Shown here: in pieces, positions 1 to 64,000 of the stretch
Position numbering within the stretch: the first letter of the stretch is position 1
Layout of the letters: each line of letters begins with the position of its first letter
Assembly (NCBI GenBank): GCA_041676845.1
Contig: JBAYRD010000001.1
Location: 31,174-95,173 of the forward strand
DNA length: 64,000 bases
Direction: 5' to 3'
Origin: Halothiobacillaceae bacterium
GTDB lineage: Bacteria; Pseudomonadota; Gammaproteobacteria; Halothiobacillales; Halothiobacillaceae
Program-made: the position numbers and the translations under genes
The notes under the pieces: model-generated
The model's database searches: none
The model's input: the letters and a program-made list of their open reading frames with translations, nothing else
Told to the model about the DNA's origin: nothing

Positions 1-160
1 TATGGGTCAAGGACGGGGGTCGTGCTCAATGTCAATCGAGTGCGGACAATCGAGCGCGCTGGCAGTGAAGTGCAGGTGGAGACAAAGCAGCTGGGCCAGG
101 GGAGATGGCAGCGGCGATAACGGCGGCGGTCGGGCTTCGCCAATGCGAGGGAGTCAGGCA

Positions 161-187
161 CAAAAAATCCCGCACCAGGCGGGATTG
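161..187 (-). terminator. Intrinsic terminator after cspA
   Basis: AATCCCGC/GCGGGATT stem followed by a T6 tract on the minus strand, 25 nt after the cspA stop. Confidence 0.8.
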
Positions 188-212
188 TAGTCAGTCGGAC
201 TCGCCGAGTGAC

Positions 213-416
213 TTATTCGGTCGTTACGTTTACGGCAGCCGGACCTTTCTGGCCTTGCTCGACTTCGTAGGAAACGGTCTGACCTTCGCTCAGCGACTTG
301 AAACCGCTGCCTTGGATGGCGCTGTGGTGGACGAAGACGTCCTTGGAGCCATCGGACGGGGCGATGAAGCCAAAGCCTTTTTCGTCACTGAACCACTTAA
401 CTGTGCCTGTAGCCAT
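213..416 (-). CDS. cspA: Cold-shock protein, 67 aa
   Basis: [12 protein letters not shown]1 KGFGFI and RNP2 VFVHHS; start trimmed to ATG 416; paralog identity uncertain. Confidence 0.95.
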
Positions 417-1265
417 TTTTAATACCTTCTGATGCAATTGCATATGTTGGGGTTGAAACAAACGAGGGGGTACTGAAGGACTGCAAAAGCGTCAGAGAAC
501 CGCATGTGTATGCGGGTAGAACAAACTGGAAAGCCAAATCTTCGTTCCTAGCGATGGTTCTGTCCTGCTGCAATTGAGGAGTCCTTTACCGAATCCTCAG
601 GACGCATTATCCATGTTAGGCGCATGGAGTGTTAGTTTTTTTTGCATTTGTCCATCAGTTTTCCGGGGAAACGTTCGTAGAGTGGCGATTTTTCCCAGAT
701 ACTTTTGGTCGTAACGGCGCCATGGCGCCGTTAAGAAGGGGTGTCTGCCAAAAATCCTAGCTCTCGGGAGTTTCCCAACAAATGAGAACCCGATCCGGCC
801 CGGAGCGCAGGAGGTGCCGTTTTTCTCGGCATGGGAGCCGTTTTTCAGCTGGCATACGAGACAAGTGACCTGAGTGTTGTTCGCTTATATGGCCCTGCTG
901 CTGATGGACGCAGATTGCGGATGGCCGTGGTGATGATGCCGAGCTCTGGCTCCACGATCAGGTATTCCCAAGGTGATGTGCATCTCGCTTAGCTCGTGTC
1001 GCCAAGCCAGACAGGGCGCATCGCCATCCGTCCTGCTGCATTCCGCGCAATAGTTGGTCGCGCCGGCAGTGGTAGATGTCGGAATGGTTGCCAGATTGAT
1101 TGATGGAGATGCGGCGATTGGTCTATTAGGTCAGGGTTGAGTGGCAGACATGTATTGGTGGCGAGGATCCCATCCTGACCTGACGGGTTGATCTGAGGGC
1201 CCATCGCCACCTTTCGCCACCTTGTTTGCTTGACTCGTCAGGTCGACATTATGGAGAGGACTGAT

Positions 1266-1613
1266 ATGAGTAATGACATGACTCAGGCGATGCAGGATTT
1301 TGAGGCCGGCATGGGCATGATGAAGGCTGAAGCTGGCGATACCATGCAAGCCTTCAACGGTTTCATGGAGGCCGTGCTCAAGGACGGTGTGCTGGATACC
1401 AAGACCAAGGAATTGATCGCATTGGGGATGTCGATCACGGCACGTTGCAAATATTGCATCGGCATACACGTCAAGAAGGTACTCCATGCGGGCGGGACGC
1501 ACGCGGAGATCATCGAGGTCTGCAAGGTGGCGATGTTGATGGGCGGCGGACCGGCCATGACCTACATCGCCGAAGTGCACAATGCGCTGGAGACGCTCGA
1601 AAAGCCGGGCTGA
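1266..1613 (+). CDS. Carboxymuconolactone decarboxylase/AhpD-like protein
   Basis: KELIALG and CKYCIGIH (CxxCxxxH) motifs; GGAGAGG RBS before ATG 1266. Confidence 0.85.
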   Translation: MSNDMTQAMQDFEAGMGMMKAEAGDTMQAFNGFMEAVLKDGVLDTKTKELIALGMSITARCKYCIGIHVKKVLHAGGTHAEIIEVCKVAMLMGGGPAMTYIAEVHNALETLEKPG

Positions 1614-1680
1614 TCGGCCAGGGTGATCGGGTCGCGGCTATCGGGGTGGAGCAATCCGGCCTCGAGAGGTCTGGGTGGTT

Positions 1681-2160
1681 CTAGCTGTAGCTGATCTCGA
1701 CGATCTCCCAGAGCAGGTGGCCACGTTCATCGCCAGCAGGCAGGCGTACGACATCGCCAAGCCGGCGACCGATGAGCTTGCGGGCCACTGGCGAGTCGAT
1801 ACTGATCCAGCCTTTTTTGGGGTCGATCTCGTCCGGCCCGACCAGACGCAGGGTGCGCTCGCTCCCGTCGGCTTCGCATTCCATTTCCACGAATGCCGCA
1901 AAGTAGACGGTGTCGGTGTCGTCCGGTGTGCGGGAGACCACCTTGAGATCGGGCAGGCGTTTCTGCAGGTAGCGGATGCGGCGGTCGATCTCGCGCAGGC
2001 GCTTCTTGCCGTAGATATACTCGGCATTCTCCGAGCGGTCACCAAGGGCTGCGGCCTCTGAAACCGCCTGGACTACCTGCCGGCGCTCAACGCGCCATAG
2101 CTGGTCGAGTTCTTTTTCCAGTGCCTTGAATCCGGACTGGGTGATGATTCGCGTACTCAT
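1681..2160 (-). CDS. greB: Transcription elongation factor GreB
   Basis: GDRSENAEYIYGKKRLREIDRRIRYL and WISIDSPVAR motifs. Confidence 0.95.
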   Translation of the reverse strand: MSTRIITQSGFKALEKELDQLWRVERRQVVQAVSEAAALGDRSENAEYIYGKKRLREIDRRIRYLQKRLPDLKVVSRTPDDTDTVYFAAFVEMECEADGSERTLRLVGPDEIDPKKGWISIDSPVARKLIGRRLGDVVRLPAGDERGHLLWEIVEISYS

Positions 2161-3251
2161 TGTTTGGCGGCAGCTAACGTTTTCTGCCCGGCAGCCAAGG
2201 TTTTCTGGATGGCGCTGACGGCGTGGGCGAGATCGCGCAGGCGGGATTCCTTGAGCTCACCACCAGCCGCGCCCGGGTGTCCGCCACCACCAAAGTATCG
2301 TGCCGAAATCTCGCCGGCATTCACGCCCGGATTGGCCCGCAGCGAGAGACGACCGTTGCCGCGCACGCCCAGCGCCATGTCGATCTGGCCACGTGTTTCC
2401 ATCATGTCCATGATCACGCCGCGCCAGACATCATGCGGCCAGTTGAAAAACACGCCGGTGCGGATGCCTTCGATTTCAAGCACTGGTACGACACTTTCAT
2501 CCAGAACTGAGGCCGACAGGATATGAAATTTGTCATTGAGCGGCAGGTTCTCTTCGTTGAAGGCACGCTTTTCTATCCGCCCTGTGAGGAATGCCTTGCG
2601 TACGTCAAACAATTTGCGCTCGAAGGTCTCCAGCGATTCGCCCGACTCGTGTGAGCGGAAGAAGCTTTCCATCACATGAAAGCGGTAGGCACGCTTGAGA
2701 TCCTTCAGCGGCGGGGCGAGGTGGTCGTCCTGCATCACCAGACCGATTAGGTAGATGGCGCGGCGGAAGTCGTCGTGGTCGCGCAGCCAGCGGTCACCGA
2801 CATCGATGAACTCGGCCCGTTGGCGCATCAGTTCGCGCTGGCCGTCATCCAGCTGGTCCGCGATCGCCTCAAATACCAGCAGGCTGGCGCAGCGGTCGGT
2901 ATCCAGGTGGTACCACGGGTAAACCTCGGCGCAGTCGGCGCCGGTGGCGTGATGATCCAGCAATTGGAGCTCCACCGGCACCTTCAGCCTGCGGATGCGC
3001 TTATCCAACACCTTGGCCTGTTCAAGCGTCAGATTGAGATCGGTGATCAGTATCCCGGCCGGTTCACCGGCCTTGGCGATACGACTGATGATGTCGTCGA
3101 GCGCATTATTGATATCGCGATAGTCGGCGTTGAAGAAATGGCAGCGCTGGTCGGTCTGGTCGAGCAGATACTGCGCGCCGTACCCGTCCAGGTCGGTGTG
3201 CGACAAGTGATAGAGCCAGCCTTCGGGGCGGATGATCTTTGGTGTACTCAT
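2157..3251 (-). CDS. DHH/DHHA1 phosphoesterase, NrnB-like nanoRNase
   Basis: SHTDLDG, ITDL, LLDHH and C-terminal GGGGHPGAAGG motifs. Confidence 0.85.
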   Translation of the reverse strand: MSTPKIIRPEGWLYHLSHTDLDGYGAQYLLDQTDQRCHFFNADYRDINNALDDIISRIAKAGEPAGILITDLNLTLEQAKVLDKRIRRLKVPVELQLLDHHATGADCAEVYPWYHLDTDRCASLLVFEAIADQLDDGQRELMRQRAEFIDVGDRWLRDHDDFRRAIYLIGLVMQDDHLAPPLKDLKRAYRFHVMESFFRSHESGESLETFERKLFDVRKAFLTGRIEKRAFNEENLPLNDKFHILSASVLDESVVPVLEIEGIRTGVFFNWPHDVWRGVIMDMMETRGQIDMALGVRGNGRLSLRANPGVNAGEISARYFGGGGHPGAAGGELKESRLRDLAHAVSAIQKTLAAGQKTLAAAKQ

Positions 3252-3357
3252 GGATGCTCGCTGACGGCGGCCGCAGAAGATTGCGCCCGCAAATGATAAA
3301 GATGAAGTCGAAATGTTGCTGGCCGGGGGAAATCAATCGCTCCCCGGCCGGGAATGG

Positions 3358-4746
3358 TCACTGGCGCCGCCAGGTAGTGCCCTGCGGGCCATCCTCGAGG
3401 ATGACTCCGTTGTCCTGCAGCAGATCACGGATACGATCGGATTCCGCGAAATTGTGGGCCGCACGGGCTTCGGCCCGCTGGGCCATCAGCTGGTTGATCT
3501 CGGCGTCGTCGAGGCTGTCCTCGAGATCGCCCGCGGCACTCCAGTGCAAGAATGCATCCGGATCCAGTTGGCCCAGGTTGAGGATCGCGCCTATGGCGTT
3601 GACGGTCGCCGCGTGTGGGGCGGCGGCCTCCTTGTCCTCCTCGCCGACCTTGTGGATCAGACTGAGCTGCTCATGGATCACCACCATGGCCTTGGGCGTG
3701 TTGAAGTCATCGTCCATTGCCTCATAGAAGGCGTCCATGACCTCGGGAATCGGGTCGGCATTGGCCGGCACCATCTTCAGCGCACGGTACCAGCGCGACA
3801 GAATCGCCTGGGCATCGTCGAGATGCTGGTCCGAGTAGTTCAGCGGACTGCGGTAGTGGCTCGAGAGGATAAACAGCCGAACCACCTCCGGGTGGTAGCG
3901 TTGGGTGACTTCCTCGATGGTGAAGAAGTTGCCCAGGGACTTGGACATCTTTTCGTCGTCGACTCGGACAAAGCCGTTGTGCATCCAGTAGTTGACGAAG
4001 TGGCAGCCGGTGGCGCATTCGCTCTGAGCTATCTCGTTCTCGTGGTGAGGAAATATCAGGTCCTGGCCACCGCCGTGGATATCGAAGGTGGTGCCGAGTG
4101 CCTCGGTCGACATGGCCGAGCACTCGATGTGCCAGCCCGGCCGCCCCGGACCGAAGGGGGCGTCCCACTGCGGCTCACCAGGCTTGGCGTGCTTCCACAA
4201 GACAAAGTCGAGCGGGTCGTCCTTGGCTTCATCGATAGCGACGCGAGCACCGGCACGCAGCTCGTCGAGATCGCGGCCCGAGAGCGAGCCGTAATTGTCA
4301 AAGGACGAGACGTCGAAATAGACGTCGCCGTTGTCGGCGCGGTAGGCACAGCCACGTTCAAGCAGTGTCTCGATCATCGCAATCATCGCATCGACCGATT
4401 CGGTCGCGCGCGGCTGCGAGGTCGGTGGCAGGCAACCGAGGGCCTCGGCGTCACGATACATCAGTTCGGTGAAACGATTGGTTAGCGACGTGATGCTCTC
4501 GGCATTCTCGGCGGCACGCTCGATGATCTTGTCGTCGATGTCCGTGATGTTGCGCACGTAGTTGACCTCAAAGCCGCGTTCCTTGAGATAGCGCACCACC
4601 ATGTCGAAGACCACCAGCACCCGGGCATGGCCGATGTGGCTGCGGTCGTAGACGGTCATACCGCAGACGTAGATCCCGACGTGGCCGGGACGGATCGGAG
4701 TGAACTCGCGCTTGGCGCGGGTGGCGGTGTCATAGATGGTGAGCAT
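3358..4746 (-). CDS. cysS: Cysteinyl-tRNA synthetase
   Basis: [22 protein letters not shown] and KMSKS motifs; start trimmed to MLTIYD. Confidence 0.98.
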
Positions 4747-4871
4747 GTTGGCTACGATTCCGGGTCGAAGGTCGTTAGACTGTTCCGCAGTCAAAATGGC
4801 GTGATTGCCAGTGGCAGCACGCCTGGAAGCAAACCCCTAGTTTAACGATCCTGACAGACGAGTTAAAACGC

Positions 4872-5384
4872 ATGAGTGATATCCAGAGCAAAATCCGCTT
4901 TTCCACCCGCCTGGGCGACATTGAGATCGGCCTCTACGACGACAAGGCGCCCAAGACGGTAGAGAACCTGCTCGCCTATGTCGACTCGGGCCACTTCGTT
5001 GGCACTTCCTTTCATCGAGTCATTCCGGGCTTTGTGGTCCAGGGTGGCGGCTTGACGCCGGATATGCAGCAGAAGCCAACCCGTGCTCCAATCGAGAACG
5101 AAGCCAATAACGGCCTCAAGAACAAGCGCGGTACGCTGTCGATGGCTCGGACTCCCGACCCGCATTCGGCCACCAGTCAGTTCTTCATCAACCTCGCCGA
5201 CAATGCCTTCCTCGATTTCTCTGCCGAGACGTCACAGGGCTGGGGCTATGCTGTGTTCGGTGAGGTCATCAACGGCATGGATGTGGTCAACCAGATGGCG
5301 ACGCTACCGACCGGGTCCCGTTATGGCCACCAGGACGTGCCGGTCGATGACGTGCTGATCGACAAGGCCGAACGGATCGACTGA
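4872..5384 (+). CDS. ppiB: Cyclophilin peptidyl-prolyl isomerase
   Basis: FHRVIPGFVVQGGG and SATSQFFIN motifs; conserved cysS/ppiB/lpxH arrangement. Confidence 0.95.
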   Translation: MSDIQSKIRFSTRLGDIEIGLYDDKAPKTVENLLAYVDSGHFVGTSFHRVIPGFVVQGGGLTPDMQQKPTRAPIENEANNGLKNKRGTLSMARTPDPHSATSQFFINLADNAFLDFSAETSQGWGYAVFGEVINGMDVVNQMATLPTGSRYGHQDVPVDDVLIDKAERID

Positions 5385-5410
5385 TCGACTTAACGGAGAT
5401 GACACCGGCC

Positions 5411-6175
5411 ATGGCCGAAACCCTGATCATCGCTGATCTGCACCTCGCGCGCCCCGAGCCTCGCATGCTGGCGCTGCTCGATACCTTCCTTGAGCGGGCG
5501 GAGGGGGCCGAGGCAGTCTACCTGCTCGGTGATCTGTTCGATTACTGGATCGGTGATGATCAGCCGATCGATCCATTGATTGCCGAGCGGTTGGAACGGT
5601 TGCGCGCCCTGTCGGTGCCGCTGTATTTCCTGCCTGGCAACCGGGATTTCCTCGTCGGTGAGCAGCTGCTCGCCCGCTTGGGCGCCACGCGGTTGCCCGA
5701 CCAATACATCCTTAAACAGGGTGGGCGGCGTTGGCTACTGACGCACGGTGACGAGTTGTGCACCGACGATGCCGCCTATCAGGCGATGCGGGCGCAATTA
5801 CGCGACCCTGTGTTCGTGCGGGATTTTCTCGCCCGTGCGCTGCCTGAACGCGTTGCAATCGCCGAGGACCTTCGTCGGAAGAGCCGCACAGCCTCTTCAA
5901 GCAAGCCTGAGGACATCATGGACATCAACGCCGCAGTGGTGGAAGAGATCCTCGATCGTACCGGCACTGACGGACTGATCCACGGTCATACCCACCGTCC
6001 GGCCATCCACCACCGGCTACCCGGTGGGCGTCCGCGCGTGGTCACCGGTGACTGGGGCGAGGCCGGCTGGCTGGTATCGCTCCAGGATGAGGTGCTCACT
6101 TTGGAGCGATTCACGCCTGAAAAGGACAGCCAGATCGTGGCGACTTGGTCGCCGGGTCGGGAGGCACGGGCATGA
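5411..6175 (+). CDS. lpxH: UDP-2,3-diacylglucosamine hydrolase
   Basis: ADLHL, GDLFDYWIGDD, GNRDF and HGHTHRP motifs; alternative start 5399. Confidence 0.95.
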   Translation: MAETLIIADLHLARPEPRMLALLDTFLERAEGAEAVYLLGDLFDYWIGDDQPIDPLIAERLERLRALSVPLYFLPGNRDFLVGEQLLARLGATRLPDQYILKQGGRRWLLTHGDELCTDDAAYQAMRAQLRDPVFVRDFLARALPERVAIAEDLRRKSRTASSSKPEDIMDINAAVVEEILDRTGTDGLIHGHTHRPAIHHRLPGGRPRVVTGDWGEAGWLVSLQDEVLTLERFTPEKDSQIVATWSPGREARA

Positions 6176-6750
6176 CTGTGCCGATGTTTCTCACCTGGCT
6201 ACGTGTCGCGGCGGTCCCACTGCTGGTGATCGTGTTCCTGTTTCTCCCGGCGGAGATTGCCCGTCCGGCGGCGGCCTGGCTCTTTGGTCTGGCTGCCCTG
6301 ACTGATTTTCTCGATGGTTATCTCGCCCGGCGCTGGAATCAGCAATCGGCATTCGGCGCCTTTCTCGACCCGGTCGCTGACAAGCTGATCGTGGCCGTCG
6401 CGCTGGTGCTGCTGGTCTACAGCGATGGCGATTTGCCGGTCGTCATTGCCACCACGGTGATCATCGGCCGGGAGGTGTTCGTCTCGGCCCTGCGTGAATG
6501 GATGGCCGGGCGCGGTATCAGCGCTGCGGTGAAGGTTTCGCAACTGGGCAAGGTCAAGACCGTGACACAGATGGTGGCGATCCTGTTCCTGCTCTATCAC
6601 TTCCCGTTATTCGGGCTGATCGATGTCCACACGCTTGGCTATTGGCTGCTGATGCTGGCGGCGCTGCTTACTTTTATCTCTGGTGCTCAGTATGGTCGGG
6701 CTGCGGTAGTGGCGGTGCGTGAGATCGAATCCGACCCACCGGCCCGCTGA
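6172..6750 (+). CDS. pgsA: CDP-diacylglycerol--glycerol-3-phosphate 3-phosphatidyltransferase
   Basis: TDFLDGYLARR...GAFLDPVADK motif; ATGA overlap with the lpxH stop. Confidence 0.93.
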   Translation: MTVPMFLTWLRVAAVPLLVIVFLFLPAEIARPAAAWLFGLAALTDFLDGYLARRWNQQSAFGAFLDPVADKLIVAVALVLLVYSDGDLPVVIATTVIIGREVFVSALREWMAGRGISAAVKVSQLGKVKTVTQMVAILFLLYHFPLFGLIDVHTLGYWLLMLAALLTFISGAQYGRAAVVAVREIESDPPAR

Positions 6751-6755
6751 GCCTT

Positions 6756-7511
6756 GTGATGCGGACTGCGCTGCGCGCCACTGTCCGTCTGCTCCGGCTG
6801 TTGGGGTATCTCGCCACCGGTCTGTGGCGCGCCGGCCGGCTGGGGCGCATGCAAGAAGGGGCGCGGCTGGAGTTCGTCCGGTCCTGGCAGGCCGGCGTGC
6901 CCACTGTGCTCGGGGTGGCCGTTCACATCTGTGGTGAGGAGCAGCTCGACGCCCTGACTGCGAACGGCGGCAGCCTGTGGTTGCCCAATCACATCAGCTG
7001 GCTCGATATCCCGCTGCTGGGCGGTATTTGTCCCGGGACGATCTTTCTGGCGAAAAGCGAGATCCGGCGTTGGCCGGTGATCGGGCGATTGGCCATGCAT
7101 GCCGGCACTGCGTTCATCGAACGCGGCCAGGGCAGCGAGGCGGCCGCCGTGGCCGTGGCTGGCGGGCTGGCACAAGGTCGTCAGGTGGTGGTCTTCCCTG
7201 AGGGCACGACCAGCGATGGCCGTCAGGTCCGGCATTTCCATGCCCGAATGCTGGGGCCGGCGATCGAGGCGGGGCGTCCGATCGTACCGGTGGCCCTGCG
7301 TTACCGCGATGCGCGAGGCCAGCTGAGCACCGCGCCCGCTTTCGTCGGCCAAGAACTGCCCTGGGCTTCGTTCTGGCGTGTGCTTGCCGCCGATGGGCTT
7401 GAAGCATGGATCGATATTCTCGAGCCGATCGAGCCACAGACAGGCGAGACCCGCAGCGAGATCGCCCGGCGTGCCCAACAGGCAGTCGCGGCGATAGTCA
7501 GTGCCGACTGA
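6756..7511 (+). CDS. Lysophospholipid acyltransferase (PlsC/OlsA-like)
   Basis: NHISWLD (HX4D), FIER and FPEGT motifs. Confidence 0.88.
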   Translation: MMRTALRATVRLLRLLGYLATGLWRAGRLGRMQEGARLEFVRSWQAGVPTVLGVAVHICGEEQLDALTANGGSLWLPNHISWLDIPLLGGICPGTIFLAKSEIRRWPVIGRLAMHAGTAFIERGQGSEAAAVAVAGGLAQGRQVVVFPEGTTSDGRQVRHFHARMLGPAIEAGRPIVPVALRYRDARGQLSTAPAFVGQELPWASFWRVLAADGLEAWIDILEPIEPQTGETRSEIARRAQQAVAAIVSAD

Positions 7512-7537
7512 TTGACAGCCCACTGGCTTGTTTCCCG

Positions 7538-8239
7538 CTAATTCCCCATCAGACCACGCATCATCTGCCGCAGATCGACCGGTTTGCCCGGCAAGGCGAA
7601 CCGGTGGGCCGGTTGCTCGTTTGCATTGATGGCCTCCAGTCGGAAGTCATCACCAAAACGCAATACGGCAAGGCCGCGTCGTTCCAGTTCTTGTTCGGCC
7701 AGCCCTTGATGCGATACACCGGTGTCGCGCGCAATCGCGCGGGCCATGCCACCGATCAGCGCGGCCTGCATCTCGCGCACTAGCGGATCATCGGTGAACA
7801 CGGCCTCGTCCATATGGGCCCGACCTTCGCTATCCTGCCAGCTGACTCGATAGACCTCGCCCTGGATGCCCGCGACCGTCAGCATGCGCCCGGTGGGCTC
7901 CATGGCAGTCAGCTGAGCGGGAACCACCGTGTCAGGCCCGATGCGAGCCAATCCACTCTCCTGTCCGAGCAGATCCGCTAGTGATTCCAGGTCCATGCTT
8001 ACCGGATAGCCGGCCACCTCGGCCACGCCCCAAGCCTTGCCATTGATTGCCAGCACATGAGCCGGCTGGCCCGGCACATCGAGGCGGCCCGGCCCATTTT
8101 TCTGCCAGCTGAAGGTCAGGCTCGGCACGTTCGGGTCACCGGTGGAGAAACGGGCGCTGCCGTCGGCAAAACAGATAGTGGCGGGCAGCAGCGTGGCCAT
8201 GATGATTGTGGTCAGCACGGTGGATTGGTTGATGCGCAT
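7538..8239 (-). CDS. Secreted hypothetical protein, possibly DUF4412-like
   Basis: Signal-peptide-like N-terminus MRINQSTVLTTIIMATLLPATICFA; AAGGA RBS; TGRMLTVAGIQGEVYRV resembles DUF4412 strands (weak). Confidence 0.65.
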   Translation of the reverse strand: MRINQSTVLTTIIMATLLPATICFADGSARFSTGDPNVPSLTFSWQKNGPGRLDVPGQPAHVLAINGKAWGVAEVAGYPVSMDLESLADLLGQESGLARIGPDTVVPAQLTAMEPTGRMLTVAGIQGEVYRVSWQDSEGRAHMDEAVFTDDPLVREMQAALIGGMARAIARDTGVSHQGLAEQELERRGLAVLRFGDDFRLEAINANEQPAHRFALPGKPVDLRQMMRGLMGN

Positions 8240-8648
8240 AATGGTTCCTTGTGTGGTATCAGGGCATTCCATCAGACTCATCTGAACCGGCTGGGTTGCA
8301 TGGTGGGCGGTTTCAGGCGCAAATTGCACGGGACAGCAGGCAGCAGTTGACGGATTTTAAGCTGCGAGGTGGGTCGGACGGTTGATTCCGAGACCGGGGG
8401 CTATGGCTGTGGCTGATTATCAACCGGGTGAGTTCGTGACCGGTAATGGTCTATGTCGGTCAACGGCTCGTCCAGCAATAGTTCCGGTTCGGTAATCAGG
8501 CCCCTGCACGATCAGCGCCAGCTGGCGTTGCCCGCGGGATAGTGCTTCCGCAGGGGCGCTCAGCCAGTTCGATGCTGCTCGGGCGCTACGGCTCGACCGC
8601 GCGGACATCGGGCCTGCAGTGTTGTTGCCGTGCTCAAGGTCAGGGAGA

Positions 8649-9209
8649 TCAGTAACGGTACCGGAGCATCGTTCGTTCCAGCCGCAGCAGTTCGTGGTTG
8701 AGTCCCCGCAGCCGCTCGTAGAGGTGAGAGAGGTCCCGGCGGGCATCCCGGCGTTCCTCCGGTTTACTCTCCTTGTCAGCCACGATGCGCTCGCTGCGGT
8801 CGATGTCCCGCTCGACAGCTTTGAGGTCCTTTTCGACCTCGTGCACGGCCTGCCCGTCACGGTAGGCCACGAGAAAACGTGATTCGTACTCGGCGGGGCA
8901 GACATTTCGGTAGGAGTGGCCGCCCCGGCCTTCCTCGTAACCGTTGCGGGGGGTGCAATAGGTCGCCAGCCCGAGCTGCCGGCCACGATAGTATGCGGTG
9001 GCATCGGGCCGGATACCGTATTCGACGCAGGCCTTCTGGTGCTGATACAGCCGGGCACGCTCGAAGCCACGCTGACCGTCGATCCGGCCAAGTTCGTACC
9101 AGTCGGCGGTATAGCACTCCCCCTCCGACAGGGTGGTGCAACCGGTACCGGCGGCAAGCAAAATGCCGGCCAGTGCGATCGAGACGAGTCTGGTGACGGG
9201 GTGCCTCAT
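8649..9209 (-). CDS. DUF2799 family lipoprotein
   Basis: Lipobox GTGC, then EC...DWYELGRIDGQRG and Y..GR..GL..YC, typical of DUF2799. Confidence 0.85.
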   Translation of the reverse strand: MRHPVTRLVSIALAGILLAAGTGCTTLSEGECYTADWYELGRIDGQRGFERARLYQHQKACVEYGIRPDATAYYRGRQLGLATYCTPRNGYEEGRGGHSYRNVCPAEYESRFLVAYRDGQAVHEVEKDLKAVERDIDRSERIVADKESKPEERRDARRDLSHLYERLRGLNHELLRLERTMLRYRY

Positions 9210-9531
9210 GACAGGCCACTCCAGGCTCGGTTGTTACGTTTTTTCTCGATGAGCTGGCCGGACTGGCGGGAAACCGATAACCAGTCCATGGTCAGCAGCG
9301 GGGCGGCGAAGACGAGGTGGGGGAGCAGACGCATGATCGGTTTCTTCCCTGACGAGTACGATGCGGACACCGATTGCCGTAATCCATTAGACACAAACTG
9401 TGTCCGGCTCGACGGCGAAGTCAATCCGCTTGTTTGGCGAATTCCCCATGCGGAAAATGCTTGCCCAAAAATGACCCAGAAATAAGCCTGAATCGCTCCG
9501 GAAGCGGCGCCGGGGCGACCCTGGGAAGGGA

Positions 9532-10356
9532 TCAACTCCGTTTCAATCGGCCGACCATGCCGCTGGTGCTGGCGATGGCGAGGTAGATCACACAGGCGGT
9601 GGCAATGATCGCCGGCCCCGAGCCGATATCGAACCAGTAGCTGGCGTACAGGCCAGCAAGACAGAACAGCAGGCTGAACAGTGATGAGACGAGCATCATG
9701 CCGCCCAGCGTGCGGGTGTAGCGCTGGGCAAGATACGGTGGCAGGGTGAGCAGGGCGATTACCAGCAGCAGGCCGACCACCTGGATCATCATCACCACCG
9801 TCTCGGCGATCAGTAGCAGGAGCATTAGATATAGCCCGGTGACTGGAATACCACGGGTACGGGCGAAGACCGGATCGAAGGAAAATGACAGCAGGTCGCG
9901 GTAGTAGTAGAGGGCCAATCCCAGGATCAGCGCATCGATGCCGGCCATGAGCCATAGCTCGGGGGTGCCGACGGTGAGAATCGAGCCGAACAGATAGGTC
10001 ATCAGGCCGGCCTGGTAGCCGGGCGTGATGTCCACCAGGATCAGGCCAAAGGCCATGCCGGCGGCCCAGATGACACCGATCAGGGTATCGGTTTGCTCAC
10101 GCCGCTTGATGGTCAGCCCGCCGAGCAGCAATGCCGCCGCCCCGGTAAACACGGCGGTGACCGGCAGGACCGGCAGGCCGAGGAAGATCGCGGCACCGAC
10201 GCCACCGTAGGCGGTGTGGGCGATGCCCCCGGTCATGAATACCAATCGGTTGACCACCACCAGCGCACCGACAATACCGGCGGCGATACTGACCAGCAGG
10301 GCGGCGATCAGTGCGTGCTGCACAAACCCCTGGTTGAGCAGGTCGAGCAGGGTCAT
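9532..10356 (-). CDS. znuB: Zn ABC transporter permease
   Basis: Multi-TM ABC-3 permease with HTAYGG and YLFGSIL motifs. Confidence 0.88.
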   Translation of the reverse strand: MTLLDLLNQGFVQHALIAALLVSIAAGIVGALVVVNRLVFMTGGIAHTAYGGVGAAIFLGLPVLPVTAVFTGAAALLLGGLTIKRREQTDTLIGVIWAAGMAFGLILVDITPGYQAGLMTYLFGSILTVGTPELWLMAGIDALILGLALYYYRDLLSFSFDPVFARTRGIPVTGLYLMLLLLIAETVVMMIQVVGLLLVIALLTLPPYLAQRYTRTLGGMMLVSSLFSLLFCLAGLYASYWFDIGSGPAIIATACVIYLAIASTSGMVGRLKRS

Positions 10357-11147
10357 GGCCGGGGCTTCCCGTGATCGTGGGCGACCGGCTCCCCGCCGAG
10401 GATGATTTGACCCATGGGACAGCCCTGGTCGTGTTGGCCGTACATCAGTGCCAGCATCTCGTCCGTGATTGTCGGGCCGTCACCACTGACCAGCCAGCGA
10501 TTGACGGCGATTACCTGCGAGACCGCTTGGCGGGTGATGCCAAGGTCGTGACTGACCATCACCCGCGTCAGCTCGTGGCCGAGGCTGTCGAGGGTCTCGT
10601 AAATACAGGCCCGGCCATAGGGATCGATGTTGGAGAAGGGTTCGTCGAGCAGCAGGAGTTCCGGTTCGGTGATCAGGGCTCGCGCGATCAGTACCCGTTG
10701 GCGTTGCCCGCCGGACAAGGCCCCGTAGAGTCGGTCGGCCAGCTCGATGATGCCGGTGCGGTCGAGAGCCTGCCGGGCACGCTCGCGTTCGTCGGCAAAA
10801 AACAGCGGGCCATGCCGGTGGTCATGCGGCAGCCCCATCAGCACTACCTGTTCGACCGTGGCCGGAAATCCGGGTGGCAGGTTGCCGTGTTGCGGGACGT
10901 AGCCGATTCGTTCCGGGTGGCTGCCGGGCCGGTCGCCGAATACGCGCACCTGACCGCGTTCAGGCCGATAGAGCCCCAGAATCAAGTGGAGCAGGGTGGT
11001 CTTGCCGCCGCCGTTGGGTCCTACGATCACGGTGAAGCTGCCGCGCGGGATGCGCAGATTGATGTCCTCCAGGATCGGCTCCCGGTCAAAGCGGAAAGCG
11101 ACCCCGTCGAGAGCGATGACATCCATTTCCGCCTCGGTTTTTCTCAT
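10353..11147 (-). CDS. znuC: Zn ABC transporter ATPase
   Basis: GPNGGGKTT Walker A, LSGGQRQR signature, LLLLDEP; start 11147 or 11126. Confidence 0.88.
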   Translation of the reverse strand: MRKTEAEMDVIALDGVAFRFDREPILEDINLRIPRGSFTVIVGPNGGGKTTLLHLILGLYRPERGQVRVFGDRPGSHPERIGYVPQHGNLPPGFPATVEQVVLMGLPHDHRHGPLFFADERERARQALDRTGIIELADRLYGALSGGQRQRVLIARALITEPELLLLDEPFSNIDPYGRACIYETLDSLGHELTRVMVSHDLGITRQAVSQVIAVNRWLVSGDGPTITDEMLALMYGQHDQGCPMGQIILGGEPVAHDHGKPRP

Positions 11148-11154
11148 GTCTTTC

Positions 11155-12075
11155 TCAGCGTCCCTGTGTTGTGGCGTCGAGCGTCTTGACCAAGGTATTG
11201 GCCAGGGTGGTGGCGATCGCCCGCATGCCTGCCGGCCAATCACGGGCCAACGGATCAAGCAGGATCACCTCGCCACCGATCTCCCGGGCGATGGTCCGGG
11301 CAGCAACCTGAGCGAACTGCGGTTCGATGAAAACCACTCGGATATTATCTTGGCGTGCCTGGTCGATGATCCGCGCCAGCTCGCGCGGACCAGGCTCCTT
11401 GCCCTCGACCTCGATCGCCATCTGTTCGAGCCCATAACTGGCGGCGAAATAACCGAAGGCCGGATGAAACACCAAAAAGCGTCGAGATGATGCCGGGATG
11501 TCGGCCAAGGCATCGAGGATGTCATGGTCGAGATTGTTGATCTCCTCGACGAGGTGACGAAAACCACGGTGGTAATCCGAGGTATGTGCCGGATCGGCTG
11601 CGATCAACGCGTCGCGGATCTCCTCGGCCTGCAGGCGCACCAGTGGCGGTGAGAGCCATACATGGGGGTCGAGAGCATCGCTGCCATCACCGTGATCGTG
11701 ATCATGGCTATGTCCATGCCCATGTTCTGGACTCATGGCGCGGCGCTGGATGCGGACCACCGTATCGATCACCGTCATGTCGGGATTGGCAGCCCGAAAG
11801 CGGGGCAGCCAGCCCTTTTCAAAGGGCACGCCAATTGCGAAATAAAGCTTCGCCTGCGACAGGGAACCCATCTGTCGTGGAGTCGGTTCGTAGGTAACCG
11901 GTTCGGCGTCCGGCGGCACCATGACCTGCACCGAGACATGCTCGCCGCCGATGGTCTCGACGAAATAGGCCAATGGCGGGATGGACACGGCGACCGGCAT
12001 GGCCGCGTACACTGGTGATGCCAACCCGAGGACGACCAGTAGTGCCAAGGAAAAGTTGCGGACGATCAACTGCAT
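11155..12075 (-). CDS. znuA: Zn ABC transporter substrate-binding protein
   Basis: Signal peptide, His-rich loop HGHGHSHDHDHG, DPHVWLSP and FHPAFGYF motifs. Confidence 0.88.
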   Translation of the reverse strand: MQLIVRNFSLALLVVLGLASPVYAAMPVAVSIPPLAYFVETIGGEHVSVQVMVPPDAEPVTYEPTPRQMGSLSQAKLYFAIGVPFEKGWLPRFRAANPDMTVIDTVVRIQRRAMSPEHGHGHSHDHDHGDGSDALDPHVWLSPPLVRLQAEEIRDALIAADPAHTSDYHRGFRHLVEEINNLDHDILDALADIPASSRRFLVFHPAFGYFAASYGLEQMAIEVEGKEPGPRELARIIDQARQDNIRVVFIEPQFAQVAARTIAREIGGEVILLDPLARDWPAGMRAIATTLANTLVKTLDATTQGR

Positions 12076-12112
12076 GCGTGCTGCTCCTTGCGGGCGAAGG
12101 TGGCCCTGAAAT

Positions 12113-12135
12113 GAAATGTTATTGTATAACATTTG
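12113..12135. promoter_or_regulatory. Zur box
   Basis: GAAATGTTATTGTATAACATTTG matches the proteobacterial Zur palindrome GAAATGTTATA-N-TATAACATTTC; 38 bp upstream of znuA. Confidence 0.9.
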
Positions 12136-12185
12136 CCACGGCGGCCGATCGCAAAAATCAAGGTTTGAAATTCAGAACTCTGAGC

Positions 12186-14162
12186 CTAACGGACTTTTCG
12201 CCGCCACCAGGAGCGCCAGCGCAGGCGTCGATGCAAGCTGGCCAGTTTCATCGCGAGCAGCCGTTCCTGCCGGCGGCTACTGTGCCGTGCATAGCGCTGT
12301 GTCACAAGCAGCGGTGCGATGTGGCTGAGATCGCTAGCCGCCCAGGGCAGGGCAGTAGCCGCACGGTTCAATAAAGCGCGCTCGGATTCATCCAGTCGGC
12401 GGATCACGCCCAGCCGGCGCAGTGCCTCCTGCAGGCATTCCCAGCGATAGTCGACCTCGCTGCCGGCCAGCCGGCGGCGTTCGCGGATCGACAACCACTT
12501 CAGCGTGCTCCACCAGGTCAGCCCTGCCAGGGCGATTGCCCAGAAGGCAGTCCACCACGGTCGGCTTGCCGATAACCCCAACCAGCCAAACAGCTTCAGC
12601 TGCAATCGGCCATCGTAGCCAAGCACGTACTGATTCCAGCGATTGTCGAGCTGTTCCGTCCAGAGACGAGCCAGTCGGTCGATCGATCCCGGGTCGCGTC
12701 GGACCAGGGCCGACAGGCTCTCGTCCGCGCGGATGGCATCGGCAACACCGGTCTCGATGCGCTCCGGGGCGATCACGGCGGTGGGATCAACCCGGATCCA
12801 GCCGCGGTCGGCCAGCCAGACCTCCGCCCAGGCATGGGCGTCGGACTGACGCACGACCAGGTAGTCACCCCTGACCTCGCCACCTTGATAACCGGTCACC
12901 ACCCGGGCCGGCACCTTGGCCGCACGCATCAGGCGGACGAAGGCATCGGCGTAGTCCGCGCAATAGCCGGCCCGGGTGTCGAACAGGAAGGCATCGGCGC
13001 GGTCACTGCCCTCGCGCCGCCCGGGCGAGCGCGTGTAGCGAAACGTGTTGTCACGAAAATAGCTCAATGCCCGCTCGATGCGCTTGCTCGGTGGCAGGTC
13101 ACGCCAGCCTCGGGCCAGGTCGGTCAACAAGGGATTGAGCCCACCGGTCCTGAGGTAGTAATCCTGACGGAAGCGAGACAGTTGGCCGACATCTAGCCGG
13201 TAGTCGGTGGCGGAGGTGACTGAATAGCGCAGGCGGTCATTGACCGGTTGCTGGCGGTGAATGATGAGGCTCGCATCCACATGGCTGCGGTTCGGGGCCT
13301 CGACCGGTGCGGCAAGACTGGGCAGCTGGCTGATCCCGGTCGGTTCGAGCGTGATCTCGTAACGGATCTCGGATGAGTCGATGGTTTCCAGACGGGGAGA
13401 ACGGCTGGCGGCGTCTGCGAGCCAGCTTTCGCGATCGTTTTCCACGAAACCGCTCATTACATAGACCCGCCAGTAACGTGCCTCGGGTGGAATCGGGTCT
13501 GCCTCGAAACGTACCCAGAACGCCGGGGCGGGGTTCTCGGCCAGGTGATCAAATTCTCCGGGCCGCATTTGTTCGGAAAGTCCTGTGAGCGCCTGACCGG
13601 CCGGTTGCTGTACTCCCCACAGGCCGCCGGGGGGCCGCGGGAACAGCACGAACAGGACCAGAGCGAAGGGCAGGCCGGCCAACAGCAAACGGCTGGCCTG
13701 CCGCATGCGCAACCCGATCGGCAGGTCGGTTGGTTGGCTGACGCCGATCCAGGCGCCGACCAGCAGCCAGAACAACAGCGCTACCAGGGCGAAGATCAGC
13801 GGGGCCTGGTCGAACAGCAGTACGGTGACCAGCAGAAAGAAAGTCAGCAGGAAGACGGTGTAGTGGTCACGAGCCTGGCGCGTCTCCAGCAGTTTCAGGC
13901 CGGCCGCCATCACCAGCAGTGTCCCGCCGGCGTCCCGTCCCCAGAAGGCATGGAACTGGGACAGCACCAGGACGAAGCTGGCCAGGGCCAGCAACAGCAA
14001 CAACGGCTTTATCGGCAGCGGCCAGCCTCGAACCTCATGGAGTCGCCGCCAGATCAGCGCGACCAGCAGCAGCGGGATCACGGTTATCGGCAGATGGGGC
14101 AACAGCAGACCGATCGCGCCGATCAACACCAGCCAGAGGAGTGGGTCGAGCCGCTGTGTCAT
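12186..14162 (-). CDS. DUF3488/transglutaminase membrane protein (TgpA-like)
   Basis: N-terminal TM block; catalytic GYCADYA, HAWAEVW and W..VDPT motifs. Confidence 0.9.
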   Translation of the reverse strand: MTQRLDPLLWLVLIGAIGLLLPHLPITVIPLLLVALIWRRLHEVRGWPLPIKPLLLLLALASFVLVLSQFHAFWGRDAGGTLLVMAAGLKLLETRQARDHYTVFLLTFFLLVTVLLFDQAPLIFALVALLFWLLVGAWIGVSQPTDLPIGLRMRQASRLLLAGLPFALVLFVLFPRPPGGLWGVQQPAGQALTGLSEQMRPGEFDHLAENPAPAFWVRFEADPIPPEARYWRVYVMSGFVENDRESWLADAASRSPRLETIDSSEIRYEITLEPTGISQLPSLAAPVEAPNRSHVDASLIIHRQQPVNDRLRYSVTSATDYRLDVGQLSRFRQDYYLRTGGLNPLLTDLARGWRDLPPSKRIERALSYFRDNTFRYTRSPGRREGSDRADAFLFDTRAGYCADYADAFVRLMRAAKVPARVVTGYQGGEVRGDYLVVRQSDAHAWAEVWLADRGWIRVDPTAVIAPERIETGVADAIRADESLSALVRRDPGSIDRLARLWTEQLDNRWNQYVLGYDGRLQLKLFGWLGLSASRPWWTAFWAIALAGLTWWSTLKWLSIRERRRLAGSEVDYRWECLQEALRRLGVIRRLDESERALLNRAATALPWAASDLSHIAPLLVTQRYARHSSRRQERLLAMKLASLHRRLRWRSWWRRKVR

Positions 14163-15109
14163 GCCTGCTCCCCCGAGTCGGTCGGCAGGAGATCGAAGCC
14201 ATCGGCATCCCGCAGCCGCCCGGCACGTGCCAGCAGCCTGAGTGCCTGGCGTAACTGTCCTGCGTCATCGACTCCGGTTGCGCCGACCGGCGGATGGTCG
14301 GGCAGGCACAGGGTCCAGGGTTCGTTGGCTTGCGACAGGGCCAACAGGCGTTGCGTCATGGCTGACAGTCGAGTTTCTCGCGAGCCGAGGTAATGATCGT
14401 AGTTGATCACGGTCGGTTCGACGGGATGCGGTTCGCTCTCGGCCTGGCGGCTGACCAGGCGGCCGGTCTTGGCGTAGTGACGAAAGACGATTCCCCGCAG
14501 GGGGTCGCCCGGTTGGTAGTCCCGCAGCCGGGTCGGGTCTCCAGCCGTGGCGTCATGGCTGCCGCTGTCGCTGACGTGGCCCGGGCTGGCGTCCTGACGG
14601 GGACCTTCGACCGGAGCCGGGTGCAGCCATTGGCCGATCCCGGGCCTGTAGTGGCGTTCCACTCTCCACAGGCCAAGCGGATAGCCGGTGCGCAGCGTCA
14701 CAGCGGGCAGCGGCAGGTAGCCGCGTGGAGCGGCTGGCAGGTTGATCTGAGTGCTTGTTCGCTCCCCGGGGGACAGGATTGTGGTCACCGCGGGAAGGTT
14801 TCCGCCGAGAGACAGCTGCAGAGCCGGCAGCCCCGGGCGGCTGACGAGATTCACCGTCAGCTCACCACGCGTATTGGCGGAGCGCATCGAGGGAGGCAGT
14901 GCCTGGATCTGCACCGAGGCAAGTGCCCGCCAACCCTGCCAGGCGCTATTGATCATCAGCGCCAGCATGACGAAGGCGAGCAGGAAGATCAGATTGTTGC
15001 CGTAATTGATGGCCGCAAGCAGCATCGCCACGGTAACGGCCAGCACCCCGAGGCCAAAGCGACGGGGGCGGATGCGCAGGGGCGTGAGGTTGCCGTTATC
15101 CATGTCCAT
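14159..15109 (-). CDS. DUF58 family protein
   Basis: AAINYGNNL and LRDYQPGD motifs; lies between MoxR and the transglutaminase. Confidence 0.88.
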
Positions 15110-15157
15110 GAGGTCGGGCGATTCAGAGCGCGGCCCAGGCGGACCAGAGCGCCCAGA

Positions 15158-16099
15158 TCAGGGCGCCGGCACCCGCTCGAGCAGGAGACTGGCGGCATCG
15201 CGGCCGTCGTAATCGATCAGGCCGACCCGGTGGTTGGTCAGCTCCGGGAGAACGGCCTGTATGTCGTCGGGCAGGACGTGGTCACGCTGCTCGATCAGTG
15301 CCCGGGCCCGGGCGAGGTTGAGCAGCATCAAGCCGGCCCGCGGGGACAGGCCGACGCGGAATTCGGGCGCCTCGCGACTGACCGCCAGCAACGATTGCAC
15401 GTAGTCGATCAGCCGTGCGGCCACATGGATATTGGCGGCCTGCTCGCGCAGCTGCTGCAGGCCAGCGGCGTCGATCACGGGCGTCACCTGGTCAAGATGG
15501 GCCCGCCCGCCGCCGGAGCGCAGCATCTGGCGCTCGGTCTCGGCATCCGGATAGCCCAGACGGATCACCATGGCGAAACGATCGAGCTGCGATTCCGGCA
15601 AGGGGTAGGTGCCGGCCTGCTCCAGCGGGTTCTGCGTGGCGATCACGAAAAACACGTTTGGCAGCGGGTAGCGTTTGCCGTCGACCGTGACCTGGCGTTC
15701 CTCCATCGCTTCGAGCAGGGCGCTCTGCACCTTCGGAGGGGCGCGGTTGATCTCGTCGGCCAACAGCATCTGCGTGAATACCGGCCCGGGCATGAAGCGA
15801 AAGCCGCTTTCGCCGCCTGGTTGGCCCGGCATGAACACCGAACTGCCGACCACATCGGCGGGTAGCATGTCGGCGGTGAACTGCAGGCGTTTGAACGATA
15901 GACCCAGCACCGTGGCCAACGTGTGCGCGAGGGTGGTCTTGCCCAGCCCCGGCAAGTCCTCGATCAGCAAATGGCCACCGGCGAGGATGCAAGTCAGGGC
16001 CTGGCGGATTGCGGGGCGCTGGCCGACGACCACCTGAGCTGTGGCGTCAATAATGGTCGGGCAGATCCGGGCATCCACGGAAGTCTCGAGGGCGGTCAT
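15158..16099 (-). CDS. MoxR-family AAA+ ATPase
   Basis: [28 protein letters not shown] and [11 protein letters not shown] motifs. Confidence 0.93.
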
Positions 16100-16174
16100 C
16101 AACGGCGTCCTTGGGCGAGTTTGGCGCGGTAGGCATCCAGTGCGTCCAGCAGAGTTGGGGGGTGACAAGGAGAT

Positions 16175-16543
16175 TTAAAACAGCACCAGCAGGCTGGCGC
16201 GGCGCAATTCAGAGGCGAGTACGGTGTATGTGCGCAGGGCGGCGGCGGTGCCCATGTACTCGATACCGACACCTCGTTGCATCAAGGCTGCGGAAACTGC
16301 CGGTGGCCCCATCCGGGTGTGGCTGCCGGTGCCGACGATAACCACTTCCGGGTCGTCGCGCAGCAGCAATGATTCTCCCTGCGTTGCCAGGCCGTCGAGG
16401 TCATCGATCGGCAGTTCGGTCTCGAGTCGCTCTGGCGTGATCAGAAAGCTCGCTTCGAGCCGCTGGTCGTTGACCATCACATGGGTTTCGGAAAAGCTGC
16501 GGATCACGAAGTTGCGGCCGCGATCGTCCTCGGTCAAGCGCAT
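16175..16543 (-). CDS. Mth938-like (DUF498) protein
   Basis: PEVVIVGTG...GIEYMGTAAALRTYTVL motif. Confidence 0.85.
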   Translation of the reverse strand: MRLTEDDRGRNFVIRSFSETHVMVNDQRLEASFLITPERLETELPIDDLDGLATQGESLLLRDDPEVVIVGTGSHTRMGPPAVSAALMQRGVGIEYMGTAAALRTYTVLASELRRASLLVLF

Positions 16544-16665
16544 GGCGTCAGTCCCTCGGCGTGAATCTGGAGGCAGGAGCTTGGGGAGCTCTGCACGATT
16601 CGATGGCGCCTCTGCGGGGCCGCCAAGGGCCCAGATGCAAGGCGCAAGCTACAGTGAATGGCCCC

Positions 16666-19011
16666 TTAGCCTAATGGGTCGTCCGCTCCGGCGCCACTGC
16701 CGGCTGCACTCGTCAGGCGATGCACGAGCCGGCGACGCAGGTTGCCCGACCGACGGGTGACGCTGGTGACCGCGCTGGCCAGGACCGCTTGGGCCTGTCG
16801 GGTCGCGTTATCCGATGCCCCGCCAGCCTCGTTGCCCGTTGGCGAGACCAGCGTGAAGCGGCGGCGCGCACGGGTGATTGCAGTGTAGAGCAGCTCACGG
16901 GTCAGAATCGGGTTGGGGCGTGCGGGCATGACCATCGCGACCTGCGTGAATTCGGAGCCCTGCGACTTGTGGACCGTCAGCGCGAACGCCGTCTCGGCGT
17001 CGGGCAGGCGGGTCGGGCTGATCCAGCGGAAACGGCGCTGGTCATCTGGGTCAGCGGGGAATACCACCCGCAGGCTGTTGCTCCCATCGGGCAGTCGGGT
17101 GGGCAGGGTCAGGCCCATGTCACCGTTGGCCAGCCTCAGCTGGGCGTCGTTGCGGGTGACGATCACCGGGCGCCCGGCGTACCAGCTGGCAGGTCGTGGC
17201 CCGGATTGTCGCCCGGCACGCAGCCCGGATCTAGGCCCAGCCTGTGGTCTCGGCAGCAGGTCCTCGCGGGCGAGGCGATCACGAATACGCAGATTCAGCC
17301 CTTCCACTCCCGAGTTGCCGCGGCGCAGTGCGCAGAGCACCTGAAAATCATTATGCCGCTCAAAGAGGTCGGCCACGGCAGCCTCGTCGTTCGGGCAATC
17401 TGGATCGAAGCCCGCTGGCTGCGCGGCAATAATCGACAGCCAGGGGCGTAACCCCTCGACTATCCGGCGGCTGAATGCGGCCGCGGCGTCATGGCCCGGG
17501 TGACCGTCCAGTCGGTCGCCCGAGTAGTCGCCCAAATAATTGTCGAGATCATCCAGCAGCCAGTCGATCCCGGCTGTCTCCCAAGCCGTCTCTCTGGCCA
17601 TCTCTCTGGCCGCCTCCCCGGACACGTCCGGCCTGCCCAACGCCCTGGTCGCGGCAGCCACGTCACCATTATTGACTGCACGGGCAAGCCCGCCGATAGC
17701 GCTGTCTGCGCCGAAACGATAGGAAACGCGCAAGATCGCGATCCGTGCATGGATCGGGTTGGCGGAGTGCTGCTCACCAACGGGGAGCGGCTCGCCGCTG
17801 GCCACCTCGAGGTAAGCGCGTAGTGGGGCCGGATAGCTGGCCTGTTCGGCATCGTGGCAGAGCTCGCCCAGCACCGCCCCCGCCTCCACCGAGGCCAGCT
17901 GATCCTTGTCGCCCAGTATCACCAGTCGGCAATTGGCGGGCAAAGCGTCGACTAGCTGGCTCATCAGCTCCACGCCGACCATGGAGGCCTCATCGACCAC
18001 GACGATGTCGAGATCGAGCGGATTGTCCTGATGGTGGCGCGGTCTTGCCGCCAGCGGACGGGTGCCGATCAGTCGGTGGATGGTGTGAACCTGGTCGGGC
18101 AGCTGCGCTGCCACGTCCGACCAATGCGCATCGGGAAACCCCTCGGTCTTGATGGAGGCGATCTCGCGCACCTTGTCGCCGATCGATTCGGCCAGTCGCG
18201 CGGCGGCCTTGCCGGTGGGTGCGCAGAGCGCAATCCGTGGCAGGGCGCTGTTTTCATCATCGAGATGCAACGAAGTCAACGCCGCCAGCAGGCGCACTAC
18301 CGTGGTGGTCTTGCCGGTGCCAGGTCCGCCGGTGATGATCGAAAACGGTTGTCGTGCCGCCAGGGCGCAGGCGACCTTTTGCCAGTTAATGGACGTCTCA
18401 TCACCCCTTGCGTTTCTTGAGGGAAATAGCGGGTCGAGCACGCGCCGAACCGCATCGGCCGCCGGGATGTCCATTTGGCCACCTGCAGCCAGCCCGGCGG
18501 CAACACGGCCCTCGACCTGCCAATAACGACGCAGATAGAGCTGGGGACGATCATTCCCGGCCAGCACCAACGGGCGACCGTCAGTATCACCCGCATCGTC
18601 GATCCAACCAAGACTATGCACCGCCGGATGCTCGGCTAGTGCCTGCTGCCAAGTGGTCAGGTCAAGCCCGGCGAAGACGGTGGCGGGCGTGTCGACGTTC
18701 AGTGGCCCTGGTCCGGTTGGCTCGGCTGGCGGCATACGCAGGGTAAAGTCAGGATTGGCCAGCACCTCGGCGAGATCAAGGCAGACATGCCCGGCACCGG
18801 CTTGATGGCTGGCGAGCACGGCGGCGATCATCGCCAGTGGCGAGTTGTCGGATGAACTGCTGGGCGAGTTGCCAAGTGATTGGCTCGGTGAGCGCGTGTC
18901 GAGGAAATCAGCCACAGCGGAGTCGATTGGCCGCAGCCAGCCGATCGCGACCCAGCGGTCGAGCAGCACACGCAGGGCCGTGCTGTCGGTCAGGGCGGGG
19001 TGCCGGTTCAT
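16666..19011 (-). CDS. recD: Exodeoxyribonuclease V alpha subunit
   Basis: TGGPGTGKTT, VVDEASMV, GDKDQL and TVHKSQGSEF motifs. Confidence 0.95.
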   Translation of the reverse strand: MNRHPALTDSTALRVLLDRWVAIGWLRPIDSAVADFLDTRSPSQSLGNSPSSSSDNSPLAMIAAVLASHQAGAGHVCLDLAEVLANPDFTLRMPPAEPTGPGPLNVDTPATVFAGLDLTTWQQALAEHPAVHSLGWIDDAGDTDGRPLVLAGNDRPQLYLRRYWQVEGRVAAGLAAGGQMDIPAADAVRRVLDPLFPSRNARGDETSINWQKVACALAARQPFSIITGGPGTGKTTTVVRLLAALTSLHLDDENSALPRIALCAPTGKAAARLAESIGDKVREIASIKTEGFPDAHWSDVAAQLPDQVHTIHRLIGTRPLAARPRHHQDNPLDLDIVVVDEASMVGVELMSQLVDALPANCRLVILGDKDQLASVEAGAVLGELCHDAEQASYPAPLRAYLEVASGEPLPVGEQHSANPIHARIAILRVSYRFGADSAIGGLARAVNNGDVAAATRALGRPDVSGEAAREMARETAWETAGIDWLLDDLDNYLGDYSGDRLDGHPGHDAAAAFSRRIVEGLRPWLSIIAAQPAGFDPDCPNDEAAVADLFERHNDFQVLCALRRGNSGVEGLNLRIRDRLAREDLLPRPQAGPRSGLRAGRQSGPRPASWYAGRPVIVTRNDAQLRLANGDMGLTLPTRLPDGSNSLRVVFPADPDDQRRFRWISPTRLPDAETAFALTVHKSQGSEFTQVAMVMPARPNPILTRELLYTAITRARRRFTLVSPTGNEAGGASDNATRQAQAVLASAVTSVTRRSGNLRRRLVHRLTSAAGSGAGADDPLG

Positions 19012-22000
19012 GCGAGCTCCTCCAGGGTTCCGGTAAAGAGCGCGTCGAGTGCCTCGATCAAGCCACGGTCGGGACGACAGGTATACACGCCGGCATTGCT
19101 GGTCGTCCCGTCGGCCGCCTCGATGCCGCGCAGGAATACATAGACCGCTCCGCCGATGTGACGGTCATAGTCGTAATCCGGCAACCTGTCGGTCAGATGT
19201 CTATGCAAGGCAACGAGATATAGCGCGAACTGCAAGTCGTATCGAGATAAAAGCACGGCGCGTTCCAGCGCTGCGGGGCTGTAGGCGGCCGCGTTTGGCC
19301 CCAGCCAGTTGGATTTCCAGTCGATCAGATAATAGCGGCCGTCGTGTTCCACGGTGAGGTCGATGAAGCCCTTGAGCATGCCGTTGATCGCCTGAGCGGA
19401 CAGGGCCGGACGTGGCTGCCCCGCGGCGATGTGCTCGCGGATCAGCCGGTCGAGTCTGCCGGAGTCGGCCGCCTCCACGGTCAGCCAGAACTCCATCTCC
19501 ACCTGGAAACGGGACAGCTCGGAGAGCGCCATTGGCTGGTTACCCTCCGGCACTTGCCAGCGGGTGAGCAGCAGCCTGTCGAGCCAGCTGGCCATCACGT
19601 CAATCTGTGCCTGGTCGAGTCCACGCAGGCCGGGATGGATCGAGCGGGTCAGCAGTTGGCGGATGCGCTCGGGTTGACCGGCGTAGTGGGCAAAGCCCTC
19701 GGCGGCGATGGCTTCGATCAGGTCATGTAGCAAGGTGCCGATCTGCGCCCCGCGCGGCAGGGCGTGGATGCCCTCGGCCACGACCGGTTGCACGCGCTCC
19801 TCAGTGACCGCGGCCTCGAGCATTTCCGTTTCCAGACGGATCTCGTCGCGAGCCTCCTCCGGGGCGGGCAGCGGGCTGGCGTATCCGACCGAAGCGGTCA
19901 AGGCGGAAAAGCTGGAGATCCACCACGGCTCGAAGACACCAAAGCTGGCTTGTCGCGGGCCGATCAGTGCTGGTTCCGCTGGCGGGGTAAAGCGGTGTTC
20001 CTGCCGATCGCGCGGCTCGGGGACGGTTTCGATACGGATACCCGGATCCTCATCCCATGGGGACAGCTGATCCAGATAGGCGGCATGATCGCAGGAATCG
20101 CTTGGATCGAACCCCAGGAATTGGCCGAAGGCGGTCTTGCCGGGATTGAAGCTGTTCGCCTTGCCGATCTTCACCGGGCCGGCACCGAGGTAACAGGCAT
20201 ATTCGGCCCGCGTCATGGCGACATAGAGCAGGCGGATGGATTCCGCCAGCGATTCGCGTGCCGCCTGCTTGGCCGTCAGCTCATCAGGCTCCATGTCCCA
20301 GACGGCCAGGTCGTGTCGATGGCGTCGGCGGGGCTTCGCGCCATCTTTCCTGTCATTGCCCAGCAGGCAGATGAATGGCAGGAAGACCACCGGATACTGC
20401 AGCCCTTTCGAACCGTGAATGGTCGCTATCCGCACCATTTCGCTGTCTTGTTCGAGCCGGATTTCCTCCTGCTGTTCCACCCCCTCGGTTATCGCCTGGT
20501 GCAACCGATGGATCAGGGCGCTCTCGCCATCGACGTCGTGATCTGCCTGTTGCAGCCATTCGGCCAGGTGCAGCAGGTTGGTGAGACGCCGTTCACCGCG
20601 TCGTGTCTCACGCTCTTTCGCGGCGAGCAGGCGAGCCGGGATGGCGAAATGGTGGAGCAGTGCCATGATTGCGGCGAGCACACCCTGTGATCGCCAGGTC
20701 CGGTGCCACTGGTGGAATCGCTGGCAGACGGCATCGAAGGCCACCTCGTCGCGCAACAGGCCCTCGAGCTGATCCAGTGGCAGGGCGAAGCTGGTGGTGG
20801 CGACGGCCAGACGGATACGGTCGCTGCGCTCGGGTTCGGCCAACGCCTCCAGCCAGAGGAGCAGATCGGCAGCCTCGGTGGAATCGAACACGGAGGAACG
20901 CTCCGAGAGGAACACGGCGGGCACGCCGAAGTCGGCCAGCACCCGACGCATCGTCTTGCCTTCCTCCTGGTTTCGCACCAGCACGGCGATGTCGCGCGGC
21001 TCGATGCCGGTACGGTCGCCATCGGCGGATTCGAAACCATATTGACTGAGCTGGCCGGCGTTGAGCATCGCGGCGATCTCACCGGCGGTGCGGACCGCCA
21101 GTTCGCTACGGAAGGCACCCGCGTTCCATTCCTCTTCCTCGGGCGAGATCCAGGCGGTCAGGGCCGGAACTTCTTCGCCCGCCCGCTCATCAACCAGCCG
21201 CGTATCTTTGCCCTCGGCCTCCACGGGCGTGAAAGGCAGGGGCGTCTCGCTGCCGTCGGTCGCAAAGCGAAAAGCTCCTTCCGGGTGCTGGTCGGCCAGC
21301 TCGAAGATGTGATTGACCGCGTCGACCAGCGCCTTGGTGGAGCGGTAGTTGCGCGGCAGGCTGGCATGTCGTCCCGTAGTCGCTCGGCGGGCGGTCAGGT
21401 AGCTGTGAATATCCGCGCCGCGGAAGCTGTAGATCGCCTGCTTGGGATCGCCGATCAGCACGATCGCATGCTCATCGGAGGTCGGTGCCTCGTCGCCGAG
21501 CGGGTAGATGGCGGAGAAGATGGCGTATTGCAGTGGATCGGTGTCCTGGAACTCGTCGATCAGGGCGACCGGATACTGAGCGCGGACCGCCTCGATCATG
21601 CCATGGGCATTGGGGTTGCTGCGCGTATCGACCGCCTCGCGCATCTGGATCAGCATGTCCTCGAAACCGATCGACCGACTGCCGGCGAGCAGGGTCGCGA
21701 TGCGTTCGCGGATCCACAGAGCGGCGAAGGCATTGATGACCGGCTTGATCGCATCCAGCTCCTTCCCGACCTGTTCGGCGGCCGCATGCCAGCGGCCAAT
21801 CTGATTGAGGGCCGGGTGCGTCGGTGGCTCCCATTTCGCTTTCATGCGTGGTTCGGCAAGTTTTTCACGTGATTTGTCGTCCAGTTCCGCCCCGCCCCGG
21901 GCCCAGGCGTCGATGCCGGCGAGCCAGTCCGACAAGCTCTCGGCTGTTTTTGCTTCACGATGAGTGGTGCGATTCAGCCCGTCGCGCTTTTCCTGCCACA

Positions 22001-22805
22001 GTGCGTGCAAGGCGTCGGCATCGAGCAGCCAGGCGTCGCGACTGGCCTGTTCGGCCCTGTCCGTACTGCGTTGTTCGTCGGCGAATCGCTCCAGTAGCGT
22101 GGCCGGTGTGGGCAGATCCTTGGAGCAGTACGCCAGGGAGTCGCCGAGGGCCACCGGGCTGCCGTCGCGCCGAATCAGGTCGCGGAGGCGCTCCTTGAGC
22201 TTGTCGGGCGTGTCGACCAGTTGTGCGAACAGGCGGGCGAGGCGATCGTCACCTTGCGCCAATGGGTAGCCGTGGCTGCGCCAGAAGTCTCGGATGGCAT
22301 CACTGATCACCGGTTCAAGGTCGGTGATCAGCTCCTGCTCGAATAACGCCCGGCTGTGGAAGGCGTGCTCGCGCAGCATGCGCTGACAGAAACCGTGAAT
22401 GGTGAAGATCGCCGCCTCGTCCATCCATTCGGCCGCGCGTTGCAGCAGGAAGCCGCCCCGGGCACGTTCGGCCTCGCTGAACTCGTCATGCAGGGCGCGC
22501 AGCGGCGGGTCGACCTCGTCAGGCGCGAGCATGCCGCCAAACAGCCAAGCCGACTGCTGCAGGCGCGCCCGGATACGGTCGCGCAGTTCGGCCACCGCCG
22601 CCTCGGTGAAGGTGCTCACCAGGATTTCCGGTGGGGTCAGCGGTCGGGTATTGCGCTGCTCTGGCCCGCGATGCCCCAGTACCAGCCGCAGGTACAGCAG
22701 CGAGATAGTGAAGGTCTTGCCGGTGCCGGCACTCGCCTCGATCAGGCGGCTGCCCTGCAGAGGAAAAGTGATCGGGTTGAGCTGGGTCGGGTTGAGTTCG
22801 TTCAT
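19008..22805 (-). CDS. recB: Exodeoxyribonuclease V beta subunit
   Basis: EASAGTGKT, IDEFQDTD, TIHGSKGL and nuclease GFIDL...IDWKSN motifs. Confidence 0.97.
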   Translation of the reverse strand: MNELNPTQLNPITFPLQGSRLIEASAGTGKTFTISLLYLRLVLGHRGPEQRNTRPLTPPEILVSTFTEAAVAELRDRIRARLQQSAWLFGGMLAPDEVDPPLRALHDEFSEAERARGGFLLQRAAEWMDEAAIFTIHGFCQRMLREHAFHSRALFEQELITDLEPVISDAIRDFWRSHGYPLAQGDDRLARLFAQLVDTPDKLKERLRDLIRRDGSPVALGDSLAYCSKDLPTPATLLERFADEQRSTDRAEQASRDAWLLDADALHALWQEKRDGLNRTTHREAKTAESLSDWLAGIDAWARGGAELDDKSREKLAEPRMKAKWEPPTHPALNQIGRWHAAAEQVGKELDAIKPVINAFAALWIRERIATLLAGSRSIGFEDMLIQMREAVDTRSNPNAHGMIEAVRAQYPVALIDEFQDTDPLQYAIFSAIYPLGDEAPTSDEHAIVLIGDPKQAIYSFRGADIHSYLTARRATTGRHASLPRNYRSTKALVDAVNHIFELADQHPEGAFRFATDGSETPLPFTPVEAEGKDTRLVDERAGEEVPALTAWISPEEEEWNAGAFRSELAVRTAGEIAAMLNAGQLSQYGFESADGDRTGIEPRDIAVLVRNQEEGKTMRRVLADFGVPAVFLSERSSVFDSTEAADLLLWLEALAEPERSDRIRLAVATTSFALPLDQLEGLLRDEVAFDAVCQRFHQWHRTWRSQGVLAAIMALLHHFAIPARLLAAKERETRRGERRLTNLLHLAEWLQQADHDVDGESALIHRLHQAITEGVEQQEEIRLEQDSEMVRIATIHGSKGLQYPVVFLPFICLLGNDRKDGAKPRRRHRHDLAVWDMEPDELTAKQAARESLAESIRLLYVAMTRAEYACYLGAGPVKIGKANSFNPGKTAFGQFLGFDPSDSCDHAAYLDQLSPWDEDPGIRIETVPEPRDRQEHRFTPPAEPALIGPRQASFGVFEPWWISSFSALTASVGYASPLPAPEEARDEIRLETEMLEAAVTEERVQPVVAEGIHALPRGAQIGTLLHDLIEAIAAEGFAHYAGQPERIRQLLTRSIHPGLRGLDQAQIDVMASWLDRLLLTRWQVPEGNQPMALSELSRFQVEMEFWLTVEAADSGRLDRLIREHIAAGQPRPALSAQAINGMLKGFIDLTVEHDGRYYLIDWKSNWLGPNAAAYSPAALERAVLLSRYDLQFALYLVALHRHLTDRLPDYDYDRHIGGAVYVFLRGIEAADGTTSNAGVYTCRPDRGLIEALDALFTGTLEELA

Positions 22806-25800
22806 GCCTCTTCCTCGGCCACAAGCGCCTTCTGGTGGCTGCCACTGGTAGCCCTGGCCAGCGGCAGGTAGATGGCCAGGGCAATCTCGTCGAAGTCCAT
22901 TCGTGCAGCGATGGCATCAAAATCAGGCCACAGCCGCGTGAGATCCGCGTCGTACTGGGCCGCCTGCTCGAACTCCTTGCGCGCCGCTGCGAATTGGCGT
23001 TGCGAGTCCGCCTGGTTGAGGAGCCAGGCGATTTGGCTACGCGGCTCGGCCGGCAGGGGCTCGCGACTGGCGCGATGCCAGAGCGTGATCAATTTGCTCA
23101 GAATCTCGCGGGCCTGCTCGGGCTTGATCGGCCCCAGGGCGACCGGGCGTTCGGTCAGCGATTCCTTGCGGGCATCCGACTCGCTGATGAGATAGGTGGT
23201 CACTGATCGACCGCTCAGCTGGGCGGCGACATGGGCGGGCCATTCCCTCACCAGCCGGTGCCACCGGAGATTTTTGCCCTTGTGCAGGGCACCGGCCATC
23301 AGTCGGATCCGAACCGCGCCCTCGTCTCCGACGCGAATGTCGTTGATTTCGCCAGTCAGTAGCAGTTCGCCGTCCGAGGCCAGCCGATCGCCCGGGTGAA
23401 ATGGTGGCAGGGACTCAGGGTAGCGCGCCCGGAAGGCGGCCCAGCTGCGTAGCTGCCGGTTGATGGCCTCGCTGTGTGCCCGGCGCAGGGCCTGGTCGAA
23501 TGGCGGTAATGGCAGCTGACCACTGCCGGCAATGCGGTCGAAGGCCGCGTCGACCCAACCGAGAAGGCGTTCCTCGAGTATTTCGGGTGCCAAGGTATCG
23601 ACCGATTCGCGCTGCAGTCGGCTGACCATCCGGTCGAGTAGCTGTCGGCTGAGTTGTGCCTCGCCGAGGGCGTCGAGCGCGAACGGCTCGTCGTCTTCGG
23701 GCGTGGCGATGTCGTATCGAGCGGGCACATCAAGATGCCGGCCGAGATAGACCCGCCAGGGTCTCCTCAACAGCAGAGCGAGATCGTCGATCGACGGCGG
23801 CTGGATTTCGTCGACGCTCAGCGGCTGTCGCCCGGCCGCTGGTTGTTCCTCCGCGCGGTGCACCCGGTGCCATTCCTCGGCATAGCTGAATAGTTCGGGC
23901 CGTTCCTGATCGAAGTACTGTCGGCTGAATGGCTGCAGGGGGTGCTCGGTGGTCAGTATCTCCGATGGCGATTTCCCGTCGTGGCCTCCGGCCAGGGACC
24001 AGCCACGGTCGATATGGTCGCGCAGCTGGTTGACCAGTACCGAAGCCGGACGCTCGTGATTGTCACGGATGCTCCGGCCAACCCAGCTGATCCACAGCCG
24101 GTCGCGGGCGGAGAGCAGCGCCTCGAGAAACAGATAGCGATCGTCCTCGCGCCGCGAACGGTCACCGGGGCGATAGCGGCCCGCCATCAGGTCGAAGTCC
24201 GCAGCCGGTTGACGGCGTGGGTAGGCGCTGTCGTCCATTCCCAGCAGGTAGACCTGACGGAACGGGATGGCGCGCATGGGCATCAGCGTGGCGAAATTGA
24301 TGGCACCGCCCAGAAAACGCTGATTGAGGCGATGCTCATCCAGTCGGTCGAGCCAGGCACTGCGCGCCGTTTCGATACCGATCTGCTGCTCGAAGGCCGC
24401 TGAACGACAGTCGATCAGCCAGCTCGTGGCGGCGTCGAGGATGCGGTCACGCAGCACGAGCGCGGATTCGCGCTCGGCCAGTGGGTTGCCGGAATCTTCA
24501 CCCGGAGGAATGGCTTCGGGATCGAAGAACGCGGTCAGCAAGCTCTCGAATCCGGTTACCCACTCGGTCGGGGTGCGTGTTTTCGACAGATAATCGCGCC
24601 AGCGTTTGAGCGTATCGACCAGGACGTAAAGCGGGCCGACCACCGCAGCACTCATGCCGTCCATGCCAGCGACCGGGACGATGCCCTGCCAGTCCTCGTC
24701 GGCCCCGGCCAGATAGGCGTACAGCAGCCGGTCGAGACCGAACCGCCAGCTGTTCTGTTCAATGCCCGGCGGCAAGCCGAAATCGGGGCGATGCGCACCA
24801 TCCAGCCCCCAACGGATGCCGGCGGTCTCGATCCAGTGACGCAGCAGAGCGACATCGTCTGCGGCGATGCCAAAGCGTGCCCGCAGGGCGTCGACTTCGA
24901 GCAGATCCATGACCTCGCTGGCGGTCAGCCGCGCTTCGGGGAGATGCAGCAGGGTATCCAGCGCCCGCCGCATCGGGTGGGTCTCGCGCTCGGGGCGATC
25001 AGAAATGGCGAACGGCAGATGGCGCGGATCGTCGCGCTCGAGGCGGCCGAACACAGCGCTGACCGCCGGGGCATAGTCGGTCATGTTCGGCACCATTACG
25101 ATCACATCGCGCGGCGTCAGGGTCGGATCGGCATCAAAGGCTGCCAGCAGCTGGTCCTGCAGGATTTCGACTTCACGCAGCGGACTGTGCGCCACGGTAA
25201 AGCGGATGGAAGGATCGGTCAGGTCCAGTTGTCGTTGTTCGGCCACGATCTCGGTCATTGGCTTGAGATCAAGCAGGTCGGCCTGGATCAGCCCGAGCAG
25301 CTGCGAGGACTCGGGTTCGTTGAACAGATCAATATTGAGCGTTTCGCCGCCACGTACACGCTCCGGTGCCTGGTCGAAGGCATCGACCAGTCGAACCAGG
25401 TCCCGGCCTTGCTTCCCCCAAGAGGCCAACAGCGGATGTGCGTGCTGGTGCAGGGCGTGCTCGTCGAGCGAGGCGTCGATTTTCCGCTCCATGATGCGGC
25501 GATAAGCGTCCCGGAACAGATGCCGGTCCTCGACGATGTCGCCCCAGTAATGTCGACAAGGGTTCTGCAGGCAGAAGATCACCTGAGTCCAGCGCGAGAC
25601 CGCCGCCAGTACCTCGAGCACCTGCGGGGACAGGGCAGAGACACCGAAAACCACAATGCGACGTGGCAAATCGGCCGGGCGCTTGCCTGGGTCGTCAGCA
25701 GCCCGTTTGGCCTGTTCGAGGAAGGCCTGGTGGACCAGTGCCCGGCCAGCGTAATTTGTTGGCAGCTGGTCGTAATCGGCTGAAACCGGCGGATGGTCCT

Positions 25801-26410
25801 GCAGATCCGCCAGAATCGCTCGCCATAGCGCAGGCTGCCAGCGTGAGCTGGTTGGTACGACCGCATCCTCGGCCAACAGACCGGGCAGGGCGGCTTCGTC
25901 GTCGGCCCAGCGGGCCAGCCAATCGGCACGGTAGACCTGATACTGGTCGAACTGGTCGGCCAACCGCGCGGCAAGCTGGTAGGCGCGGTGCTCGTCGCCG
26001 TCGATGTAGTGCCGGAGCGGCTCGAACACCGGATCGGCGCTGATCGTCGATGCACTCAACAAGCGGAATAGGCGCCAGGTCAGTCGAGGCTTGTCCAGCG
26101 GCGCCTCGGGTGGCACGGCATCGTGACCCAGCACGGCTCGATAACACTGCCACTGCAGACGGGCCGGCAGCAACAGGTCCATCGCGGTCGCGACCCCCAG
26201 CCCGCCGTCACGCCGCGAGCGGCCCAATGCCAAGCGCAGCCACTGGGCCATACCATTGCTCTGCACCAGAATGCGCTCGTCCTCCAGCGGCGCCAAGGGC
26301 GACCGGTCGAGCCACTGAACCAGCAGATCGCGCAGCCCCTCAAGGCGATTGCCTTGCAGGACGATAAAACCCGGGGTGATCGGGGCGTGGGCAGTCGTGG
26401 AGCGAGTCAA
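22802..26410 (-). CDS. recC: Exodeoxyribonuclease V gamma subunit
   Basis: GNRLE, QFDQYQVYR and TLMPMRAIPF motifs. Confidence 0.96.
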   Translation of the reverse strand: MTRSTTAHAPITPGFIVLQGNRLEGLRDLLVQWLDRSPLAPLEDERILVQSNGMAQWLRLALGRSRRDGGLGVATAMDLLLPARLQWQCYRAVLGHDAVPPEAPLDKPRLTWRLFRLLSASTISADPVFEPLRHYIDGDEHRAYQLAARLADQFDQYQVYRADWLARWADDEAALPGLLAEDAVVPTSSRWQPALWRAILADLQDHPPVSADYDQLPTNYAGRALVHQAFLEQAKRAADDPGKRPADLPRRIVVFGVSALSPQVLEVLAAVSRWTQVIFCLQNPCRHYWGDIVEDRHLFRDAYRRIMERKIDASLDEHALHQHAHPLLASWGKQGRDLVRLVDAFDQAPERVRGGETLNIDLFNEPESSQLLGLIQADLLDLKPMTEIVAEQRQLDLTDPSIRFTVAHSPLREVEILQDQLLAAFDADPTLTPRDVIVMVPNMTDYAPAVSAVFGRLERDDPRHLPFAISDRPERETHPMRRALDTLLHLPEARLTASEVMDLLEVDALRARFGIAADDVALLRHWIETAGIRWGLDGAHRPDFGLPPGIEQNSWRFGLDRLLYAYLAGADEDWQGIVPVAGMDGMSAAVVGPLYVLVDTLKRWRDYLSKTRTPTEWVTGFESLLTAFFDPEAIPPGEDSGNPLAERESALVLRDRILDAATSWLIDCRSAAFEQQIGIETARSAWLDRLDEHRLNQRFLGGAINFATLMPMRAIPFRQVYLLGMDDSAYPRRQPAADFDLMAGRYRPGDRSRREDDRYLFLEALLSARDRLWISWVGRSIRDNHERPASVLVNQLRDHIDRGWSLAGGHDGKSPSEILTTEHPLQPFSRQYFDQERPELFSYAEEWHRVHRAEEQPAAGRQPLSVDEIQPPSIDDLALLLRRPWRVYLGRHLDVPARYDIATPEDDEPFALDALGEAQLSRQLLDRMVSRLQRESVDTLAPEILEERLLGWVDAAFDRIAGSGQLPLPPFDQALRRAHSEAINRQLRSWAAFRARYPESLPPFHPGDRLASDGELLLTGEINDIRVGDEGAVRIRLMAGALHKGKNLRWHRLVREWPAHVAAQLSGRSVTTYLISESDARKESLTERPVALGPIKPEQAREILSKLITLWHRASREPLPAEPRSQIAWLLNQADSQRQFAAARKEFEQAAQYDADLTRLWPDFDAIAARMDFDEIALAIYLPLARATSGSHQKALVAEEEA

Positions 26411-26581
26411 GTCGTCGTGCCTTCCCTATTGGCCGTGAGAACAGTAGTAGATGGTAGTGAATAGCCGTGACTGGCCGAAGTGTATGGGATCCCCGCAGTG
26501 CTTGGTACCGCGCCGACACTGATGTCCTCTCGCCGCCCAGCATATCGCTGGGAAGCGGAGAGGGCAGGGCATCAGAAAAAC

Positions 26582-26616
26582 CCAGTCAATTTGCCGGGGC
26601 CAGTCAATCTGCCGGG
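26582..26616 (+). repeat. 18-bp tandem duplication
   Basis: CCAGTCAATTTGCCGGGG followed directly by CCAGTCAATCTGCCGGG. Confidence 0.75.
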
Positions 26617-27111
26617 CTTGACAGTTATAGAAATCCAGGACCAACCCAGGATATTAGTATTCGTTTAAACAGGATTGTCCGGGTGGCATTGGATTGAAAT
26701 GAAACAGTCGTAGTTTATGCACTTTCGGACAATGATTTGATTCACTGTGGGGCTTTCCATATAAATATGGTCAACCTGGCAGCAGGCCTCGAAGATAGCC
26801 TGGTGTCGGGGTTAAAGCGCAAATGGAATATGTTCAGCAAAGCGACCTATAACAATCGTTGAAGATGAGAGACTGTTTTGTGCTCCGAACGCAGCCTGCG
26901 GGGCCAGGCGACTGGATTGCATGCGACAAAAGGCTCCGAGGCCCTTGCCGCGGAACGGCTTACAGGATCAGACACATGGATTTTTATCGACCATTAGCCA
27001 AGGCAATTGGCCTTGTGTTGGTCAAGTCAACTATTTTCATGCATGGCGTTGGCAACGGATGGCCTAGTAAACGATCAAAATAGAGTGCCTGAAGCCTTAG
27101 AGGAGTATCCC

Positions 27112-27591
27112 ATGATCAAACGTGTTTTGCTGCTTGTCTGTCTGCTGCCTGCGCTGGCCATGACCATGGCCATGGCCAACGAGAATCAGCCATGGGGCTC
27201 GGCTGAACTGACCGAAAAGATATATGCCCCTGCCAAGGTTGTTTATGACGTCAGTGCTGCCGATGCGGTTGAGTTGAATAGTATTATTGGTCGGGTTAGT
27301 CACCTCAATAACGAGTATGCCGGTGATGTTTTCGATGCCCATACCGTGGTGGTATTGCACGGTGATGAGATCCCGTTATTCACGGCCGAAAAATACGTGG
27401 AAAACAAGGAGTTGATGGAGCGGGCACAATCGTTGACTTTGGCGGGGAATATTGAGTTCCGCATGTGCGCTGCTGCCGCCGAACTGCATGGAGTCAAGCC
27501 TGAGGATGTGCATGGTTTTGTAAATATGGTACCGATGGCTGATGCCGAAATTATCGAATTGCAGCATCAGGGCTACGCCTATATGCGGTAA
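27112..27591 (+). CDS. Secreted DsrE/DsrF-like protein
   Basis: GAGGAG RBS, signal peptide, VVVLHGDE and EFRMC motifs. Confidence 0.8.
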   Translation: MIKRVLLLVCLLPALAMTMAMANENQPWGSAELTEKIYAPAKVVYDVSAADAVELNSIIGRVSHLNNEYAGDVFDAHTVVVLHGDEIPLFTAEKYVENKELMERAQSLTLAGNIEFRMCAAAAELHGVKPEDVHGFVNMVPMADAEIIELQHQGYAYMR

Positions 27592-27682
27592 CGGGTTCTG
27601 GCGAGCAGGGGAGCGACCAGAGGTATCGACCAGCACCACCCGCGCCAAGCCGCGCGATGCCGACGAAATGTGAGTCAGTGAG

Positions 27683-29473
27683 TCAAATGCTCGACGATTT
27701 TTTATTCGGCGTGGTCGTGCCGGCAAGCCGCTGGCGCTGCCAACGTTCCGCCACGGCGCTGACTTGCGTCAAGTCGCGGCAGTAGGTCAATGCCCCGGCC
27801 GTCTTGCGGATACCGGCACGACGAAGCTTGACGATCATCTCCGTCGGCAGTCCGACCAGAATGAGCGCCACCCCCCTGCGATGCATTTCGTTGATCATTG
27901 TCTGCAGTGCCACAATCGCCGTGCCGTCGATGCTTAGCACATCGTTCATGTCGATGACGATGGTGCGAATCTTGGGGTCGACCATCTGCAGTGAAGTCAG
28001 CGCCTTTTCGGCCACGCCAAAGAACAACGGGCCGTTGATTTTGTAGAGGGCCACCTCGTCTGGAAAGCTGATGTCCGGTAACTGAGTGTCACTCTCAACC
28101 CACTCAGTGTGGGTCAGCCGGGCCATGCGGCGAATGAACAGCGCAGCGGCGAGCCCGATGCCGACGGCCACGGCCAATACCATGTCGAAAATCACGGTCA
28201 AGCCAAAGCAGGTCACCAGTATCGCCACGTCACTTAAAGGCGCTGAGCGCAGCGTATGCATGAAATGACGGGCCTCACTCATGTTCCAGGCGATGATGAA
28301 CAGCAGCGCCGCCAACGACGCCATTGGCACCAGCCCCAGCAGACCCGCCAACGCAATTATGGTCAGCAGGATTACCCCGGAGTGCACCACGGCGGCAATG
28401 GGAGAGCGGGCGCCGCTGCGAATATTGGTCGCCGTGCGGGCAATGGCAGCGGTGGCCGTGATGCCGCCAAACAGCGGCGCGACGATATTGCCCAGCCCCT
28501 GGCCGATCAGTTCAGCATTGGGGTCATGCTTGGTCTTCGTCAACCCGTCAGCAATAACCGCGCACAACAAGGACTCGATCGCCGCCAGCATGGCGATCGC
28601 AAAGGCCGGGCCGATCAGCGCACGAATCAGATCGAAGTTCAGCACCAGCGGTTCGCCATCCGCTCCCGGCAACAGCCAGGGCGCCATGAATGTGGGTGCA
28701 ATCGGTGGAATACCGCTGCCGGTCTGGCCACCGACCTCCCAGGTAAAGCGCGAAGAAATCGTTTCTATGACAACGTCAGCGCCGCCACCCAGCCACCGAT
28801 TGGCGACGTAGGCCGCGATGGCGCCCACAACCAGCCCGATCATGGGCGCCGGAATGGGTGCTCGCAGGCGCGGCCACAGCAGCATGACAGCCAGCGTGAA
28901 TACCCCGATGCCAAGCTCAAGGGGCGCGATCGTGGGCAGCGAGGCGAAAATTCGCCCGACGTTATCGATGAAATGCTCACCCAACTGCCCAACTTCCAGC
29001 CCCAGAAAGTCAGGGATCTGCAGCGTGGCAATGACCACCGCAATCCCTGCAGTAAAGCCGAGCACCACCGGATAGGGTACGAATTCGATCAACCGGCCCA
29101 TGCGCGTGAGCCCCAGGATCACCAGTATGACGCCGGCCATCATCGAGGCGATCAGCAAGCCGCCCAGCCCGTACTGCTGAACGATGGGAAACAGGATGAC
29201 CACGAAAGCGGCTGTTGGGCCGGAGACATTGAAGCGCGCCCCGCCGGTCAGGGCGATGATGGCACCGGCCACAATCGCCGTGTACAGCCCGTGCTGAGGC
29301 GGTACCCCTGTGGCGATCGCCAGCGCCATGGAAAGCGGCACCGCCACGACCCCGATGGTCAGCCCCGCCATAATATCCTTGCGCAAGTCCGAGAAACCGT
29401 AGCCCTCGTGAAAGGCGTCGCGCAGGCCAGTGGCCATCCGAGGCAGGTTTAGTGAAAAACGGTTGCGTGACAT
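27683..29473 (-). CDS. dauA: SulP-family transporter with STAS domain (DauA/YchM-like)
   Basis: PLSMALAIATGVPPQHGLY, SGPTAAF, ELIGQGLGN and STAS GPLFFG motifs; substrate not determinable. Confidence 0.85.
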   Translation of the reverse strand: MSRNRFSLNLPRMATGLRDAFHEGYGFSDLRKDIMAGLTIGVVAVPLSMALAIATGVPPQHGLYTAIVAGAIIALTGGARFNVSGPTAAFVVILFPIVQQYGLGGLLIASMMAGVILVILGLTRMGRLIEFVPYPVVLGFTAGIAVVIATLQIPDFLGLEVGQLGEHFIDNVGRIFASLPTIAPLELGIGVFTLAVMLLWPRLRAPIPAPMIGLVVGAIAAYVANRWLGGGADVVIETISSRFTWEVGGQTGSGIPPIAPTFMAPWLLPGADGEPLVLNFDLIRALIGPAFAIAMLAAIESLLCAVIADGLTKTKHDPNAELIGQGLGNIVAPLFGGITATAAIARTATNIRSGARSPIAAVVHSGVILLTIIALAGLLGLVPMASLAALLFIIAWNMSEARHFMHTLRSAPLSDVAILVTCFGLTVIFDMVLAVAVGIGLAAALFIRRMARLTHTEWVESDTQLPDISFPDEVALYKINGPLFFGVAEKALTSLQMVDPKIRTIVIDMNDVLSIDGTAIVALQTMINEMHRRGVALILVGLPTEMIVKLRRAGIRKTAGALTYCRDLTQVSAVAERWQRQRLAGTTTPNKKSSSI

Positions 29474-30232
29474 AGACAACTCTCTGAACGTGCCATCCGC
29501 GCCATGGAGGAGGCCTGCAGCAGTACCCCCTGATATGGAATAGCAGCAAAACATGTCAATAACATTGCCATGTTATTTTAATTTCATGCCATGAAGGTGC
29601 TTGGCGGAAGTTCTCATGAGAGAAAAGACAGCTTGCCTGTCCTTATCTGGGCGGCTAGCACAAGAAATGTGCGGCCGAACAGCCATGCGCCCCACAGGAG
29701 GTTGATGCCTTCACAGCCAGGCTCGCCAGCTGATCCGCCACGTAGCGCAGGGTTTTGATCGAAACTTCCATTATAACATCCCAGCACTTTTTATCGATAT
29801 CGAAAATCATGATAAATAAGAAAGGCATCTGTAGATGACAGATATCTGTCCATTTGGCTCGCAGTAGTAGCTTAACGGCAAGGAATTGATATCACTGTCC
29901 CATATTCTAATTTAATCCATCGGAATATTAACGACTCTAGCGGCCAATTACAGGATGATGAATTACACTTCCAGCGAAAGGAAAGAAGAAATATCCGTTA
30001 TTAATATAATAAAAATAATTATGGGATTGATGGAGTTTTCAGGGGCATTCCAGACCTAAATCAACTTTAATTATCCTGATCTTAAATGCCGCCAGGGCGG
30101 TAGTTTGGCATCTGTTCCAAGGTGGTTTCAGGGAAATGTTTTACTGCAAGACCTGACCCCGTGCAGGGTATGGTCCGCAAGCGGATTGTGTGGGCCTGGA
30201 AAATTTGGGTTTGGGAAAACAATAATGAGCAT

Positions 30233-30265
30233 ATAAAAAACCGCCGGATTTATGCCGGCGGCTTT
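30233..30265 (-). terminator. Intrinsic terminator after the IPTL-CTERM gene
   Basis: CCGCCGG/CCGGCGG stem with a T6 tract on the minus strand. Confidence 0.8.
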
Positions 30266-30370
30266 CTGTTTTGTTTTACGAGCGTGGCGGCAGGGCCGCC
30301 AGACTCGTTTTGGCTTTCCAACCACCCATCAGTGGCGGAAGAAGCGGAGGCTCAGGCCACCAAGAGCCAG
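30233..30370 (-). repeat. Copy 1 of the ~140-bp module: IPTL-CTERM 3' end, hairpin and terminator
   Basis: Aligns with 31534-31674; 78 bp (30256-30333 vs 31559-31636) are identical. Confidence 0.95.
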
Positions 30371-31072
30371 CATCAGGAGGCTGAACAGAGCGATACCCCA
30401 GGGCTGCATGGTTGGAATTGAAACAGCCGCACCATCTTCGGGCTGGCTAAGAGGCATAACCGCACGCACCATCAGTGCACGATATTCGGCGGAAGCGCTA
30501 AGGCTACCGATGGTCTCCCATGATCCGGCGTCGTCCTCAGTCGTGAACCACAGATAGCCATTGTTCGACGGCGTGGCAGAGCTTTCATCGGCGGCGATGA
30601 AGACGCCTTCGCCTGTGGATGACGGGTCCCACTGCAGGCCGATGTATACCGGGCCGGCGATCTCCAAACCCAGTGAACTGATGTCGTATGTTTCGAAGCT
30701 GGCTGTCATGGGCGTGGTGCTGGTGACCGGATGGCCCGTTGCTGGCATGCGGCCAAGTTCGGTGCCTGGACTGCCGCCCGTGCCATCGCTGTCCCAAACG
30801 ACGATCTCAAAGTCGAACTCGGTGACGCCACTAGTAGTCATGAACGAGTAACAAACCGAGGTGATCGTCGCCGGATAGGCTGCGGCCTCGAACGGTTCGG
30901 CGAAGCGACCGTCGGTGACGACATTGGGGTTCCAGCCATAGCCGTTCTCGGCTTCACCGTCATCGTGGATGACGATGTCGGCAGTACCCGGTTGGCAGCT
31001 ATCAGCGGCCACTGCCAGGCCCGTGCCTGTGGTAGCCATCATGGCCAGCAATATGGTTATCAATTTTTTCAT
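30329..31072 (-). CDS. Secreted protein with IPTL-CTERM sorting domain
   Basis: Signal peptide; C-terminal SIPTMQPWG, TM helix and basic tail LRFFRH. Confidence 0.85.
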   Translation of the reverse strand: MKKLITILLAMMATTGTGLAVAADSCQPGTADIVIHDDGEAENGYGWNPNVVTDGRFAEPFEAAAYPATITSVCYSFMTTSGVTEFDFEIVVWDSDGTGGSPGTELGRMPATGHPVTSTTPMTASFETYDISSLGLEIAGPVYIGLQWDPSSTGEGVFIAADESSATPSNNGYLWFTTEDDAGSWETIGSLSASAEYRALMVRAVMPLSQPEDGAAVSIPTMQPWGIALFSLLMLALGGLSLRFFRH

Positions 31073-31533
31073 GTGAACTTTTTAAACTCCAATCCAGTGG
31101 ATGGTGGCAGGTGAAATCGATGGATCTCACCTGCTTCGTTCTTCCAGACAGACAGGGCAACGTTTACGGGAAACAGCGAGCACTGTCATATTCCTGCGTC
31201 GGCAAATAGGATGATGTGTATGCCGGTGTCACGGACAGCTGTCCCGTTCTGACCATTAGCCGCCATATCCAAGCACGGCGCAAAAAAAGACGGTCGCCGA
31301 CTGCAGGGATGGCTCATTTATAGCCCGGATCAGGATGGCGCGCAAACAACGCCACTTGCCGTCGTTGTGTGGTAGCGGCTTTCTGTCCGATGTCGCGTGG
31401 GGGAGCGATCTGTTTCAGAACAGCTCCGATTTTTCCCTTTGTCAGGCTTGCAGAGCTTGCGGCTGATGGCTCGGTACGGCAGTTCGTGCCCTGTGATCGC
31501 CAGGCGGATTACCGGTAAAGAGGTGATATGCGC

Positions 31534-31674
31534 ATAAAAAAAGCCGCCGAATTCATGTCGGCGGCTTTCTGTTTTGTTTTACGAGCGTGGCGGCAGGGCC
31601 GCCAGACTCGTTTTGGCTTTCCAACCACCCATCAGTTGCGTGAAGAAGCGGAGGCTCAGGCCAGCAAGAGCCAG
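31534..31674 (-). repeat. Copy 2 of the module; frameshifted IPTL-CTERM 3' remnant downstream of sufE
   Basis: Reads LALAGLSLRFF, then a 1-nt insertion removes the in-frame TGA; both hairpins are retained. Confidence 0.92.
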
Positions 31675-31732
31675 TACGCACTCGTGCCTGCTTGGTGAAT
31701 CCAGGGCGCTCACTTTGGCAGACTGATTCCCG

Positions 31733-32161
31733 TCAGGCGGCGCGTTCGGCGGCCAGTCCGCGGATTTTCTCGATCATGTTGGACAGGCCGGTGGCGCGAT
31801 TGGCCGACAGATGTGACGACAATCCCAATTCGTCCATGAAGCCGCTGTCGGTTGCGAGGATTTCTTCGGCGGAACGGTCGGAGTAGATGCGAAAGAGCAG
31901 GGCGATCAGGCCGTTGACGATCATGGCGTCACTGGTTCCGATCAGTTGTAGGCGGTCGCCATCCCATTCGTAGTCGAACCACACTTGGGACTGACAACCG
32001 TGGAACATGTGCGCCTCGTCCTGCTTTTCGGGCGGGAAGGTGGGCATCTGCCTGCCCATGTCCATGATGTACTGATAGCGCTCGGTCCAGTCGCCAAGAA
32101 AGGCGAACTCGTCCTTCAGGGCACTGATTTCGGCAGCGATGCTGGGTGCCTTGTCGGCCAT
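31733..32161 (-). CDS. sufE: Fe-S assembly sulfur acceptor SufE
   Basis: GCQSQVW, SDAMIVNGL and LS.NR..GL motifs. Confidence 0.95.
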   Translation of the reverse strand: MADKAPSIAAEISALKDEFAFLGDWTERYQYIMDMGRQMPTFPPEKQDEAHMFHGCQSQVWFDYEWDGDRLQLIGTSDAMIVNGLIALLFRIYSDRSAEEILATDSGFMDELGLSSHLSANRATGLSNMIEKIRGLAAERAA

Positions 32162-32196
32162 GGGTGTCCTCCGGGGTCGGGCGGGTGTGCGCCGGC

Positions 32197-32649
32197 TCAG
32201 GCCTGCTCGCGCACGTTGAAGCTTTCGCCGCAGCCGCAGCTGTCCTCGACGTTGGGGTTGTTGACCTTCAGCATGCGGGTCAGTCCATCAACGACATAGT
32301 CGAGTGTGGACCCCTGCAGTGCCTTGAAGCTTTCCTGGTCGGAGATTATGGCGATGCCTTCGCCACAATCGAACCAGAGGTCGTTGTCGTCAACGGTGCG
32401 GGCGACGTCCATGACGTAGGCGAATCCCGTGCAGCCGGATTTCTTGATGCCAAGCCGCAGGCCGAGGGCTGTCTTGTCGCCGCCGAGGGTGTTGTGCAGG
32501 TATTGGCGCGCGGCGTCGGTGAGTGACAGCTGCTGCTCGGCCGGGAGTGCGGCGGCGCGGGCACGGGCGGCCTCGATGTGGGTCGGATCGACCGCTGTGG
32601 TCGCGGTCGTCTGGTTGGTCGATTGGGCACTGTGGACTTCGGCAGTCAT
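32197..32649 (-). CDS. sufA: A-type Fe-S carrier (SufA/HesB)
   Basis: SGCTGFAY and NPN....CGCGESF motifs. Confidence 0.9.
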   Translation of the reverse strand: MTAEVHSAQSTNQTTATTAVDPTHIEAARARAAALPAEQQLSLTDAARQYLHNTLGGDKTALGLRLGIKKSGCTGFAYVMDVARTVDDNDLWFDCGEGIAIISDQESFKALQGSTLDYVVDGLTRMLKVNNPNVEDSCGCGESFNVREQA

Positions 32650-32673
32650 GGGCCTTCCTCCAGCTTGATTGGG

Positions 32674-33036
32674 TCAGCCCGCCTCGCGGGGGGTGCTGGC
32701 CACGTAAATAATGTCGTTCTCGACTCGGATATCGTAGCAGTCGATCGGCTCGTAGGCCGGAGCGGACAGGGCTTCGCCGTCACGCAGACAGAAATCGGCA
32801 CCATGCCAGGGGCAGGTGATGATGTCGCCATTGAGTGGTCCATCGGAAATGGGCAGTTCCTGATGACTGCACTCGTCGACCACGGCGAGAATCACCCCAT
32901 CGGCATTCACGACGAGAATATCGATGTCGGGGCCTTCAACCACCCGGCGTTCACCGGGGGCCAGTTCGCGTTGTTCGCAGACGCGGATCCACTGGTCGTC
33001 CAGCTCATCCAGGAATGAATTCGCGGTGTCAGTCAT
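32674..33036 (-). CDS. Rieske-type [2Fe-2S] ferredoxin
   Basis: CSH...CPWHGA Rieske motifs. Confidence 0.92.
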   Translation of the reverse strand: MTDTANSFLDELDDQWIRVCEQRELAPGERRVVEGPDIDILVVNADGVILAVVDECSHQELPISDGPLNGDIITCPWHGADFCLRDGEALSAPAYEPIDCYDIRVENDIIYVASTPREAG

Positions 33037-33267
33037 TGTAGCTGTCTCGTCTGTTCGCAGAAGATAGAGTTGTTGTATGGGCGTCTTGAAAACTCATCAC
33101 CAGCCGCCCGGGCGTCATTTCAATATGCAAGATTCAGCAGCCAGCGCCACAGCATGTCAGATCAGACAGGTAGGGGCAGCCAGTGACAGGCTGCTCCCAG
33201 CCACTGGTTTCTGAAAGCTGAGAGTCCCGACAGCCGCGGTTGCTTTTTGATGCGGGCTTGAGGCGAC

Positions 33268-33813
33268 TCAGAACATGCCGGTGGCGAGCCGGGCCTCATC
33301 CGACATCATCTCGCGGTTCCAGGGTGGATCGAAGACCAGTTCGACTGCCGCTTCCTCGACAGTGGGGATCTGCATGATCTGCTGGTGGGCATCCGAGGCG
33401 ATCACGCCGCCCATGCCACAACCGGCCGCAGTCAGGGTCATGTCCACTTCGACTCGTCGCCCGGCGACTGGCAGGGTCTCGACCTTCACCTTGTAGATCA
33501 GGCCCAGGTCGACGATGTTGATCGGGATTTCCGGGTCGTAGACACCACGCAACTGCTCCCAGACCATCGCCTCGACTTCTTCGTCGGAGGCGTTGTCAGG
33601 CAGCTTGGGCTGCGGGGGCGGCTCCTTGCCCAGGGCGTCGGCATCCTTGCCCTCGATCCGAAGCATGTGGCCGCGCGCCCTGACGGTGAAACTGCCGCCC
33701 AAGGCCTGCATTATCTCGACCGGTGTGCCCTTCGAGGCGAGCACTCGCTGCCCGGAGGGCACCATGGTGCAGACTACGTCACGGTTCAGTTGGATACGCT
33801 CCTTCGGTTCCAT
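33268..33813 (-). CDS. sufT: Fe-S assembly protein SufT (long form, DUF59)
   Basis: VYDPEIPINIVDLGLIY, MTLTAAGCGMG and FDPPW motifs with an N-terminal extension. Confidence 0.92.
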   Translation of the reverse strand: MEPKERIQLNRDVVCTMVPSGQRVLASKGTPVEIMQALGGSFTVRARGHMLRIEGKDADALGKEPPPQPKLPDNASDEEVEAMVWEQLRGVYDPEIPINIVDLGLIYKVKVETLPVAGRRVEVDMTLTAAGCGMGGVIASDAHQQIMQIPTVEEAAVELVFDPPWNREMMSDEARLATGMF

Positions 33814-33834
33814 GATTCGTTCTCCGGTGGTTGG

Positions 33835-35079
33835 TTAGACGAGCATGTCGCGCACGCGGGCGACCGCGGCGACGAACTGGTCGATCTCGCCGATTGTGTT
33901 GTAGAACGCCGCCGAGGCGCGGGCGGTGCCCGCCGGTGCCTCGAAACGACGCATCAGGGGCATCGCGCAATGATGCCCGGTGCGTACGGCAATCCCCATG
34001 GAATCCAGCAGGGTGCCGATGTCGTGCGGGTGCGTCCCGTCGATCAGGAACGAGGCCACTGGCACCTTGTGCGCGGCCTGACCCACGATCTGCAGGCCGG
34101 GGATCTCGCTCAAGCCTTCCGTCATGCGCGCGAGCAGGGCGGCTTCGTGGTGTTCGATCGCCAGCCAGTCGAGCCCGTCCAACCACTCAAGGGCTGCGCC
34201 GAAGCCGATTGTGCCCTCGATATTGGGGGTGCCGGCCTCGAACTTGGATGGCGGCGCTGCGAAACGCACGCCGTCGAAACGCACGTCTTCGATCATGTCG
34301 CCGCCGCCCATGAAGGGCGGTAGACGATCGAGCCAGTCGCCACGCGCGTACAGGGCGCCAATGCCGCTCGGCCCGAACAGCTTGTGGCTCGAGCAGGTAT
34401 AGAAGTCGCAGCCGAGCGCCTGGACGTCAACCGGTCCGTGCGGCGGCCCCTGAGCGCCGTCGACCAGTACCGGGATCTCCTGTGCCTGGGCGATCTTGCT
34501 GATCTGGGCGACCGGGTTGACCGTGCCAAGCGCGTTGGAGACGTGGTTGATCGCGATCAATCGAGTCCGGTCGGTGATCAGATCGGGCAGGGCGTCGATC
34601 TCAAGATCACCTTGGTCGTTGACCGGAATGATGCGAATGACCAGCCCCTTGCGCTCCACCAGCATCAGCCAAGGCACGATGTTGGCATGGTGTTCGAGTT
34701 CGCTGAGGATTACCTCATCACCAGCCTGCCAGTCGACTGTCAGCGAGTGGGCCAGCAGGTTGATCGCTTCGGTGACGCCACGGACGAACACGATCTCGCG
34801 ATCGTGCTCGGCATTGAGCGTTCGGGCCACCTGTGTGCGGGCTGCCTCGAAGCGTTCGCTCGCCCGCGCCGAGAGCGTGTGCACACCCCGGTGGATGTTG
34901 GCATTGTCACGCTCGTAGAACTCGCGGATGGTATCGATCACCACCTGCGGTTTCTGCGTGGTGGCAGCATTGTCGAGGTAGACCAGCGGCCTGCCGTGGA
35001 CTTCCTGGTCGAGCACCGGGAACTGTGCCCGAATGGCCTCAACCGAGAACGGCTGGATACGTCTATCGTCGTTCATCAC
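33835..35079 (-). CDS. sufS: Cysteine desulfurase SufS
   Basis: YLDNAATTQKP, SSHKLFGP and RTGHHCA motifs. Confidence 0.96.
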   Translation of the reverse strand: MMNDDRRIQPFSVEAIRAQFPVLDQEVHGRPLVYLDNAATTQKPQVVIDTIREFYERDNANIHRGVHTLSARASERFEAARTQVARTLNAEHDREIVFVRGVTEAINLLAHSLTVDWQAGDEVILSELEHHANIVPWLMLVERKGLVIRIIPVNDQGDLEIDALPDLITDRTRLIAINHVSNALGTVNPVAQISKIAQAQEIPVLVDGAQGPPHGPVDVQALGCDFYTCSSHKLFGPSGIGALYARGDWLDRLPPFMGGGDMIEDVRFDGVRFAAPPSKFEAGTPNIEGTIGFGAALEWLDGLDWLAIEHHEAALLARMTEGLSEIPGLQIVGQAAHKVPVASFLIDGTHPHDIGTLLDSMGIAVRTGHHCAMPLMRRFEAPAGTARASAAFYNTIGEIDQFVAAVARVRDMLV

Positions 35080-36377
35080 GCGTTCCGTTCACTGCGAGCG
35101 ATCTGCTCGACCAGGCGCTGCTCGACGTGCTCGGTGAGCCAGTCACGCAATTCGACCAGCGGGATCTCGTCGATCACCTCCTGGGCGAAACCGGCGATCA
35201 GCAGGTTGCGGGCAGCGGCCTCCGGCACGCCGCGTGACTGCAGGTAGTACAGCGCTTCGTCGTCAAGCCGACCGATGGTCGCACCATGTGAGCACTTGAC
35301 GTCGTCGGCGTAGATTTCGAGCTCGGGTTTAGCATCGATCTCGGCGTCATCCGACAGGATCAGGTTGTTGCTGGATTGATACGCCTCGATCCGCTGCGCG
35401 TCCTTTTCGATCAGAATGCGGCCCTTGAATATGCCACGACCAGAGTCATCGACGATGGTGCGGTAATGCTCGTTGCTGGTGGTGTCCGCCGCGGCATGCG
35501 TGATCCGCGTGTGGGTATCCAGCACCTGCTTGCCACGCGGCATCATCAGGCCGAACAGATCGGTGTGCGCCCCGGAGCCGCCGACATGGATGTCATATTC
35601 GCGACGGATCATCTGGCCGCCCAGTTGCACATTGTAATTGTAGTAGCGCGCATCACGGTCGAGTTCGGCGAAGCTGCGCTCGGTAGCCAGGCGTGCATCT
35701 CCGTCCAGTCCCAGGGCGATGTGCGTCAATGCGGCATTGGCGGCAATCGACGCGACAATCACGCTGTTGCGCCAGATCGGCTGATCACCGACGGTCTCGA
35801 TGTGTTCGATCAAGGTGGCAGCGGCGCTCTGGCCCAGGCGCACCAGTATGCGCGGGTGGCTCATGACCGATTCGGTCGCCCCGTCCAGCCATTCGATCAC
35901 GATCGGGCGCTCAATGACGGCGCTAGCCGCGACATCGATCACCACGCCTTCACGCGCCATGGCCGTGTTCAAGGTGACCAGGGCATCGTTAGGATTGTCG
36001 ACGCTCGGGGCCGGTTTGGGCGAGAAGGCCGCCACACGACTTGCCTCATCGGCATCCGCAAGGGCGGTAATCGTCACGTCTGTCGGGAGGTCGTCCGGCA
36101 GACCCTGGAACACGCCATCGACAAAACGCAGACGGACGGGGTTCTCCAGCGGCAGGCGGGTGCTGGGTTCGATATCCGCACCGACAGCGCCGGTTGAGGC
36201 GTTGAAGCGCCCGCGCTGGATGGCGCGCAGGTTGGTCCAGCGCCATTCCTCATCACGCGGACCCGGCAGGCCGAGGGACTCGACCTGACTGCGGGCCGCC
36301 CGGGCAACCTCAGCCGGAGCCACCGTCTGCTCGGGCAGGGCAGCGCTCAGCCACTCAGGAAGTTCAACTCGCTTCAT
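35076..36377 (-). CDS. sufD: Fe-S assembly protein SufD
   Basis: EEWRWTNL and KPELEIYADDVKCSHGAT motifs. Confidence 0.95.
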   Translation of the reverse strand: MKRVELPEWLSAALPEQTVAPAEVARAARSQVESLGLPGPRDEEWRWTNLRAIQRGRFNASTGAVGADIEPSTRLPLENPVRLRFVDGVFQGLPDDLPTDVTITALADADEASRVAAFSPKPAPSVDNPNDALVTLNTAMAREGVVIDVAASAVIERPIVIEWLDGATESVMSHPRILVRLGQSAAATLIEHIETVGDQPIWRNSVIVASIAANAALTHIALGLDGDARLATERSFAELDRDARYYNYNVQLGGQMIRREYDIHVGGSGAHTDLFGLMMPRGKQVLDTHTRITHAAADTTSNEHYRTIVDDSGRGIFKGRILIEKDAQRIEAYQSSNNLILSDDAEIDAKPELEIYADDVKCSHGATIGRLDDEALYYLQSRGVPEAAARNLLIAGFAQEVIDEIPLVELRDWLTEHVEQRLVEQIARSERNA

Positions 36378-37129
36378 GATGCCTCCTCGAGAATGTCCTG
36401 GTAGCCCTCGGCCTCCAGGCGCTGGGCGAGGGTCTTGTCGCCGGACTTGACGATGCGGCCCTCGTAAAGGATATGAACGAAATCCGGCTCGACGTAGTTG
36501 AGCAGGCGCTGGTAGTGGGTTACCAGGATGATGCCGCGCTCCTCGTCTCGCATACGGTTGATGCTGGCAGAGACGATCTTCAAGGCATCAATGTCGAGGC
36601 CGGAATCGGTCTCGTCCAGCAAGGCAATCTTCGGCTCGAGCAGCAGCATCTGCAGGATCTCGTTGCGCTTCTTTTCACCACCGGAAAAACCGGCGTTGAC
36701 GCCCCGATGCAGGAAACTGTCGTCCATGTCCATGCTGGCGACCAGTTCGCGCACCTGCTTCATGAATGAAAAGGTATCGATCTCATCGAGGCCTTGCGCT
36801 TCGCGCTTGGCGTTCAGCGCCTCTTTGAGCAGATAGATGTTCTTGACACCCGGGATCTCGACTGGGTGCTGGAAGCCCAGCAGCAGGCCGGCGACCGCGC
36901 GCTCCTCGGTTTCCATCTCGAGGAGATCGTGGCCATCAAAGGTGATCGAGCCTTGAGTGACCTCGTAGCCTTCGTGGCCGCCAAGGACGTTACAGAGCGT
37001 GCTCTTGCCGGAACCATTCGGCCCCATGATCGCGTGGATCTCGCCGGCATTGACGGTCAGATCAATGCCATTGAGGATCTTCTTGCCGTCGATTTCGGCG
37101 TGCAAGTTCTTGATTTCTAGTAGTGCCAT
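36374..37129 (-). CDS. sufC: Fe-S assembly ATPase SufC
   Basis: GPNGSGKST and GFSGGEKKRNEILQ motifs. Confidence 0.97.
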   Translation of the reverse strand: MALLEIKNLHAEIDGKKILNGIDLTVNAGEIHAIMGPNGSGKSTLCNVLGGHEGYEVTQGSITFDGHDLLEMETEERAVAGLLLGFQHPVEIPGVKNIYLLKEALNAKREAQGLDEIDTFSFMKQVRELVASMDMDDSFLHRGVNAGFSGGEKKRNEILQMLLLEPKIALLDETDSGLDIDALKIVSASINRMRDEERGIILVTHYQRLLNYVEPDFVHILYEGRIVKSGDKTLAQRLEAEGYQDILEEAS

Positions 37130-37156
37130 GATGAATAACCTCTGGTATCTGTGCGG

Positions 37157-38641
<1,485 letters not shown>

Positions 38642-38724
38642 GTCATTCTCACCTGGTTAAAGGCTGATTGCCCGGCGGTTGATCGGCCAGGCACTGTTCG
38701 TATCTCGTGTTTAGATCGCATTCA

Positions 38725-39213
38725 TCATGAGAGCGTTCCGCTGCGTGGCCGCTCATGCCAGACCGGTACCTGAGCCATCAGAGGGCGGTCCGTGACCGGA
38801 CGGGCCATGTCGGCCAGCGTAATGGCGTCCATCAGGGCATATACCTTCTGGGTGATCACTCCCCAGTGCGGACGGACCGCGCAGTCCTCTTGCAGAGCGC
38901 AATCATGATCGGGGCGGAAGCAGTCCGTCATCGCGATCGGGCCGTCTATGGCCTCGATGATCTGGGCCAATGTGATTTCGCTGGCCGGGCGGGCGAGGAA
39001 GTAACCACCATTGCGCCCCTGTCGAGATCGGACGATGCTCTGACCGTTGAGCAGCTTGAGCAGCTTGCCGGCCGTGGGCAGGTTGATGCCGGTGCGTTCG
39101 GCCAGCGATCGTGTGTTGGCCCGCAGAGGCTTGAACTCGTCGTCGTGCGGATCATCAGCCAAGGCTGTCAGGAGCACTACCGCGTAGTCGCTCAGTCGAC
39201 TGATCTTCAGCAT
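38725..39213 (-). CDS. Rrf2-family SUF operon regulator
   Basis: RLSDYA, SRQGRNGGY and three Cys (C..C..C..HW); first gene of the suf operon. Confidence 0.9.
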   Translation of the reverse strand: MLKISRLSDYAVVLLTALADDPHDDEFKPLRANTRSLAERTGINLPTAGKLLKLLNGQSIVRSRQGRNGGYFLARPASEITLAQIIEAIDGPIAMTDCFRPDHDCALQEDCAVRPHWGVITQKVYALMDAITLADMARPVTDRPLMAQVPVWHERPRSGTLS

Positions 39214-39305
39214 GCCTGCCTCCGTATATATTGACGATTCGATGACCCGGGCCCAGCCGCCGATTACACTGTTCGGAGGCGGGCCTGCCGGGAGATTTTT
39301 TATAG

Positions 39306-39322
39306 GGTACTAGAATGGTACC
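39306..39322. promoter_or_regulatory. Candidate Rrf2 operator
   Basis: Inverted repeat GGTAC-N7-GTACC about 93 bp upstream of the regulator start. Confidence 0.45.
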
Positions 39323-39505
39323 ACTTGTACAAGGTCCCGTGTGTCAGCTCAAGCTGGCATCGATGCTGGTCTGCCCCCTCCCCGATGCTCCGCCCAAGCC
39401 GTTGTTGTTTCGGCATAAGCCGTTGTCCGGCTTCGATCTGCCGGCGACATCTGCTATCTTTCGCACCCTATTTGACCACGCCGGAATGACGAGGAATTCG
39501 CTCAC

Positions 39506-40936
39506 GTGACGACGACAGCTACTCCTAGCAATCCCAGCACCTCCCTGCCCATCGATGGTGCCGGCAAGCGGCTCTACATCAAGACATGGGGCTGTCAGAT
39601 GAACGAGTACGACTCGGCAAAAATGGCCGACGTGCTCGGGGTGTCCCACGGGTTTCTGCCGGTCGACGAGCCGGCCGAGGCCGATGTGATCCTGCTCAAC
39701 ACCTGCTCGATTCGTGAGAAGGCGCAGGAGAAGGTGTTTTCTCAGCTCGGCCGGTGGCGGCCGCTGAAGGAAAAGAACCCGGATCTGATCATCGGCGTGG
39801 GCGGTTGTGTTGCCAGTCAGGAAGGCGAAGCGCTGCGTGAGCGCGCCCCGTTCGTTGATATTGTCTTCGGCCCGCAGACGTTGCACCGCCTGCCCGAGAT
39901 GGTTGCGGTGGTCGAGGCCGAGCGCATACCGGTGGTCGACATCTCGTTTCCGGAGATCGAGAAGTTCGACAACCTGCCCGATCCGCGCGCGGACGGACCG
40001 ATGGCGTATGTCTCGATCATGGAAGGCTGCTCGAAGTATTGCACCTTCTGTGTAGTGCCCTACACCCGTGGCGAGGAGATCTCTCGTCCGTTCGACGACG
40101 TGATCGCCGAGATCGCCGACCTGGCCGAGCAGGGCGTGCGCGAGATCAATCTGCTGGGGCAGAACGTCAATGCCTACCAGGGGCCGATGCACGATGGCCA
40201 AATCGCCGACCTCGCATTGCTGATCGAGGTGATCGCGCAGGTCGATGGCATCAACCGCATCCGCTTTACCACCTCGCATCCGCTGGAGTTCACCGATCGC
40301 CTGATCGAGGCCTACCGCAACGTGCCGGAGCTGGCCAGTTTCCTGCACCTACCAGTGCAATCGGGCTCCGATCGGGTACTCGCATTGATGAAACGCGGCC
40401 ATACCGCGATGGAGTACAAGTCAAAGATCCGGCGGTTGCGGGAGGCACGCCCGGACATTTCGATTTCCTCGGACTTCATTGTCGGCTTCCCGGGCGAGAC
40501 CGATCACGACTTTGAGCAGACCATGAAGCTGATCGAGGACATCGGCTTCGATCACTCATACTCGTTCATCTACAGTGCGCGCCCGGGCACACCGGCCTCC
40601 AACCTGCCGGACGACCAGCCGGAAGAGGTCAAGAAGGCGCGCCTGGAACGCTTGCAGTCGCGCATCAGCGAGTTCGAGCAGGAAATTTCCCGATCGATGC
40701 TCGGTACCACCCAGACTGTGCTGGTGCTGGGGCCATCGAAGAAAGATCCCGACGAGCTGATGGGCAAGACGGAGAATAACCGCAGCGTGATCTTCCGTGG
40801 CCGGGCCGGGCTGGTTGGCCTGTTCGTCGATCTCGAGATCACGCAGGTCAACCCCAACTCGCTGCGGGGTGAGTTCGTCGCTATCCACCCGACTGATCAT
40901 GAACGGGCACGTGCCCGCAACCTGGTGGCTGCCTGA
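39506..40936 (+). CDS. miaB: tRNA-i6A37 methylthiotransferase
   Basis: GCQMNEYDS, radical [11 protein letters not shown] and TRAM domain. Confidence 0.97.
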
Positions 40937-41895
40937 TGGCCACAAGGGACATCGAGCGGCTGGAGTTCGTTCTCGAGCCGGCCGACAATGAGCGGCTGGC
41001 CAACCTCGCCGGCAGCTTCGACGAGCATTTGCGCATGATCGAACGACGCTTGGGCGTCGAGATCAATCATCGCGGCAATCTGTTTGCGGTGATCGGTCCG
41101 GCCACCATCGCCGCACAGGTCGAAACCTTGTTGGCCGACCTGTATATGCTCAGCGAGACTCAGGTTATCGATCCCGAGCGGATCAATCTCGGCATGCAGG
41201 AGGCGGGCATGCAAGACGCACCACCGCCATCGGGCGACGAGGTGATGATCCAGACGCTACGTGGGATCGTCCGCGGGCGGGGCAACCGCCAGATTCACTA
41301 TCTGCAGATGATTCGCGACTCCGACCTCAACTTCGGCATTGGGCCAGCGGGGACGGGCAAGACGTACCTGGCGGTCGCCAGCGCGATCGATGCCTTCGAG
41401 CGTGGCCAAGTCCAACGCATCGTCTTGGTGCGGCCAGCCGTTGAGGCGGGCGAAAAACTCGGTTTTCTGCCGGGGGATCTGGCCCAGAAGATCGATCCTT
41501 ACCTGCGTCCCATGTACGACGCACTCTACGAGATGATGGGGTTCGACAAGGTCAGTCGCCTGATCGAGCGCAATGTGATCGAGGTCGCACCGCTCGCCTT
41601 CATGCGGGGGCGCACACTGAACGAGTCATTCGTCATCCTCGACGAGGCGCAGAATACCAGCATCGAGCAGATGAAGATGTTCCTGACGCGAATCGGTTTC
41701 GGCACCACGACGGTGGTGACCGGTGATATCACGCAAGTGGACCTGCCCAAGGGCGTCATCTCGGGGTTGCGGCATACGATCGATGTGCTTAGCGAGGTCG
41801 AGGGCGTCCAGTTCACCTTCTTCCAGAGCCGTGACGTGGTCCGCCACCCGCTGGTCAGGCGCATTATCGATGCCTACGAAAGCCGAGGCGCATAA
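40936..41895 (+). CDS. phoH: PhoH-like ATPase (YbeZ)
   Basis: GPAGTGKT, RPAVEAGE and ILDEAQN motifs. Confidence 0.93.
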   Translation: MATRDIERLEFVLEPADNERLANLAGSFDEHLRMIERRLGVEINHRGNLFAVIGPATIAAQVETLLADLYMLSETQVIDPERINLGMQEAGMQDAPPPSGDEVMIQTLRGIVRGRGNRQIHYLQMIRDSDLNFGIGPAGTGKTYLAVASAIDAFERGQVQRIVLVRPAVEAGEKLGFLPGDLAQKIDPYLRPMYDALYEMMGFDKVSRLIERNVIEVAPLAFMRGRTLNESFVILDEAQNTSIEQMKMFLTRIGFGTTTVVTGDITQVDLPKGVISGLRHTIDVLSEVEGVQFTFFQSRDVVRHPLVRRIIDAYESRGA

Positions 41896-41928
41896 ATTGG
41901 CCAGGGTGTCTTGCTGGGGGGTTTCTCG

Positions 41929-42429
41929 ATGACGGCGGCTGCGGTGGCAGTGGTGATCGATCGGCAACGGGTCACCCAATACCGCTGCCCCTCGCGCCAG
42001 TCGCTGACCAACTGGGTGGTACGAACATTGGCCGCTCTGCCGGAAAGTCCAGCGGGCGGCGAGGTCACCATCCGCTACGTCGAGCCGGCAGAAAGCCAGT
42101 CGCTCAACCAACAGTTCCGCCACCAGGACCAGCCTACCAACGTGCTTTCGTTTCCGGCAGAAGAGGATCCTTCGCTGCCGGGACCTCATACTGGCGCGGG
42201 CCTGCCATATCTGGGTGACCTCGTGATCTGTCCGGCAGTAGTGGAGGCCGAAGCAGCCGAGCAGGGCAAGAGCCGACGCGCCCATCATGCCCATATGGTG
42301 GTGCATGGAATTTTGCACCTGTTGGGCTATGATCACCTCAGCAGCGACGAAGCTGAAGTGATGGAGTCTGTTGAGACTCAAGTGCTTGCGGCGCTGGGGC
42401 ACCCCGATCCCTATACATACAATTCTTGA
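41929..42429 (+). CDS. ybeY: rRNA maturation endoribonuclease
   Basis: PTNVLSF and HGILHLLGYDH motifs. Confidence 0.95.
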   Translation: MTAAAVAVVIDRQRVTQYRCPSRQSLTNWVVRTLAALPESPAGGEVTIRYVEPAESQSLNQQFRHQDQPTNVLSFPAEEDPSLPGPHTGAGLPYLGDLVICPAVVEAEAAEQGKSRRAHHAHMVVHGILHLLGYDHLSSDEAEVMESVETQVLAALGHPDPYTYNS

Positions 42430-42514
42430 TGTCCGACTTCTTCGAAATCACCTCGATAGAATGGCGCATCACTTTGATTTCACTAATCTTTCCTACTTGT
42501 TGTAAGACGAACTC

Positions 42515-43420
42515 ATGGTAGACGAACCTCCTGATCCGGACTCGGTGCGTCAGCCGTGGTGGCAGCACTTCAAGCAGCGCTTTTTCCCCTGCCAGATTCA
42601 TTCCATCCGACAGATGAAATCCCTGGTACGCCAGGCGACCGACTCCGAGGTGTATCCAGCTTCCACTGGCGGCCTGATTGACTCGGTGCTGGACTTCCAC
42701 GAACTGCGTGTGCGCGATGTGATGGTGCCGCGTGGGCAGATGGTTGTGATAAACGAAGGGACGTCCTTGCCGCAGTTGCTGTCGACGGCAGTCGAATCCG
42801 GGCATTCCCGCTATCCCGTCATCGGCAGCAATCAGGACGAAGTCATCGGGATTCTGCTGGTCAAGGAGCTGCTGCGCCACTACGCCCAGTCGCAGGAGCC
42901 GGACAGTGGCGAGACGGAATTCAATTTGCTTGAGCTGGTACGAACGCCGATGTTCGTTCCCGAAAGCAAGCGGCTGGATGCCTTGCTGGCCGAGTTTCGA
43001 CTGACACGTACTCACATGGCGATCGTGCTTGACGAGTTCGGCGGTGTCGCCGGGCTGGTGACCATCGAGGATGTGCTCGAGGAGATCGTGGGGGATATCG
43101 ACGACGAGTTCGATACCGAGGAGCGCGTCAATATACGTCAGCAGTCGCCTCGTCGACATACTGTCCGGGCGCTGACCCCGATCAGTGAGTTCAACGAAAC
43201 ATTCGGTACGGCGTTCCCGGATAGCGAGTACGACACCATCGGCGGACTGGTTTCCAATGCCCTGGGGCACCTGGCGCGCCGGGGAGAGGTAGCCCGGCTG
43301 GGCGAGTACGAATTCAAGGTGCTCGGGGCCGACCGTCGCCGGTTGCATCTGTTGCTGGTGACCAAGCTCGATTTCGATCCGAGCGAGGAGGCCGATGATT
43401 CCGCCGGCGAGTCCAGCTGA
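42515..43420 (+). CDS. corC: CBS-domain Mg/Co efflux-associated protein
   Basis: SGHSRYPV, HMAIVLDEFGG, TIEDVLEEIVGDI and CorC-HlyC domain. Confidence 0.92.
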   Translation: MVDEPPDPDSVRQPWWQHFKQRFFPCQIHSIRQMKSLVRQATDSEVYPASTGGLIDSVLDFHELRVRDVMVPRGQMVVINEGTSLPQLLSTAVESGHSRYPVIGSNQDEVIGILLVKELLRHYAQSQEPDSGETEFNLLELVRTPMFVPESKRLDALLAEFRLTRTHMAIVLDEFGGVAGLVTIEDVLEEIVGDIDDEFDTEERVNIRQQSPRRHTVRALTPISEFNETFGTAFPDSEYDTIGGLVSNALGHLARRGEVARLGEYEFKVLGADRRRLHLLLVTKLDFDPSEEADDSAGESS

Positions 43421-44966
43421 GTCGGCCACAGACCCGGTAGTCGAGCGGCTCTATGGCTGGTGGCATGGCTGGTGTGGCAGCCTGCTGGCTCTGTTGGCGG
43501 GGGCGACCCTGGTGCTGGCCTTCGCGCCCTTCATGTTCTGGCCGACGGCCATACTCGCCCCGGCGATCCTGTTTGCCCTGATCCGACACGGCTCACCTGG
43601 CCGGGCCTTCCGTCTGGGCTGGTGGTTTGGCTTGGGCCAGTTCGGCCTGGGGGTCAGCTGGGTCTACGAGAGTTTTACCCTGTTCGGCGGCATCATCGCG
43701 CCATTGGCCGTGTTGGCGACCGCTCTGTTTGTGGTGGCATTGGCCGTCTACCCAGCGGTCGCGAGCTGGCTTGCGGTGCGTGTCGCCGGCAATGCGGAAC
43801 GAAAAGGTGTTTGGGCGGCTGCGTTTGTCGCCAGCTGGGTGTTGGTCGAGGCCCTCAGGGCCTGGCTGTTCGGCGGATTCCCCTGGCTCAACCTAGGCAT
43901 CAGCCAGGTCGACGGGCCGCTGGTCGGCTGGCTGCCCATCCTGGGCGAGTACGGTATCTCCGCAATCCTGCTACTGATGGCGGTACTCAGCTGGTATCTG
44001 GCGCAGCAAGCCTGGCGCGAGCCGACGCGCTGGCGTCGCTGGTCGATTCCACTGATCGCACTCGTTGCCATTCCACTGCTCTCGTTGCCGCTACGCTCCA
44101 TCCCCTGGGGTATGCCGACCGGTCAGGCACTCAAGGTCGGTTTGGCTCAGGGTAACGTTCCCCAGATGCAGAAGTTCGACCCGGCATTCTTCCAGCGGAC
44201 CCTGTCGATCTACGCGGGTCTGACTGCCGAAATGCCCACGGTGGATCTGGTGGTCTGGCCGGAGACGGCTATTCCTCGCATCATCGACAACCTGCCTACC
44301 GTCCGTGCCGAGCTTGAACAGCTGGCCCGTGAGCGAGGTTTTTCCATGCTGCTGGGCACGTTCACTCGAGACGCGGCCGGGCGCTACTACAACAGTTTGA
44401 TCGGGGTGCCGATGATTATCGGCAGCTATCAGAAGCGCCATCTCGTCCCTTTCGGCGAGTACTTTCCCCTCCGCGGACTGGTCGAACGCATCCCTTCTTG
44501 GCTGTTCCAGGTGCCGATGTCGGACTTGAGCGCCGGCCGTGCCGATCAGGTGCCGTTGAAAATCGACCAACTGGCGATCGGTGCCTCAATCTGCTTCGAG
44601 GCCGACTTCTCGCGCGATATTCGTGACTCCCTGCCCGAGGCCGGGATGCTGGTCACGGTTTCCAACGACTCCTGGTTTGGTGACAGCTTTTCACCACACC
44701 AGCACCTGCAGATGGCTCGGGCTCGCGCGATTGAGTATCGGCGACCAATGATTCGAGCGACCAATACCGGCATCTCCGCGATAATTGATGCCTGGGGGCG
44801 GGTAGAAGAGATCTTGGGGACGGGACAGCGGGGAATTCTCGTCGCCGAAGTCGCGCCACGGCAGGGCGCCACTCCGCTGGTCCATCTTGGCGCCTGGCCG
44901 ATACTGTCGCTGATGATCGCTGCGCTGGGGCTGGTCGGATTCCTTGCGCGGCGACGCGCCGTCTAA
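43395..44966 (+). CDS. lnt: Apolipoprotein N-acyltransferase
   Basis: WPET, K..LVPFGEY, ICFE and RATNTG motifs. Confidence 0.96.
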   Translation: MIPPASPAESATDPVVERLYGWWHGWCGSLLALLAGATLVLAFAPFMFWPTAILAPAILFALIRHGSPGRAFRLGWWFGLGQFGLGVSWVYESFTLFGGIIAPLAVLATALFVVALAVYPAVASWLAVRVAGNAERKGVWAAAFVASWVLVEALRAWLFGGFPWLNLGISQVDGPLVGWLPILGEYGISAILLLMAVLSWYLAQQAWREPTRWRRWSIPLIALVAIPLLSLPLRSIPWGMPTGQALKVGLAQGNVPQMQKFDPAFFQRTLSIYAGLTAEMPTVDLVVWPETAIPRIIDNLPTVRAELEQLARERGFSMLLGTFTRDAAGRYYNSLIGVPMIIGSYQKRHLVPFGEYFPLRGLVERIPSWLFQVPMSDLSAGRADQVPLKIDQLAIGASICFEADFSRDIRDSLPEAGMLVTVSNDSWFGDSFSPHQHLQMARARAIEYRRPMIRATNTGISAIIDAWGRVEEILGTGQRGILVAEVAPRQGATPLVHLGAWPILSLMIAALGLVGFLARRRAV

Positions 44967-45033
44967 GAAGGCCCGGCATGCCCGTCCACTTCTGGATGAG
45001 AAACACAGCCCAAATATTTCTTTGTTGCAACGA

Positions 45034-45060
45034 AAAATCCCGCCTGAGAAGGCGGGATTT
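45034..45060. terminator. Terminator between convergent lnt and tRNA-Met
   Basis: AAATCCCGCCT/AGGCGGGATTT stem with A/T tracts. Confidence 0.8.
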
Positions 45061-45087
45061 CTGCTGCCGCCGGGGCGGTCTTGGTAC

Positions 45088-45164
45088 TGGTGGCTATGGG
45101 TGGATTCGAACCACCGACTCCGGCATTATGAGTGTCGTGCTCTAACCAGCTGAGCTACATAGCC
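45088..45164 (-). tRNA. tRNA-Met(CAT), elongator
   Basis: GGCTATGTAGCTCAG...CTCATAA...GTTCGAATCC...ATAGCCACCA cloverleaf. Confidence 0.95.
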
Positions 45165-45234
45165 AAGCAAGGCGCGCATTATCGGGATTACCCATCGGGT
45201 TGTCAACCCAGTCGGCGCGCCCTTTCAGGTCGAT

Positions 45235-46332
45235 TCACACGTTGAAACGGAAGTGCACCACGTCGCCTTCCTGCATGATGTAATCCTTGCCCTCCAGACG
45301 CCATTTCCCGGCATCCTTGGCTCCCTGTTCACCGTTGCAGGCGATGAAGTCCTCGTAAGCGACTACCTCGGCACGGATAAAGCCTTTCTCGAAGTCTGTA
45401 TGGATCACACCAGCGGCCTGTGGAGCGGTCATGCCGCGCTTGATGGTCCAGGCGCGCACTTCCTTCACACCAGCGGTGAAGTAGGTCTGCAGGTCAAGCA
45501 GGTCGTAACCGGCGCGGATGACGCGATCGAGCCCAGGCTCCTCAAGCCCCATTTCTTCAAGGAACATCGCCTTGTCCTCGCCTTCGAGATCGATCAGTTC
45601 GGCCTCGATGGTCGCGCAGACCGGGATAACCAGGGCACCTTCCTGTGCGCCGATCGCGCGGACTTGGTCCAGCAGCGGGTTGTTCTCGAAGCCATCCTCG
45701 TCGACGTTGGCGATGAACATCAGCGGCTTGGCGGTCAGCAAATGCAGATCGTGGAGTAGGGCGAGCTGCTCGGGTGCGAGCTTCATGCTGCGCACGGACT
45801 GTCCCTGATCAAGGACCTCGGCGACCTGTTTGACCAGCTCGAGCGTATTGGCTGCGTCCTTGTTCTGCCCGGACTTGGCCAGTCTGCCGAGCCGTTCGAT
45901 TGCCCTTTGTACCGTGTCGAGGTCGGCCAGTGCCAGCTCGGTGTTGATCACCTCGATGTCGGCGGCCGGATCGACTTTGCCGGCCACGTGGATGACATCA
46001 TCATCGCTGAAACAGCGCACCACCTGCGCAATGGCGTCGGTCTCGCGAATGTTGGCGAGAAACTGGTTGCCGAGTCCTTCACCTTTGGAGGCACCGGCGA
46101 CGAGACCGGCAATGTCGACGAACTCCATGCTGGTGGGGATCACGCGTTCTGTGGGCTGGACGATTTCGGCCAGCTTGTCGAGCCGCGGATCCGGCACGGC
46201 GACTACGCCGACGTTCGGCTCGATGGTGCAGAACGGGTAGTTCGCCGCCTGGATGCCGGCCTTGGTCAGCGCATTGAACAGGGTGGATTTACCGACGTTC
46301 GGCAGGCCCACAATGCCACAGTTGAAACCCAT
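45235..46332 (-). CDS. ychF: Redox-regulated ATPase YchF
   Basis: [16 protein letters not shown] and DIAGLV motifs. Confidence 0.98.
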
Positions 46333-46405
46333 AGAAACTCCGTGATTTTGGTTGCTGAGCGCGGCCGGGCAGGGCGACCGCGTGTCGATTTGGCGACCCG
46401 TCGCC

Positions 46406-46990
46406 TTAGGCGCTAGGTCGGTAGCTGTTGATCGTCTGCCTCAGGGCGGGCTGATCAGCATGAACGAGCTCCGCGGCCAGATGGCGGATCTCGATCACGA
46501 CATCCTCGATCAGGCGTCGATCATCCTTTGGTGGGCTGGTCAGTACATAGCTGACCACGGCATCGCGATGTCCCGGGTGGCCGATACCGATCCGCAGCCG
46601 CCAGAAATCGGCACTCCCGAGGGCAGCCTGCACATCTTTCAAGCCATTGTGTCCACCGTGCCCACCGCCACACTTGAGGCGCATGCGCCCCGGTGGCAGA
46701 TCCAGCTCGTCGTGAATGACGAGGATTTCCTCGGGCGTGATCTTGAAGAACTGGGCCAGCGGGCCGACCGCCTGGCCAGAACGGTTCATGAAGGTGTTGG
46801 GGCGCAACAAGCGCAGGTCGACACCATCAACCATGAGGCGTGCCATCGATCCTTTGAACTTGCGTTCCTCGGCCCAATGCCCCCCTAGGGTGTCAGCGAT
46901 CGCATCCACCGCCCAGAACCCCGCATTGTGCCGGGTCGCGTCGTACTTCGGCCCGGGGTTGCCCAGGCCCACAATCAACTTGATACTCAT
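46406..46990 (-). CDS. pth: Peptidyl-tRNA hydrolase
   Basis: GLGNPG, TRHNAG and GGHNGL motifs. Confidence 0.97.
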
Positions 46991-47042
46991 GGCGGCGGAT
47001 TATCGCATAAGCCTGGTTGATATCAGCGCGGGCCTCAACGAA

Positions 47043-47070
47043 AAGACCCCGATCTTGCGATCGGGGTCTT
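47043..47070 (-). terminator. Terminator after rplY
   Basis: 12-bp perfect stem AAGACCCCGATC/GATCGGGGTCTT with T tract. Confidence 0.85.
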
Positions 47071-47099
47071 CAGTCAGGCGAAGCGCAAACAGGACGGAC

Positions 47100-47765
47100 T
47101 CAGGACTCTTCTGCATCCTGCTGGTCAGTTGGCTCCTCATCGGAGACAACTCCCTCATCCTCGACCGGCTCTTCTTCCTCCACTCGGGGTGGGTGATAAG
47201 CGACTATTGCGACGTCATATTCTTCACCCAGCTCCAACTCTGGAATGGTGACGCCTTCGGGCAAGGTAACCTCGCTCAGACGGATTGTCTCATTGAGGTC
47301 CAGGTCGATGACATCAACCGTCAGGTGATCGGGAAGATGACGCGGCAGGCTCTCGATTTCCACTTCCGTGTAGATCGCATTGAAGATACCGCCGGCCTTG
47401 GCGCCTTTGCTCTCGTCACGATTCTCGAAGAGGAAGGGCACATGCATGCGCATCAACTGACCACGGGTAATCCGTTGAAAGTCGGCGTGCAGCACAATCG
47501 TCTCTTTGTACGGATGGCGGTGCAGGTCACGCAGGATCACTTCGTCGGTCTGGTCGCCGACGTTCAGATCGATGATCTGCGTGAAGAATCTGTCGTCGTC
47601 GAGCCTCTTGAGCAGCTCGTTGTGGTTGATGGTCAGCGAGACAGGCGGTTTGTTGTCGCCGTAGACGATAGCCGGGATTTTCCCTTCGCGACGCAGGCGG
47701 CGGCTCGCACCTTTCCCCAGGTCATCGCGAACGGACGCTTCAATCTTGTATGTTTCTTGAGACAT
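47100..47765 (-). CDS. rplY: 50S ribosomal protein L25/Ctc
   Basis: GKGASRRLRR...PAIVYG, HADF and acidic tail; start trimmed to 47765. Confidence 0.97.
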   Translation of the reverse strand: MSQETYKIEASVRDDLGKGASRRLRREGKIPAIVYGDNKPPVSLTINHNELLKRLDDDRFFTQIIDLNVGDQTDEVILRDLHRHPYKETIVLHADFQRITRGQLMRMHVPFLFENRDESKGAKAGGIFNAIYTEVEIESLPRHLPDHLTVDVIDLDLNETIRLSEVTLPEGVTIPELELGEEYDVAIVAYHPPRVEEEEPVEDEGVVSDEEPTDQQDAEES

Positions 47766-47835
47766 GATCGGGTCCACTCCAGAAATGAAAACCGCCGGGC
47801 GACGACTCGGCCGACCCGGCGTGTGATGAGCGACC

Positions 47836-47855
47836 GTGGCCCGCGACCAGGCCAC
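47836..47855 (-). promoter_or_regulatory. Candidate L25 autoregulatory leader hairpin
   Basis: GTGGCC-TGGTCGCG-GGCCAC hairpin in the prs-rplY spacer; the GGTCGC loop recalls gammaproteobacterial rplY leaders. Confidence 0.45.
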
Positions 47856-47937
47856 AACCGCCGCGCGCCACTTGGATGTCCAAGTGGCGCGCGCAGTATA
47901 CAGGAATTATGTCGTGGCCGGAAGGGCGGGCCGAGGT

Positions 47938-48897
47938 TTATTCATCGTTGTAGAGTGAGCTGACCGATTCGTCGGTGTGTATCCGGCGGATGGTTTCGGC
48001 CAGCATGCCAGCCACCGACAGTACACGGATATGTTTGCAGGATTCAGCTTCCGGCTTGAGCGGTACCGTGTCGGTGACCACCAGCTCATCGAGCGCAGAG
48101 GCCTCAATATTCGCGATCGCATCCCCCGACAGGATGGCGTGAGTCGAATAGGCCACCACTTTGAGCGCGCCTTGTTTTTTCAGGGCATCGGCCGCCAGAC
48201 AGAGTGTGCCGGCGGTATCAACCATATCGTCGACCAGCACACAGGTCTTGCCCTTTACTTCGCCGATCAGGTGCATCACTTGCGAGACGTTGGCCCGCGG
48301 ACGGCGTTTGTCGATGATGGCGAGGTCGGCATCGTCGAGCCGCTTGGCCACGGCGCGGGCCCGTACCACGCCGCCAACGTCGGGCGAGACGACGATCAGA
48401 TCGTCGTATTTCTGCCGCCAGATGTCGCCTAGCAGGATCGGTGAGGCGTAGACGTTATCAACGGGGATGTCGAAGAATCCCTGGATCTGATCGGCGTGCA
48501 AATCAACCGTGAGGATCCGGTCGACGCCGCTGCTTTGCAGGATGTTGGCGACGACTTTGGCGCTGATCGGTACACGAGATGAGCGGACACGGCGGTCCTG
48601 ACGGGAATAGCCGAAGTAGGGGATGACTGCGGTGATGCGATGAGCCGAAGCCCTACGTAGGGCATCGGTCATCAGGATGAGTTCCATGACGTGCTCGTTC
48701 GTCGGATCACAGGTGGGCTGGATCACGAAGACGTCACGACCACGGACGTTTTCCAGGATCTCGATGGCGGATTCGCCATCCGAGAAATGCGTGACCGATG
48801 CTTGCCCTAGTTGGGTATCCAAGCTGTCCGCAACTCGTTCGGCCAGTGGCCTGTTCGCGTTGCCCGTGAATACCATCAAGGAACGTGATAGTGACAT
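47938..48897 (-). CDS. prs: Ribose-phosphate pyrophosphokinase
   Basis: [15 protein letters not shown] and [10 protein letters not shown] motifs. Confidence 0.98.
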
Positions 48898-48914
48898 CGG
48901 TCTCGTCGGTTTTT

Positions 48915-48991
48915 TGGCTGGGCCGGCAGGAGTCGAACCTGCGAATGCCGGAATCAAAATCCGGTGCCTTAACCAGCTTGGCGACGGCCCA
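48915..48991 (-). tRNA. tRNA-Gln(TTG)
   Basis: TGGGCCGTCGCCAAGC...CCGGATTTTGATTCCGG...GGCCCAGCCA; conserved ispE-prs position. Confidence 0.96.
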
Positions 48992-49091
48992 TTCGAAAGA
49001 GGTGCGCATCATAACCAAGGAAGTGGCCTTTGCCAAGCCCTGAGCGCTTTTTGTCAGGAGTTTGAGTGAAATGCCTGCTAACTAATTGATT

Positions 49092-49994
49092 TTAGATTCG
49101 CTTCGCCCCAGCAACTATAAAGCGGCGCAACACTGGGTGGCCCTCGGACAGCTTCTTGCCAATTCGAACGCCGCGTTCCGGCGAGTCCACCGGGGCGAAA
49201 AGGCAGGCGCCGGCGCCGGTCAGGCGCGCAAAGCCCGCCAGAGCTGACAAGTCTTGATGCAGCGCACGCAGCGCTGGATCGTCGGCCAGAACGACTGACT
49301 CGAACGCATTGAAGCTGTCTTCCTGCCACCGTTCACGCAGGAGCTGGTCGGGCTGTTTTTCCGCGTCGCGCTCCAGATTGGGGGAGGCGAACAGACTGGC
49401 GGTAGAGATGATTCGGTCTGGGACGAGTATTAGAAAGGCGGGTGGCACGTCGGCAAGCGGCCCGGGTAGCAGTTTCTCACCGATGCCATGGGCCATTGCG
49501 CTTTTCCCGTACAGGAAGACCGGTACGTCGGCTCCCAGCAGTTTGCCAAGTGCTGCCAGTTCGTCGACCGAGAACCCGAGCTGCCATTGCCGGTTCAGCT
49601 CGAGCAGCACCTGTGCTGCGGCGGCGGAACCGCCGCCGAGGCCGCCGCCGACTGGAACGTGTTTACGAAGCGTGATCCGGGCCGAGCAGACCGTATCGGA
49701 CAGGCAAAATCCGCGGTGTTGCGCCTCGTCGCGTAGCAGCTGGGCTGCACGATAAAGGAGGTCATCTTCCGGCTGTGTCGGTCGGCCGCGCAGGTCTTCG
49801 TCGCCAGCAATCCACTCGACATGAATCACTCCACTGTTGTCGCCGGTTTCGATGCGCAGCTCGTCCCCATAATCGAGCAGCTGAAAATAGGTCTGCAGCT
49901 CGTGATAACCGTCATTGCGACGCCCGTTGATATGGAGGAACAGATTGAGCTTGCAGCCCGCCTGGAGCCATTCAGTGGTTTGGGGGCCGGTCAT
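49092..49994 (-). CDS. ispE: 4-diphosphocytidyl-2-C-methyl-D-erythritol kinase
   Basis: KLNLFLHI, PVGGGLGGGS and GADVP motifs. Confidence 0.96.
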   Translation of the reverse strand: MTGPQTTEWLQAGCKLNLFLHINGRRNDGYHELQTYFQLLDYGDELRIETGDNSGVIHVEWIAGDEDLRGRPTQPEDDLLYRAAQLLRDEAQHRGFCLSDTVCSARITLRKHVPVGGGLGGGSAAAAQVLLELNRQWQLGFSVDELAALGKLLGADVPVFLYGKSAMAHGIGEKLLPGPLADVPPAFLILVPDRIISTASLFASPNLERDAEKQPDQLLRERWQEDSFNAFESVVLADDPALRALHQDLSALAGFARLTGAGACLFAPVDSPERGVRIGKKLSEGHPVLRRFIVAGAKRI

Positions 49995-50668
49995 GGGGCG
50001 GTGCCGCCGAGATTCCAGTCATCAACGATCAGCCGGATGCGCGTCTCGCCACGACGGAGTTCAATAAAATGAGGCAGGCTCAAACCAGTGCTCTCGGTCG
50101 CATACCGTGCGTAATTCAACTCCCATCCCGCCTCGGACAGTCGCAACAGACGGCCTGTCTGATCGAGTTGGAAGCTGTCTGCGGGCCTGTGGGCAAGGGG
50201 AGTCTTGGGCAGGCCGAGTAGCCAATGGGGCAGGGCGGCGAGGGGGATGGGCCAGCCGATCTGTTGTTCGAGCAGCTCGGCTGGGGTGTCGGTCAGGCGT
50301 CGATTGCCTTTTCCATCGGTAATCAGCATGTGATCCGGCGTGCCAGTCATCGCCAGCCGACCGGTATCAAAGGGACCACGCATGGTCAGGGCAGTCACAT
50401 CGCCGACCTGCATCCATTCGAGGCGCACGCTACCGCCCGTGGTCCCCGACTTGATGGCGGCTCGGCCATCAAAGGCCCAGTCGGTCAGCATTTTCAATCG
50501 GCTACTGTGGTCTTCCCAGGCAGCGAGCTGGGCGGGGCTGGCTGGCTCCGGGCCGGGCGCCAGCGAAGCACAACCACCGAGGGTCAGGGCCAGGAAAACC
50601 GAAGCCAGGAGGGTGAGGACAGTGGGTATCGCCTGGGCATGAAGTCGAGTGCGAAACAATGAGGGCAT
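49991..50668 (-). CDS. lolB: Outer-membrane lipoprotein receptor LolB
   Basis: Lipobox LGGC, GWPIP...L..WL.G motif; synteny. Confidence 0.9.
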   Translation of the reverse strand: MPSLFRTRLHAQAIPTVLTLLASVFLALTLGGCASLAPGPEPASPAQLAAWEDHSSRLKMLTDWAFDGRAAIKSGTTGGSVRLEWMQVGDVTALTMRGPFDTGRLAMTGTPDHMLITDGKGNRRLTDTPAELLEQQIGWPIPLAALPHWLLGLPKTPLAHRPADSFQLDQTGRLLRLSEAGWELNYARYATESTGLSLPHFIELRRGETRIRLIVDDWNLGGTAP

Positions 50669-50698
50669 AAGGCAGGGCCGAGCGGGGAGGCGGTTGTG

Positions 50699-52477
50699 TC
50701 AGGGATGGCCGTTTGCTGGCAGCAGTTCCGGGGCGAGGCGATCCAGTGTGTCGATCAGCGTTTGATCGGTCGCATCGATTTCCAGGGCATGTAGCCAGGT
50801 TTCCATGGCGCGGTCGTGTTGGCCGTTGGCCCAGAACGCCTCGCCCAGATGTGCGCCGACTTCAGCGTTGGGCATCTGCTGAAAGGCAGTTTCCAGGGCC
50901 TGGATCGCCTGCGTGAATTTGCCCTGTCGGTATCTGAGCCATCCAAGGCTGTCGAGATACGCCGAGTTGTTCGGGGAGATATGCAGTGCGCGGAGGATCA
51001 GGTCTTCGGCCTCCTCGAGTTGGCGGTTCTCGTCGGCCAGCGTGTAGCCCAAGGCGTTGAGGGCCGCTGCGTGGTCCGGCTCGCGGGCGATGATCTCTCG
51101 CAAGACGGTCATCGCCGCCTGGGAGCGGTCGAGTGCGAACAGGCTCATCGCCTTTTGCAAACGAAAATCGTTGGTTTCCGGCCACGTCTCGATAGCCTGG
51201 TCGGCGATCTCCAGGCTATCGTCGAAACGGCCGGATTCAGCCAGGGTCGAGGCGAGAGCCAGTGTCAGCTGTTGGCGATCAGCCTCGTCGATACCCTCCG
51301 CAAATCGGGCCAGCTCAAGGCCGTTCGCGGCATCCTCGGGGCGCCCGAGCTCCATCCGTGCGGCGGCGAGAAGCACTTGGGCGTTGGCAAAATGCTCGCT
51401 GCGGGTGCTGACCTGAGAGAATGCGTTTTCCGCCGCGATCAGCTCCCCGTCTTGCAAGGCAACCCGTCCTCGGATCAACAGCACTACGTCCATCTGGCCC
51501 GGCATGGCTTCCAGCTGCCGCAGGGCCCGCTGTGCGAGGGTGGGGCGTTCGAGTTGGTAACCGAACAACGCCAGATTGCGCAGCAGCTTGGGGTCTGACG
51601 GCTTGTTGGCGAGAGTGCGCTCCAGAAGGGCTGCCGCCGCTTCCAGTTGCCCGGCCGCAATGCGTGCCTCGATCAGACCGCTGATGTAGCGACCTTCGTT
51701 GGGAAAGCGAGCATAGGCCTTTTCCAGGACCCCGAGGACGTGTTTGATGTCGCCACGATGATTCGCAATAACCATTGCCAAGTCGTATGGCGCGGTCTCG
51801 TCCGGGCGCAGCGACATGGCCCGTTCGGCTGCCCGTTGTGCCAGCTCCATTTCCTTGAACGATAGCGCCAGCTTGGCCACGACCGTCTGCGCGTAATACT
51901 GCTGGGGAAACCGTTCGGCCAGATGATGTGTGTAGGCGACGGCACGGTCACGCGCGAGGCTATTCTGCAGGTACTGGCCGGTTTCGTTGAAGATCTGTTC
52001 GACATTGCCCGAGTCCGCTTCCAGCCATTGGTTCAGTGCGAGATCGGCCTCATCAGTCTGGCCGAGCTCGAGCGAAGCAATCATCATCACGGCTGCTGCG
52101 CGGGCATTGCCGGGATCGGCTTCACGCAGACGATCGGCAAGTTGCTGGGCGAGATCGAATCGTTCGGCAAAAATCGCCGCCTGGATGGCCCGTTCGAGCA
52201 CGGCGACGTTGTCACTTTCCAGGGCGACCTGCGCGTAATGATCAGCCGCCTGGTCATATTGCTTGTCTCGACCATAGAGCTCGCCTGCCAGGATGTGAAA
52301 GATCGAGCCATCCGATCCACTCAGGCGCCCCCCATCGACTTCCATCTGTGTGTTGGCATTGTTGTCGGCATGACCATTGCCGTGGGGCGACCCGGCCGTC
52401 CCGCTGACGGCGCAACCGGACAGCACCAAGGCAAGTGTTATTCCGAACATCAGAGCGGCAGAGGAGATCGGTCGCAT
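50699..52477 (-). CDS. TPR-repeat lipoprotein
   Basis: Lipobox LSGC, ALNALGYTLAD and YLDSLGW TPR motifs; conserved upstream of lolB. Confidence 0.9.
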   Translation of the reverse strand: MRPISSAALMFGITLALVLSGCAVSGTAGSPHGNGHADNNANTQMEVDGGRLSGSDGSIFHILAGELYGRDKQYDQAADHYAQVALESDNVAVLERAIQAAIFAERFDLAQQLADRLREADPGNARAAAVMMIASLELGQTDEADLALNQWLEADSGNVEQIFNETGQYLQNSLARDRAVAYTHHLAERFPQQYYAQTVVAKLALSFKEMELAQRAAERAMSLRPDETAPYDLAMVIANHRGDIKHVLGVLEKAYARFPNEGRYISGLIEARIAAGQLEAAAALLERTLANKPSDPKLLRNLALFGYQLERPTLAQRALRQLEAMPGQMDVVLLIRGRVALQDGELIAAENAFSQVSTRSEHFANAQVLLAAARMELGRPEDAANGLELARFAEGIDEADRQQLTLALASTLAESGRFDDSLEIADQAIETWPETNDFRLQKAMSLFALDRSQAAMTVLREIIAREPDHAAALNALGYTLADENRQLEEAEDLILRALHISPNNSAYLDSLGWLRYRQGKFTQAIQALETAFQQMPNAEVGAHLGEAFWANGQHDRAMETWLHALEIDATDQTLIDTLDRLAPELLPANGHP

Positions 52478-52654
52478 GGCGGACTCAGGGGGAACGATGG
52501 ATTTTCGGTGTGGTGACCACTGGTGGGCACTCACGGATCGACTGACCCATTGTAATGCATGAACCCGTGGGAGGCTTATGCAGAAATGCTGGAGGCCTCA
52601 AGTAGAGCAACACCGGACGACAACACTGACGCTACTCGATCAAGGCCTGGTATC

Positions 52655-52682
52655 ACTTCGCGGAATATATATTATGTTAAAT
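52655..52682 (+). other. dif: dif-like XerC/XerD recombination site
   Basis: ACTTCGCGGAA-TATATA-TTATGTTAAAT: 11-6-11 layout, XerD arm identical to E. coli dif, XerC arm with GG in place of AT. Confidence 0.75.
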
Positions 52683-53231
52683 GCAGTCGATGTCTTCATA
52701 TTGACGGCTCCACCGCACGCGGCAAGCCAAGGCTGCCCGCTCCGGATGATGTGTTGGCAGTAGCCGAGCCAAATCATGGATACCAGTGGAAGGATCCGTG
52801 GGGCTTCGAGTGTACCTCTTGAGCACCTGACGGTTAGCCAGCTCGACATGTGCTTGCAGCTCCCGGCCCCAGAGTCGATCCTAGAGTCGATGTCGAGTCC
52901 CGTCGGCACGGTGCGGCCATCCATCACGCTTCCCACAGATGCGGATCGCCCGGATGATCATTAAGCTGGGTGCACATAAACGTGAGTGGCTGAGCGGTCC
53001 GGTCGAGCACTGGCCAGTCGCTACGTGAAACCGGCGGATCAGCAAGTCCAGTCCGACGAACATTTCGAGGGTCGCACGGCATTGCCGTACCCGTCATTAC
53101 CCGCCGGTGTTCGATCAGCCGTGGACGCGAACCGCGATTTGACGGGCGTTCCCCGCTTACAACCACCCACTGGTTCAATCCGGCACCAGCCCATTTTCAC
53201 GAGGTGTTTCGGTATTATTTTGTTTTCGAGG

Positions 53232-53260
53232 TTGACAGTTCGCCTCTGGATTCATAATAT
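53232..53260 (+). promoter_or_regulatory. Sigma70 promoter of tRNA-Leu
   Basis: TTGACA-17 bp-TAATAT followed by GC-rich discriminator GCGCGCC. Confidence 0.75.
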
Positions 53261-53270
53261 GCGCGCCATT

Positions 53271-53355
53271 GCCCAGGTGGCGGAACTGGTAGACGCGCTA
53301 GTTTCAGGTACTAGTGGAGAGATCCGTGGAGGTTCAAGTCCTCTCCTGGGCACCA
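53271..53355 (+). tRNA. tRNA-Leu(CAG)
   Basis: GCCCAGGTGGCGGAA...CTAGT-TTCAGGT-ACTAG, long variable arm, CTGGGCACCA. Confidence 0.96.
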
Positions 53356-53436
53356 ATCAATGCAGTAAAATCAGTGGGTTACAAGGGGGTTGGTGCAAAT
53401 TTTGTGCCTCCCCCTTATAAAAAACACCACTCACAG

Positions 53437-53471
53437 AACCCCGGTCCGGCTAACTGCCTGCCGGGGTTTTT
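53437..53471 (+). terminator. Terminator after tRNA-Leu
   Basis: AACCCCGG/CCGGGGTT stem with T tract. Confidence 0.65.
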
Positions 53472-53588
53472 CGATCATAGGGGGACGGTCGTCTCTTTTT
53501 TGGCACGCCCTGCTGCCGGCACCATACTGCTTCCGGTCCCGGACTTACACGCAGCTTAAGCGCTAAGGAATATTTCGCCATAAGAAAA

Positions 53589-53622
53589 CCCTGTCAGTTG
53601 GATTGGTGTCCAACTGACAGGG
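53589..53622. repeat. 14-bp perfect inverted repeat downstream of fimV
   Basis: CCCTGTCAGTTGGA-TTGGTG-TCCAACTGACAGGG. Confidence 0.8.

Positions 53623-64000: not shown

Follow-up and report, generated by a model that had tools for sequence, protein, structure and literature searches.

A surface-protein gene flanked by copies of its own 3' end at a variable site beside sufE in Guyparkeria

The window analysed here, a stretch of 64,000 nucleotides, comes from a Guyparkeria genome in which a 1.3-kb surface-protein gene unit adjoins sufE and sits between two copies of the gene's own 3' end. We think it likely that the unit is an accessory gene flanked by repeats, at a hypervariable site in a Guyparkeria species, with no dedicated exchange machine behind it. 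As an instance of repeat-mediated gene loss it is clear but ordinary, and it is neither a new mechanism nor a cassette-exchange system. The features of the interval between dauA and sufE are the following.

27683..29473, minus strand: dauA (SulP/STAS transporter; NF008660, 750 bits), the other flank of the variable interval
29555..30224, no strand: AT-rich non-coding block, part of the variable haplotype A/B segment and still there in the deletion variant
30225..30370, minus strand: gene-attached module, with the last 13 codons and the stop, hairpin 1 (30278-30308) and the terminator (30237-30265)
30256..30333, no strand: 78-bp core, gene-attached copy, identical to 31559-31636
30329..31072, minus strand: IPTL-CTERM gene, 247 aa, with a TIGR04174 match over the cut-off
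31073..31527, minus strand: 455 bp of non-coding DNA upstream of the IPTL-CTERM gene, with 36-75% identity to haplotype B
31528..31674, minus strand: orphan module, with about 12 frameshifted IPTL-CTERM end codons, hairpin 1 (31581-31611) and the terminator (31540-31568)
31559..31636, no strand: 78-bp core, orphan copy, identical to 30256-30333
31675..31732, minus strand: 58-bp spacer from the sufE stop to the orphan module, in haplotypes A and B and not in C by alignment
31733..32161, minus strand: sufE, at the end of the suf operon, a conserved flank bounding the variable interval, with NCBIfam SufE/CsdE matches

The SufE of the window is 92% identical to that of Guyparkeria hydrothermalis. 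On the sufE side collinearity with all haplotypes stops at about position 31729, and similarity to haplotype C picks up again at 29437, inside dauA. The AT-rich block (29555..30224) has a GC content of 43.7%, against 61.3% for the window. No promoter of the IPTL-CTERM gene could be identified with confidence in the 455 bp upstream of it, and one is presumed to be present.

The direct repeats are about 146 bp long (30225-30370 and 31528-31674), have the same orientation and are spaced 1303 bp apart, or 1304 bp beyond a 1-bp indel. They differ by nine substitutions and this one indel over about 147 columns, and their longest unbroken identity is 78 bp (30256-30333 and 31559-31636). Chance is excluded as the source of such a pair in a 2.6-Mb genome (E = 6e-59). 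Copy 1 overlaps the end of the IPTL-CTERM gene (31072..30329, minus strand), covering its last 13 codons and the stop. Copy 2, the orphan, starts 58 bp past the sufE stop (31733); it carries one extra base, which shifts the reading frame, and the gene body is absent. Homology between the two copies ends within the transmembrane-helix codons. The preliminary description of this DNA had reported two copies 1303 bp apart with 78 shared bp, each with end codons, a bulged hairpin and a terminator, and a frameshifted orphan without a gene body after sufE, and the alignment agreed on all these points. The copy sizes of 138 and 141 bp given there became 146 and 147 bp here, a trivial difference of boundary.

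The terminator stem-loops (30237-30265 and 31540-31568) are GC-rich, and a U tract follows them on the gene strand, with the tail UUUUUUAU. The hairpin is kept in every copy, with a stability of -18 to -23.5 kcal/mol in six of six variants. A consensus scan places the same stems on the plus strand too, so the terminators are potentially bidirectional. The loop-closing pair differs between the window copies (30247 G/A and 30255 C/T, that is, G:C against A:T), and this had already been called a compensatory change. It is real and is reinforced by a second haplotype, since the gene copies of haplotypes A and B both have G:C at this pair and the orphans of both have A:U, so that it splits gene from orphan copies in each. 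A second pair of the terminator covaries as GC, GU and UA. The covariation analysis proposed earlier thus yielded two covarying pairs, both in the terminator hairpin, among 4-6 variants, as in a structure maintained by compensatory substitutions; the orthology signal in the terminator amounts to one base pair plus the common junction and comes from only two independent two-copy haplotypes. The orphan module probably serves as the predicted terminator after sufE.

Comparing the sufE-dauA interval across strains, as had also been suggested, gave the haplotypes A (that of the window), A-null, B and C. Haplotype B (L053, L070 and L071) has the same synteny as the window, with an orphan at the same junction and homologous sequence upstream of both orphans. 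Because this divergent haplotype has the same orphan at the same place, the duplication is old. The dS of the IPTL gene between haplotypes A and B is 0.51, against 0.04-0.24 for the flanks. The segment that diverges between them consists of the orphan, the spacer, the gene, its module and the AT-rich block, and its breakpoints lie in sufE and dauA, not at the modules. In haplotype C a spacer of about 0.9 kb (0.88) between sufE and dauA is unrelated. At the level of the genus, the content of the recC-sufE interval differs in G. hydrothermalis, and G010 has 8.6 kb of different content, in which the genes after sufE have no homologues in the window genome. Homologues of the IPTL protein or of dauA were not found in the 19 other species of the genus. 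Conserved flanks, unrelated contents among close strains and the absence of mobility genes are what defines a replaceable island, and all three were found.

Within the window, the gene copy and the orphan copy of the module are 93% identical, and 100% identical over the core. The two copies in L053 are 69% identical, and their longest identical run is 13 bp. Orthologous copies (window against L053) are 76-83% identical over the module. Over the core, identity is 58-85% between window and L053 copies and 42-80% between the L053 paralogues. With ten differences in 147 columns, an identical run of at least 78 has a P of about 0.004, and at 10-15% divergence its probability falls to 3e-4 to 3e-6. 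The window core is a mosaic relative to both L053 copies. The paralogues thus exceed the orthologues in likeness over a bounded tract, and the flanks of this tract, at few informative sites, keep the older orthologous signal (terminator pair, orphan junction and upstream 58 bp). Since the haplotype B copies are only 69% alike, we infer from this pattern that the 78-bp identity of the window is a gene-conversion tract and not a conserved RNA. The window repeats have the properties of a recombination substrate, namely direct orientation and an identical tract of tens of bp (78 bp, against only 13 bp in haplotype B). Haplotype B is an internal control, in which the diverged repeats have not recombined.

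In three public assemblies, from strains that are 98-100% identical, a single hybrid module was found, made of the 5' part of the orphan, the core and a terminator of the gene type. L065 (SRR26497570) and L066 (SRR9699891) extend from sufE across one module and the AT-rich block into dauA, and L068 (SRR26497569) runs from sufE into the core and ends four bases past it, at the first gene-type diagnostic base. In all three, the diagnostic bases are of the orphan type before the core (5') and of the gene type after it (3'). Against the joined flanks of the window, the null contigs show 0 differences on the sufE side, and L065 and L066 have SNPs in common on the dauA side. One hybrid repeat that lacks the intervening segment is the signature of a recombinant product, here in k=31 assemblies only. 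These observations support the hybrid module as the predicted product of an exact 1303-bp deletion, in a haplotype that is known only from Logan k=31 contigs, where the k-mers cannot span the 78-bp core and a low-coverage mis-join is possible. No other full-length IPTL protein at 90% identity or more was found in the null samples, and no IPTL protein fragments of 67-212 aa were found elsewhere in the collection. A search for publications on the run accessions returned none. In SRR6484323, from a strain identical to the window, the contigs are interrupted exactly at the core, with the end of L067 at 31607 and a length of 1285 bp (1303-78+60) for L058. The two-copy state is ancestral, because haplotypes A and B, which have diverged deeply, both have it and the null form falls inside A, and the direction of change would then be deletion, not insertion. 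It had been proposed that genes are gained, lost and swapped through the module; the loss stood, as a hybrid deletion in near-identical strains, whereas the exchange did not, as replacement is bounded at sufE and dauA.

The module was found in only two copies in this 99.5%-complete genome, in which no other match was better than E = 0.1, and it was not found in 40 relatives or in the GTDB representatives and JGI metagenomes. Five pattern matches in the latter two collections were due to chance, similarity of the flanks being absent. A dispersed repeat family (REP/MITE-like) or a shared 3' module is ruled out by the lack of further copies in the genome and its relatives. Eight IPTL-CTERM proteins score over the cut-off in this genome, and the module is absent from the other seven genes. 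Elsewhere in the genome, at C16, tandem IPTL-CTERM paralogues have 3' tails with 94% identity over 96 bp, whereas the remaining 3' half is at about 73%. Such tandem genes with near-identical 3' tails make an origin of the module from a tandem pair plausible. Distant homologues were also examined for tandem arrays. At the P0005 locus (L054) the 3' end is not repeated, and the neighbouring genes, one for a membrane protein and one fumarase-like, are unrelated.

The contigs with a single module could also be artefacts, the repeats being fossils of a one-off duplication that never recombined and the contigs k=31 mis-joins through the 78-bp repeat. All three null contigs are indeed Logan k=31 assemblies, a 31-mer cannot bridge the core, and the contigs are short (1.4-3.0 kb), which suggests low coverage. 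A two-copy genome should nevertheless break at the core, since its 1285-bp loop node is neither a tip nor a bulge, and this is what is seen in SRR6484323. A SNP-distinct lineage takes the deletion path in three of three samples, including two runs of unrelated accession series, no full or partial IPTL protein from the null samples is present in the collection, and the 78-bp identity would still need recombination between the copies. We regard a static duplication as unlikely. The opposite order of events, in which the single module is the older state within haplotype A and one crossover in the core integrated, or reintegrated, the 1.3-kb unit from a circular copy or a transformed one, was also considered. 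A Campbell-type integration gives two identical cores with the observed diagnostic bases, and the null strains match the window fully on the sufE side. The same two-copy orphan junction is present, however, in the deeply diverged haplotype B, the divergence of the window's orphan terminator and spacer from haplotype B is about that of the adjoining sequence, and a 1.3-kb circle would have neither a replication nor a transfer function. Insertion is thus very unlikely in our judgement.

The exchange system of the preliminary description would have many IPTL-CTERM genes share a constant 3' module of anchor and RNA structure, through which they are gained, lost or swapped at sufE in the absence of a recombinase. 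In its favour are the loss through the module, the two divergent gene alleles in near-identical backgrounds and the near-identical tails of the C16 paralogues. The shared constant 3' end did not hold up, as the module is on no other IPTL-CTERM gene and nowhere else in the collections searched. Occurrence of the module only here had been named as the finding that would count against a multi-gene system, and it is what we found, with a single gene family, in two alleles, at the sufE-dauA site. The A/B breakpoints fall outside the modules, and the haplotype B modules, with at most 13 identical bases, have too few to act as a handle for exchange. We give this explanation very little credence. A broader proposal is a selected contingency switch that needs no recombinase: conversion would keep the repeats perfect, populations would yield cassette-free cells (for example to escape phages or grazers), transformation via the sufE and dauA flanks would restore or swap alleles, and tandem IPTL-CTERM genes generally, such as those at C16, would use their 3' ends as handles. 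Such a switch seems improbable to us. It had also been suggested that the inner hairpin is invariant and may be a functional RNA, in which case purifying selection on hairpin 1 and its flanks, as an RNA or DNA element, would account for the 78-bp identity. Hairpin 1 (ACGAGCGTGGCGGCAGGGCCGCCAGACTCGT, 30278-30308, repeated at 31581-31611) is very stable in the window (-22.7 kcal/mol), the whole module has a z of about -5.6, and the outer ACGAG/CUCGU stem and CCAAAACGAGTCT are invariant across all copies. Its invariance holds, however, only between the two copies of the window haplotype: in haplotype B hairpin 1 is degraded, most of the inner stem having been lost by uncompensated changes (-9.7 and -8.3 kcal/mol in the two copies), and the unstructured linker and the stop-to-hairpin stretch, 100% identical in the window, are 15-58% different there. 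No Rfam covariance model matched at threshold (best 21.5 bits, against a gathering score of 55), and by our own estimate chance alone gives a 13-nt run without variation about once per module, among three sequences that are effectively independent and about 80% identical. Selection on such an element is hardly credible as the cause, and the invariance of hairpin 1 in the window appears to reflect gene conversion, not function. The case cautions against taking identity between paralogous copies as evidence of functional RNA.

The history that we favour, deletion from an old duplication, would have begun in the ancestor of the two deep haplotypes. A single event would have put an orphan 3' end (about 12 codons, hairpin and terminator) directly after sufE, 1.2-1.3 kb upstream of an intact IPTL-CTERM gene with the same 3' end. 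This founding event, whose nature we infer, as we do the function of the terminator, may have truncated a tandem paralogue lying upstream, or may have been a partial tandem duplication. The orphan terminator would then have been kept, probably because it now ends the suf operon, while the coding remnant and hairpin 1 were free to decay. In the window haplotype, non-reciprocal homologous recombination (gene conversion) would have overwritten at least 78 bp of one copy and so made a perfect direct repeat. A crossover or replication slippage in this 78-bp tract would have looped out the 1303-bp unit in a sister lineage, removing the orphan terminator, the spacer and the gene body and leaving a single hybrid module that adjoins dauA. 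The loss of the surface protein would take one step, and sufE would keep a terminator. Independently, ordinary homologous recombination in the conserved genes on both sides would swap the whole sufE-dauA interval from strain to strain.

Several of these steps resemble known processes. In direct-repeat deletion, homologous recombination or replication slippage loops out what lies between the repeats, as when tandem duplications segregate. The repeats here are likewise in the same orientation, with 78 perfect bp, around a 1.2-kb segment, and the natural variant has one hybrid repeat. Unlike the usual case, the repeat is the deleted gene's own 3' end and terminator, and the loss therefore leaves the neighbouring operon with a terminator. 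Gene conversion and concerted evolution are known for short paralogous sequences of bacteria, such as the tuf genes and the rRNA operons. As in these, the paralogues are identical over a bounded tract while the orthologues and the flanks of the tract have diverged, but here a very short tract (at least 78 bp), mostly non-coding, is involved, and in one haplotype only. Minimal mobile elements, or replaceable islands, between conserved flanking genes have been described in Neisseria. Similarly, sufE and dauA (recC and sufE at the genus level) enclose unrelated contents with no recombinase or transposase, across the four haplotypes sampled; natural transformation and exchange in Guyparkeria are putative. 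Integron cassettes with attC sites share the bulged inverted repeat after the gene and a repeat upstream of it, but the unit here has its own 455 bp of upstream DNA, a Rho-independent terminator and two copies without an array. The integron reading was rejected because IntI is absent (the best TIGR02249 scores, 75 bits against a cut-off of 265, are Xer-like and on other contigs). On inspection, the hairpin flanks CCAAAACGAG and CTCGTAAAAC contain no inverse core pair RYYYAAC / GTTRRRY and no R''/R' sites, and the attC reading was rejected as well. At this compact natural locus all stages of repeat-mediated gene loss could be read from public data, from an old duplication through a recent tract of conversion to a deletion fixed in a sister lineage. 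The sufE-dauA site, with recC-sufE at the genus level, is a hot spot of accessory-gene turnover in Guyparkeria, and its cargo is a fast-evolving surface protein.

The IPTL-CTERM protein matches TIGR04174 with 24.4 bits (cut-off 20.5), and its Pfam PF18203 score of 17.3 is under the cut-off of 20.8. A literature search for 'IPTL-CTERM' gave nothing relevant to this locus. Only six homologues of the protein were found among 5.8 billion proteins. The AF2 model (pLDDT 65) is all-beta, with a beta-sandwich passenger domain, and its fold matches, to lectin-like and CBM beta-sandwiches, are weak, all with E above 1e-3 and from a model of only moderate confidence. The C-terminus (tail IPTMQPWGIALFSLLMLALGGLSLRFFRH) has the layout of a sorting signal, with IPTMQPW, a hydrophobic helix and RFFRH, and the motif, helix and basic tail resemble signals of the PEP-CTERM/exosortase type (IPTL-CTERM, TIGR04174), a likeness that concerns the cargo only and not the DNA rearrangement. 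Judged by eye, the N-terminus of the protein looks like a signal peptide.

The interval between sufE and dauA was mapped in the window as follows.

sufE: 32161..31733, minus strand, first in gene order
spacer of 58 bp: between sufE and the orphan module, minus strand
orphan module: 31674..31528, minus strand, coding tail frameshifted and without a gene body
spacer of 455 bp: between the orphan module and the IPTL-CTERM gene, minus strand
IPTL-CTERM gene, 247 aa: 31072..30329, minus strand, its last 13 codons opening the second module copy
gene-attached module copy: 30370..30225, minus strand
AT-rich block of 0.67 kb, 43.7% GC: 29555-30224, upstream of dauA
dauA: 29473..27683, minus strand
hairpin 1: 30278-30308 and 31581-31611, one in each module copy

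Each module copy is made of three parts: the coding tail, hairpin 1 and a GC-rich stem-loop with a U tract. A repeat search and a MAFFT alignment placed the copies in direct repeat, 1303 bp apart (1304 bp beyond a 1-bp indel), with nine substitutions and that indel between them. Their longest identical run, the core, is 78 bp (30256-30333 = 31559-31636). The preliminary description of this repeat stands, including the 78-bp identity and the bodiless, frameshifted orphan, and the pair closing the terminator loop at 30247/30255 is G:C in one copy and A:T in the other, exactly as described.

Among 5.8 billion proteins, only six homologues of the IPTL protein were found. The closest, 77-78% identical, is encoded on the contig L053, which shares the window's gene order between the sufBD genes and recC and likewise has an orphan module right behind sufE. 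The loci L070 and L071 carry the same haplotype (B; that of the window is A). L053 matches the window at 92-100% in the flanks, including 100% over 2.7 kb of recC, whereas between the end of sufE and the start of dauA identity drops to 36-81%. The IPTL gene has a dS of 0.51, a dN of 0.14 and a dN/dS of 0.28, as compared with a dS of 0.04-0.24 and a dN/dS of 0.00-0.46 for the flanking genes, of which only sufA (0.46) exceeds the IPTL dN/dS. Because both the interval identity and the IPTL dS set this segment apart from its flanks, A and B are deep alleles.

Several smaller differences were also seen. The AT-rich block, part of the variable segment, is 56-67% identical between A and B and absent from a further haplotype, C. 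Haplotype B has no counterpart to some 80-100 bp that immediately follow the orphan terminator (31429-31527), leaving an 82-column alignment gap, and it has an extra palindrome of about 43 bp, perfect-looking, just past its module (L053:6316-6358; its AT-rich block region is 6290-7000). Window 24497-36200 is strongly mosaic relative to L053 (recC and upstream 100% over 2.7 kb, suf genes 87-100%, dauA 93-99%), a pattern suggesting that homologous recombination is frequent in this Guyparkeria population.

Since the orphan junction and the 58 bp upstream of it are common to A and B, one founding event predates the A/B split. Without homogenisation, the paralogous copies should be at least as diverged as the orthologues. 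Haplotype B conforms to this expectation, its gene copy and orphan being 69% identical with a longest common run of 13 bp; those of haplotype A are 93% identical overall. The A paralogues are 100% identical in the stop-to-hairpin stretch, hairpin 1, the linker and the first terminator bases, segments that are 58-85% identical between the window and L053. The terminator part of the two A copies is 85% identical, as diverged as the orthologous comparisons, and its closing pair follows position in both haplotypes (G:C in both gene copies, A:U in both orphans). Given 10 differences in 147 columns, an identical run of at least 78 bases has a probability of about 0.004, and at 10-15% divergence of 3e-4 to 3e-6. 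The A core is a mosaic relative to the two B copies. The simplest reading is that gene conversion covered a tract of 78 bp or more in haplotype A.

Two origins may account for the orphan: it would be what remains of a tandem paralogue that lay upstream, or else the product of a partial tandem duplication of this gene. A tandem-pair ancestor is plausible because a living pair of IPTL-CTERM paralogues, of 407 and 339 aa and 56% identical, lies in the window's own genome (C16:30200..27850, minus strand). Over 96 bp, the DNA of their 3' sorting tails reaches 94% identity, as compared with about 73% in the rest of the 3' half; concerted evolution could explain this, as could strong constraint acting on the tail. 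At L054, where a distant homologue lies, no array was found.

Searching with the exact sequence of the window's SufE yielded three more contigs (L065, L066 and L068). L065 and L066 have one module after sufE, with the AT-rich block and dauA immediately behind it; L068 stops just beyond the core of its single module. On the 5' side of the core, all three have the diagnostic bases of the orphan, CTTGCTGG, and the extra A in TTCACGCAACTGA. On the 3' side, L065 and L066 have the gene-copy diagnostic bases in full (CCGGCATAAATCCGGCGGTTTTTTATATGCTCATTATTG...), and L068 stops after the first of these (CCGGCA). A crossover inside the 78-bp core would be predicted to leave exactly such a hybrid, in agreement with the earlier proposal that the repeats mediate loss. 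Relative to the joined flanks, no differences were found on the sufE side of these contigs. As L065 and L066 have about 1.5% SNPs in common on the dauA side, they stand for a single distinct lineage that different studies sampled.

An assembly artefact was considered as the source of the single module, and several observations argue against it. Logan contigs are built with k=31, so the core should interrupt the contigs of any genome with two copies. This is seen in SRR6484323, where L067 ends at 31607 and L058 measures 1285 bp (1303-78+60). A loop node of 1285 bp is too long for such assemblers to clip as a tip or bulge. The protein collection also holds no other IPTL member at 90% identity or more and no IPTL fragment of 67-212 aa. 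The A-null haplotype, known from these k=31 contigs, is thus very probably real. Deletion is more parsimonious than insertion, since both deep haplotypes (A and B) have two copies and the null form lies nested within A.

Haplotype C, the fourth of this interval within the species complex, is marked by a SufE homologue of 92% identity (P0012), found at four loci that include an NCBI MAG. Here an unrelated non-coding spacer of 0.88 kb joins sufE to dauA (L074:6430-7311; also L075-L077). Similarity to the window stops at 31729 and returns at 29437, within the first dauA codons; the flanks are about 94-96% identical, and the spacer is devoid of module, IPTL gene and AT-rich block.

By its SufE homologues, the genus is Guyparkeria (family Halothiobacillaceae). 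In all 19 other species representatives of the genus, no homologue of the IPTL protein or DauA was found, and a convergent LysR-type gene comes after sufE. The window is collinear with the Guyparkeria hydrothermalis-like genome G010 on both sides, through recC and everything upstream and from sufE onward. Between recC and sufE, the window (26431-31733) has 5.3 kb with a DsrE-like gene, dauA, the AT-rich block and the IPTL unit, and G010 (C1:568094-576725 = L072/L045) has 8.6 kb of unrelated genes for a repeat protein, a C39-like peptidase, a porin-like OMP and a LysR regulator, none with a homologue in the window's genome. Since this content differs, the IPTL unit sits at the edge of a genus-level variable locus, the whole recC-sufE interval being a putative replacement locus.

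The preliminary description had further proposed that the surface genes of an array share this module as their constant 3' end. In the 2.6-Mb genome, which is 99.5% complete, only these two copies occur. Eight IPTL-CTERM tails exceed the TIGR04174 cut-off, and the module is attached to none of the seven others. No copy was found among 40 relatives, and a wider search with the exact 41-nt hairpin core and the degenerate pattern CCAAAACGAGTCT-N15-21-CTCGTAA gave chance matches only in GTDB species representatives and JGI metagenome contigs. In Rfam, no family came near threshold, and the genome has no integron integrase. The module thus occurs at this locus alone in all these collections, and neither its role as a constant 3' end of arrayed surface genes nor recombinase-free exchange through it is supported; the observation and the repeat-mediated loss are what is retained. 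The mechanisms at the locus are textbook ones, namely gene conversion, direct-repeat deletion and flank-mediated allele replacement, and the value of the example is how completely it is documented.

The two RNA structures fared differently. All six sequence variants have a stable terminator hairpin (-18 to -23.5 kcal/mol), and two of its pairs covary, G:C/A:U and G:C/G:U/U:A. This fits a predicted working intrinsic terminator behind each of the two genes, IPTL and sufE. Hairpin 1, suggested to be a possibly functional invariant element, has -22.7 kcal/mol in A versus -9.7 and -8.3 in the B copies, where the inner stem is mostly lost through changes that are mainly uncompensated, a single C:G to U:A change being compensatory. 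That hairpin 1 is invariant in the window is probably a by-product of conversion and no evidence of function. The outer ACGAG/CUCGU stem and the CCAAAACGAGTCT run are, by our own estimate, conserved only to the extent that chance would produce in three sequences that are effectively independent.

The IPTL protein has a signal-peptide-like N-terminus, an all-beta passenger domain and an IPTL-type tail. Its AF2 model (pLDDT 65) gave only weak fold matches, to lectin-like/CBM beta-sandwiches. Its fast evolution fits a putative exposed surface protein. One of its six homologues is a fusion with a DUF7933/DUF11 domain.

Follow-up and report, generated by a model that had tools for sequence, protein, structure and literature searches.

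The variable arm of bacterial dif sites is the XerC arm, more so than the XerD arm and in all phyla, while the inner parts of both arms are the most conserved (PMC2731167, PMC3025954). Counted as strings in the table of predicted dif sites of Kono et al. 2011 (PMC3025954), the inner XerC arm CGCATAA occurs 215 times and CGTATAA 35 times, followed by CGCAGAA (4), CGTGTAA (2), and CGTAGAA (1), with no occurrence of CGCGGAA or CGTGGAA. Inner arms of the GAA or GGAA type make up about 5 of the several hundred predicted sites in that table. The predicted dif of D. nodosus VCS1703A (TATTCGCAGAA TGCATA TTATGTTAAAT), with its CGCAGAA, lies at a distance of 0.3% of the genome length from the skew shift; for the predicted dif of P. 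fluorescens Pf0-1, with CGTGTAA, the distance is 0.001% (PMC3025954). There are no CGCAGAA or CGCGGAA arms in the supplements of Carnoy & Roten (PMC2731167).

Departures from CATAA at XerC-arm positions 7-9 are seen in sites that do recombine. The plasmid sites psi (pSC101, GGTGCGCGCAA) and cer (ColE1, GGTGCGTACAA) are recombined by XerCD, with ..GCGCAA and ..GTACAA respectively, and the dif of B. subtilis (ACTTCCTAGAA TATATA TTATGTAAACT, recombined by CodV/RipX; sequence confirmed in PMC3025954 and PMC2410131) is functional with ..CTAGAA, despite differences at the same positions. Unlike a chromosomal site, psi and cer are plasmid-borne, depend on accessory sequences and proteins, are recombined XerC-first and independently of FtsK, and mark no chromosome terminus (PMC5357621). 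A further class of dif-like 28-mer, with one good and one deviant arm, is found at the sites and scars of Xer-exploiting mobile elements (IMEX) such as CTXphi, TLCphi, and the gonococcal GGI. In these it is the XerD arm that diverges, the XerC arm and the centre agreeing with the host dif (PMC5357621), and the sites come as pairs flanking the element.

A dif-like site in the fimV/TPR gap

The window, that is the whole 64-kb stretch of DNA analysed here, is from an uncultured relative of Guyparkeria (Halothiobacillaceae), the DNA of which occurs in metagenomes of landfill, compost, fertilizer, and soil. A 539-kb ENA contig and the NCBI MAG GCA_035459685.1 carry the same DNA, and the nearest named Asd proteins, at 83-87% identity, are from Guyparkeria and the Halothiobacillaceae. 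The features of the window are listed in Table 1, together with those of the other loci and the dif alleles discussed below.

Table 1. Features of the window and of related loci. Positions are those of the window unless another locus is named.
Feature	Position	Strand	Sequence	Remark
Complete candidate dif, 28 bp	52655..52682	+	ACTTCGCGGAATATATATTATGTTAAAT	11-6-11; read directly from the window
Presumed XerC arm	52655..52665	+	ACTTCGCGGAA	assigned by homology of layout only
Central strand-exchange hexamer	52666..52671	+	TATATA	palindromic; equals the B. subtilis dif spacer
Presumed XerD arm	52672..52682	+	TTATGTTAAAT	equals the E. coli dif arm
KOPS-like motifs left of the site	9523..50235		GGGNAGGG	nine on +, pointing to the site, against three on -
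KOPS-like motifs right of the site	56650..59196		GGGNAGGG	four on -, pointing to the site, none on +; a fifth in the 3 kb extension from L001
TPR-repeat lipoprotein-like gene, left neighbour	50699..52477	-		start follows the 592-aa gene call in L001
Conserved non-coding DNA in place of DUF6231 gene	52683-53270			~590 bp; also in L004
Decayed tRNA-Leu-like copy	52750-52830	+		~70-150 bp right of the site
tRNA-Leu(CAG) gene	53271-53355	+		right of the site
Hairpins downstream of tRNA-Leu(CAG)	53458-53470; 53586-53625			
fimV/hubP-family gene, right neighbour past tRNA-Leu	53683..56025	-		780-aa gene call from L001
recC-recB-recD operon	16666-26410	-		1202, 1265, and 781 aa; 26-36 kb from the site
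MoxR-type AAA ATPase	15158-16168			downstream of recCBD
ORF with no Pfam match	14159-15109			downstream of recCBD
TgpA-like transglutaminase	12186-14162			downstream of recCBD
Low-G+C stretch	26000-32000			G+C 0.545-0.58, against ~0.61-0.65 around it
DsrE-like ORF	27007-27591	+		in the low-G+C stretch
SulP/STAS transporter	27683-29554	-		in the low-G+C stretch
247-aa ORF with no Pfam match	30329-31072	-		in the low-G+C stretch
DUF6231 gene, L104	13755-14267			
DUF6231 gene, L105	13747-14250			
DUF6231 gene, L107	13701-14207			
DUF6231 gene, L108	13820-14347			
XerD homolog, L017 (Rappaport israeli NZ_LXHZ01000018.1)	2739-3602			53% identical to E. coli XerD
GAA-type dif-like site, L017	6396-6423		ATTTCGCAGAA TGTATA TTATGTTAAAT	~3 kb from the XerD homolog
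GAA-type site, L019 (Methylococcales MAG)	3788-3815			spacer GTGGGG
GAA-type site, L020 (Acinetobacter guillouiae)	1134-1159	-		spacer CGCCCA
Window allele			ACTTCGCGGAA TATATA TTATGTTAAAT	
L004 allele			ACTTCGCAGAA TATATA TTATGTTAAAT	
L105 allele			ACTTCGTGGAA TATATA TTATGTTAAAT	
L104 (G. hydrothermalis) allele			TGTTCGTAGAA TATATA TTATGTTAAAT	
L108 allele			CTTGCGCAGAA TACATA TTATGTTAAAT	
L107 allele			ATGTCGTGTAA TATATA TTATGTTAAAT	
L110/L111 allele			GTGTCGTATAA TATATA TTATGTTAAAT	

The initial annotation had described an 11-6-11 dif layout with a right arm exactly that of E. coli and with inner XerC bases, normally ATAA, that are not canonical. All of this is confirmed, the last point by the counts of Kono et al. 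given above. Identity to E. coli dif (GGTGCGCATAA TGTATA TTATGTTAAAT) is 22/28, with 11/11 in the XerD arm, 5/6 in the spacer, and 6/11 in the XerC arm, where the differences are at positions 1, 2, 4, 8, and 9. At positions 8-9 the canonical AT is replaced by GG, so that the inner arm reads CGGAA, and the inner dyad is reduced, with 3/6 inner positions mirroring the XerD arm compared to 5/6 in E. coli (CATAA / TTATG type). Like E. coli dif, the site is intergenic and AT-rich (25% G+C, against 61% for the window), and is associated with a skew shift and converging GGGNAGGG motifs; unlike it, this candidate dif has a palindromic spacer.

By one position, the site is closer to B. subtilis dif (23/28) than to E. 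coli dif, sharing with it the outer ACTTC, the inner GAA, and the spacer. The XerD-type arm of B. subtilis dif is nevertheless that of a Firmicute, and this is a site of another phylum, with other recombinases and another translocase mode (PMC5357621). The predicted D. nodosus dif shares the exact XerD arm and, in its XerC arm, the G at position 9. The window arm adds a G at position 8, a feature that the 2011 catalogue lacks (Kono et al., PMC3025954).

The XerD arm has a single match in the window on both strands with one mismatch allowed, where shuffled sequences give 0.10; by base composition about 0.003 exact copies would be expected per window, and 1 is observed. No other 28-mer on either strand of the window exceeds 17-18/28 to E. 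coli dif or to the site itself, and the best of these weaker matches is the site's own reverse strand. The site is also unique when the 64-kb window is extended by 3 kb.

To the left of the site, all on the - strand, is the cluster TPR-lolB-ispE-(tRNA-Gln)-prs-rplY-pth-ychF, with genes for tRNA-Met and tRNA-Gln nearby. The TPR gene is the first of this cluster, and the site is upstream of it, 177 bp from its start. When the longest GTG start was used for the TPR gene, an exact-protein look-up gave no match; Asd and YchF did match. To the right, beyond the + strand tRNA-Leu(CAG) gene, is fimV-asd-leuB-leuD-leuC on the - strand. The site is thus intergenic, within the 1.2-kb fimV/TPR gap, which is taken to be non-coding because the lengths of the indels relative to the diverged locus L004 are not divisible by 3. 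Housekeeping genes, including recBCD, suf, znuABC, and a moxR/transglutaminase cluster, account for the other large ORFs scanned in the window, and there are no integrase, phage, or Xer genes among these ORFs. No XerC or XerD homologs were found in the window by tblastn, and ftsK is also outside it. Rfam identifies three tRNAs in the window and has no match at the site.

Some other features of this region can be mentioned. The tRNA-Leu(CAG) gene is transcribed away from the site. It is preceded by a promoter-like TTGACA...TAATAT and followed by hairpins, and metagenome assemblies break at this gene and nowhere else. Between it and the site is a decayed tRNA-Leu-like copy, which aligns with the gene at 81% identity over 31 nt (52781-52811 against 53309-53339), more weakly further out, and which is not called by ARAGORN or Rfam. 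L004 shares this copy and the Guyparkeria relatives lack it; it could stem from an old tandem duplication of the tRNA, or be what remains of the attachment site of an element that integrates at tRNA genes. In the Guyparkeria-group relatives a DUF6231 gene (167-175 aa) is present between tRNA-Leu and dif. It is absent from the window lineage and from L004, where there is conserved non-coding DNA in its place; that this DNA is a decayed DUF6231 gene was rejected, there being no tblastn signal. The gap in L104 holds an extra 208-aa ORF, which has no Pfam match. Further from the site, the window carries a recCBD operon and a stretch of low G+C; the latter may be a horizontally acquired patch.

Replication polarity at the site

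The cumulative GC skew of the window climbs to 52-53 kb and falls after it. A two-segment likelihood model of the G/C change, applied to the window plus 3.1 kb of identical sequence taken from L001, has its maximum likelihood change-point at 52,810, with a gain over no change of 9.1 log units. The site is within the 2-log-likelihood support interval of 50,710-54,340, an interval that is wide (~3.6 kb) because there is only 11-14 kb of sequence to the right of the site.

The motif GGGNAGGG, which is the KOPS of gammaproteobacteria, converges on the same position. The ratio of + to - strand copies is 9:3 to the left and, with the extension included, 0:5 to the right (Fisher p = 0.009), and for the 7-mer GGGNAGG it is 25:12 to the left compared to 0:8 to the right (p = 0.0006). 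In an unbiased scan of all 7-mers for polarity reversal, the KOPS core GGCAGGG ranks first (20:7 against 0:8), by a p-value uncorrected for how many words were compared.

These flips are not a coding-strand effect, since the - strand carries about 80% of the coding bases to the left of the site and likewise to the right. Third-codon-position skew mostly reflects codon usage (C3 > G3 in coding strands) and so tracks the strand of the genes rather than the direction of replication. It has no significant flip in the window and was dropped as a replication signal, and gene orientation was instead controlled through a comparison of the same strand at all positions. For the - strand genes the coding-strand skew is -0.033 to the left and +0.014 to the right (base-level p = 0.0017; gene-level Mann-Whitney p = 0.008), and it flips also in L104 (+0.048 / -0.051, p = 2e-5) and L105 (+0.026 / -0.051, p = 0.002). 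That the skew of the same strand flips while gene orientation does not change means that the replication-associated polarity switches at the site and that the transcription polarity does not.

It had been cautioned that prs and rplY, to the left, are transcribed away from the site and would be head-on to replication if this were the terminus. This is factually correct, both being on the - strand; over the 52 kb on this side of the terminus, the lagging strand carries about 80% of the coding bases, with rplY, prs, pth, recBCD, and suf among its genes. As an objection it is weak and does not discriminate, since E. coli K-12 is comparable, with a ychF-pth-prs-ispE-lolB cluster on the - strand at 1.256-1.263 Mb, which, given the known positions of oriC and dif, we take to be the lagging strand of the right replichore.

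Orthologous sites in the Guyparkeria group

The gene order around asd is conserved in the relatives as leuCDB-asd-fimV-tRNA-Leu-(DUF6231)-dif-TPR-lolB-ispE-prs-rplY-pth-ychF. There is a dif site in the same fimV...TPR gap of every Guyparkeria-group relative for which the gap was recovered, giving seven alleles (Table 1). The 28-mer is identical in L001-L003 and L005-L007, and matches at 27/28 in L004, where the flanks have diverged. Outside the trio of the window, L003, and L004, the 20 nt on either side of the site have no resemblance between clade members, and a 19-nt core is conserved in relatives with flanks that are otherwise unalignable.

The XerD arm is invariant in all seven alleles and the spacer is TATATA in six, with TACATA in L108. 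The XerC arm is invariant at positions 5, 6, 10, and 11, and differs between the alleles at positions 1-4 and 7-9. Position 7 is C or T, position 8 is A or G, and position 9 is G or T (Y-R-K), with G at position 9 in 5/7. This makes six inner arms, CGCGGAA, CGCAGAA, CGTGGAA, CGTAGAA, CGTGTAA, and CGTATAA, among species with Asd proteins that are 83-100% identical, beside a frozen spacer and XerD arm.

The locus of the outgroup L112 (Asd 77% identity) has the order fimV-truA-trpFBA-accD-folC and no dif-like site, so the dif-bearing junction is specific to the clade. A scan of metagenome contigs with Asd recovered only relatives at 74% identity or below, none of which has a dif-like site near asd, so the synteny does not reach beyond the Guyparkeria group.

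Similar arms in other lineages

In a scan of 185,579 GTDB species representatives, the pattern TTCGCNGAA-N6-TTATGTTAAAT was found in 14 genomes: four Halomonas, four Dichelobacter/Cardiobacteriaceae, two Ectothiorhodospiraceae MAGs, and others. CGCGGAA is present in 4/14, among them L016, with an arm identical to that of the window, and L011 and L012. Most of the 14 loci are at a + to - skew switch, with a pooled GGGNAGG ratio of 19:6 to the left and 4:39 to the right; the three other plausible CGCGGAA sites are included among these converging loci. The gene context of the window is shared by none of the 14, which are independent lineages and not relatives. The sites in Halomonas, the Cardiobacteriaceae, and the Ectothiorhodospiraceae MAGs resemble that of the window in being gammaproteobacterial and terminus-like, with a G at position 9 and the exact XerD arm. 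They differ from it, as does that of D. nodosus, in belonging to unrelated lineages, in having other gene contexts, and in having mostly TGTATA-type spacers.

In Rappaport israeli a homolog of XerD is encoded close to the GAA-type site (Table 1). The spacers of 2/14, in a Methylococcales MAG (L019) and in Acinetobacter guillouiae (L020), are atypical and G+C-rich, and the local polarity signals there are weak; rather than being chromosomal dif, these two sites may be of the pdif or IMEX type.

A probable chromosomal dif with a drifting XerC arm

The initial annotation had left two readings of this sequence, the chromosome dimer-resolution site of a lineage with altered XerC specificity or a degenerate or hybrid IMEX site, and it is the first, apart from the altered specificity, that the data support. 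The fact that the site is at the polarity switch of both skew and KOPS, is AT-rich and intergenic, and is conserved at the orthologous position throughout the Guyparkeria group supports its identification as a chromosomal dif. It is highly likely that this is the functional dif of an uncultured Guyparkeria-related gammaproteobacterium, and that the GG represents drift tolerated within the clade and not the scar of a mobile element. Judged from the alleles, the GG at positions 8-9 is very probably one state of a drifting Y-R-K triplet at positions 7-9, a rare but natural variant, and drift at these positions is evidently tolerated by the system.

By analogy with E. coli, FtsK would translocate along the converging GGGNAGGG motifs to the site. 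XerD would sit on the invariant right arm and XerC on the left arm, probably more weakly and aided by cooperativity with XerD. Activation of XerD by FtsK would then lead to exchange of the first pair of strands across TATATA, and exchange of the second pair by XerC would resolve chromosome dimers.

A different explanation, which accepts the site as chromosomal dif, is that the XerC of this clade has a genuinely changed DNA recognition that has co-evolved with arm positions 7-9. The rarity of GAA and GGAA inner arms, both in the table of Kono et al. and among the species representatives, where they were sought in the exact arm frame, would be consistent with this, as would the G at position 9 in most of the clade alleles. 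One shifted specificity would, however, predict one conserved new arm. There are instead six inner arms in close relatives, including the canonical CGTATAA (L110/L111) and CGTGTAA (L107). That canonical and deviant arms occur side by side among close relatives suggests relaxed constraint, or tolerance, rather than a single new fixed specificity of XerC, which is considered unlikely. It is also considered unlikely that XerC recognition of positions 7-9 in the Guyparkeria clade is itself unusually relaxed, or is rapidly co-evolving. In a wilder version of this proposal, the XerC arm would be overwritten periodically by transient IMEX integration and loss.

The second reading of the initial annotation was of a hybrid or relic of an IMEX, with the XerC arm from the attP of the element and the XerD arm from the host. 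From the mechanism described in PMC5357621, a site that keeps the host XerD arm after integration does carry an XerC arm derived from the element, and the gap has been remodelled in the window lineage, with loss of the DUF6231 gene and a decayed tRNA-Leu copy beside the site. The element would be expected on the left, the side of the XerC arm, bounded by a second dif-like site. Here, on the left, 177 bp of non-coding DNA separates the site from the TPR-lolB...ychF cluster, which is syntenic in all of the relatives, and no second dif-like site exceeding 17-18/28 is present in the 52 kb on the left or the 14 kb on the right. The flanking genes on each side are housekeeping ones in synteny with the relatives, with none of the genes of an element among the ORFs scanned. 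In four independent metagenomes, Logan contigs run through the site with no joints or loose ends, although this is a weak test, as contigs show presence and not absence. In the viral contigs scanned for the XerC arm and spacer there is no matching phage attP; the matches that were found (6) are attributed to chance, being in contigs of 36-50% G+C and having no XerD-like arm. The polarity is also the reverse of that expected, known IMEX sites being degenerate in the XerD arm (PMC5357621), and the position of the site at the polarity switch and the graded series of arm variants among the relatives likewise point away from a mobile element. Since no second site in this range, element genes among the ORFs scanned, assembly polymorphism, or phage attP was found, and since the deviant arm is the wrong one, an IMEX origin is unsupported and very improbable.

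A last reading has the resemblance to dif arise by chance, in an AT-rich sequence or in a promoter element of the TPR operon. The site is intergenic, as AT-rich promoter elements are, and the TPR start is 177 bp downstream of it, but this reading is effectively refuted, and has next to no probability, given how few exact XerD arms are expected per window, the 19-nt core kept between unalignable flanks, and the coincidence with the skew and KOPS switches.

Implications

The kind of dif described here is already known, including the GAA-type arm listed for D. nodosus (Kono et al. 2011), and what is new is a rare allele of the arm. Its main use is in annotation, as a marker of the replication terminus in an uncultured Guyparkeria-like genome and also in G. 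hydrothermalis, there at ~597.4 kb of contig JAJSED010000001.1. Tools that find dif using HMMs or a consensus should tolerate G at XerC-arm positions 8-9. The fixed right arm fits the established view that the interaction of XerD with FtsK constrains it, and opens no new question. The alleles of the clade form a modest natural dataset of a drifting XerC half-site beside a fixed XerD half-site. Were recognition by XerC in this clade indeed relaxed or co-evolving, these alleles would make up a natural series in which to map the contacts between XerC and DNA that matter.
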